From contig NW_026859721.1 of assembly GCF_026571515.1 (NCBI RefSeq), positions 248,001 to 312,000 on the forward strand: a DNA stretch of 64,000 nucleotides, read 5' to 3'. Under the pieces are notes generated by a model. The model was not told where the DNA came from and did not search any database. It saw only the letters and a list, made by a program, of their open reading frames with translations. Below are positions 1 through 64,000 of the stretch, piece after piece. The position numbers were made by a program, and so were the translations under genes. Source of the stretch: Ruditapes philippinarum. Lineage: Eukaryota. Every line of letters begins with the position of its first letter. Within the stretch, counting starts at the first letter, position 1.

Positions 1-759
1 TTATGTATTTCACGCTCGGTTTTATGAGTGTCGAAAATGCCTGGAGTATCAACCACTTCGATAGTTTTTCCAAATCGAGTACATACCTGAAATCAAGATT
101 TATAGCATAATTATACACATCTACACTGTAAATGTTTTATGGATTTTTTCCAATTGTATTTGAGGTTGAAACTGCCATTTCCATTCCTAGCCTACATATG
201 TAATATTTTTACATAGACGGTCACAAAGAATTGGCTGTAACAATATCGTCTTAAAAGATAATGAAAATATGCAAAAGGGCATTGTTGCTCGATACATTGG
301 AACACGTACATCTATAATATTTATTGAAAGGTTTGAAGCGTTTTTAAATTTGTTTCAAGTACTAAAATATAATTGCTGTCGAAAGTTTCTGACTACTATT
401 TATGTGTATTCTTCAATTTAGTCTGAAACGGACAAAAATGATCATAATCCGTAGGTGTTGAAGGTCACGTGGTATGTTTACGCCGTTAATTAGTTATTAA
501 TTGATGAAGTAGGCTTTGATGTGCGGTATGACTTAGTGACCTTTGGCTTTCGTGATATGGATATTTTTCCCATCAAAATAATATATAAATAACACATGGG
601 GTTTGCGGGTATCTGTAAAAATATCATCCTGAGGAAAGTACTGTTAACCGAGGGGTACAGTATTTTCACAAAAGATGATATTTATACTGTTACTTAAAAA
701 CGAGTTGTGTTTTTATTACCCCGAACAAATCATTTGAAAATCATCACAAAAAGCTTTTG

Positions 760-1728
760 ACAGACATGAAGGCATTATTGATATGAATATAGGAGATATG
801 CTCTGGGCAATATCCGGAAAATATCTTGATATTTGATCATCTTTAGTGACATTGACCTTGCAAACTTGCAAATATTAACCTTAATTACAAGTGTCATACT
901 TCTAGTCAGGATAGTTATCATTTGTGTTACAATCCATAAATAAATGATGTCTAAATGGTTCCCATACACAGACTTTGACCTCTCTATGGGACTTTGACTT
1001 CGGTAGCCGAGACCTCGATTATGTGGGCAATAAGCATCACAATGGTGAACATTTGTTCAGAATTACATTAAAATTCCTCCAATGAATGTATAAGTTCGGC
1101 TCCAAACAAGCATTTTTCAATGACCTGCAAGTGTGACCTTAACCTTGAACCTAGAGACCTGGTTCATGCATGTGACACTAATTCTCATAGTGGTGAACAT
1201 TTCTATGAAGTTTCATTAGGGTCCTACCATGCATAGAGGAGATATGCTCTGAATAAAATTTCTATATTTTATCATCTTATATGACCTTGACCTTGCATAT
1301 ATTAACCTCAATTACATGTTTCACAACAGTATTTATGATAATGACCATTTGTGTTTCAATCCCCCAATAAATGATAACAAAATGGTCCGACCACATTTTC
1401 ATATCTTTATCTGAACTTTGACATTGGCCACAGGGACCTACATTTATGCCAAGTTATATTGAAATCCCTCTATGCATGTAGAAGGTATGCTCCGGACAAG
1501 CGTTTTTCAATGACCTTTAAGTGTGACCTTGTATTTTGACCTAGAGACTAAGTTTTTGTGTGCGCAATACAGCTTCTCGTAGTGCTGAGTATTTCTATGA
1601 AGATTCATTAGAATTCCTACAAGTGTGTAGGAAATATGCTCTGGACAAAAATTTGTCCCGCTAGATTTCCTGCTCGCTAAAGGGGAAATTATAATATGTC
1701 CCGTTTTTTTCAAACGGGCGTATAAAAA
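760..1728 (+). mobile_element. Helentron/HINE-like non-autonomous element with an internal degenerate tandem array
   Basis: Recurring TGACCTTGACC/GACCTTGAA-bearing units. The 3' end has a hairpin CCCGTTTTTTTCAAACGGG followed by CGTATAAAAA. Boundaries are approximate. Confidence 0.6.
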
Positions 1729-1753
1729 AAATGTTCTGTTACCTTGTAACAGT

Positions 1754-1964
1754 TTTGTTTGTTTGTTTCATTTTACGCCTTTTTCCAACAGTATTTCAGT
1801 CATATAGGCGGGTAGTTTCCTAACCATCGTTCCTGGAGAGTTACACCAGTACTAGACTACCTTCCTCCGCGCTAAACTACCAAAGCATCTCCCGGGGATC
1901 AAACCCACGCCAGAGAGGTAACTGGATTAGAAGTCATCGACTCTAACCCCTCGGTCACGGAGGC
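1754..1964 (-). mobile_element. tRNA-derived SINE
   Basis: On the minus strand: a tRNA-like head with A/B-box-like motifs and an (AAAC)n tail. Flanked by the direct repeat GTTACCTTGTA(A)CAGT at 1738 and 1965. Confidence 0.7.
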
Positions 1965-3053
1965 GTTACCTTGTACAGTACACATGTCTTAGTCACATGC
2001 TACATTGCTTTAACAGTAAGAATTATTCCTAGTTGCATATGAGAAATTAACATTACAAAAAAATTAGGGGTAATAACTGTCACTTTAGTTGTTTCAGACA
2101 TAAGATGAACAGCTTAATAAAACATATAGATAGAACAATAGGATATCTCTTTTTTGAAAGATTTTACGTTTATTTTTATTTTGTTTATTTTGTTTTTATT
2201 CTAATTATTTCAATTTGAGATTTCCTATAGAAAGTTGTAAGCTTTCCAAAACACAGTAACGGTAACATAAAGGGAACATTGCTTATATATTACATAATAT
2301 CTTCTCAAGTCTTTGAAACTTGCAAACGTGTTAATTATTAAGTTACACGTTTTAATTATGGTCTGCACCATATGAAGTTAAAGTTAATACCTGCGCATCG
2401 CGTTGACAATCAATGTAGGTGACAAAATGTGCGCATTCAAAAGCTACTTGAAGTGCTCGCAATTAACTAATATTATATACCTTAAATGTCAAAACATTTA
2501 TATTGAACTTTATACCTTGCAATCAAAATAATGCTGAGTCACCCTTAAAGTCCTTAAATGCTACACATGCCATCGCAGATAGGTTATGAAATTTAGAAAA
2601 AACAAAAAACAAATTAATGACTTTATTTTCTATTCTATAAAGAGTCCTCATTTGAATATACAGAAAATAAATGAAAATTCCTTTCGATTCAAAGTAATTA
2701 ATACTCTAAATGAAACGAACAAAAAAGAAGACAGAAATATACCCCTGACCAGCTGGTGGTATCTGTTACTGATTTCGCTGAAAATGCTACGCAAACTTGT
2801 CTTTTCCAACAATCGAATTTCCGGTTGAACTTTTTCCATGACCTGTCTTTCCAACAAGCAAGATACGTATATCTATAAAAAGAATAGTTTACATTTGTAT
2901 GTCGTTAAATGAAATATTTCTAATATAACATCATTTTTTCCACAGAACAATTTGTTAGTACGTTACGATTTTTTACTATCTTTTGTTTGATTGTGTTACT
3001 CTTTGAAGGTTAATTTTAGTCTTTCTTGTAAGATTGTAGTGTTTTTATTGCAG

Positions 3054-3927
3054 TAGTATAGATGTTTGTTCAGCGCCACATACTGCGAATGGATTCTACA
3101 TTTAGAATGATAAAGAAATATATCAATCTATTTTATGAATGACATTATATGTCTATTTTAGAATGATACATCGTTCTTTTTAAGAATGGCATTTATTTTT
3201 AGAAAGACACCATTATTTTATTTTTATCTCCCGGATGTATACGGAGCTGACTCGTATGAAATTTGAATAACACTTGCGCGGCGACCATTTTTGATTCTAT
3301 TTAAGGAATAACGTCATCATATTATAAATAGAAACGTGAATGAAGAAAATCTTACGAACGTATACAGACCTGACTTGTATACACGATTAAGGACGTGGTC
3401 GTGCACATTAAAGATCAGTTGTTTTATATAATTCCAATCAATGTATAGATTAATCTATACAATATTTAAAAATATTCTGTATATAGTTCTCTTTATCTGT
3501 AATTAAACAATTTAGTTTATTATACAGATATATACGTTTTATTTCTTTGTTATCTCTCCGTTAGGGCTGAGCACGTGACCACGCCCTAAACCGAGTATAC
3601 AAGGCAGCCCTTTATACTTCCGCAAGACTTTTTATTTATTCCCGATTCTATTTATAAAATGATGGTGTCGTTCTTAAAATAGCATCCCAAATGGCCGCCG
3701 AGCATGTCTTATTCAACATGCATATGAGTCAGCTCCCGGGAGATAAAAATAGAATAATGATGTCATTCTAAAAATAAACGGCGTTGAGAAAATAGAACGA
3801 TGTATCATTCTAAAAATAGACAGTTGATGTCATTCTAAGAACAGAGCGATGATGTCATTTTTAATTTAAAATCCAATAAGGAAGCCGCGCATGCGCTAAT
3901 TGTGACCCTTAACCGAACACTATACTA
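3054..3927. mobile_element. Foldback/MITE-like element with long imperfect inverted arms
   Basis: About 3054-3410 is the degenerate reverse complement of about 3565-3927. Examples: termini TAGTATAG.../...CTATACTA, GGAGCTGACTC vs GAGTCAGCTCC, TTTTATCTCCCG vs CGGGAGATAAAA. Confidence 0.65.
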
Positions 3928-4365
3928 CTGGTGGTCAGATTCTATAATATCCTCTTCACTCGGCTGCAAATTTTGTACATACCCGATAAAATAAAAATTC
4001 ATTTAATTACCACAGTTAAACTTAACCCTCATCCTCTCCTTTTGACCACAGAACAGTGCATATATCATTGTGTTCGTGATTCTTTCACAAAGAGTACGCA
4101 GAAGGCATTCATGAGATTGTTTGTAAATATTGTTCTAAGAATGTACACCATTTACAGCATGATTCGACGATGCTTAGATTTTTTAACGAAAATATAATAC
4201 ATAGTTAACAGATGCTAGATAGTAATTTCGTTCTTGATGATCAAGAAGGATTATTTCATGATCATTTGACCTTTATTGGCAAGGCCAATGTGCCGAACGG
4301 CTGTGGTAATCAAGAGCAGTTTTGCATGTGGAAGAAAGTTTACTTTTCAGACTGATTAAATGTAA

Positions 4366-5665
4366 TTAAAAATAAAGCTGAAGGACAGCTAAACCCCCTT
4401 CCGCAGCGAACATGAATGTGTAATTCTTGACCTTTGACCAACCATAGGCTTGATGTTGTGTCATGCATATCATAAGCACATAACCTCACGATGGTGGTTA
4501 TTTGTGCCAAGTTATTTAAAATCTTCCATAAAGCCAAAAGGTTATGAAGAACATATAACCTTGACGTTGGGTGTAGCAACCTTGATGTTAAGCTCTGCAG
4601 ATTGTGTCATGGTGAGGATCATTTGTGCCAAGTAATTTAAAAACCTTTGAACTGCCAATAAGTTATAAAGCGGAAATAAAAAAAGATGTTTTACATTGGA
4701 CCTTTGAGTGTGACCCTGACTTGATTTTTGTGCTCTGCCAATGGTGTCATAGTAGTGATTATTCTGCCAAGTTTTTTTTTAAACTTTGCGGCGGTTTAAA
4801 TGTTATGGACAGACACGAAATATAGACTTTCTAACATTTGACCTGTAAGTGTGACCTTGACCTTTGGGGGTAGCAATTCAATTAATGCACTTTTCACACT
4901 GTCTCATTATGGTGGTCTGTTGTGTCAAGCTATTTAAAAAATCAGAGGTTTAAAGTGATGGAGGGGAATGCTATGTAGACTTATATACATTTGACCTTTT
5001 ATTATGACCTTGACATTTGGGGTAGCAACCCAATTATTGTGCTCTTTTAAAGATTTCAGCGGTTAAAAAGTTATGGAGCTGGTACGAAATGCAGACTTTG
5101 GCCGTGGGGGTAGCAACCCCTTTATTGAGCTTTGCGCGTCGCCTGATTATGGTGATCATTTGTGCTAAGTTATTTTAAACCATTTTCAGCGGTTAAAATG
5201 TTATGGGGTGGATTCAGGATGTAGACTTTTGTTTATGAAATAAAGACTTTTAACATTTGACTTTTATGTGTGACCTTGACTTTGGGAGTAGCAACTCAAT
5301 AATTGCGTTCTGCACATCATCTCATTATGGTGATTACTTGTGCCAAATTATTTCAAAACATTTTCAGCGGTTAAAATGTTATGGGTTGGATTCAGAATGT
5401 AGACTTTTAATTATGAAATAAAGACTTTTAAAATTTGACTTTTATGTGTGACCTTGACTTTAGGAGTAGCAACCCAATAATTGCGTTCTGCACATCGTCT
5501 CATTATGGTGATTACTTGTGCCAAATTATTTCAAAAGATTTTCAGCGGTTCAAAAGGTTATGGAGCGGACACGAAAGTTTTACGGCCGGACGGACAGACG
5601 GACGGACTGACAGACGGGGACCATTCCTAAAGTCCCCTTTCCGCTACGCGGAAGGGGATTAAAAA
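4366..5665 (+). mobile_element. Helentron/HINE-like element with an internal tandem repeat array
   Basis: Tandem units of roughly 120-180 bp contain TTTGACCT..TGTGACCTTGAC and GGTAGCAACCC; 5186-5365 and 5365-5545 are near-identical. A GGAC/AGAC microsatellite lies at about 5588-5618, followed by the 3' hairpin CCCCTTTCCGCTACGCGGAAGGGG and ATTAAAAA. Confidence 0.7.
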
Positions 5666-8600
5666 TAGACACAATATTTGGCGATTGGTATATTGAATGA
5701 ATTGAAGTATGTTTAAATTTTATCAATTTTGTTTGACCTCAATTTCAGCTTTGTTGTGCTCTCAACAGCCTTGAAATTGTCAGATTAGTACTAAAAAATA
5801 AAATTGAGGTACCATATGGGGAAATCTTATAAAATTAATCTCTTCATTGAAAAATGTGAAATTTTATTTTGATAATTTGCATCAAACAAAAGTATCTTTA
5901 TAAATATTTCCAAAGGAGAGAGTTGCGACATTTTAGTTGCACTGGAACTAACACTGTTATATTGACGTATATTGTTTTGAAATACTAGGATAATCAAAAC
6001 AAAGGTCGACATTTTGCAACCTTACCGGATAAACAGCATAAGCGTCATATAATTATTTCAACTGTCACAAAAATTCAATATCTACTACCTACTAAAGCAT
6101 GCATACATTGTATAAATTATTTTTCAAATGGGGAAGTTTAAAATAAATGAGAATATCTACATACCTGAATTAATACTGCACTTTTCCTTTGTCGCCATTA
6201 TTTACAGTGTTATATATAACATTATAACATAAAGTTTATATATTTCACATCGCTAAATATCCAAACAGTTAAATATTTAAAAGAAAACTTCCATATTGTA
6301 TAAACATTTGTCGATCGAAATTAAGTATGGCGTTAGGTCTTTACAAGAAGTTGAATTTGTAGCACGCATGCGTGCGTTTAAAGTACTGTATTAAGTTGAT
6401 TTAAACATATCGCGACTTGGCTATATTGAAAGAGGTATTTAAACCATTCAGTTCATCTCATAGTCCTCTACAAGTACCTGCAAAAATTGTGCATTGTCTG
6501 TAAGATTTTTTGTTTGTTCTATCTCTCATGTTTGATCACACTTTATCTGAAAACAAAAGCTCTGTATAAATGCACTTTTGATAATTGTTTGCATATCATA
6601 TTTGTGCATGGAAAATAGATAGTTAACATGTAGAAAAAAATATAACTGTAGTTTTGCTTGCCTTGAATGCATAAGTTAAACAATAAGTTTCGCAAATAAA
6701 TAATTCTCTATTTAAAAGAAAAATCAATTCGTATTTCCCGTACTGTTTGTTCTACATTGTACTTTAAATTTGCATGTGAGATCATGTTAATTCAAAATCA
6801 GTGTGCATTTTTACAGGATTAAAGCAGGAAATAACAAAAGACGATAAATAAATGATGATAAACAAGAATTCATCAATAAGAGATGATATACAAAATATGA
6901 TAAACATAAGATACAGACACTATATATCTCACAGCCTGACAATCAGTGTGCACTGTGTCAATTAACTAACTAATTAATTAATTGATCTATTTATTGTTGT
7001 TTTTGGCAAGCAATGAGACATATATAACTTTAAAAGTTATTGTAGAAAAATTTTATTTCTCAAAATCAAGCAAATGTTAGGAAAACAAGGTGCACTTTTG
7101 GCCCATTTACAAAAATCGATTTACCGCTTTTGAACAACACATTCAAGTTTTATCAGTCTAGTAAATCGACAGTTTTATAATAATAATTTCTAACGCAGAT
7201 ATTTTGCACATATAAAGTCATGTCAACCTTCAAAAACATGAACAATAAAAAATCGCACCTTTTATCTAAGATATCTCCAGTAAAGGATCTTCAAAATAAA
7301 CGTAGACTGTTGCTGTAGATTTTATTTACTTCAAGATATCGAATACAAACCTATAAAAATAATTTATTGAAATATCAAACATATTTTTTACAAAATATTA
7401 CAAAAAATAACAAGCCATTGAAAAATTGCATATCCACATTATGGTCTATTTGAGGTAAGTCGTTGCTTACTTCATAACGTGACGTCGAACCATTTTAGAT
7501 GCCGTTAACGTAGTAGGCGACATGTGTACAATACGACAATCTTTTCATATTTAATTCAAATTAATTTCACTCGTAATCAATGACGATGAATATATTTTTG
7601 TGAAAATGCTATATTATTATGCGACAATAGCATCAAAGCCCCTTTCCATTTAGCTAGGTGGAAAAATAAGTCGGAGTGTTCTCATGAGAATTCTCTACTT
7701 TATCTTTAAAATGTTTTCTTATTTCCCTTTTTAATAATGGTGATAACACGAAATCATAGCTAAAATTCTGTGCAACACTTTATTTTCCAGATAATGAAAA
7801 CAACATACTTTAACAGTTTCCAAATTTATCATAAAACATTTAATCAGATATAGCTTTTTACAATTTGAAACAAGAAATGATATCTCTTTACTTCAACAAC
7901 TGATAATTCTCAGTTCAAATTGTATGGAAGGACAAAAATATTTATAAAGACTAAATTTCATTAAGTTCACAATGAACGAATATTACAAACACAGTACAGT
8001 GTTTTAAGAAATTTCTCTATACATGTTTTGTAATAGTAAAATGCGATATTTTCGGAAACAGATATCTAGTGTGAATATAAAATTTACATTTATTTCGTTT
8101 TTGTCGGCATCAGATGTTTTAACGTTTACGCTAAGCCCTAAGCCAGGCCTCTGATCGTCTATTGACTGTGCAATGCAAACTAATGTCACGTCATCTTTGT
8201 TACGTCTCAATTTGTCTTTCTAAAACCGCCTGCGTTCACTTCAAAGATGCCCCGACCGACATTAAACCATAAAATTAATATTTGGTTAAAATCGTTATCT
8301 AAAGCGTTTATGTTGATACCTTTACCAAATAATGGCATATTTAAATGATTAATCAGATATGCCGTCGGCTTCACAAGGACTTTCCGAAGGTAGAAACATC
8401 AGCACCATCGCACTATAAAATATGTTGTTTTAAAATCGCGACATTCAAATCACGTCAAATTTTACATCATAATAGCATTAGCATTCAGCATATCGAACTA
8501 TGATGTGGCTTTGTTTGGCGTCTTTTCCTTAAATTTAGATATAATGTGTTTAACATGTGACGTAATAGCTGTGTTCGCTGCATACATGTTACTATGGTCA

Positions 8601-9024
8601 ATGAATCTCATGGCACATTTGATATTTGCACTAAAACATAGTTTTTGTATCTGTTCTTTTTGATAACATATCTTATTTGTTTAACAGTGAAACCTCCCCT
8701 ATCTTAACCACAGTTATTTAGGTCATCCTCAGTATAACACATTCCTTCCATCCATACCCTATATTATTTGAAAAAAAAACTGTAACAAGGATAAGATTAA
8801 AATGATTAATCAGATATGCTATGTCGATAAGAATCGCAAGTCTCCATTCCTTCATTGAAGAAAGTTATACGACAGCATTGTAAAATAAAAACAAACCTAT
8901 AAGAAGAAAATATAGAAGACCTAATCAGTTAAACAAAATGAACAAAAGTAAGGGAGGAGGGTTTAACACATATTCCAAATGCAAGAATAAAAGATTATTA
9001 TTTGAAACCATTACGCATGAAGAT

Positions 9025-11592
9025 TTAAATAATCGTGCAAAAAGGGAGTTTAGACATTACCCTTCTGGAAAACGCAATAAACCCATTAATTTCTTCACCT
9101 GTTTCGTCACTGTTTACTTTTGTTCTTAAATTTGAAAATTCGTCTTCATAGTCGGAACAATTCGTATGACTGACATCAGTCTGTTTTTCAGAAGTTTCAT
9201 AAGAGATTGACATTTGAGATTTCACTGCATAACATTCATATGGTCTATCAGTTTGCGCGTCAATAATCTTCAAATTACCTGTGCTGCTGCTACCACGCGG
9301 TTTAGCCATGTTTCTTTCTGTCTCTTCAATGACATCGGATCCCGAACTTGTTTCATGATGTTGGTCTAGAATCCGCCTTACGGTTTCATTTTGAATACTT
9401 GTTAATGTCTTTCCCTGTACCTTCTTAGAATAAAGAAGTAGCATGCTATTGGAAAGTGATGGGTTTTTCTCTGCATACAATTTAGTAAACGTGTATGCAT
9501 CATTTGAAAAGCTTGCGTTTTTATTTTTGGCTACTATTTGTTCCACTATTCTTAAAATATTCAATACTTGGTAGTGCGTAAAATTGACATCTCTACTTTT
9601 GTTTTGGAGAGGAACAACTCGGCCACCACAATCATTAACTAACTCCGTCAACTTTTGGTGTGGTCGTTTTCCTAAAAATTCTTCCACTTCTTCCTTTGTG
9701 TTAGTATCCGTTAGAATAACAAATGAATATTTTTTGACATCTTCACCAAACCAATTAAAGAAAATATCTTTCGTCTCTTGAATCTCTGCTGTGAATTTGG
9801 CTCCTCTCTTCAACACAAACGCAATTGCATGGAACCCAGGTGTAGTTAAAAGCAATGCTCTGATCAGCTCCTTGTGTATTTTCTCGTTATCATTAGCTGT
9901 ATCAAAAATACCAGGTGTGTCTACTATTTCCAATTTTCTGTTCAAGCGATTTGCAGCCTGAAATTTGTTCAAATCATAGTATATTATATTACTTGCTTTT
10001 ACTATGCATTTAAAAGACTTAATATTAGCGCTAAATGTTAAGTATCGGCATTGTGTTATTAGAACAATCTTATAACTGTAAAATTGAAATGACTGTGATG
10101 TATGTATATGAAAATGAGTTATATATACATGTAGATGACAAAAAGGTTATGAGAAATTAAAGATTTTTAATTTTGAGCGCATTTCTGTCTAGTATGGAAC
10201 AATTGGACGATCTTTTATATAAAAATATTTTACAGGAAAAATTGATAGGAATTTGAATAAAAGCTTATCATATATATCTTATGTAGATAAGGTTTAAAAT
10301 ATAATAATAAGTTGTCTTTTAAGAATGTTTACGGTAATTTCTTTTAAAGGTCAGACCAAATCTGTTGTAATGTTAAGTGTTCATATTTGTCTATTGTCAT
10401 TTTGTTATGGGGGATTGAAATGGTTCTACAAGTTCAGTGGAGGGTGATTGATTTTGTATGAAAGTTATTTTAACTGAACTGGTTCTTGGATAGCTTTATC
10501 ATTTGTAGCAACATTGACCACTCCTAAATTTGCTTTAAAAGTGACAACATAATATTTCATTATATTCAGTAATTTCTATATAGAAATACTTTGTATCTTT
10601 ATTCAGTTATTTAAAAAATTAAATCATAATCTTCTATAACAAAACCTGGTAAGTAAATTTATTATTTCTTTATCAGGAAATTGGTTTTTTATCGTATATC
10701 GGTTACTATACATTCACAGAACTCGTCATGATTACTTTGTTTTAATGTCTTTTTTAAACTCCTCTAAGGTATCAAAGGAACACGTAATTTGGTTTAAATT
10801 TTATTAGCGCCAACATTTGAAGTTAATTGTAACAAATGAAATTCCCTGTTTTCGTCAATTTACAACCATTCGTCAATTTACAACCATTATTTTTATTTTA
10901 TATGCATGGTGATTAAATTAAATTGTATGTTTGCATAGTCAACTTAGATATTATCTAACAAGATAACATTCTACTCATGAACATCTTGAAATGTGAATCA
11001 TTTCTACCCGAATCATGTGATAAAATATTTGTCTATGTATTTTAAATTATTGTACATGCATAAGTCTTATTATACGAGTATTTTACATTTCTCCATAGAT
11101 CTCTAAAAGCTGTTCGATAATATTAATAAGCATTTTTGGTTAATTCTAATGATATTATAATTGGTAGTATGTATAATCGAATATTATATCAAACAAGTAA
11201 GTAACATTAAATATCTGGTCAGTGAACTAACATAAAATAGTTTTGAATTTGTAATACTTTCTTACTGTGTACAAATGACTTATTTCCGTCGTAGATGTCG
11301 AACCAGACGACACTTCCGCCAAGTTCTCACCAATCAAAGTGTTGCATGTTGCACTTTTCCCGTGACCGGTTATTCCAACCAGCATTATTCGCAACTCTGA
11401 AATAATTTATTATTTTTGAAAAAAAATATGAATATCTCTTTTATCAGAAAATTGATTTTGATTGAAAATGAAACAAGTAATGTAGAAAAAAATCATGTAT
11501 GAAACATACACGTACATGTATCAAGCTAACATACCTGACTGTTTCTTGCCATCAAAGGCGAAATAATCCTCATTAATTATTGAAAAAGCCAT
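9025..11592 (-). CDS. GIMAP/AIG1-family GTPase copy 2, about 373 aa, with C-terminal CaaX (CTII)
   Basis: Exons 11592-11535 (MAFSIINEDYFAFDGKKQS), 11396-11266 (LRIMLVGITGHGKSATCNTLIG, P-loop) and 9957-9025 (IVDTPGIFDT, PGFHAIAFV, CGGRVVPLQN). GT-AG boundaries and phases are consistent. The start exon is less certain. Confidence 0.88.
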
Positions 11593-11830
11593 CCGTATTA
11601 GGAAGAGGAAAACGGCCTAAAGAAATTTGTTTATACGCTTAATTGTGACTTAGCTTTGATAATAATAAGATGAAAATATTTAGCGTTATTCTCAACCATC
11701 ATTTTACATCACATGCTTTATCTGTGCTCAAACTATCTCTAAAATCAGATATGTTATCTAAATACATGTGCAAGTAGGTCATTATTCAAGTTCGCAAAGT
11801 TCTGTAGCATATTACTGATATCCTTATAAC

Positions 11831-11950
11831 TAGCTGTCACTATAAAGAAAAACTGATAATACAGCAAGAGCCAAAAAAGGAAAGTTAAAAAGAATATTTG
11901 AAACCATTGTCAAACAGAAAGAGGAAATGTTTTTAAATGGAAAAAGATTC
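11831..11950. promoter_or_regulatory. Conserved non-coding block upstream of GIMAP copy 2, paralogous to 23311-23433
   Basis: The 23-mer GTCAAACAGAAAGAGGAAATGTT is identical at 11909 and 23392, with flanking similarity. It contains GAAAGAGGAA, an IRF-Ets-composite-like motif. Confidence 0.45.
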
Positions 11951-13883
11951 TGAAATTATTTTGAAAAGAGAATCTGGAGAAAGTGTGATCCTTCGGAAGC
12001 ATTTATTACAACAAAATTACATGAAAATTGCAAACTCGGTTTGGTTGATTCTGTACCTGAGGGATACTCCACTCACTGGTTTGAGTGGTACTCCATTTTC
12101 AACAGATAAATTTTAAAGTGTTTAAGTTTATCATGTAATTTTCCTTTTGTTTCTCTGTCGAGGAATTTTTTAAAATTTTGTACAACGATTTATTACTACG
12201 CAATTCAATGAACTATCCTTGAAGTAAAAAGTGTTAACATAAACATGATATTAAGGAATTATGATATTAAGGTATTGGTATAACTGCTATAGAACGACAT
12301 CGTTATCTTATACTTATGAATTCTGTAAAATGTTCAGATTTTGTTTTGACCGTAAAATCGACCCCGATGAATTCTCAGTCGTTTTCCCTGCTGTTTGTCG
12401 GAAATGTCCAAAGATATAATTACTTTTCTGTAATTACTTCACTGGTATTATGTCGATTAAAGTGTTTTTTAAAGCGCATTCAATATTATGTACTGTAATT
12501 ATTGAACAAAATTTTTTTTTTATCATTACCTTTGTTCATTGATTTGTTTTCATGATATATATTGTTACTCTACACGTTTGTTACGATATGATATTGCGCT
12601 TAGATAAAGTAGTGTATATCATGCAAAAATTAGGATATTTACAGGACAATGTATTATTGTAAATCTTAAGATTTTGTGTAGGCATATCCTGGACTAATTG
12701 AAGGAATTTCCAAATTATAATAAGCATATGTCCATTATAAACATTAGTCAAATCATATTTTGAAATAAGTACTTTTCATATAATTATAACAAAGGTTTTA
12801 GATTTGCAGATATTTTTTTTTTGCATTATTTTACATAACTATATTATATAAAACGAACAGTATGGGCTTACAAGACTAAGAAAATATTTAAGAAAATGTA
12901 TAATTGCAATATTAAGTTGCAATCCAGATTTTTTTACCGGACAAAGACAACCGATGTCATCATAACATTTATGTCGTCTATAGGATGATTTAAAAGTCTG
13001 AGCACGTAAAAAAAACGTAAGAGATGAGAGTTTAGTCAAATGTTTAGAGAAAAGAAAATTATTTTATTTCGTTTTAAAATTATAATTATATAATGATATT
13101 TGGATCAAACCGGAGACCTGTCGACCTTGACATAAGGCTGTTTCTAAGAGAAGATGCACAGGAGACTTGAGTTGGTGATACCGTAAGGTTTCCTTTGCAA
13201 AGTGCCACTGTCTTTACTCCTCGTACTGTAGCTCGTATTGTCAACATGTCACTATGTTCTTAATATTTTTGGGTACTTTCCTAACTTATTGTATTACTGA
13301 AGAACCTATAAGAGTGTTAATTCTCATTTCTTTGATAGGCCTACCTAACAAGCATTAACCTTGTTATCACCGATTAAAAAAGATATCAAGAAAACAGGAA
13401 AAAGAGTCGCTAAAGAACGCCAAAAAGAGTAAAATTGAAAATGTTGCATGCTCGATTTAATGAAGTCTACGGACGGTTGTGGTAAATGTAAGATACCGTA
13501 CACACCCCCTTGCACCGGCATAAGCAGTATTCAACATTTTATAAATAGTAACTTCAGTTGAGATTTTTATTTAACTACATTGTACACATAAACTGCAGCA
13601 TAAATAATTTATTGTCGATAAATTCTAAATTATACGATACATATACAAACTAAGTATAAGTGCAGACTAAACAACATTTTGAACACTTACATGTACTGTT
13701 TTGTAGGTTACTAGTTCATTCCATTATAAAGGAAATCAATGGATGGTAAATGGTTCAAAAGTCTTTATAAACAAATAAACAATTCAATAGTAATGTAAGT
13801 GGATTGTTTTCCACCTTTCATTTTCCGCACAATTTACTTACAAATGAGTATAAAAGTAAAAGCAAACAAGCATTCAAGCACTT

Positions 13884-16090
13884 TTAAATAATAGTGCAAG
13901 AAGACACCCTTGACGTTAAAGCCTTTATTTCTACATCAGTTTTTTTCAGTATTTACTTTTGTTACCAAAACATCGTGCGACTTAAAACCATCTGAAACTT
14001 TGCAATCCTCAGCACTGAGATGTGTTTTGTTAGAGGTACCATTGTTGAATCTTCGTCTTGTTGTATTCTCTACACCTCCATCGGAAACAGCATCTTTTTC
14101 AAACCTGTAAAGGTCCAGTGACCAAGTATCTATTGATTTCAGATTGATTGCATCTTCAGAACAAGACACATAAATAGTCTCACTTTCGTCAGAAGTATCA
14201 GCAAACTCTTTACTTGTTAAAAGTTTGTCATTTATTGAAACTTCATATGCTTCGTTTGTATGACCGTCAATGATTAATAAATTACCCTTACTGCATTCGA
14301 GCTGGTTAACCATTTCGCATTCAATATCGCCATTATCATTAAAACTTTGGTAATTTTCAAGTTCATATTCACTGATACGTTTGAGTGTTTCTTGTTGAAT
14401 TCTCGTAAGACTCTTTCTCGATATTTCTTCTATAATAAGAAGGCGAATACTATTGGAAAGTAATTCCTTGTCCTCTGCAAGCGATTTGGACAGTTTATAT
14501 GTAACATTTGAATAGCTTGAATTTCCATTTTTAGTTACTATGTATTCCATCATTGTAATTATGTCCTTAACTCGTCCTAAACTATTTCCAGCTTTTCCAT
14601 CTGTTCTGAAGAGGGACAACTCTTCCTCCACAATCTCGAACTAGTTCTGTTACGCTTTGTCGTGATTTATCTCGAAAAAATGCTAGTTTTTCTTCTCCAG
14701 TGCTAGTATCCGTCAGAATAACAAACGAATGTTTCTTAACATCTTCACCAAACCAATGAAAGATAATACCTTTCATCCCCTGAATCTCTTCAGTGACCTT
14801 ATCTCTCCTTAATACAAACGCAAGTACATGAAACCCAGGTGTAGTAAAAACTATAGATCTGATCAGTTTCATGTAAATTTTCTGTACATCATTTTTTGTA
14901 TCAAAAATACCTGGTGTATCTACTATTTCAAAATTTCTGTCGAAGCGGCCAATTACCTATGAGTGAAAAAAATGCAATATTGAATTCGAGTGATTTTCGA
15001 TGTATTTGTTTTAACTGTTAAATAAAAGCTATGTTTGTTTATTTAAATAGGTGTACTCATGCTATATGTATGTCAATCAAATTGCTTTACTACAAGACAT
15101 TAAATAAAATGATATGAATAAATGTTTTAAGAAATAAGAGATAAAATATTATTTTAGACTTTAATAAATTACACATACAATAGATGCAAAATTTATTACA
15201 ACAAAGAATGATAAGAAAATAGAAATAAAAATAAAGAATCCCCCCCCCCCCCCTCCACTAAAAAGTCCAAAATGTCAAAAGTGAAAAAGTTCATGGTCCA
15301 AATCAACCGAAGGTAATCAAAAGTAAGCAACCACTCCCACAGATCTTCTACAGAAATGCATAGTGTAAAATTACTTTGTACAGCTGACCGATTAAGGTCG
15401 TACGTCTCGAAGCAGTATACACTTCTGCGACGTCTTCTCCAATCAAAGCATTGCACGTAGAACTCTTCCCATGACCACTTCCTCCAACAAGTAATATTCT
15501 CAAGACTGTGGTAATTAATAAAGATTTTATCATATTTCATCATATGTACTTCACTGTGATATTAAAGTTTATGTTAAGCTATGTAAGTACACTTTCATGT
15601 AAATAACGCTTTGTCCACAATCACGTGAAGTAATCTTACAGTACCTACAAACTTGGCTCTAAACTAAAGCATACATATTGTAAATGAAGGCGTCACAGTT
15701 CCATTGTAGATGTATGGAATAATCAGACAGGCACCGGGAAACTTTTATGTATATCTCGGCTGGACTGATTATGTGACCTTTAAATGAATAACGACAAATA
15801 ATATTTAAGAAGCATTTATATTGCTGAAAATGAGAGATTGTGATAATTAAATGAAAGTGATTAATAAAGAAGAACAACGTCAAATTTACATGGTTATGCA
15901 CCCTAACAAATTCTGAGCGACTATTTATTTGTTCAGATTCAATTGCAAAATTCATTATAGTAAAACTGTACTTAAGTAAGGTTTTATTATTTAAAATGAA
16001 ACTAATGACGTTTTGTATAATAACACATAAAAACACGTTTTTAGAATGCATACCTCTCCGTTTTCATTCTTGTGCTAATTTTGATGCCAT
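13884..16090 (-). pseudogene. GIMAP/AIG1-family pseudogene (copy 3)
   Basis: Exon 16090-16054 reads MASKLAQE*KRR, with TGA where copy 4 has TGG. Exon 15505-15375 encodes LRILLVGGSGHGKSSTCN. Exon 14956-13884 has an apparent 2-nt deletion at about 14585 (stop after NRWKSWK) and an extra base in the T7 run at 13940-13946 that shifts the terminal ...SSCTII* out of frame. Confidence 0.85.
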
Positions 16091-16642
16091 CGAAATAGAA
16101 ATATCCCCATTAAACAATAAAAATGTCAGCAAATCAGAACAGTAAACAGCCTTCAAAATAAGGTTAACAAGCTATATCTTGATTACAAATTTGATTACGA
16201 CGAAACGACGATGATTATAAGATAATCGTATATATGTATAATTAGCATGTATATCTTTATAAAAATCTTTATAATAATCTCCTTTATCTTGAAGATACCA
16301 TGCACTCTAACTATATGTTAAATTATACATCATACATCTTATTGAGACACGTATGTACATTGATAAAATTTTAGAAGTTGATCACGTTCACTTTATATAC
16401 TAGCTATCTTTTGACTAATACCAATGACCAGATAGGTTTTCTACAATAAACTTATTTATTCAAGCTCAGCTAAATGTTTGTTTAAATCACGACAATCAAT
16501 TGCATTTTAAACATGTCTATTTGAGCTCGACAGTGATATGAAGATCGACAGAGCAGGGTATAGCGTAAGAAATGGTAGTTCAAAACATAGTCGACATTTT
16601 TGAGAAACCATATTATCATATAAAAACTGAAAACAAGAATAT

Positions 16643-19600
16643 TCAAATGATAGCGCAATATGAGAAGTCAAACACTGTTTCCCTGGTTAAGGCAATTAAT
16701 CTCTTCATTTCTACAGCAGATTGGCCTTTTGTTTCAGAATCATTAATATCATCTGTAGAGTCGAGACAATCCGTTTTTTCTTTTGTTTCAAAATGGTTTT
16801 TGTTATCTTCATATCCAAAGTAATCCGTTTTTGCATTTATTCCAAAATCATTCATATAGTCTTTAGAGTCTGAACAATGCCTATTTTGTCTTGCTCCAAA
16901 ACAGTTTGTATATTCTGAATCGTAATTATTCATTATTTTTTTAGTTTCAAAAGCATTAAAATCATCTTCGGTGTCGGAATTATCCGTATCAACAGATGTT
17001 TCAAAATAGTTTGTATAAATTTCATATTCGGAATTATCCGTGCTTTCTTCTGTTTCAAAACCATTATCATCTATAGAGTCGGGAAAATCCGTTGTTTTTG
17101 TTGTTTCAAGATGTTTTGTGTTAACTCCAGATTCCGAATTATACGTTTTTGCATCTATTTCAAAAGCATACATATTATCTTCAGAGTCTGAACAATACAT
17201 AATTCCTCTGGTTTCAGAACGGTTTGTATATTCTGAATCGAAATTATACATACTTTCGTTCGTTCCAAAAGCATTAAAATCATTTTCGGTGTCGGAACAA
17301 TCCGTAATTACAGATGTTTCAGAATAGGTTGTAGTAATTTCATATTCGGAATTATCCATGCTTTCTTTGGTTCCAAAGTCATTAATATCATCTTCAGGGT
17401 CGGAACAATCCGTAGAACTGATATCATTGACAGGCGACTGATTTTCAGAAGTTCCACCGGAGTCTACATTTTGTGACGTGTCTGTAGTATATTCGTAAGG
17501 TTTATTTGTGTGCACATCAATGATTTTTAATTTTCCTCCTTTACTACCTGCATACGATTTAGCCATGTAATTTTCAGACTCTTCAATGAAGTCAGATCCA
17601 GAGCTAGTTTCAGGATACATTTCAATAATATATTTGAGTCTTCCATGTTTAATTTCTGTTCCATCCAATTCGCAAACATTCTCTTTCTCTAAAACAAGAG
17701 ACCTTGGTGATTCTTCGTCACTTTCTGCATATGATTCATCAAGTATGGAGGTATTACTTGAAAAGATTGTGCCGTTATTTTCGGCAACTATGTCTTCCAC
17801 CATTTCAAGTATACAAATAACTTGTTCACGCATCAGACAATAATTTTTCCATTTGTTCTGAAGTGGAACAACTCTTCCACAGCAATCATAAAATAATTCT
17901 GTTAATTTTTGGTGTGGTCTTTCTCGTATAAATGCTTCTATTTCTTCATCTGTGTTACTATCTGTGAGAATTATAAACATATATTTTTTAACATCTTCAC
18001 CAAAACATCTCAAGATAATGTCTTTTGTCTCTTGAACCTCTGCAGTGAATTTATCTCTTTTTAAAACAAACGCAATGGCATGGAATCCAGGTGTGGCTAG
18101 ATGGAGAGATTTAGTCAGTTCTTTGTGAATTGTTTCATTGTCATGCGCTGTGTAACAAATACCAGGCGTATCTACCACTTCATAATTTCTTTTGAAGCGA
18201 TTGGTTACCTACAATAATTATGAAAAATTTCATAAAAATGTTATTATAAAATTTGATATATTTCATTAGAGTAAAATATATTGACATAATCCAAAACCCA
18301 GAAGGTAAACTGCAAAAATATAATTTATATAAACTGTAAATGATATTCGGATATGATAACAGAAACAGTTAAATTTAACATTTTAATGAGGGTCTCCGAC
18401 CTCGTTTTAAAGGTATCGCCACTGAATTTTAAAATATTACAAATTTCAAGGGCAGATAATTTACCAACAAGGCTAGCAACGATTTTTATCTGCCTTTCGT
18501 GTAGCTGACTTTAATTCGAGTAGTTGTGAAAAATTTCAAGACTATGTTATGAGATTTTTTCTCTCTTTACATTCAGATTTGACAATTTTCTGGGATGATA
18601 TAGCTTATTTATTTCTCAAAACAATATTCAATATTAACCCTATGTCCCTAAACAACGCAAGGAACACCATTGATTTATGGATAATCTTTTTTTCTTAAAG
18701 AATTACTGTTATATCAAATAATACATGCAGTTTAAATTTATTCTATTATGTGATTTTGAATCTGCTATAAGCCTCTAATAGGTCTATAAAACACTTAATT
18801 TCATGAAAGATCAGCTGTTTAAAATTTAGAAGATGTATATTTTGAATAGACCTCTGACAAGATTCAGATTTTAGATAATAGTTTATTATCTTTGCCTAAC
18901 ACCGCTGTAGGTTCGAGTCGCACGAGCGTCGTCAGATTCTACATGAGATCAGGTATACAGCTAGCTTACGGACTGTCGGTGGTTCTAATCAGGTGTTCGT
19001 TGGTGCCCGAAATAATTTACAAAAGTCACCTGATGACTTATCCCACCAGTAAAGCTGGAAAGTCGCCATATGTCTTACACTGTGTTAGTGCAACGTTAAA
19101 CCAAGTAAAAAAGATAGTGTTATGACCATATCTTATTTGTGAAAATAAGAAAGTATTCAATCTCTTAAAAGCGTGTATATAAAATATGAAATATTTTTAC
19201 ATAGGTCATACGATAAAAAGTATGTGTCTCTGCAAATAAAAAAGATATGCTGATATAATATAAATGGTAAATGGTTTGAGGAAAATAGATACTAGTATTT
19301 ACCTTAACCCCCCCCCCCCCCACACACACACACTTTCCCCATTTTTTAGAACCACAAATATAATAAACGTTTCGGCGTACTATTTTTATATAATTATTAT
19401 GTATAATGTAAAGAATGATAAGTTCCTGCGTTTCTTAATTTGCATAAGATACGTTAAAGTTCTTGCATTACTTTATTAGCATAAGATACATTAAAGTTCT
19501 TGCATTACTTTATTAGCATAAGATACGTTAATGTTCTGCATTACTTTATTAGCATAAGATCAGTTAAAGTTCTTGCATTACTTTATTAGAATAAGATACG

Positions 19601-21869
19601 TTAAAGTTCTTGCATTACTTTATTAGCATAAGATACGTTAATGTTCTTGCATTACTTTAACAGCATAAGGTAAGTTTAAGTTCTTTTATTACTTTATTAG
19701 CATAAGATAAGTTAAAGTTCTTGCATTACTTTGTACAGCTGACTTGTCGTCGTCGTAGATGTAGAAGCAGAAGATACTTCTGAAAGGTCTTCACCAGTCA
19801 ATGTGTTACATGTAGAACTTATCCCATGACCAGTCCGTCCAACCAGCATTATTCTCAAAACTGTTGTAATTCATATAATGTAAAAATAGAAGTACTTGTA
19901 CTAGCTATATATATTATCTATTTCACATAACAATCTGCTTTACGACAAGCTATATATAGGTGCTCGTTAATGCAGATGTTAATAATGGATGATCTGAAAT
20001 CATATAACCTAGTAGTTAAGTAATAGAAAGGCCATCGAAACACGAGGCTATCTGATTTGTAATGGGGGGACCATGCGTCAATCAGTGGGTATGCCCTGGA
20101 GTGCGTGTAACTAATACCTGCACTCCAGGTAACGCCCTGTGCATGTGTATGTATACGATAATATTTTCAACAGAAATGTCCCCAAACTATGATACAATCA
20201 GATAAAGTGTTTACAAACATACCTATAATAAAAAGCATACATATTGAAATGCACCACGCAGGTCAAACAACATATGCATTTAAAGATGTCATTCGAACTT
20301 TAACAACACCGTTATTCAACCAAACATTTCCTCATCTGAATTGACTGACCAATCTGTGAAATCAGATAAAAATCTACTAAATTTCAAAAGATGTACGTTT
20401 TTGCAGGCCATATATTGTATTGTAAGATATAAAAGTACTAATGAACATTTGTTGTTGTTTGTTAAATTTGCTATATTTGGTTTACTGACCATTTGACAAA
20501 ATATTAGTTACACAATAAACTTTACCGTGTCTTCATGTATTGTGTACATATCAATGATTTCAAATCCTTAAGAAAAGTCTAAATTTAAAATCATTTGGTT
20601 AACGTCTTTTTTCTAATGAAGCCTTTGGTCGTTCACCTAAGCTGTAAGAGATCTGTAATTCGTGTTCCGGTCCAAGCAATTGGGGGAAAATGAGTGTATT
20701 TTTAGTGATGTGAACATATTGTTCAATAAATTAAAAAACACAAAGATATGCCAACAAAGAAATGTGGTATCAACAAAATGTACATAAATGCAAACTTACA
20801 CATGTATTAATTTCAAATATCTGCAAGGTAAAAGTGTTATATACTTTTTTATAACTTGGTTATATCTTTGAATATGTTTTAGATTTCTTATTAGATACTT
20901 TTCATATGGCTGACGGTTTTAGTTGTTTTTGGACAGGTGCATCATTATTGACTCTTTGAAAAGGTGATGAATTTATTTAGATGAAAAATGTTAGTATATC
21001 CAAAATTAAAACAGGCATCTAAATAGCTTGGATATGCAAGTTCTTCTAAATATGCCATGGTGACTTAAATCGGGACAAAAATAAAGGGAGGGGTGATGCT
21101 CTAAAATTATGGACAATATGTTAAGCTGATTAATAGAACTGCCCTAACTCAAGTCTATGACTTAAATGGGTGAATACATAACAGTGTCTTTATTGAACTT
21201 ATAGTGCGAGCAGTAAATGAACAATGACAATTTGTATCAAATAGCCTTCAATATCCAAGATATTAAGGAATGATGTTAATTGATGAAATTGTTTAATAAA
21301 CAAAAAGAACCATATACTTTATCTAATGACACTCTCATTAATTTGTGACATTATTTTCATTCAAAGGTATATAATACCAAATGTAGTAAGAGAATATGTG
21401 AAAGTCAAAATAAGCTTTCATTATTCTTTTCAATTTAGTAATTTACTTCGCATAAACAATTGATAACTTAAATGGCCCACGAACATTTCTATAAATGTCC
21501 ATCAGAATTTCCCCGTAACGTTCAGTTTATACAAAGAGTTGGGCAGTCTTTTTTATATTTTAGACAGATTTATATTTTATCATAAACATTTTCCATTATC
21601 AGCTGTTGATCAATCACAATTTTAACAGTCAAATTCTGAAGTACATAGTCAATTTACCTTAACCTGGCCATGAAAATATAAGCATAATGTCACTTTAATT
21701 TAAGCTAATATTTATTTCTACCGACACAAGAGCAATGTACATATTTTATAAAACTTCGGTTATGACAATTATTTAAAATTTGTTTTAGTTGAATTTGAAA
21801 GTTTTTTCTATATCTGTAAAAATCTTAAATACCTGAATGGTTCCACTCTTCTGCTAATTTTGACGCCAT
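16643..21869 (-). CDS. GIMAP/AIG1-family protein copy 4, about 577 aa, with Walker-A Lys->Ile, an acidic repeat tail and CaaX (CAII)
   Basis: Exons 21869-21833 (MASKLAEEWNHS), 19860-19730 ([18 protein letters not shown]) and 18208-16643 (VVDTPG, PGFHAIAFV, CCGRVVPLQN). The frame is open throughout. Confidence 0.85.
16730..17415 (-). repeat. Coding tandem repeat: about 6-7 acidic units of ~35 aa, arranged as a duplicated 3-unit block
   Basis: Units include TDCSDPEDDINDFGTKES, TDCSDTENDFNAFGTNES, MYCSDSEDNMYAFEIDAK, TDFPDSIDDNGFETEES, TDNSDTEDDFNAFETKK, RHCSDSKDYMNDFGINAK and TDCLDSTDDINDSETK. Confidence 0.85.
18895..19110 (+). mobile_element. tRNA-derived SINE family; related copies at about 22430-22630 (+), 33950-34165 (+), 48379-48561 (-) and 50290-50520 (-)
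   Basis: A B-box-like GGTTCGAGTC precedes a shared body GCTTACGGA..GTCGGTGGTTCTA..CAGGTG...CCACCAGTAAAGCTGGAAAGTCGCCATAT and an AAAC-rich tail. Confidence 0.7.
19442..19732. repeat. 37-bp minisatellite, about 8 copies, abutting and including the 5' splice site of GIMAP copy 4 intron 2
   Basis: The unit GCATAAGATACGTTAAAGTTCTTGCATTACTTTATTA is repeated head-to-tail with no spacers. Confidence 0.9.
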
Positions 21870-22429
21870 TCGAATTTGTATGTCCACACAAAACACTTAG
21901 GGAAATTGACATTCAGATGTGTTTAATGGTCTTAAAAATTTGGGCTTAAATACCATATATGTGCTATGATAATTGATAGCGATAACATTATCTTGTATCC
22001 ATCTTTGCGCACCAGTTTCATTATCTCGAAGATTAGTTTGAATTAGGGTGTACATGGTGCGTAACATCTTCAACTTGTGTTTTCTTTTGTCTTTCTTTTA
22101 TGTTGGATAGGCCCGGCAGAAACGATTTGACACCGTGATGCCATGATAAGAATATCGGCTGAGTACGAGGTCTTTTTGTTTAGGAAAGACCTGGTCTAGC
22201 AGAATCGATTTGATACCGTAATGCCATGTATAGGCTTTCTGTTAAGGAAACGCCTGGTCACGAATTTCATGTGAAACCGAGAGCGCGTAGCAGACCTGTG
22301 CACGTGCTAATGATAGACCTCATAACGGATATCTTTTTGTTTAAACGAGTCTATCCGAAGAATATAGACCTGTCACACACAACAGAGGAGGAATGAAATT
22401 ACGGAAATAGTATTGTTTAAATTCATAAG

Positions 22430-22630
22430 AGCGATACCGTGGCCTAGTAATTAAGGTTGTCTACTTCAAACCACTTGACCCTCACCGCTGCGGGTTTCAA
22501 TCAAGACAGGGATTTCTGAAGCTATCCAGTAAGCTTACGGAACGTCGGTTGTTCTAATTAGGTGAATTAAAGCTGGAAAGTCGCCATATCATCTATACTG
22601 TGTTGGTGCGACTAAACACCCAACCGAACA
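22430..22630 (+). mobile_element. tRNA-derived SINE, internally deleted copy
   Basis: The head CCGTGGCCTAGTAATTAAGG is A-box-like, and the body is shared with 18895-19110. Confidence 0.65.
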
Positions 22631-22816
22631 CATCAGACTGGCAATTGTATAGTGATCTAAAACGGAAAACAAATATTATATCAGCATCAACATGTTTATC
22701 ATTTAATGAAAGCTACTATTCAAATCTTTATAAATCAAAGTCTAAAACTGACTGTGTTAAACATTTCAACTTTCATCCTACGTGTTGAAAAAGAAAGTAT
22801 ATTGGTTGCTTCCTGG

Positions 22817-25800
22817 ATGCAATCAGTTGATATCATCAGGGTAAGAAATAATATCTAATTGCAATCATTCTTCTGTATTTTTATTTCATACTGATAACAA
22901 TATTACAATGTATATGTAACTCATGACCGGTTCGATTGGGAAAATGGAAGAGCTACCAGCTCTTTCGGACTGTTCGATTGGTCGCCTTCTATTTTCAGAA
23001 GCTGTTCTATCTATTCCACCCGATGGACAAAATATTTGGAAGAGAAAAAAAACACGTGATCAAACAGCATGACTGACAAGGATTAGGAGTAAAATAAAAC
23101 AATTTTTAATACTGCGGTTGTTACATTTTTACTTTCTTCTGATTAAGAGAATAAGTATTTTATCACAAAATCAATATAGCAAAAGTTTGTTACAATTTAT
23201 TCTTAAAAATAAGTTATCAATAGAGCTTTAAATATCTAAGAAGGTAACCATATAATACCGCAAAAACGCCATGGTATATAACAAGTATGTTTTTACCTAT
23301 ATATATAACAAGCTGACATTACTATAAATAGAAACTGATATTACACACCATAGCGAAAAAGGAAGTGTAAAATATTTGAAAAAAAAATATCGTCAAACAG
23401 AAAGAGGAAATGTTAGAAAATGGAAAAAGATTCAGGTTAGATTAAAGTTTTGAAAACAATTTTAAGTTTAATTCATGTGATTTCTATAATGTTACTTTAT
23501 GTAATGTGTACACCAGTTTATATCTGTATATTTCAATTAACTGAACTAAATCATAAGTTAAACGTGTAAGTAAACAAAGAAATTTTATATTGAAATAACC
23601 TTGAACTAATTAAACTTAATGTTATTAAACAAAAAAAAAAATATACGTTTTACTTTTAACAAAAATGTTCTATAAAACGAAATAAAAAATACAAAATTTA
23701 TTTCAACTGTAGATATTTATTTATCAGATTTTTTCAAAAGGTCATATAAATGAGGTTAAAATATAGTAACACGATAACGTGTATTCAATAGATCATTACA
23801 ATAAAACATGAAACCATGTTTTATCTATCACAATTTTATATTAAAGTAGGATTATGTTAAGATTTTTAGATATAATGTACGTGGAAAGATTATCGAAATA
23901 TTTTGTACGTTTATCAATTAACAAATATAATGAATGCTTTTAGATTATCGAATACACTGTGTGTATAGGATTACCAAATACGCTGTAAATGTATAAAGAT
24001 CATCAAGTATACTTTTAAGAAAATAATTGATTGTTACATTAAACTGAGAATCTTCGATATGTATGCTGAATAGCAGGTTTACATTCTAACGGTTGACCTT
24101 CTCGAAATATGCCATAATGTAAATATCTAAAAGTTTTCGTTCATTTTGATTAAAGTCTCCATATACAATAGTCTCAAAAAATAAATCAGGTAAGAAACGA
24201 ATTTAGCAGATCACAGATGCATAAATTCAAAAGACAGTTCATTTCAGCTTGTTTACAAGACGCTATTTAAACAGTACCCTATTATACTCTTAATTATAGA
24301 TTTCAGAATTTTGCTTGTTGGACGTACGGGGCATGGTAAAAGTTCAACTGGTAATTCGATAGTTGGGAAAGATGTATTTGAAGTATCTGCATCTTCGAGA
24401 TCAAAGACAAAGACTTGTCAGTGGTCAAATGTAAGCACTTATTGTTTGTACTGCTTAGTTCCAGAAAGAATCCGAATGTGTTTCAATTAGCTTATAGCTT
24501 CGAACCTTATAGAACTAAAATGAATTCGCTTAAACAAAAAAGAACTTTTTTTTTCTTTTCCAACGAAATAGTTTATTTTTTCTTTTATAAATATTTAAAC
24601 GACAGATTTTAGTTGTCAACTTTGTGAAAATGTTTAATCAATGTTTGTTCCTCAAAGACTTTAGGCACGTTTATTTCAAAACCACATGCATGTAGTATCT
24701 TTACTTTACTTAGATGCAGTGTGAGTGAAGGTTTTACAGAAAGTATATACGATATTAGTTCTATTATGAATTGCAACAAATTTACTTCTAAGGTAATAAA
24801 TGTGCAATTAATCATCGTTAAATTTGGTATGTTCGGACATGCAAAATACTTAAACATATTTAAATTAAGGGTAAGTGAATAACCAAAATATGTTGTTCAT
24901 GTTTTGTTTTGCAGAAATTTCAAAGGTTTGGAAAAGTTGTTGAGGTTGTTGATACACCCGGGTTGTTCGATACAGATCTTGACCAGTTAGCAGTGCACAA
25001 GGAACTGCTAAAGGCTTTAGTATTGACAACCCCAGGTTTCCATGTAATTGCTTTTGTTTTGATGAAAGGAAAATTTACAGAGGAAATACAAAAGACACAA
25101 GATCTGTTCTTCCAGTGGTTTGGCAAAGATGTAGAAAAATTTGCATGCATTATTCTCACCGACACGGACAGTGACGAAGATAAAGAAAGTTATATCAAAG
25201 ATGACCCGCATCCGAAATTAGCAGAATTGGTGCAAACATGTAATGACAATGTTGTAGCATTGAATAACAAAAACAGTGAAACGAAAAAACAAGATCAGAT
25301 AAACAAACTTTTTGAAGTAGTTGAAAAGATCAAACGTGATAATTCTGATACGCATTTTTCTAATGTCATTTTTCAATTTGCTGAGTCATATATGAAGAGC
25401 AAATATCCAAACAAGCTCACAAAAGATTCAATACGAATAATTGAACGCTTTGATTTGGAGCAATTATCCCAATGTCAGAGACATCGGCTTCAGCAATTGA
25501 TGGATATGCTCACTGAATATGACGATAGCGAGGATTTGGTTGTGGAAACGGACGTAGACTCAACTGATAATGACCAATTATTTTTAAGAAAAGCTGATGA
25601 AGAGACTGACTTTGTCAGCAGCGGAAGCAAGGGAAATCTCCAAATATTTGATAGTAAGTCAAATGAAAGGATATTAAACATACAGGACCCCGATCAAGTT
25701 TTAAGACATAAAAAGATGGTAACAGGTTCAGATGAAGTTGCCTCATCGAATGAATTTGGATATAGTTTTAACACAGCAAATACAGACGAGGTTCCCGGAA

Positions 25801-26144
25801 AAAGTTCTGAATATGTTGCAAGCAATGTCGTGCGTGATCAAATAGATGCGAAACAACATTCAACATACCAAATTGAAAGTGATGAACATTCTGCCTTAAT
25901 GCAAGGATCTTCACAATCCAAAACGGACAACAATAAATATCGTGAGAAAAAGGGCAGGTCCAGAGGAGACCGAGTAATTGATATCGAAAGTGTCAGCTAC
26001 GATGTTCCACCGTGTTCACCTTTAGATGACTATAAAGATAGAGTCAACAATGGAGAGCATGTAGAAGAAGAATTGAAAGGATTGTTGGGATATTTTAAGA
26101 AAGTTTGGAGATACTGTAAACGAAAAAGATGCATTATTTTATGA
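22817..26144 (+). CDS. GIMAP/AIG1-family GTPase copy 5 with a polybasic CaaL C-terminus (CKRKRCIIL)
   Basis: Firm exons: 24300-24430 ([22 protein letters not shown]) and 24915-26144 ([19 protein letters not shown]). Tentative 5' exons 22817-22840 (MQSVDIIR) and 24156-24189 ([11 protein letters not shown]) fit the phases. Confidence 0.85.
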
Positions 26145-28262
26145 TGATATTGTACGGACAAATTAACTGTTTACTTACCTAAACTCCAAATGGTTATTAT
26201 CGGGGGAATGTAGCCTGCTCGATTTTGAAACTGAAATTGTACATGAACATATAGTTGTAACAAATGTTGAAGACAGCTTATCAAGTAAATAGGGAAAATA
26301 AGCAGCTTAGCAAATGTATAAGACATACTGTGAACAATTAGATATAATTCTAAATCACTATTATTTGGTATAAACCTAGTATTTATTTTACTGATTTATT
26401 TGCATGCAGTAGTTGCTTCTAATCACCTAAATTCATATTCTTGAAATTCTGCCAAGTAGATATCTTATTTTTAACATGACATTTTAGCTTTATATACAAG
26501 CAATTATTAATGCAATTTAATAACATGAGATTTGCTTTGTAAATACTGACAAAAACTATGCATGTGTTGTCTTTTGTTGTTGTTTTTGTGTGTTTGTATC
26601 TGTAATTAATAATTCATTGATTAGAAAATTATATGATATATATTATACAATTTTCATGGTCAAATTTGTTAAGGGTCCATTATCCGTTTCATGCACAAAT
26701 CAAAGTTTAAATTCAAAATTAACTTAAAATGTGTACCAATTATATCATTTGATTCTTATATTTAACTTTTTCAGCGTAAAATCTTCATGAATACATTACA
26801 TATTTAGTTTCAATTTAATTGAGTTGTTAGTTATGAAGTAAATGATCTTAAACAAGATAGAATAAAGCTATATCTAATATGTAATCAAACATTGTTATAA
26901 AATGTATGAACTGTAAAACTGTGTTGTTTCCATATTCTTGTGATCGAGTTGCGAATGAGCTGTAACATTCATTGTCTCCTCGATTATTTAAAGCTATTTC
27001 AAGTAGGCTTTTAACCAATTAGAAATGAGTGTGTGCATGTAAGGCAATTTACAAACAACTTTCTTACAAACAGACAGCTCAAACTATTATTTTTATTCAA
27101 ACGATAAAAAAGTGTTATAGACTTAAAGCAAAATGTTGACCAACGCCGACGACTGGTCATAACAAAAGCTGTACTGTTTATTTTTCGAGAAGTAAATATA
27201 AGATGAAAGAACATGTGAAAAGGTATACTCTAGGAGATTATCTGTTATCATTTTTTAATGTCACATATTTTGATGGGCATTTAAAAGATATTTCCAAATA
27301 TAAATAACGATTGGTAATAATTAACTTTTGTAGGAAAAAAAATAACGTATGCATACTACAAAAATTATAGAATTTTTTTTCAAATAATCGCGATTCAGTA
27401 TTAATGCTGATATGACCATAAAAAGAACTATTAAATATAGTTTACTTTATCCAAAAAAGAATTGGCATGAATTTCATTGATGCAGAATAGTAACAAATAA
27501 ACACAATTTTTGGGTCCTTTGCTAAAGTCTACGTAACAAACGAGTTAAAATCCTACGATACAATATGAAAAAGTTAACTTCTTATCATCTTATCGATAGA
27601 ACTCCAGTCGTTTCTATATATTAAAATCAGAACAGTTTAAATCACACACCGAAAAATCATTCGTTAGTCTATTTTAACGAGAAAAAAAAGGCATAAAAGA
27701 GACCAAAATGGCGTCCAAAAGCTGGATACGGATCCATTCATGTATGTTATTAAGATCAAATGATTTAGACTTGAAATTGTTATACAGGTATTCCTAAACA
27801 AACAAACAAAAAAGAACAGATAAAGCAATCAGTACACAGAAGACGAAATATGCAAGTAGTACTATCATTACACGGTTCCAATTTCATTTTTCCATACTGT
27901 TCTTGACAATTATAATTTCGCGCCATTTATATAATTTACGATTACGATTTGTGAAAACTGTTTTGATTTAAATTTGCATATCGTTATTTTGCTACAAAGA
28001 AAATGCTATTTTATTATTACCTGCATATCAAACCAAACTTAAAAGAATAAATTTGTTTTTAAGCTGACTTTGTGTATTGTGTTTGTTCAATTTTAAATTT
28101 GTTATAGTTTGATCAAGGTTTGGAGCCTCATTTTCTAAAAATCTACTTGATATATGTTCCATATAGGTTAGTTTCATTAGGAGTGAAATAAAGTTTGTTT
28201 CCATACATTCGATTTAGTGACTAAGATATTTGCAACTGAACATTGACCTACAAATGACAGAG

Positions 28263-28280
28263 TGACGTCAGTTTATAAAT
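28263..28280 (+). promoter_or_regulatory. Full CRE palindrome next to a TATA-like box, upstream of the PKS
   Basis: TGACGTCA at 28263-28270 is followed by TATAAAT, about 1.6 kb 5' of the PKS ATG. This is a motif match only. Confidence 0.25.
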
Positions 28281-29897
28281 AAGAGGAAACGGTTTTCAGT
28301 AAAAAGCTAAACATAGCGTATGCCAACTGTCCAAGTAGTGTTATGAATTTACTCTTTTGACATTTCGCAAAAATGCATGAAAATTGTGATTTGTGGTTAT
28401 TGTTTTCGTTTGTTTTGCCGGAATATTTTGTTTTTTCTAACAGTTAATCATAAGGAAAGTGCAAAAATAAGTAATAGAAACAAGAGGCTATCTGATTTGT
28501 ACGAGGGGGCGTCTGAGTACAAATCAGATTGCCGAGTGTTTTGATGTTCTTTCTCTTTTGTATCATAGTAAAAAAACACGTTCCTTGTTGTCACAATATG
28601 AAACCCCCAAAAAATGTAACCAATGAACGAGCATCTAAATATGATATTTCTGTCGCTATCCCTTTCTCTGTCGCCACAATAAGTAAGCCTCTAGACAAAA
28701 TTAGCCAATCAATGAACATGCGTTGGAGTGAGGGTAACTAATACATGCACTCCTGTTAACGCACTGTGCATGCTTTAACTCTGACACATCTTCAACAGAA
28801 AGGTCACAAGTAAACATTTGTATGAGCACCTGATAGAACTATTAATAGACTTTGGTTTTATACCAATTTGGAAGTTACTCCTTATAAAAATCAAAGTGAA
28901 AAGAAATACACAAATTGTGTTTTTAGTAATTTCAAATATGATCCCAATTAAATGAATGATTTCTAAATGCCTTGGATGAAAATAATGTTTTTGTTTATTT
29001 TCATACATTATATTTTAAAATGGCACTTTAAGAGATTTAGTATCAATAATAAAAAAAGACTGAGCTGCCAAGAGTTTAAATCCTGGAGAGTACAGGTTGA
29101 CCTGACTCTACTTTATATACCAGCGGAAGAGGCTAATCACTTCCGGTTCAAGTAAGCTTAGGGTAAAGGGTTTTCATCAACTTCAGCAGATAGAGAGAAA
29201 TTTGAAGTTTACAAACTTTGATATATTTAAAGTTTGATGTAGAAAAATGTGACTGAAAAAAAAATGTCCTGCCGATGTTTTACGGTTAACATATGACGAA
29301 AAGGTAACGCTCGAGTGAACATACATATATAACAAATGAAGACTTATTCAAATTGACACCATTAAAGTATAGTATAAAGAACATTTTAAATCATCGACTC
29401 AGTCCAGGTTTTTTTTGTGCCTTTACCTCGTAATATAACTGTATAAAGATGTCACAGCATTCAATATTCAAAATACAAATATCGTGTGACACAGATTCAA
29501 GACAGACATCGGGTACGAGAGACCCTAGAATAAACGCAGAATAACTACTTGTATTTTAAACTGAAAAAGGGGATATGAAGTTTATACCGGTTCGAAATGA
29601 ATATAGTGCATGCTCCATTAACTTTTACCTCTTTAAATGTTACAATAGCAAATGATAGATTAAATTACCCTTTTCCTATTTAATGCTTCACTGTGTATGT
29701 ATTCAGACACGTTTGCAAAGTAAGTGTAGCGTTCATTCGAGGGCAAAAAATAACACTATGATTGAAACTATGTGTTTTTTAAGTTGTTTTATATTCTTCA
29801 ATAATATTTACAACGTAAGTATCTCTTAATTGCCGTGACGATGCAATTTTAGAATAAAAGAGTATACCGTTTTAATACACATTCTGTTAGTCTAATC

Positions 29898-32800
29898 ATG
29901 ACGTCACCGGGAAGAGAAGTTGTGATAAGCGGGATTTCCTGTCGTCTGCCGATGTGTGATAACATGGATGAACTGAAGGAAAATTTGCTAAATGGTGTCG
30001 ATATGATAAATCATGGGAAACAAAGGATAAATACTGGTGAGTATATCAGCTTTACAGACTTCAGCTTAATATATAGTTTAATAACAAGAAGTTACCGACC
30101 TTTTTATTATCATCATAAAATACAGGTATCAGGTACTTAAAAGGATGGCGTATTTCTTTTTACTTTGAATAAATTTGGAACTTGAAACTTGGTATCTCTT
30201 CTTAAAAACGAGAAACACGGATGAAATGAAGCAAAGTCGCTTAAATGTAAAATACGTTTATATGATATAGAGTTTCTTTCAGCGTAGCGTGTAATTTAAA
30301 AATATAATTATATCAAAATAAACTGGTGGCGTTGCCCCATTTACTTATAACATGTATAAAGTATTAATTTGAAGTATGTGTCGTTCAAACTTTATTAATG
30401 AGAAAGGTTCTGCAGTGTATTATGTTTAAAATATCTTACCTTAAAATTATAGTAACGAGAACTTACGTATACAAGGTTACAAAATAAATGTGTCAATGTT
30501 ACTCAGCGTACTAGAGTGGACCTATTCATCGTGGGATATAATTATGCTTTCATATACAATAGACTCAAATATGAATTATAGTCTCCAAACCCTTAAATTG
30601 CTTTTACTTTTGATATTTTCTCTAATACTTTAACACAAATGTAACTGCGGTAACAAGTAAACAGAAAGTTCATGTCATGGCATAAATGTAGTTTATCCAT
30701 ATTATTGATATTGTTATTGGTATACTGTTGCAGATATGTTTGCTTTGCCACCCTATGGACAAATAAAAGATCTGTCGAGGTTCGATGCAAGTTTCTTTGG
30801 CATATCCGCTGCGCAAGCAAATAAAATGGATCCTTCATTGCGGATACTTATGGAAGTTACTTATGAAGCGATTGCAGACGCAGGTACTAACGTTATATGA
30901 ACAGAGGAGATATTATTCACAAACGATATGCCAATTAAAAAAGCTTGTTATATTCTTAGTTTTTATTTGCCGTACTGAAAAGTTTATAGTATTACTCACA
31001 AATTTTTACAGACAAAATGATGACACTAGCATATTTCGATAAGGAAAATGTTAAAATGATAAGAAGATGAGAAAGCGTCACTTCTAAAATCAAACTTTCA
31101 AGTTAATCAAGCGTTTTGTAATCAAATTTTACTATCATGATTGTTCCAAGGTATTGATCCACTTGCACTACGGAAATCCGACACAGGTGTTTATGTTGGT
31201 ACTGGTCCTTCGCAGTTTCATTTTGCAATGTCGGATGACATAGACAAAATATCTGGTTATGAGATGACAGGTTCAGAACAATGCATGTTGGCAAATCGTC
31301 TTTCCAACTGGTTTGATTTTCGAGGTAATCATTTCTTAGTTTCTCTTGTAGTCGCTGTGTGTAAAAAGGTCAGATGACAACAAAAATAATGTTATACTTT
31401 ATAATTGAATTTTGTAATCCGTAATCACTGTGCAGAACTGGTCTTTTATAAAAAATAAATAAATATCAAGATAATTATTTATCTATAACATTAACCCAAA
31501 ATCTGCTGGAAGTGTTTAACTTTTGCAAGGAGTACGTAGCCAGGCCAGGCTGTAAACCCATCCTAAGAGATGAGCCTTATTTAAATTTCATTTCAAAGGT
31601 CCAAGTCTTGTTATGAACACAGCATGCTCATCCAGCCTCGTTGCACTTGATAAAGCAGTAAAGGATGTGAGACAGGGAGTATGCAGTTCTGCCATTGTAG
31701 CAGGTGTAAATATTTTATGCCATCCTGGAATTAGTAAACAGCTTCAGAAACTCGGTATGCTGTCTCCAAATGGCCGATGCGCGTCTTTTGATGAAGAAGG
31801 TAAACATTTTCTCAGCTTTTTTGACGCTATAAAGTACATTATTCTATGAATCATGTTCATTGCTTTTTTTTAATAAGTTTTACAAACAAGTTTCTAAAAT
31901 TTAGAAGATTTTGTCAAGACGCAAAAAATCGGTATCCTATCATATGCCTAACTTACGCCGATTGCTTCAGTTAAATGCAAAAACTAGAATAAGTAAGTAA
32001 TAGGAAACAAGAATGAATTGTCTCTGCAAACTCATTTCCTTAAAAATGTATCTTGCGTACATGAAAAAATTATCATTATTAATTTAACAAGAATATTAAA
32101 ACAACAATTGATGTCCGTGTCTCAGTAAGACCGCAAAACGTTTAAACACTTACTAGTACATTTTGTTTGCACAAAATGAAAACTATACTTGTATGCTATA
32201 TTGTTCAATTTATTTAGCCGACGGCTATTGTAGAAGTGAAGGAATTGTTGCAATAATTATACAAAGAAAAGAGATGACAAGAAGGATTTATTGTGAAATC
32301 GTTCACTCAAAGGTCAACAACAATGGATCTTCTTCCAATGGTAATTTTAATATTGTTGCGTTCAGTGATTTTTGTTTCATATAACAATTGCCATGAGTAA
32401 TATATTGTGAAGCAGACATGCTCTACCTATAACTGAAGCATGCAGCTTTGATGCCCTTTTTGACACCAAACATGTGTGACTTATTCCTGATAAATTCGTT
32501 GTCTAATTATGAGAACCGTGTCCATTTAGAAAGACATACTAGTAATTGTAACCAAGGTGAATATTATAAAAATTGTTACAGGCATAATATCAACATCGAA
32601 AGAAGCACAGTGCAAACTTCTTCAAGAGCTTTATTAAGAAGCCGGGTGAACCCAAACGATATGTACTATATCGAGGCACATGCCACTGGTACCCAATCTG
32701 GTGAAAAGTTTGAGGCGGAATCGATTGCTGAAATATTTTGTACACAAAAAAGTGGTCCCCTTAAAATTGGATCGGTAAAATCGAATCTCGGACATACTGA

Positions 32801-35800
32801 AAATGCATCAGGTATATTCGGGTTTCTTACTTTTATCTTTCCGGCTTTTCCTTATCAAATTAATGAATTATGAAATATACATACATTGTTATGTATTGAC
32901 ACTCGAACGATATGCAAGTATGGAAAACCACTCAAACGCTTTAATGTAATCCAGTAAAAATATATGTATTGAAAATTATGACGATTCAATAAAAAATTAC
33001 TGAACGGTAATCTTATCTGCGTACGACTCAAGACGCGGGATATATTTTCGTCGGTATAATCTTCAAACTTTTATTTTGCATTTCCTAGGCTTGGTGTCAT
33101 TAGCAAAAGTGATTGTAGCAATGGAGACAAAAATCATACCGAAAATCTTACACTTCTCTGTGCCAAACAGCAGCTTATCCGAACTCTGTAATGGGCAGCT
33201 GGAAGCCGTTCAGGAAAATCTACACTTTAAAGGAGATTACATTGGCATTAACAACTTCGGGTTCGGAGGAACAAACGCACATGTACTTCTCAAAACTCAC
33301 TGTATCGCTACACCATGTACGTTAGAAATCTCGAGGGCTAAACTTGTATTATATTCCTCAAGAGAACCAAGTTCAGTGGAAGAAACAATAGAAAAAATAG
33401 CAAAATATGACCAATATTTTCACTTACTGTTGAGGAATGCAAATCTTATGACAGGGATGGCAAAAGTTAAAGCATATTCAACAGCGGATGAGACATCATG
33501 GAAAACAATGGTGGGCTAACCATTTCAATAATTAAGTGTATACCTTAAATTAAACAAGTAGTTTAACCTATATGTTGTAAAACGCAATCCAGCACAAACC
33601 TTTTTAATGTTGAAATTTGATTGATTATTGATACTTTTATTGCTAACTTTTCTTTTCTTTTTAAATAATCGTAAATGTCCTAATTTAAATGTATTCAATT
33701 AAATTTGTCAAGGACAACCATAACTCGGAGCAGCAAGTGTGGTACGTGTTTTCTGGAATGGGAGCTCAATGGCATGGTATGGGTAAAACAATGATGGAAG
33801 TCGTTGCTTTCCGCAAATCAATTCTGAAGTCAAACATGGCCCTTCAAGAATTTGATATTGACCTTGAGGAAATCATAGAGATGGGCACATGTACTGATTA
33901 CATAGTGGACATTCCTGTTATGATTACAGCTATACAGGTAAATATGAGTGATTAAGGTAGTTGACTTCAAACGCTTGCCCCTCACCACTGTGAGTCCGAA
34001 TCCCGCCATATCTAGAAGCAATCCAGCTACCTTACGTGCGGACAATCGGGGTTTCTACTTAGGTGTCAGTTAATACCTGAAATAGTGCACGGAGGGACAT
34101 ATTCACCAGTAAAGCAGGACAATCGCCCACTATTTAATGTGCTGAGGCGACGTAAAACTCAAACAAACATACGAGTAACAAGAAACATTGAAAACATCCG
34201 ATTCATTCGGAAAAAGGTTAATTGACAACATTTTGTAAATAAATGAAAATTATAGACAACTTACACGTGGGAATCGGGGTTTTACTATTTAACTTACATG
34301 GGTGCTTTGGTTTCGTGCTGAAACAATTTAGTAAACATTGTATTAAAAATCATTGACGTGCTCTATTTACATTTTCATATAAAATTTAGCAAAATTAACA
34401 CTACTTTTTGCCACCAGTAAAGAGTCAGACCAGCCTGTACAGCTTTGCAGTATGTCCACACTCTATACTTTTGCCTGACTCTTTTTCAAATTTTCATCTT
34501 AATACCCCCAAAACTGGCACCAGTCAAGTCCAAAACGAAAGGTGGATAAGTAAGGCCATAAAAAGTAAACAGTTCAGGTGGATTGAAAATATTCATTAGT
34601 CCATTGATGTTTATATTCTTTATATTTAAGTATTACTGCATACACTATTTATATTTGTGTATAATTACTGGTTATTTCTACACTTGAGTATGATGTTTAC
34701 ATGGGAAAATATGTTCTTGTGTTCCTTTTTAAGATTGCTTTGTATGATATTTTGTGGGATATTGGGATAAAACCGGATGGTATAATTGGACATTCAGTGG
34801 GAGAACTGGCCTGTGCCTATGCAGATGGCTGTTTAACTCGTGAGGAAACACTTTATATTGCGTATAAACGGGCTTTTTGCATTCAGAACGCTGATTTGCC
34901 ACATGGGGCTATGGCTGCTATAGGTACGTCCTAACTCATCCATTAGCTATAAATTATATTTACATCAAAAAGCATAGTCCTTTTTAGTTTTGAGTCCCTT
35001 CTTTCGTGTATTTTTGTGTTGTATGCTTTAATTAATGTCAACATGTAAAGATTTAAACAAAGAAAATATATTGACTACATTCATTGACTAGATTCAATGC
35101 AAGTCATATAGAAATAACTGTTACCTGAACATGATAATTATGAAGCTGCTTTTATCACGTTTATTTTCTTTTTCGTAATTCATGTATTGCACCACAGGTT
35201 TGTCATTAGAGCAAGCAGAGTCAGTGATGCCAAAGGAAGTGACGGTTGCATGTCACAATGCACAGGATTCTGTAACAATATCCGGTAGGACATGTGCTAT
35301 AGACCAAATCATAAAGGATCTTAATGCAAAAGGTGTATTTGCAAAACATGTAAATACTAACGGCATAGCTTTTCATTCAAATGATCTACATGTGGTTGAA
35401 GAGCCATTTAGAGTGGCGATTAAACAAGTAAGTACATGTCACAAAGCAATCGTCTAGTTGCACATAATGTCATATAGAATAAAATGCATTTCTGTGTTAC
35501 AGTCGATACTATCGAATATTTTACCTTTGAGATATTTTAACTTTTGGTATGGCTAAAATGTTGCATAACAATTGGATGATTTTTGTTACAGGTTCTAAAG
35601 TCTCCGAGAATTAGAAGCAAAAAATGGATAAGCACAGTTATACCAAACTGCATGACGGAGTGTGAGGTATCCAGATATCTTACGGCTGACTATCTTACGA
35701 AGACTCTGACAAGTCCAGTCCTGTTTTATGAGGCAACACGGCAAATTCCAAATGGGGCAATCGTAATAGAAATTGCACCACATTGTTTACTACAACCACT

Positions 35801-38800
35801 GTTAAGACGATCTCTGCCAACGGATTGCTATATTTCAGGTCTCATGAAACGCGATCATGAAAACATGTCATACTTCATGTCAAGTCTTGGAAAGTGAGTA
35901 TTATAAATTCGATATGTCTTGTTCCTAAGCGTCTTTCATCCAAAAACGGCCTTCTGAATTTAAAAAAGCGTTTTTTTATATTTTGGAAAAAAAAAGACAA
36001 ATAGTTTGAAAAATAATTTAACTCTCAACATGAATATCAAAATATGATATGTCTGTATTTCACTACTTTCAGATTATTTGAAAGAGGACTTTGTTTTGAT
36101 TCAAGCCGTATAGAAGACCAAATATCATTTCCAGTCCCAACTGGCACGCCGATGTTATCGCCTGTGGTGAAATGGGATCACACTCAAACATGGGATATTC
36201 CGTCATCGGATGTATGCATTGGTATTAAGTCAAAGCGATGTTTTACATATACTATAGATATATCTGAGGGAGGTGAATACTCACATCTTCGAGATCACAC
36301 AATTAACGGACGAGTTCTCTTTCCTGCCTCTGGGTACATTTATCTCACTTGGAAGACATTTGCCACATTGTTAGGGAAAAGTTATGAATCTCAGGCCATA
36401 AAATTTATGGACGTCGAATTTCATCAAGCAATCATATTAAGAGAAGGCGACAACGGTAAATAAGAAATGTATAATGCAAATGAATTGGCTATTTTTTTTT
36501 GTTGCTATTGTTCTTGATATTTCTAAATAGTTTTCTTGATAGTCTTATATTTTTATATCAATAAGCAACAAAAGAACTTAATGACATGTTAAGATCATAG
36601 CTTGCGTTCGTGTTTAATAATTTAAAAGAGAATGATAATAATAAAAGACGCAAGGTCTTGTTAAAGTGACATAATACTCAGTTTTGTCAAGTTGGGTTTA
36701 ATTATACATACTTCAAAATATTAACTGCATTAATGACGACTGACCAAACAATTGTTAATAAGAAATGGCTAGGATAATTTATAAAAACTGCCTAAAAATA
36801 AAACGACCGTCCAACTTTTTTTCAACTGAGCTGAACCGATATTAAATTGGAAAAATGGCTAAATGTTAACTTAATTTGACTTTTATCAGTACTCTCAACA
36901 TTTACATTTTGATGGGCTTAATGTCTTTAATGAATTTGACATAGTATCTTAAAACATTTCCAAACATGACAAAACAGATGGTGAAATATTGATATCGATA
37001 AACTGTATCGTATTACCTTGTTATTCAACCTGTACAACCAGGAAACATACTTTTTTTTATCAAATTGCAGATATACGGGATACTTCATTGGAAATAGATA
37101 TATTAAAAAGTAGTGGGCGTTTTGAAGTTTCTGAAGGTGGTTCATTGGTTGCTAGTGGATACGTGAGTCAGCCTGAAACGCATGAATCTAGTCTCTTTGG
37201 ATCAACAAAAGATCTTGACTCCGAAAAAGAGTGTATAAATTTGGAGCTAGAAAAGGAAGATGTGTATAAGGAATTGTGTGTCCGAGGTTATGAATATGGG
37301 AAGAGTTTTCAGTGCATAGAATCATCAGATTTAAACGGTGGGTAGCAAAAATACAAACTAATGTTTTATTATAATGAACAAAGTACATTATACCACATTG
37401 AAACACTGCTATGCAGATATTTGTCTATATGTTTATTATTCTTACAATGCGTGTGAAAACCAAAATAATCTAGTCAAAAGATTGGTATTTACCTTTATAT
37501 AAGAAGTCTTAACTTTACATATAGGACATAATGGAACGCTGCGATGGTCTGATCGTTGGGAAATATTCTTAGACGCTATGCTACAATACCCAATACTTAG
37601 CAAACTGAAAAGAGGCTTATACCTTCCATGGAAACTAGGGGAATGCTTGATACTACCGAATATGACGAATGTGAAAGCAAACTGCACTGGTGAGAATATC
37701 TGTAACATGTTACAATATTACAGTTTTCTGTACAAATTATGATAATTGAAACCAAGTTAATGATGAAAATGTTACCAAATTAAAATTATATACTTATAGC
37801 GTATATTATATTCGTAATCCGTATTTGAAATTCCACGTGTACGGTAAAAAATCTGACGAAATGAAGGTACCCTTATTATAACTTTAATATGACACAAAGA
37901 ATTGATCAAGACATCACATGGTTTGCTTCATTTTTTAACAAGATGTGTACTTAAACCTGCCAGCATCATTTTACAGATATACCAGTACAGTTCATACCAT
38001 CTACAGACACCTGCGAATGTCAATGGGCTGCCATGCGAGGCCTGAATTACTTGCCAGTTACTTATCAAAACGAAGTTCTTCCTCCATTACTTGAGTCATA
38101 CAAATTCATAAGGTACACTTTTAACAGTTATTTTAATGAAGAAGAGAGTATTCAAGGAAATCAAAGAAAAATGTTTGAACCCAGTATGAATAGAGCAGTT
38201 GAAAATGAAGGTATAGAGATGCGAGGCGGCATGACAGATATGAAGGAGGATGACCTGAAATTTTGTTCAGAAATTGTCCTAGAAAATAGTCCAAAGGCCT
38301 TGAATATCTTAGCTATTGACAACAAAGACAAGATTCCGAGTGTCCACACATGCCTTTCACGATATCCAGATTACATGGTTAAATATTACAATTTAAAGGA
38401 CAACTTATTACAGAAATATAACATAGTACACGACGAAAACAATAAATATAGTCTCACATTCGAAGATTCATTTACATATTCGGAAATTTTCAATGAATCG
38501 AACAACTCTTTTCAATTTGTTTTGTGTCAAGACGTGGGTTATTCAGAACAAACTAGAACATACATTCACAAACATCTTTCTGAAGGTGGATTTGTTTTAT
38601 TCGAATCTGTTGAGCCCGATGTAAAAGAAGCTTTACGGAAGTTTGAAAAAGTTTTCAAAGTTGGTGATAGTTTTATTATCATATACGATTTCAAAACTGC
38701 AAGTAAAACAACTGTTTTATGTAGAAAGACGCATTTATATGACGGTTCGGAGGACAAAATAATTCAAACATCTCTTTGCAATTTTAATTGGGTCAGTGAG

Positions 38801-41800
38801 GTCAAGAAGTCGATCGTAGGCTCACAACAAAACGCGTCTGATCAAACGTTATGGTTGGTTTCTGATGAGAAGAACAGTGGATTGGTAGGATTTGTTAAGT
38901 GTCTGAAAAGTGAAAATGGCCAACACAAAATCAGGTAAATCAGAACTAAATAAGGCTCAATATGTATAATGTATATAATGCTATTAATTATTATTAAAGG
39001 AAACATACAGAAAAAATCATGGAGCAGTAACAGAAACATGCAATGTAACTTATTAATTTGGTACCTAATTATTTATCTTCTTGCTTGTATTTGCATGACA
39101 TGCACGAAAACCCCATTTGTTTTTAGCATATGCTACGACATGCATATGCATATTGAATTGTATTATTTCCCAAACATACCCATGCTATGTTATATTTCAA
39201 TAATTTGTTATGTTTGCCTTTTCATTGCAAATTGAATTGTATTATTTCCCAAACATACCCATGCTATGTTATATTTCAATAATTTGTTATGTTTGCCTTT
39301 TCATTGCAAAATATCTATCAATTAGATTCAATGTGGTATGCTATATCAATTTGTTCAAGGTGCATCATCAATCAATCAGATTCTCCATTAGGAAACAGAT
39401 TGATAACGGACGAAATTGTCGCCGCTGATTTGGTATTCAATGTCATTAATCAGGACAGAAACATAGGATCTTACAGACACATGCCGATAAAGACTCGTAT
39501 GTCATAATGTTGTTTCCAAATATATTTTTTTTACTTTAGTGTCATTAAACATATCTTCATACACATAAATGTGGTATGATGTTTCTTTTTAGCAATATTG
39601 GTGAGAAGTCAAGTTTTAGTTTATTTTACCGTAACAATCTTGCAGTCCGTATACGATAACCACCATGAATGAATAAGACTTTGATATATAAGTCATTGAT
39701 ACGTACGTTCAGTTTTGTATATTATTGAAATACTTATTTATGGATAAATGTGAACTGTATACGATACAGTCTTTTTACAATTATTTCATTTAAGAATCAA
39801 AAGTACAAACAACACATGCATATGTGCGGATACAGCAGTCCGGTAACTTGTCTAGTTTGCAATGGACACATTTACCAGAGGCAGCTGAAGGTGTTGAAAA
39901 GAATGAAATGTATACCGTTTGTTATTCGGCTTTGAATTTTCGAGATGTGATGTTGGCTACTGGAAAACTGTCTCCAGCTGCGAATCCAGGCAAGAACACA
40001 AATCCAGAACAAATGCTAGGAATGGAGTTCTCTGGTTTTAATACGCTCGGGAAACGTGTAATGGGTCTTGCTCCAGATTTAATGGTAAAATCAGTATTGT
40101 GATTTTAGTCCATACATGCTCTAATTAAGCAATCGATTGAAAACACGCTACTTACTTTACTTCATGGATAATTACCTAATCACGTTAACATTACAAAACT
40201 ACATGTTGAAAAATCATTAAATTCTGAGTTCTATCTTTGAGCTTTGGTAAGTAATGTCTGTTGTTTCAGATATGACAATGTTATAATACAACAGTGTACA
40301 ATGTATTATATTTTAAAATAGGAAATATTTTCACTTACCTGATATTTTGAAGGGTATATCTACATCGGTTTCAACAAGGAATGACTGTGTATGGCCGGTA
40401 CCGGATGAATGGACACTTGAACAAGCAGCTTCAGTTCCAATGGCATATCTCTCCGCATACTTGGCTTTGGTAATCAAGGGTAACATTGCCCAACGAGAAA
40501 GCATTCTCATCCAATCGGGTAGTGGCGGATTAGGTCAAGCAGCTATAGCTATTGCACTGAGTTATGAATGCACGGTTTTTACGACTGTTAGCACTGAAGA
40601 GAAGATGGAATTTTTATTGGCTAGATACCCAAATTTAGACAAACTCAACATCTTCAGTTCAAGAGATACAGCATTTGAACAGAAAATTATGTACAAGACA
40701 AAGGGAGCAGGTTTTTCTAAGACTATTCAATCTAATTCGGAAATCATAATTATCTTCACTTTTTGTCAACATTGTGCTGAAGATTTCTTCTGCACTGTTT
40801 CTTTACTTACTAATATTAACGAACATGGGTACATGAAAGAAGCATCATATTTATAGATACACATATCATACTTTGATATGCACTTTAGTTTTTATATATT
40901 CGTACAAATGTTATACCTAGAGGCTTACTTTTTTCTTTTTCAAAGAACTGCTTTGATTGTGGTATGGGCGTTATTTTGAATAATCAATCCTATTATTGCT
41001 GTTTAATTTCATGGTACAACCAGTGACACCACTTGATCTCTCGTCATAATATACATTTGTACAATTCTCGAAGCTATTTTTTGTATAAGCAGTAATTTTA
41101 TTAAAATACATATGAATCCATGCTGTATTCATTCCTTAAAGATTACCTTGCATACTGATCATTCTGTCCCCCTTTTTCTTTCAGGTGTAGATATAGTGTT
41201 GAACTCCTTAGCAGGAGACGTACTTCATGCAAGCGTTCGTGTGCTAAATAGCTGCGGGAGATTCTTAGAAATGGGCAAATTTGATTTATTTCAAAATTCA
41301 TCTTTAGGTAATAATATTTATTGTTACAGTCAAACGAATTCTTTGCATATTTGATATTGAAATTTCGGACAATTTCTTATAGCTTATTGATTCTTCTCTT
41401 TTCTAACGCACTGTTTTACAGGTTTTATCTTTATTTTATTTACTTTTACAATAATACAATGAAGCAATCCCAAATTGTTTGGCTTGCCAAAATGTTACTA
41501 TGATAATGTACATCTACTGCTAAAATATGATATTTCTGTATCCATCCAGGCATGCAAATGTTCTTGAAGAATGCAAGTTTCCATGGGGTTCACCTAGATT
41601 TTCTTATTTCTGAGGATACCACTGGTCAGCACATGAAACGTCTCAGTGAATGTTTCACCAAAGGAATCTCTGATGGAGTAGTAAAGCCATTAAATACTAC
41701 TGTATTTGATAAACATAATGTCGAGGATGCATTTCGTTTCATGACAAAAAGAAAACACATTGGTAAAGTGTTGATAAAGGTACTTTATACGATCAGAAAT

Positions 41801-44800
41801 ATTCGTATTCAAATTTTGTTTATTATAAGATAAGCAAACATTCTATATATGTTTAAAATAAGGCTTAGAATGTGGACTTAGACCATGCATTGTATATTAA
41901 TAAAACCTTGAATACATTCGTGCATATGTGTATTTTGAAAAACAAATGGTACAAAAACTAGTTTCATATTCAAAATTCGATATAACATGTATTAAATTTA
42001 ATAAGACTTTTATACGTTACCATCTTGCATTTTTTTCTTTAGTTAATAGATGAAAAAGAGTACTCATTGACAACACTTCCCATGATATCTGCTGAACCTA
42101 GGGTCTATTTCTCTACCTCAAAATGGTATGTCATTACCGGCGGACTTGGTGGAGTTGGTTTAGAACTGGCGGAATGGCTATCCGATAGAGGCGCTAAATT
42201 ACTGGTCTTGACCTCAAGGACAGGTGTCAAGACGGCTTATCAGAAACGCAAATTGTCATTCTTACGTGTTAGTAGCACATTTACATATATTCGTCAACTG
42301 GTTATCAGAATTAAAAAGATTATAAATTAGAAGTCCTTGTAAACATCTTTGAAGTGGACCAAGTTCTTTGTAATTAAATGTGTATATATATGCCCTAAGA
42401 CATATACGTGCATATTTTAAATTGATGATTTAAACAATACTCTGTCTTGTCATCTTTTTACTCTGTTACGCATCGGTCGAATGCTTCACTACCTTTCATT
42501 TTCTTCTTTCTTATCTGTAAAGTAACCGAAATGTATTCGCTTAGCTGATAATTGAGCGTACGTATACCTTTAACGCAATTGGTTTTCATTCCACTCTTTG
42601 GTAACTTTTTGTATATGCGTCATATTGTTAAAAGTAAAAACATATATTTGATTGGTTTTTCTATAACGACTATTTGCTTAAATTCATCAAAAAGTATCAT
42701 AATATTATATTTCTATAAAATTTGGCCTTGCTGCATTTAGAAATTAAATATATTGTTTGAAGACGACAATACTTGGTTATGGTTACAGGATAAGGGTATG
42801 GATGTCCAGGTGTCCACCAGAAATGTTTCAAAGATGACGGAAGCCGCGTGTCTTTTACATGAGTTTAGACCTTTAGGCGGAATATTCCATCTAGCAATGG
42901 TATTAACACTTTACTGTATTTTCAATCGTACAGGCTTTCACCAGAAACCATGAATTTGAAAAAGATAAAGTGTCAACAAATAATGAAACACAATTACAAT
43001 ATACCTATCAAGGATTGCTTCTTGGGTCTCTAAAATTCAATTGTTTTGAGTGAGGTGTGATAACTAGCATTGTAACATCGGCTTCCATAGCTACATAACT
43101 AGACATATCAATGTTAATCAAATGCTATCAAAATAATAGGGAAAATGAAAAGTTTGAATTCTCAATGAAATCCTTATACACTGTCCGTGGTTTTTTGTTT
43201 GTGTTTTAACATTTACAGTGATTAGAATAGAAGTTTAAAGCGTTAAAACAAATCAGAATTTCAATTCAGTTAAAGATAGTTTTAACATTTATGATATTTT
43301 AACCCCGAAGGTCTTAAAAGATGGAGTACTTGAAAACCAAGATGAGACTACGTTCAAATATGTATTCGAATCAAAGGCACAAGCAGCTATTAACCTTGAT
43401 AAGCTCACAAGACATCCATCTGAATACAGTTGCGACTGGTTTGTATGCTTCTCTTCCATTGCCTGTGGTAGGGGAAACGCTGGACAGACAAATTACGGAT
43501 ATGCTAATTCTGTTACTGAAAGTGTGTGTGAGAACAGAAAGAGGGATGGGCTTCACGGTAGTATATTATAGAACTATGTATAAGATTTAGTATAAAAAAA
43601 TAAACAAATTAACAAATGTTTTAATTGGAAGGGAAATCGATTATCCTTTTCTTGAAATATGTTTCGAAATGTATATATAAAAAAAAGGTAAACTTCAAAA
43701 ATATTGTAAATGGACATTAAAGCAAATACTAAACTAAAAATCTATTTCAGAAAGTGTAACATTTGATTTGTATCCATAATCTTCCCTAGAGTGATTATTT
43801 GTGTAAATTGTAAGGTTTGATAATCAATCATTTTGACATTTAGGGTTGGCCATTCATATTCTACCGGTATCGTTTTACAATAAAGTTTGACCATAACATT
43901 AATTATATCAGTTTTCCATTAAGATTTGACCATCTTTTTCCATCTTTTTTTCCATTTAAGGTTTAGCCATACAGTTTGGACCGATCTCTCATGTTGGTGT
44001 ATTCCATGAGACAATGAGAAATACTACATCAACCCTAGCTGGTGCAGTCCCACAAAGTATAACGTCATGCTTAGCGACACTAGAAAAACTTATGAACCAG
44101 TCAGAACCGGTTGTCTCTTGCTTTCTACAAGAGGAGGACACAAAAGAGAAAAGTGAAATAAACTCAGAAAGTAGATTGGTTTTATCAATATTTAGAATAA
44201 TAGGTACTTGATGGGTTCTTTTTTATTGATTTTCATGTAAACGTCATTCGTTTTTATATAAAAATCAAATAATTTAATTTGCTTTCTTTGTTTGATTAAT
44301 AAATGACTGGCATGTATAAACAGTTAAACACATTTTTCCAATTTGCTATGTTTCAAATAAATATGCTCATTTACATCAACTAAGATCCTAGTCCACTTTT
44401 TCTTCTTTGAATTAAAAACAAAAATAGCAACAACAAAAAATGCCCCGAGAATACGTTTTAAGAATACTATAAGTTTGAATTGAATTGCAACAAAATTATA
44501 TCGGGAAAAAATCACTTTTCACAAAATATTGTATTAAACAAGTAAAACATGTTAGGAAGAATTTCACAATAGAACACGGATAGACGGACACATTAAACCC
44601 GCACGTACTGATGTAAAAACAAAGGATGTATTAAAAGCGGCCTTCAACTTTTATTTTCTGTTGGTAAAACAAGTCTGTGTTGTTTTAAACTAGGTATCTT
44701 GGAATATTAGGAATCGAAATGTCCGCTTTACTAACTTAATTATAGAGAGCGGACCGTACGATGGGGTTTCCTTAAGGCTTATTGTTTATTATCTTATCGT

Positions 44801-45011
44801 CTGCAAATTGCATTTCCATCTTAATCCTGCAGGTATTGACGAACAAAGGCAGATTAATGTAGATAGCAAGCTGAATGAGCTAGGTCTGGATTCGCTAAAT
44901 GGTATTGAAGTAAGGCAGCTTCTAGAAAGGCATACACGCAAATCCATGTCACTACAACAGGTGCAAAATATCACCATAAAAGAGTTAAAACAACTCGCAA
45001 ATCACAGTTAG
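29898..45011 (+). CDS. Animal FAS-like polyketide synthase (KS-AT-DH-psiMT/psiKR-ER-KR-ACP, no TE), about 2,100 aa, 25 exons; KS exon 6 is disrupted as assembled
   Basis: Exons: 29898-30036, 30734-30883, 31151-31324, 31599-31799, 32218-32340, 32582-32811, 33089-33510, 33713-33937, 34734-34923, 35198-35427, 35592-35893, 36073-36455, 37071-37337, 37525-37689, 37977-38934, 39360-39496, 39795-40084, 40353-40710, 41185-41307, 41550-41779, 42043-42267, 42789-42899, 43311-43557, 43961-44203, 44833-45011. Motifs: KS TACSSS, EAHATGT, SNLGHTE; AT GHSVGE, AFHS; [20 protein letters not shown]; [25 protein letters not shown]; [22 protein letters not shown]; ACP LGLDSL. Confidence 0.9.
33950..34165 (+). 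mobile_element. Degenerate tRNA-derived SINE in PKS intron 8
   Basis: Shares GAAGC.ATCCAGCTA.CTTACG, CCTGAAATA.TGCACGGAGG and CACCAGTAAAGC with the other SINE copies. Confidence 0.6.
39152..39309. repeat. Exact 79-bp tandem duplication in PKS intron 15
   Basis: ATTGAATTGTATTATTTCCCAAAC...CATTGCAA occurs at 39152 and again at 39231. Confidence 0.9.
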
Positions 45012-45504
45012 TCCATTGTGACTGGTGAATGATTGATTATAATTGCGATTTATCTCATGTGGTATCGCAAAGCATTTGAAAATTATACTGGTATCATGTA
45101 ATTAGCCGGACACTTTTCAAATTTAAGACTGTGTCATGCCAGTACTTTAAAGAAAAAAGACAGATCACTAATTTGTAATTGATGTATAACTTAATTGATA
45201 CTTGAACAGTTTTGAAAATGGTTAAAGGGATCGTAATCCAGATTTTTTTCTGGTTTTAACCATTTTATATATTTTGCTTTGGATTTCCTTGATCTAAAAA
45301 TATAATCATGCCGATATTCAATGACCGTAACAATGGTTGTTCTGCATAGTAGACTGTAAACTATGCCTGTACATAAAGTTTGTTGTGTTGTGTTCTTTAT
45401 AACATGTTTCTTGTATCAAATATCGACAGTTCCTGTTTTTACTTAAAAAGCATAAAATAATAAAATCACAATTTACAGATTGCATTTTATAAAGCTTACA
45501 GTAT

Positions 45505-46495
45505 AAGAAGGCCTGGTGTGTTTGTAAAACATGCATGCCCCCTATCGGCGGCCAATTAGGCAAGGTAATTGTAACTGACTTTTGACCTAGTAACAAAATG
45601 ATCAATAGGGGTAATCTACTGGTCATGACTAGTCACTAGGTCATTGCGATGGTAAAGGTTGTGTGCAGGAATTTTATGACAAAGTTATAACAAATATTAC
45701 AAAATAATATATGCATAAATTTTATGAATCATGTAGGCCTCCTTAATGACAACAAATTTGTTATATTACATTAGACCTTGAAATTTGTATACCAAAAGCA
45801 TTTAAGTTTATTAAAAAATATCAACCAAGAAAACTTGAGTTGTTGAGTTATTGAATTTACCTTTTACCTACAAGGTCAATATGACCTTGATCTTTGACCC
45901 ACTGATCCCAAAATCAATAGGGGTCATCAACTTGCCAAGGCCAATGCACCTACGAAGTTTAAGGGACAACGGCCCATTGGTTGTCAAGTTATTGTTTGGA
46001 AAACGCTTTAACCAATAAGATCAATGTGACATTGACCGTTGACCCCATATCCCTAAAAAATCAATATGGGTCATCTACTAGCTAATACCAATGCACCTAT
46101 GCAGTTTGAAGGCCAAGGACCCATGGGTTGTCAAGTTATTGATCGGAAATGGTTTTTACCTACAAGGTCAATAAGACCTTGACCCCAAAATCTATTGAAG
46201 TCATCATCTATAGGCCACGATCAATGCACCTGTGAAGTTTGAAGGTCAAAGTCCCATGAGTATTTGAATTATTATTTGGAAAAAATTTCAACATTTAAAG
46301 TCAATTTGACCTTGACCTTTTACCTAAAGACCCCAAAAACAATCAGGATCATCTTCTGGTCATGAACAATCCCAATAGCAAGTTTGAAGTTCCTATGCCC
46401 ATGTGTACTTTAGTTATCGATTGGAAATCATTTGGTCTACAGACCAACGAACCAACATACAAATTACAAATGCAAAGCAATATACCCCCACTTCA
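45505..46495 (+). mobile_element. Helentron/HINE-like element with an internal tandem array
   Basis: Repeated units AAGGTCAAT.TGACCTTGA..TTGACCC...AAAATCAATAGGGGTCATC...CAATGCACCT..GAAGTTTGAAGG, a CAAC/GACC microsatellite and the end GCAAAGCAATATACCCCC. Further fragments lie at about 46650-46860. Confidence 0.65.
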
Positions 46496-47417
46496 TTGTC
46501 ATTAATTGAGGTGAAAGGGAAATTCTGCCAGTGAGTATTGCATCAATTGTTCTAAGGCTCACTTATCAATTATTGTATAGTAATAAATGTAATAGAAGTG
46601 TTATTACTAAATAATTTCACAAAACATTGACTAATGAAATTTGTATCAAGTATCACTGTGACCTTGACCTAGTGATCTCAAAATTAATAAAGGTCACCTA
46701 CTAGCCATGATGGGCAATGTCACTAGAAATAAGTTAACCTAGGCTTATTTTTTTTCAAGTTATTTTTGGAGCTAGGTTTTAAAAAACAGTGTCACTGTGA
46801 CCTTGACCTTTGTCAAAATGACCTCAAAATCAATTGGGGTCATATTCAAGCCATGGCCCTACAAAGTCACACAAACAACGACTGATGCTTTATCAGGAAA
46901 TAGATCGCACAAGGGTAACATATTGAATGAAAGACTGCCCAATCACAGTTTTCTCAATACTTTTTAAACAGGGCCATAAATTCATCCAGAGCTTAAATAA
47001 CTGAGTATTTGGCTAAGGTCTGAATTGGATTGACATAGTTACTACAAAAGTACAATACATGTATAGCAAAAATATTAACTGACCTAAAGGATTTTTAGTA
47101 ACCAAGACTTGAAATTTCACCTGTTGATTCAAATATTGAATCTGTCAAAATTTTAATTCACAGTATTCTTCCTACTTTTACGTAGGGGCATACATTTATC
47201 TAGTAATGAGTAATTAGCTAAGGTTTGAATGGATCGACTTTGTTACTACAATATAGCAGATATATTAACTGATCTGATGACTAAAAGATTTTTAGTAACC
47301 AAGACTTGAAATTTCACATTTCAATTCAAAATACAAATGTACATTAGATGTCATGGGAGACAATCACATGCAAGTCATATAATAAAATTCAATATATATT
47401 TTATTCATTCATAAACT

Positions 47418-51154
<3,737 letters not shown>

Positions 51155-51565
51155 CTCTGCCAAGTTAAGTTTGTAGTAGAAGTATACTCTGAGCTACATA
51201 TATCATAGCTGTCTCAAAGCTACCTTGGGGGTGCAGTTCCTCTGAAACAAGAAATAATATGTAAAATGTATTTATGTGATATTCAATGACAGCCCTAGAT
51301 AAAAATGCGAGACATAGGAATACATACAACCACAGTGCATAATTGGTTTATATTAGCAAGCTCGCATAGCGAGCTTTACTATAACGCAAGTACCTACTAA
51401 AAGTGATGGTTTTAAAAACTTTTGTCCGAAGTACTGAATTAACACTATGCAACTTTTAGAATTACAAGATAACAATAATAACTGAGTAATTCTGACTGAA
51501 AACTGATGCATAGACTGGTAATCCCCGCACTTCTTTGGGAACCATAATGGGATAGGGAACCAGAA

Positions 51566-53534
51566 CACGGATTTACATTACAAGGATCGGACACTTTCGT
51601 TTAGCTTAAAATCCCGTCGCGCGCGAAATTGCACATCGGATAAAGGTGGACAAAACGAGAGATGGCGTTCCGAGCAGAGTGCGAAATGTGACAGATTTTC
51701 CCAAGAGTATGTGGTCTTATTGCAGCTTTGTGAAAAATTATACAGATATGAATGTACTAATACAGTATTATTTTGTGCCACTAAAGTATTTATTATTTAT
51801 ATATGAAAATATGCTGATAGAACGCTGCAACGCTTAGATAAAAAAGTACCTAATTTAAAAAAGATTTGCCTATTGTTTAGGCTTACTCTCTACACTTTGA
51901 CGCCCTTTTACTTCAAGCACAAATTATTACCACGATTCAGATTAAGATAACTATTTTTTACATGGTTTAATGGTTCCATTGCAAAAAAATGTTTCTTGAT
52001 TGCTTAAAAACTTTTAAAGAAATTCATGTTTGAAATTTGTCTTTATTTCTGTGAATTATTTCAAATTGATTTGTACATTTTTTATTTGATTACCTGAATA
52101 TTAGTATAAATATAGTAAATATTCTACTAATTAGTGTATTAAATATATTTTCAGATCATTCTAGACAAGCGTTCATATATAGATGAATTCATTAGATTGG
52201 CAAGGAAGAAACTTTTATTGGCATACAGAACAGCTGTTTTACAATATTATTTTTTATTTTGAAACAGATTTTTTTCATAGTTATCATTCACGTCAAATGA
52301 TTTATTTGTCATATGTTTATTTTCATTTTTTTTCAAAGAAAGGACTATACAAATTTAGTTGTATATTTTCAATTTCATTTATAAATGTTAATAAAGAAAA
52401 TAGATTTACATTGTATTTATATATATCCTCTTCAGAATCATTTTCTTAACACACATACCATGGACTGTAGTTAAAGACCCCGCACATACAATATATACAT
52501 TCAAATTCTATTTGTTTTTGAAGATTGAGTGTTGCAATTATCACATGTAACCTGGTAATGAAAGTTTGAAAATAAAGTTTTTCAATTATCACTTGTTACC
52601 TGGTAATTGACCCCCTTCAATAGTAATTAAACTTCAAAGAAATTTAAGTGATGTGTTTAAAATAATCAAGTTACTTTTATTTCGCAAAATACTGACTCAA
52701 ACTGTAAAGAATTTTATTGCTTTTCTAGCGTTACATTAAAAAATATCAGAAATATCTTTCTACAGGCATTCAAATAAAAAGAATAATTAAAATATATGAG
52801 TGACATTTAAAAGGTCGGAATCGAGACAGCCACACGAGAGTAATTTACTGTAACGATGATTGCCTACTTCACTGCACCGACATTTGCAAACAGATTTACA
52901 AAAAATAATGATATAAATAATGAATGAAATTTAAATATTCTATGAATATGGCAATATTGACAATCTCGGCAATATTTTGTACTAAAAAAATGAATAAATT
53001 TTCTTCACGTGTTGAGGGATTGTAAAGCCTGCAATACATTACCCGTAAAATAATTAGTTAATATATTAGACTAAATAACCCAATAAATCCAAAATATTGC
53101 ATTTTTGATCATCTGTGAATAACTTACATCGGCTTCTTTTTTATTTTGAAATTGAATTTATTATGTTACCATAATAATAAATTTCAAATACCTGCTTTTG
53201 TAAAAAATGTAAATTTACCGCAGATTTCGTCAACTTAAATTTTTAATAGTTGTTGCGGACAGATAAACTGTACCTTTGAAAAATAAATTAGATATTTGAA
53301 TTAAACAAGTATTTTTCTTCAAAATAAACTTTAAATTTCCAAAATCGGATAATAAATGGAAAAGCTATATCATTATATGGTATTTTGTAAAGTAGATATC
53401 CGTTGCGAATGGGCATTTACGCTTAGCGCCACAAAATTATCAATCGATGTACCTTTATCGAGTGCGCAACAAGATATTTAAGCATTTATATAGGGTTAAC
53501 AGGGAGTGTCTGATCCCTGTAATGTAAATCCGTG
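51566..53534. mobile_element. Non-autonomous DNA transposon of about 1.97 kb with ~30-bp TIRs and a 7-bp TSD (P-superfamily-like), copy A
   Basis: TIRs CACGGATTTACATTACAAGGATCGGACACT ... AGTGTCTGATCCCTGTAATGTAAATCCGTG. The TSD ACCAGAA is on both sides. There is no transposase ORF. Confidence 0.85.
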
Positions 53535-54605
53535 ACCAGAATAAACTAAGTAGTGTATAAAATACCGAAAACGGAAAATGTAAAATGATTACTGAACGAT
53601 TATTTAATACTATTTAATGGTAAAAGGAAATCACCCTCGCTTTGAGGCTTTCCCCTTTACATATTATTAACAATATATTTGAAAGTTCCCCCGACTATGA
53701 TATGGGAAAATAGAACACCATTACAGACCTTGTCTTTGGCTTGTCTGGATATAGGCTACATCATACATGTCATGTGTACTGTTTATTCCAAAGGAACAAA
53801 ATACAAATAATAAAATACATATAGACCTATCAAATTTGGGGTCGGATTGATTCAAGACTTTTTATTTGAGTCATGACTGATTATTGTGATATCGCGAAAT
53901 CTAATGACAATAAGTATGTAGAGAGAAATAAAACTTGACATGACAAATTTATATATGCAAGATCATGCTTTCAAATTTATAAAAATAATAAAGCTGATCA
54001 GCAGTTGTAATTTCCTTCTTACGCGCGATAATTGTGAAAAAAGTTTCATTTCCACTTTTACCGGAAGTTTACTGCTTTCATTTTTTGACTGGTTTATCCA
54101 CTAAATGAAATGAAAAATGACTTCTTTTTGCGAAAAATAGTAAAAAACGAAACATGTCCACAATTGTTTAGACAAAGGTGTACTAATGTTTCTATATTTC
54201 TGTTAAGGGCACTAGAAATATTGGTGTCAAAAGATACAAATATTCATCGGGGGGGGGGGGGGGAGATGGGATAGTATATCGGTGGAATAGTTTATTGAAC
54301 CAATCAAGTGGCATATGTATACAATTGCAGGATGAATCATTCTATAATAAAATATATAATGGCAAGTTTCAATAAAATTCACACATCATATCATGGTGTT
54401 CATGTTAATAAAGCTTAACTGGTATTAAGTATTGGTCAAAACTCAAATTTATAACATTTTGGTTATAAATGAAACTAAAGAAAACACAATATAAACAATA
54501 ACAGCATATTCTGAAATCTTAATTAATGAAAGGGTCTATAATTACAAATACCTAATAAGGATGTTTGACAATACTTTGTTTGAAGAAAAACTCTTTCATT
54601 ATATA

Positions 54606-55713
54606 CAGTTAACCTCTAATTAATGTCCCTGCCTTCGTGCAGATGGTGTGAACTAGGCATGAATTAGAAGTGCACACTATGTTCACTTCTAGTGCACTAG
54701 GCAAAATGACTGGACAAGTCGACACTTTATTCGTTTAATGGATAATTGCATAGCAAATGACCAGAGTAAAGTCATACATTGATTGAATTTTGTAAGAAGA
54801 TTTTTTTTAACTTTGGGGGTATTTTCATTCGTAATATTATTGTAGTTTTATTTTGTACTTTATGTTTTATATACATGTAATTACATGTATTTTTCTCATG
54901 TATAATTTGTTTATTATTATTGCTTTAAAGTTTGCAATTACATGTATTTTTCTCATGTATAATTTGTTTATTATTATTGCTTTTAAGTTTGAAAGATCAA
55001 CACTGAATAAAGTGTATTTTATTTTGTTATAAAAGCAGGCGATTTTCTTTAAATTATATAGAAAAATCCTGTCAACCACCTTTTATGAAATATGACGGAA
55101 AATTCAGTCAATTCTCAATTTTGTGAAATGAATTATAATATATAATCAATAATATATAATCAATATCTACAGGATTTTATTTTGATAAGTATCATTTTAA
55201 TAATCAAAAGTATTTCAACCTACACCTTGGATTTTTTTAAAAGTCATAAATCACAAAACAGAATGGTAAAAATGCTCATCAAAAATATTTAATGTTTTCA
55301 AGAAGGAAACAAACGCATTAATTTTGATCCTAAAAGACCTAAACAATTGTTAACAATATAATTTAAAAATTAAAGGACTAACTATTAATTATTAGAACAG
55401 AATTTGTAATTTGTAGATAGTACATCATGCACATTCCATACAATATCCAAACTAAATCTAATTTAAGATTAAATAGAATTATCATTTTATTTGCTTCTCA
55501 AATTATTTAAAACTATTCATACTTTATTCATAAAAAGAGTACATTAACTAATTTTCTATATGTAATATATGTATATGTATAGGTACTGTCCTGTCCATTA
55601 AACTTTTAAGTGCACTTGTGGTGCACATTGAAATGCACTCGAAGTGCACATGTAGTGCTGCACACCATTGCAAGTGCACTTTGTACGTGTTACTTTTATT
55701 GTGAAGTCAACTG
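54606..55713. mobile_element. Tc1/mariner-pogo-like MITE
   Basis: Termini TA|CAGTTAACCTC ... GAAGTCAACTG|TA, subterminal AAGTGCAC motifs, and an internal ~57-bp tandem duplication at about 54879-54991. Confidence 0.55.
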
Positions 55714-56384
55714 TATATTCAACATAAATGTGGCAAACTGTTATTGTTACAGCATCATGATATTCTAAAAACATAAGACATACAAACTGTGGATTAAAAA
55801 TGACTCAAAATTCTTATAAATATGAAGTACATATTTCTATCAAAGAAAAGTTTTATGCTGATATCAAAATATGGCAAGACATTGAAAACTGAATTTCATC
55901 TTCAAATGAATTTGAAAACACAAATTGCAATATTGATAATGTCTTTGAATTTTCACATATATCTTTCTGTTTTGAAATGTTCAAATTATAAGCACAAATC
56001 CACAACATTGTGTAAAAGGTTCTGATATCTCTGTCCAGCTCTTAATATGATAAAATAAGACTCTCTACAAAATCTTTGTTTATATAGTGTATTTTGTTAG
56101 TAATTTACCTTCACATTGGGCAAATATTCTTTCAATATTTTATCCAAATATATAAAACATATTTTGTTTACGATTTGAAGTCAATGACTATATATGTATT
56201 ATTGTTTCTTCTTTTGTTTTCTTTCTTTTTTTAAAAAAAATTCATATTGTACCCGTTGCGTACAACATACATCATTACAACCAATACATGGTTTATTATT
56301 ACAAATAATATTGCTTTCTCTTTTATATAATACTTACAAACTATGTGAACATTCTATGGTGGCTGATTTGTTCCATTTGTGTTT

Positions 56385-56640
56385 TCGCCCTGCGACCCCG
56401 CCAAGCGAAAAGTCGAAAATTAACAATTAATGGCGGGGGTGCGGAGCGAAACGCTAATTAGCGAGGGCGCGGGGGGAAGTTTTATAATTAAAACTTCATC
56501 CCGCGGGGGCGCGGAGCGAGATATAAGAAATAAAACGGCGGGGTCGCGGGACGAAAACACGTTAATTAGCGCGGGCGCGAGGCGAATAAATAAAACTTCG
56601 CGGCGCACCGCCCCCCCCCCCCCCCTAATTAGCGCCAAAA
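56385..56640. repeat. GC-rich island of short repeated motifs, probably a transposon end fragment
   Basis: Repeated GCGGGGG.GCGGAGCGA and TAATTAGCG motifs in an otherwise AT-rich region. Confidence 0.45.
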
Positions 56641-57306
56641 AGTCTCCGTTGCATATTTTAGTCATACCACTTTTCGGGTTTAATATTATCTTTTCGGTTA
56701 TTAGTTTCACCATTTTTTTTAGCAATCCAGTCCAAAATGGATGACTGACACTTCCCACTTATGAAAATAAACTAAATTATCGGGTTTTCTTGGCTTGTTC
56801 CTGTGATATTCATCATCTCAAAATATGTTCTAGTGGAATAAAACTCGAATTATGTCTAGAACAAGGTTTGAAAATATAAATTTTCTGAATGTTGTCAAAT
56901 AAGAAGCAGTAACCAGCTGTTGGTGACAGGAATTTCGCATCAATTGGTTTTCTTAGAACTGCCCTTCTATGTTTTACTTATTTCTTTCCCTTTCTTTCAT
57001 CACAGTATATTAATAGGTTCAATAATTAAAATTTCACTAATATATAGTTTGTTGTTGTCTTTTTGTGAATGGTAAATTACTAATGATTCATTTCTTACTA
57101 TACTAACAGACTAAGGAAGTTTAAGTTTGATAAATAATTTGATAAAAAAAAATATTGTGTTGCTTTACACACGCCCTATGTTAGTCCAATATATCGGACG
57201 TTACGGGCTTCTTATAGTTTGTCACAGGGTAAAATAAATACTAAAACTCATGGCGTAGTTTCGGCAATTTAATGAAAATAATACGAAGAAAAAGCCTACA
57301 GTAAAC

Positions 57307-60300
57307 CACGGATTTAAATTACAAGGATCGGACTTTTTCGTTTAGCTTAAAGTCCCGTGGCGCGCATGCGCGGAATCGGATAAAGGTGGACAGAATGAGA
57401 TGGCGGAACGCGTGGAGTGCGAAATATGACAGATTTTCACAAGAGTATGTGGTGTTATTGCAGCTTTGTGAAAATTATGCACATATGAATGTATTGCTAC
57501 AGTATTATTTTGTGTTGTTAAAGTATTAATATATGAAAATATGCCGATAGAACGCTGCAACGCTTAGTTAAAAAGTACCTTATTTAAAAAATATTTGTCG
57601 ATTATTTAGGCATACTCTCTACATTTTGACGCCCTTTTACTTCAAGCATAAATAATTACCGCGATTCAGATTAAAATAATTATTTTTTATATGGTTTAAT
57701 GGTGGCATTGCAAAAAAATGATTCTTGATTGCTTAAATACTTTTAAAGAAATTCATGTTTGAAATGTGTCTTTATTTCTGTGAATTATTTCCAAATGATT
57801 GGTACCAGACCTGGGGTAATCAGTAACTGTAATCATTGATTTTTTAATTGATTACATGATTACACTGTAATCATCATGTAATTGATTACCTTGCCCAAAA
57901 TTGATTAATTTAATTGTAATTAATCAATTACAGCTTAAATTCAGTCAGTAATTATGATTACATTTTGATTGACATTGATTACTTTCAGATTTAACAAATT
58001 CAAAGGTCTATGCCTTTATTTTACATTACACAGTTTAACTTTTTTTTCATTTAGACTGAAACAAAGTGAATATTCTTATCATTGCTTACATACTTTAAGA
58101 CCATGGTCTACTTTAGTCATTTTGTATGAATAAACAATATGTATATTTACATGTACCTACAAATACATTATAAAAGAAACTATCAAAGAATGCTTTGATA
58201 TTTAATCTGATAAAAGGAAAACACATTTCTGGAGAAATTTAACGTTCATTTTACAGTATCACTTATTATATGATGTACATAAATCAATTGAAAATTTAAT
58301 TTTTCAAAAAATAAATGTGCTGAAAGCAACAATGTACCACTCTAAAATTGATCTTCTCACCTTATTTCACATAATAACCCAATAATAACAGTTTTTCACA
58401 CCTTGTGAAATCAAGTGTCATGCTAAAGAGCATTCAAGCAGATCATAGTAACAAATTTAAGATCTAGATAGGTGTTGACTTTAATATCAGTGGTCTCAAT
58501 AGTCACATTAAAATTAAAACAAAAATTTGGACTGAATAATTATGGTGGTCTGAAAAGTGAATAAGCAGGTGGTTAAATCTGGATCATGAAACCATTGACT
58601 TAAAGAATCTCGTTAAAAATGGACTTAATAGCGGGGTGGTTTTAATTCTGGGTGGTCTAATGTACATTCAATGTAATCAATTATCAATCAATTACTCTCT
58701 TAAAGTAATTGTAATTCAATTGATTACAGAGGCAAATGTGAGTAATCAATCTTAATCAATTACTATAAAATCTGAAAGTAATTGTAATTTAATCAATTAC
58801 TGATCAATGTAATCATCCCCAGGTCTGATTGGTACATTTTTTATTTGATTACCTGTATATTAGTATAAATATAGTAAATATTCTACTAATTAGTGTTTTA
58901 AATATATTTTCAGATCATTGAATTTCTAGACAAGCGTTCATATATAGATGAATTCATTAGATAGGCAAGGAAGAAATTTTTATTGGCACACAGAACAGCT
59001 GTTTTATAATATTATTTTTTATTTTGAAACAGAATTTTTTCATAGCTATCCTTCACAATTGACATCAAATGATTTATTTGTCATATGTTTATTTTCATTT
59101 TTTTTCAAAGAAAGGACTATACAAATTAAGTTGTCTATTTTCAATTTCATTTATAAATGTTAATAAAGAAAATAGATTTACATTGTATTTATAAATTATA
59201 TATATCATCTTCAGAATCATTTTCTTATCACACATACCATGGACTGTAGTAAAGACCGAGCACATACAAAATATACATTCAAATTCTATTTGTTTTTGAA
59301 GATTGAGTGTTGCAATTATCACATGTAACCTGGTTATGAAAATTTGAAAATAAACTTTTTCAATTATCGCTTGTTACCTGGTAATTACCCCCCTTCAAAA
59401 GTAATTAAACTTGAAAGAAATTTAAGCCATGTGTAAAAAATAATCAAAAGTTACTTTTATTTCGCAAAATACTGACTCAAACTGTAAAGATTTTTATTGT
59501 TTTTCTAGCATTACATTAAAAAGTTTCAGATATATCTTTCTACAGGCATTCAAATAAAAAAAAATAATTAAAATATACGGATTAAAATATACGAGTGACA
59601 TTAAAAAGGCCGGAATCGAAACAGACACACGAGAGTACTTTACTGTTACGATAATTGTCTACTTCACTGCATTGACATTTGAAAACAGATTTACAAAAGT
59701 TTTAAATAATGATATAAATGAAATTTAAATATTCTATGAATATGGCAATATTGAAAATCTCGGCAATATTTTGTACTAAAAAAATGAATAAATTTTCTTC
59801 ACGTGTTGAGCGAATTGTAAAGGCCGCAGTACATTACCCGTAAAACAATTATGCGTTAATAAATTTGACTACATAACCTAATAAATCTTAAATATTGCAT
59901 CTTTGATCATCTATGAATAACTAACATCGGCTTCTTTTTTATTTTGAAATTGAAATTATTATGGTACCGTAATAATAAATTTCAAATAGCTGCTTGTTAT
60001 ATAAAAAATGTAAATTTACCGCGGATTTCTTCAAGTTAATTTTTAATCGTCATTGCGGACAGATAAACTGTACCTTTAAAAAATAAATTAGATATTTGAA
60101 TTAAAAAAGTATTTTTCTTCAAAATAAACTTTAAATTTCTAAAATGGGATAATAAATGTAAAAGCTGTATGGTATTTTGTAAAGTAGGTATCCGTTGCGA
60201 ACGGGCATTTACGCTTAGCGCCGGTAAATTATCAATCGATGTACCTTTATCGGGTGCACAACAAGATATTTAAGCATTTATATAGTGTTAACTGGGAGTG

Positions 60301-60326
60301 TCCGATCCTTGTAATATAAATCCGTG
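57307..60326. mobile_element. Copy B of the 7-bp-TSD TIR element, carrying a nested 1-kb insertion
   Basis: Colinear with 51566-53534. TIRs CACGGATTTAAATTACAAGGATCGGAC / GTCCGATCCTTGTAATATAAATCCGTG. TSD AGTAAAC/TGTAAAC (6 of 7 match). Confidence 0.85.
57806..58827. mobile_element. hAT-like MITE, 1,022 bp, with an 8-bp TSD
   Basis: TIR CAGACCTGGGG / CCCCAGGTCTG. The TSD ATTGGTAC is on both sides. Dense subterminal GTAAT/ATTAC/TCAAT motifs. The empty site (ATTTGTAC) is present in copy A at about 52069. Confidence 0.9.
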
Positions 60327-60356
60327 TGTAAACACATAAATTTATACATGATTATA

Positions 60357-60521
60357 CAGGGTTGTCATTAAGAGGCGGCAGGAGGCCAAAATGCCTGTCT
60401 CAAATGCATTATGGGCCGCCTCAAAATTAAGAAAACACTCTTTGTTATGCATGATAAAGACAGAAATGACTGCCTCAAGTTCAAAACAAACCTTCTGCAT
60501 AAAATGTTAATGACAACCCTG
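60357..60521. mobile_element. Small MITE, 165 bp
   Basis: Perfect 15-bp TIR CAGGGTTGTCATTAA / TTAATGACAACCCTG, flanked by ATTATA on both sides. Confidence 0.75.
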
Positions 60522-61405
60522 ATTATAATACAAGTTAATTAAAACATACAGAAACTACAACAATACAACAATTGAGCAAGCTTAATAAGAATTATTTCAA
60601 GTGAATGAATAAAATGAAAATAATCTAACCAACATGTCAGCGTCTCAATAAAGAAAGAAAATATCTTAATAATAAGATATTTCCAAAAATTTTATTACAT
60701 AAACAAATAAAATTTATATTTTAATGACACTCAGTATATCTACTATTGTAAGAGAATAAAGATAAAGTGAACTGGAGAAGGAAAGTTTGTGGGAATTAGG
60801 GAGAAAGGAAATGTTAAAAACCAATGTAAAACTTTCTCTCAAATCTCTTTCATACAATGTTGGACATACAAAAACAGTTCACAAAATTGCTTGAGATATG
60901 GACATAGTTGAATTGTCTCGACCTTTCCTGTGAATTTCCGCTTATTAAGCGTACATTACAGAACCATCCGATACAATACAAATTACAATAGCCGACAATA
61001 ACAGATGCCACAGAGACAAACAAGAGTCAATGCATGCGCAGACATTAAGTATACTTTTCATGCGTCTTAATGACAAACAGTGCACGGCAAAATGAACAAT
61101 TAACATAACAAATAAAACGACCCTTGACATTGGTCAAGTCAGACGTGTAATAGTTATGTCTCATAAAAGCGTAGCATCTAAAAAAAAATTTAAATGTATA
61201 AATACTGTCATGCCTTTCAAGCTTTATTCAAGTTTTAATGTTGCAATCTTTATAATCATAAAATTGTTTAGTAATTATCACATCCTGAAAGATCCAACTG
61301 GAAAATGAACTTGAAATTTTTGTTAATTCATTGAGGCAGTAGAAAATAAACATTAAGCTAAATTTACTTATAAAATGTTCTTATGTTGTGCGGTTATTTT
61401 TACAG

Positions 61406-63023
61406 AGAAAATCCAGAGAAACTTTTTGAAGTATTTCTTGAGGTGGGCAAGCCAACTGAAGAAAATGATGGTAAAATAATTACTGGTTTTATATCATTGA
61501 ATTTAGATTTTTGTTTAGTTATAATTTTTTTATTGAAAATGCATTTCATTGACTTTAGTTTAACTTTTTTATCAAAATGTCAGTTTATAACATATCTGAA
61601 AATTCAAGTGTTATTCTAATGATTTTTTTTTTTACCCTATCCCTGCTGAATCTATGAAATAGACTTGCCCTGGTTCAAATTAGGAACATTCATCTGGTAC
61701 TAGGAAGCTAAATATCAAAATACTAAAATAATTGAGCAGCCTACAATTTGGCTTACTGTAAATAAGTGGTTATGTTAACCACGCAGAAAAATTGGCAAAT
61801 TTAGCGAATTGATGAAAGTCCCTGGAAATTGTTGTAGGGTTAAATGACCACCAACTTGTCATGAAATTCTACCCTTGCATGATTCGCTAATATTTCCTCA
61901 TGTGAAAATGTCTGGAATTTTAAATTTGCTAACTTTCCGACATGTGGAAATATCCACTTATTATCTTATACAGTACTTTGTATATAAGCACTGACGTGCA
62001 GGCTGAACAGATCCTTTCTTTTTGCTAGTGGCTAGGGCGTGTGATTATCTAATAATCAGTAGTTGAAAATGGATATATTGACTACCGTGTTATACTACCA
62101 AACTCATAAATATTATTTTTGGACATTTGAACCTTCTTTTATTACATCTTTGTTAGCTTGTTTTTGCTTTCAATTTCAGAACCATTCATTTTACAAAAAT
62201 ATCCGGATTACTATGATGAAGAGGTAAGATTTTTGTTTTAACTTTTACTGCCGGGTTACTTTCTCATAACTTGAACCATTTGCCCCTGGCCCCTCACTTG
62301 TGTGGGTTTTGATTCTCTTCAGAACCTCATTAGTTGAAATATCAATTCCAATGCCTGTCTCACATCAATTTAACCACTGTTTAAGTGGATTTTTTTTATT
62401 CAGTACAATTTTGTTACACTTTTTAAAAAAGTATGAATGTTGGTAATGGACAAAGAGCACATGTTAGTTAGGTAAGTATAAATATCTTAAGTGTCCAGCT
62501 TTATTTGTCATTCAATGAAAACACTGTATTTCTTAAAAAAATGTGTGTGTTAATTTTCAATATTTTTCATAACAGAACAAAAGTCGATACTATTTCAAAT
62601 TCCATTCATACTGGCCATCTTTCTTTCATAGTGCTTCTGACATAGAACCGTATAATAACTATAATTAGTAATTTTTTGTTAGTGAAGCCAAATAAAGCTT
62701 GACACTAAGTATTTAAGTCTTCATCCGTAGCTGTTCTACAGAATTTAGAAGTATTTTTCGGTCACTTTTGCCACTTTTCAAGTTTCTAATTTCTGTAGAA
62801 CAGCATGGATGAACTAACATATACATGTACATAGAGTTTAATATTACAGCATAAACATGAATATTGTAGGGAGCCAGTGCCTCGCCATTTTGAAAGTTTT
62901 AAATCACACAAGGTTTTTTTTTACTTTAAAATGAAAGTTTTATGTTATGTCTAACCATAGTTTACTATTACAGGCTGTTCTTAAGTCAGTTCCTAAGTTT
63001 GCATTTCCTTGCGACACAGAAAG
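61406..63023 (+). CDS. DENND1: DENN domain-containing protein 1 (connecdenn) homolog; 5' exons only, continues beyond the window
   Basis: Exons 61406-61470 (ENPEKLFEVFLEVGKPTEEND), 62180-62223 (EPFILQKYPDYYDEE) and 62974-63023 (AVLKSVPKFAFPCDTE) resemble the uDENN N-terminus of DENND1A/B (NP...FEV..EV...P....FPEDY.D.E.L....KFCFP). The ATG-bearing exon was not identified. Confidence 0.8.
62720..62812. repeat. Short imperfect palindrome (hairpin or MITE remnant) in a DENND1 intron
   Basis: TTCATCC.TAGCTGTTCTACAGAATTTAGAA pairs with TTCTAATTTCTGTAGAACAGCATGGATGAA. Confidence 0.6.
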
Positions 63024-64000
63024 GTATACGTAAGTTATCTCCCCTTAGCTGTGGGTTTGGCTTTTATCTATCTTCTGTATTAGTCATGCAATGCTTTCCT
63101 CAGATCCAAGTATTTTCCGAATCGCAGTTTGTTAAAGAGCATTCTAATTTAGTTTTACATTGAAAAGATTGGGCTAAAAGTTAAAAGAGGATATCATCAC
63201 CTTAGTTCAGTAACGGGTTGTCTCCATAGTGCAGTAACAGATTAAGTCCTTCTAAATTTCATAGGAGTTAACCAGTTATTGCACTATGGTGACGATATAT
63301 TCGTTTACCACTTGCCTGCTGGGATCAATTGAATATACCCACCACACCAGTGCAAAGCAAGATAAGTCAGCACTTCATTTTGGTTTAATTTTTTTATCAC
63401 AAGATTTGATTAAAAGACAATAAAGGATATGAATTCATTTAGCCGGATATACCTAGGCGACCGGTGCAGACCAAGATCAGCTGGCACTAACATGCTGTCA
63501 GATCATGGTCTGCACTGTTCACTATTCTTTAGCAGGAATGTACTTAAACTTATATTATAAGTTTGTTTATATCATAGGTGTTTGACAAATTTATATGAAA
63601 ACAAGTACACATTTACATATATAATTGTGATATAGGTTTATAGTTGCTAAACAGTAATATTTAGAACTTGGATCTGGGAAAAGCTTCACTTATAGATGTT
63701 TATTAACATTATTAAATTGTGTGATGTTATATAATATTTGCTGTTCAATGAGCTATGATATATATTATATATAGAATGACTCTCTATGCATTTGAAGCTA
63801 CTGTGGTTATATAAATAATACATATTAGAGTTGCTGGTCACTGAACATAAATAAGTTGATAGCATTGCAGTTGGTGTACTACAGGTGCTAAAATATGGAC
63901 TTACATAAAAGCTTGAGCAAAGACCGTTTAGCATTGAATAAAATAAACTACCAGTGGACAAACAAATATCCCTTGATACAATACCAAATAACGCTACGCT

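What the first reader, a model, noticed from the sequence alone, without database searches (positions are those of the whole stretch)
29898..45011. Thioesterase-less animal FAS-like PKS with a complete reducing set and unknown product
Seen: FAS-type domain order and motifs over 25 spliceosomal exons. The catalytic residues of KS (Cys, His, His), AT (Ser, Arg, His), DH (His, Asp), ER (Gly-rich loop, GKFD), KR (Lys, Ser, Tyr, Asn) and ACP (DSL) are present. The frame ends ...[10 protein letters not shown] immediately after the ACP. I see no TE-like (GxSxG) exon before the convergent C1orf53 gene, and the psiMT region (exon 15) is short and very diverged. Established: canonical animal FASN ends in a TE, and FAS-like PKSs (AFPKs) of molluscs and arthropods make specialised lipids and polyketides. 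Inference: this is not housekeeping FASN but a secondary-metabolism synthase whose reduced chain must be off-loaded in trans (acyltransferase, reductase or standalone TE) or by cyclisation. It is the best candidate here for an undescribed pathway. Caveat: CAC A|GTTAGT at the stop resembles a donor site, so a distant TE exon cannot be fully excluded.
Basis: partly seen in the sequence, partly recalled or inferred. Interest (0 to 1): 0.78.

Follow-up and report, generated by a model that had tools for sequence, protein, structure and literature searches.

The report
Clam fatty-acid-synthase copy without release domain
This clam gene is an old, strongly diverged copy of the fatty acid synthase gene that has every chain-building part but no built-in release part, and in this assembly it is also cut short by a stop codon and a frameshift, so it is an interesting but not unprecedented enzyme gene that may not even be working here.

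Summary
The described gene is real. It has 25 GT-AG exons (29898-45011, + strand). The stop comes one residue after the ACP match.

No thioesterase is found in cis. A TE profile that finds 5 of 5 TE exons of the clam's own FASN finds nothing in the window or the next 10 kb.

The genome is the annotated Ruditapes philippinarum assembly. A separate TE-bearing FASN lies on other contigs, so this is a paralogue.

It is 48% identical to that FASN. It sits on a very long branch beside bivalve FAS. It resembles human FAS more than the sea-slug AFPKs EcPKS1/2.

The finding did not report one defect. KS exon 6, read from its homology-supported acceptor, runs into a TAA (32635-32637), and one base is missing nine bases later. 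A relative's exon reads straight through. The gene is therefore either a freshly disabled allele or locally mis-assembled.

TE-less FAS-like synthases of molluscs are already published, though only for heterobranch gastropods. I rate this a new member of a known kind, of moderate interest. The scan had already noted another TE-less FAS copy on other DNA of this genome.

The parts
29898..30036 (+). exon 1, start ATG, KS N-terminus
   Evidence: Pfam PF00109; donor CTG|GTGAGT
30734..32340 (+). exons 2-5 (30734-30883, 31151-31324, 31599-31799, 32218-32340): KS N-terminal half with the active-site Cys in exon 4
   Evidence: Pfam PF00109; tblastn; splice pairs
32582..32811 (+). exon 6, KS C-terminal half with both catalytic His. 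Broken: TAA at 32635-32637, and one base is missing at 32646 relative to the orthologous reading. The best-scoring in-frame alternative is an acceptor that starts the exon at 32530.
   Evidence: intact relative P0177; clam FASN reads colinearly in the first frame
33089..33510 (+). exon 7, end of KS plus KS-AT linker
   Evidence: PF16197, 70 bits; boundaries read
33713..35893 (+). exons 8-11 (33713-33937, 34734-34923, 35198-35427, 35592-35893): acyltransferase with GHS, Arg and His
   Evidence: PF00698 in four pieces covering profile 1-308; splice pairs
36073..37689 (+). exons 12-14 (36073-36455, 37071-37337, 37525-37689): dehydratase with His (exon 12) and Asp (exon 14)
   Evidence: PF21089, PF14765; PDB alignment to pig FAS; translation
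38007..39496 (+). exon 15 (acceptor uncertain, 38007 or 38058, to 38934) and exon 16 (39399-39496): short diverged pseudo-methyltransferase plus pseudo-KR
   Evidence: PF21149; weak match to Drosophila FAS modifying region, E 1.5e-4; 29% identity to clam FASN
39795..41779 (+). exons 17-20 (39795-40084, 40353-40710, 41185-41307, 41550-41779): enoylreductase with Gly loop and GKFD
   Evidence: 131 bits to the human FAS ER
42043..44203 (+). exons 21-24 (42043-42267, 42789-42899, 43311-43557, 43961-44203): ketoreductase with NADPH loop, Lys, Ser, Tyr and Asn
   Evidence: PF08659; frame found; 79 bits to the human FAS KR
44833..45011 (+). exon 25: ACP with the DSL serine, stop TAG at 45009-45011
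   Evidence: PF00550; same C-terminus in relative P0176
45459..45464 (+). first AATAAA after the stop, a possible poly(A) signal (inferred only)

Best explanation
This is a divergent, intron-rich paralogue of the molluscan type I fatty acid synthase in the Manila clam. It would encode about 2,060 residues: KS-AT-DH-psiMT-psiKR-ER-KR-ACP. It ends right after the carrier domain, with no thioesterase in cis.

Shown: the architecture, the catalytic motifs, the absence of a TE, the existence of a separate TE-bearing FASN, and intact orthologous exons in at least two other unnamed organisms.

Inferred: an intact enzyme would work iteratively like FAS and build a fully reduced (saturated) acyl chain on its own ACP. 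It would need a partner to release that chain. One candidate is the standalone type II thioesterase gene found on contig C15390; an acyltransferase or a reductase are alternatives.

In this assembly the KS exon 6 carries an in-frame TAA and a one-base loss. As assembled, the gene therefore cannot make a normal KS. Whether this is a real, recent null allele or a local assembly fault is open; I put it at roughly even odds.
For: Architecture and motifs.

No TE:
- tblastn with the five TE-bearing exons of the clam's own FASN matches only the ACP.
- A 7-sequence TE profile finds 5 of 5 control exons (E 1e-11 to 1e-43). It finds nothing among 4,121 six-frame ORFs of the window (minus the barred places) and the next 10 kb; best E is 9.6.
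- The whole-genome PF00975 search gave 5 matches, none on C8208.
- A convergent DUF5522 gene starts about 4.9 kb downstream.
- The own FASN has no intron at the ACP/TE junction.
- Relative P0176 ends at the same residue.
- AATAAA lies 448 nt after the stop.

Paralogue, not FASN:
- PF16197 gives 15 loci in the genome. This one scores 70 bits against 106-110 for the FASN copies.
- Identity to the own FASN is 873 of 1814 aligned residues, 48.1%.
- P0212, named FAS-like of R. philippinarum, matches C2933 at 99-100% in most exons. Its recorded contig length, 126,740, equals that of C2933.

An old, maintained family:
- Exon-7 orthologues P0001 and P0151 (61% identity by phmmer, 58-59% by BLASTP) form a 100/100 clade with it on a branch of 1.99.
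- 24 of 25 exons are open and carry the catalytic residues.

FAS-like chemistry: bit scores against human FAS versus the better of EcPKS1/2 are 57.5 vs 52.3 (KS-linker), 131 vs 96 (ER), 79 vs 49 (KR) and 100 vs 78 (DH).

Trans thioesterase candidate: the C15390 gene starts with Met, and PF00975 covers profile positions 2-221 over three exons.
Against: - Exon 6 has a stop and a frameshift. The best in-frame rescue found (exon start 32530; one search lists 32 in-frame combinations, e.g. also 32629) would replace a conserved KS segment with unrelated residues.
No run that holds the stretch is on record as RNA, though run X1 holds 0.25 of the words, roughly the exon share.
- Against the relative, exon 6 coding residues differ at 13 of 78 positions. 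The intron read-through next to it differs at 4 of 27, so this exon shows no clear sign of constraint. The ACP exon differs at 5 of 58.
- No full-length orthologue appeared among 1.84 billion representative proteins, although this assembly is NCBI-annotated. This is compatible with the locus being annotated as a pseudogene.
- No AFPK reference sequences other than the two in the PDB could be compared.
- The link to the C15390 thioesterase is pure inference.
Confidence: 0.6

Rival explanations
1. It is a recently dead gene. The TE-less paralogue was functional in the ancestor, and perhaps still is in relatives. In this clam it is a pseudogene or a null allele, ended by the TAA at about residue 290.
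For: - The TAA at 32635-32637 lies where the relative has Glu and the clam FASN has Ser, and one base is lost nine bases later.
- A base substitution is not the usual kind of assembly fault.
- No annotated protein of this locus turned up.
- Coding and adjacent intron divergence from the relative are similar in exon 6.
Against: - All other 24 exons are open with their catalytic residues intact, so any decay is very recent.
- The same assembly shows several frame changes in the large exon of one FASN copy (C11173), while the other copy (C2933) is clean. Local faults or damaged haplotypes therefore occur in it.
- Only one copy of the exon exists in the assembly for comparison.
Confidence: 0.4
2. 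A thioesterase or other release domain is spliced on from a distant exon, through the donor-like GTTAGT at the stop (exon would end at 45006, phase 1).
For: GTTAGT is a donor actually used by intron 21 of this gene. No transcript data could be obtained.
Against: - No TE-like ORF was found in 19 kb downstream plus 10 kb more, or anywhere else in the window.
- Pfam found nothing above its cut-off in six open frames of 45.3-49.5 kb, five on the + strand and one on the - strand.
- A convergent gene occupies 49.9-51.2 kb.
- The stop is kept in the relative.
- FASN has no intron at this position.
- The 40 barred bases at 48366-48405 were not examined. They are too short to hold a domain.
Confidence: 0.07
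3. It is a member of one of the published TE-less AFPK clades and makes a polyketide (a partly reduced or branched chain), not a fatty acid.
For: - It is TE-less, intron-rich and has a large psiMT exon, as described for AFPK genes (PMC10764717, section 8 read).
- It lies outside the bivalve FAS clade on a long branch.
Against: - The paper says mo-clades 1-3 are restricted to Heterobranchia. Mo-clade 4, found in all mollusc classes, has a TE and no recognisable middle domains. Here DH, ER and KR are all recognisable and the TE is absent.
- Scores against EcPKS1/2 are lower than against FAS in all four exons tested.
- The reducing residues are all present.
- The paper's supplementary trees and sequence lists were not open to me.
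Confidence: 0.15

Closest known systems
[quoted passage not shown]
   Same: Same domain order up to the ACP, same catalytic motifs, a dense intron pattern with one large psiMT exon, and an ER/KR/DH closest to FAS among solved structures.
   Different: No TE: FAS proteins carry 298-314 more residues. Identity to the clam FASN is only 48%, less than clam FASN shares with a bumblebee FAS (55%). The psiMT exon is about 110 codons shorter.
Animal FAS-like PKSs (AFPKs) of molluscs, mo-clades 1-3, including EcPKS1/EcPKS2 of Elysia (PMC10764717; PDB 9cq1, 9ctk)
   Same: FAS-derived, TE-less, intron-rich, release mechanism unknown.
   Different: Those clades are reported only from heterobranch gastropods. 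The EcPKS enzymes score lower than FAS against this gene in all four exons tested. Here nothing suggests incomplete reduction.
TE-less FAS duplicates of venerid clams: Mercenaria FAS-like P0231 (2260 aa) and P0233 (2062 aa), and the inverted copy beside the clam FASN on C11173 (earlier finding s1-803735)
   Same: Bivalve FAS paralogues that stop 27-30 residues after the ACP and have no PF00975.
   Different: Those are recent copies: they sit inside the bivalve FAS clade and are 75-76% identical to Mya FAS in the KS. This gene lies outside that clade on a long branch, so it is a separate and older loss of the TE.

Membership tests
Canonical animal FASN | C-terminal thioesterase domain (PF00975) after the ACP | tested here: not met
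Canonical animal FASN | KS-AT-DH-psiMT-psiKR-ER-KR-ACP order with catalytic residues | tested here: met
   The residue roles are recalled from mammalian FAS literature.
Canonical animal FASN | Orthology to the species' housekeeping FASN | tested here: not met
   A separate FASN lies on C2933/C11173. Identity is 48%. The gene falls outside the bivalve FAS clade in the exon-7 tree.
AFPK (animal FAS-like PKS) in the sense of PMC10764717 | KS outside the canonical FAS and PKS clades but nearer to FAS | tested here: inconclusive
   Only single-exon trees were made. In the exon-7 tree the gene is outside bivalve FAS (91/91) but inside a 95/92 clade together with it. Of 14 quick per-exon trees, 7 place it in or next to bivalve FAS and 1 places it with PKS.
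AFPK (animal FAS-like PKS) in the sense of PMC10764717 | High intron density with a large psiMT exon | tested here: met
   25 exons; exon 15 is about 0.9 kb
AFPK mo-clade 1 (EcPKS1/2 type) | Closest similarity to EcPKS1/2 | tested here: not met
   Human FAS scores higher in 4 of 4 exons
AFPK mo-clade 4 (the only AFPK clade reported in bivalves) | KS-AT...TE with an unrecognisable middle region | tested here: not met
   The middle domains are all recognised by Pfam and the TE is absent.
AFPK (any clade) | Product is a polyketide rather than a saturated fatty acid | not testable with these tools
   Needs expression and product analysis

The most novel reading that the evidence does not exclude
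The stop and frameshift are assembly faults or a rare allele, and venerid clams have a working, old, TE-less but fully reducing FAS paralogue. That would be a bivalve lineage of FAS-like megasynthases outside the published heterobranch AFPK clades. It would hand a saturated acyl chain directly to a dedicated partner, such as the standalone type II thioesterase, an acyltransferase or a reductase, to make a specialised lipid.
Probability: 0.3. Interest if true: 0.6.

Novelty: new member of a known kind. Interest (0 to 1): 0.38.

Why it matters
TE-less FAS-like synthases are the bridge between animal lipid and polyketide metabolism, and how they release their products is an open question (PMC10764717). 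They have been described only in shell-less or thin-shelled gastropods.

A bivalve lineage that keeps the whole reducing set would extend their range. It would also offer a simpler case for finding the release partner, since the expected product is a plain saturated chain. With the recent TE-less FAS copies in Mercenaria and beside this clam's FASN, it would show that loss of the TE recurs in clam FAS duplicates.

The value is limited for three reasons: the gene is interrupted in this assembly, I have no expression data, and the general kind is already in print.

Tried and rejected
No read evidence exists.
- Full-length relatives: the one search of 1.84 billion representatives, run with exon 7, was swamped by multi-module bacterial PKSs. 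It gave only one close hit, an exon-sized fragment.
- The search with Mya FAS (KS region) was swamped in the same way. It yielded 9 animal or FAS-like rows among the 120 listed.
Selection could only be judged crudely from protein fragments, and the result is inconclusive.
- Haplotig check for exon 6: only the window's own copy exists in the assembly.
- Per-exon trees are too short to resolve the position, so I use them only as a tally.
- Housekeeping FASN was considered and rejected (see membership test). A bacterial or contaminant origin was also rejected, on the spliceosomal introns and on neighbours typical of bivalves.
- Literature: three searches found no paper on a TE-less FAS-like gene in bivalves. 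I read passages and section 8 of PMC10764717 and passages of PMC11524194. The other papers were seen only as listings. Supplements, which hold the AFPK trees and sequence lists, were not open, and they could already contain bivalve sequences of this kind.
There is therefore no full-length search, fold or KS-wide tree.
Full report
WHAT IS THERE

On the + strand between 29898 and 45011 lies a 25-exon gene in AT-rich (about 33% G+C) animal DNA.

Pfam recognises, in this order:
- ketoacyl-synt N and C and the KS C-terminal extension (exons 1-7)
- Acyl_transf_1 in four pieces covering profile positions 1-308 (exons 8-11)
- the PKS dehydratase N and C parts (exons 12-13)
- FAS pseudo-KR (end of exon 15 and exon 16)
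- zinc-type dehydrogenase, i.e. ER (exons 18-20)
- KR (exons 21-22)
- PP-binding (exon 25)

The KR exon with the catalytic Lys, Ser, Tyr and Asn lies at 43311-43557, in a frame that the ATG-based ORF list hid. tblastn with a bumblebee and a centipede FAS is colinear from residue 31 to 2094 of 2392. The last ~300 residues, the thioesterase, are unmatched. In-frame GT-AG pairs that agree with the homology exist for every intron except intron 5.

The ER, KR and DH exons align residue by residue with solved FAS structures. The roles I give to those residues are recalled from the mammalian FAS literature.

Exon 15 matches only the end of the pseudo-methyltransferase and the pseudo-KR of Drosophila FAS (E 1.5e-4). 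It is 29% identical to the clam FASN and about 110 codons shorter.

THE BREAK THE FINDING DID NOT DESCRIBE

Exon 5 ends at 32340 in phase 1. The acceptor that fits homology is the AG at 32580-32581. From there the frame gives 18 residues colinear with the clam FASN and with a relative's exon. It then meets TAA at 32635-32637, continues for three more homologous codons, and after 32646 the homologous reading is in another frame. One base is missing relative to the relative's reading.

The relative's exon (P0177, 105 aa, from a JGI contig) reads straight through, with Glu where the stop is. The best-scoring in-frame alternative is an upstream acceptor that starts the exon at 32530 (other in-frame pairs exist, e.g. 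32629). It would replace a conserved KS segment with unrelated residues.

As assembled, then, the gene cannot give a normal KS. I could not decide whether the fault is real:
- The assembly holds only this one copy of the exon.
- In the same assembly, one FASN copy (C11173) shows several frame changes in its large exon against the annotated protein, while the copy on C2933 is clean. Local faults or damaged haplotypes therefore exist.
- A substitution to TAA is not a typical assembly error.

NO THIOESTERASE IN CIS

The frame stops at TAG 45009-45011, one residue after the ACP alignment ends. TE-bearing FAS proteins go on for 298-314 residues from that point.

- The clam's own FASN (C11173) has ACP, linker and the start of the TE in one exon, followed by four further TE exons.
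- Used as separate queries, these five exons hit only the ACP in 44600-64000 and in the next 10 kb of the contig.
- A profile of seven FAS TE domains finds all five control exons (E 1e-11 to 1e-43). It finds nothing among 4,121 six-frame ORFs of the whole window plus those 10 kb; best E is 9.6.
- Pfam finds nothing above its cut-off in six open frames downstream of the stop, between 45.3 and 49.5 kb.
- A convergent DUF5522 gene occupies 49.9-51.2 kb.
- The first AATAAA is at 45459.
- A relative's last exon (P0176, 59 of 65 aligned residues identical) ends at the same residue.

The donor-like GTTAGT at the stop is a hexamer that intron 21 really uses. Only transcripts can close that door, but everything else speaks against a hidden exon.

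WHOSE GENE, AND WHICH FAMILY

A protein named 'fatty acid synthase-like [Ruditapes philippinarum]' (P0212, 2552 aa, with PF00975) lies on a contig of 126,740 bp. That is the length of contig C2933 of this genome, and it matches C2933 at 99-100% in most exons. The window therefore comes from the annotated Manila clam assembly.

The genome has 15 KS-linker loci:
- three FASN-type loci at 106-110 bits (C2933, and two on C11173, one of them the inverted TE-less copy already noted by the scan)
- this gene at 70 bits
- eleven PKS-type loci, nine of them with open frames of 532 to 2,370 residues

This gene is 48.1% identical to the clam FASN (873 of 1814 aligned) and 44.3% identical to the bumblebee FAS. 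The clam FASN is 55.1% identical to the bumblebee FAS and 64.5% to a freshwater mussel FAS.

In a careful tree of exon 7, this gene joins two exon-sized fragments from ENA assemblies (P0001, P0151; 61% identity by phmmer, 58-59% by BLASTP) with 100/100 support, on a branch of 1.99. The group lies outside the bivalve FAS clade (91/91) but inside a 95/92 clade with it, apart from the arthropod FAS sequences. The tool warns about long branches.

Fourteen quick single-exon trees are noisy. Seven put the gene in or next to bivalve FAS, one puts it with the PKS outgroup, and the rest place it at the base of the FAS group or with single arthropod rows.

Against solved structures, human FAS beats the sea-slug AFPKs EcPKS1/2 in all four exons tried: 57.5 vs 52.3, 131 vs 96, 79 vs 49 and 100 vs 78 bits.

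I read this as an old, fast-evolving offshoot of the molluscan FAS line that kept FAS-type reducing chemistry.

WHAT IS KNOWN

Lin et al. 2024 (PMC10764717; passages and section 8 read) state:
- All animal FAS have a TE.
- Mollusc AFPK mo-clades 1-3 lack it, and their off-loading is mostly unknown.
- Those clades are restricted to Heterobranchia.
- Mo-clade 4, found in all mollusc classes, shows only KS-AT-TE.
- FAS and AFPK genes are intron-dense with a large psiMT exon.

This gene fits the general picture but none of the described clades. Three literature searches found nothing on bivalve TE-less FAS-like genes.

Mercenaria has two annotated FAS-like proteins without PF00975 that end 27-30 residues after the ACP. 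They sit inside the bivalve FAS clade, so they are recent and separate losses.

HOW IT WOULD WORK

This part is inferred. With KS, AT (Ser, Arg and His as in the malonyl/acetyl transferase of FAS), DH, ER and KR intact and no active methyltransferase, an intact enzyme should elongate and fully reduce a chain on its ACP. Without a TE, it must be unloaded in trans.

The genome holds a standalone type II thioesterase gene on C15390. It starts with Met, and PF00975 covers profile positions 2-221 over three exons. It is a candidate partner, but nothing links the two genes.

WEIGHING

- The family looks maintained: open orthologous exons in two other sources, and 24 open exons with catalytic residues despite about 50% divergence from FASN.
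- The copy in this assembly is broken at one spot.
- No full-length protein of this family appeared among 1.84 billion representatives, although this assembly is annotated.
- Exon 6 differs from the relative about as much in coding residues (13 of 78) as in the intron read-through beside it (4 of 27). The ACP exon differs at 5 of 58.

I therefore give about 0.6 to 'TE-less FAS paralogue of a functional family, state of this copy open' and 0.4 to 'dead here'. These two overlap on the question of architecture.

VERDICT

This is a new member of a known kind, and its interest is moderate.

Noticed in passing
window 9025-9972 (-), 13936-14872 (-), 16643-18178 (-), 24909-26144 (+): A cluster of four long ORFs with AIG1/GIMAP-like GTPase motifs lies upstream of the synthase gene. 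I recognised the motifs by eye and did not search them.
   Followed up: no
window 45861-46184, with weaker copies to about 47000: A 147-bp tandem repeat (2.2 copies, 77% matches) lies just downstream of the gene's likely 3' end. Its translated copies gave no Pfam hit.
   Followed up: partly
G000 contig C15390, about 216686-219554 (-) (locus L024): A standalone type II thioesterase gene. It starts with Met, and PF00975 covers profile positions 2-221 over three exons, with a GHSLG serine motif. It is a possible trans-acting release enzyme for TE-less synthases.
   Followed up: partly
G000 contig C11173 (locus L022:3650-4930) against contig C2933 (locus L027:6402-7655): The large psiMT exon of the FASN copy on C11173 changes frame several times against the annotated clam FAS protein. 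The copy on C2933 is in one frame at 98.8% identity. This is either local assembly faults or a damaged second copy or haplotype.
   Followed up: partly
G000 contigs C8002, C14781, C3460 (two loci), C15626, C13765, C10351, C7609, C7836, C12144, C12751: Eleven further KS-linker loci of PKS type. Nine have open frames of 532 to 2,370 residues around the match, so they are intron-poor animal PKS genes.
   Followed up: no
proteins P0231 and P0233 (Mercenaria mercenaria): Two annotated FAS-like proteins of another venerid clam lack PF00975 and end 27-30 residues after the ACP. They sit inside the bivalve FAS clade, so TE loss recurs in clam FAS duplicates.
   Followed up: partly
window 49929-50114 and 50564-51163 (-): A convergent gene with a DUF5522 domain. 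By my recollection this is the family of human C1orf53. Its larger exon has only a weak DUF7496 match.
   Followed up: partly
window 51578-52449 and 57342-59163: Two pairs of near-identical ORFs about 6.8 kb apart suggest a dispersed or segmental repeat downstream.
   Followed up: no
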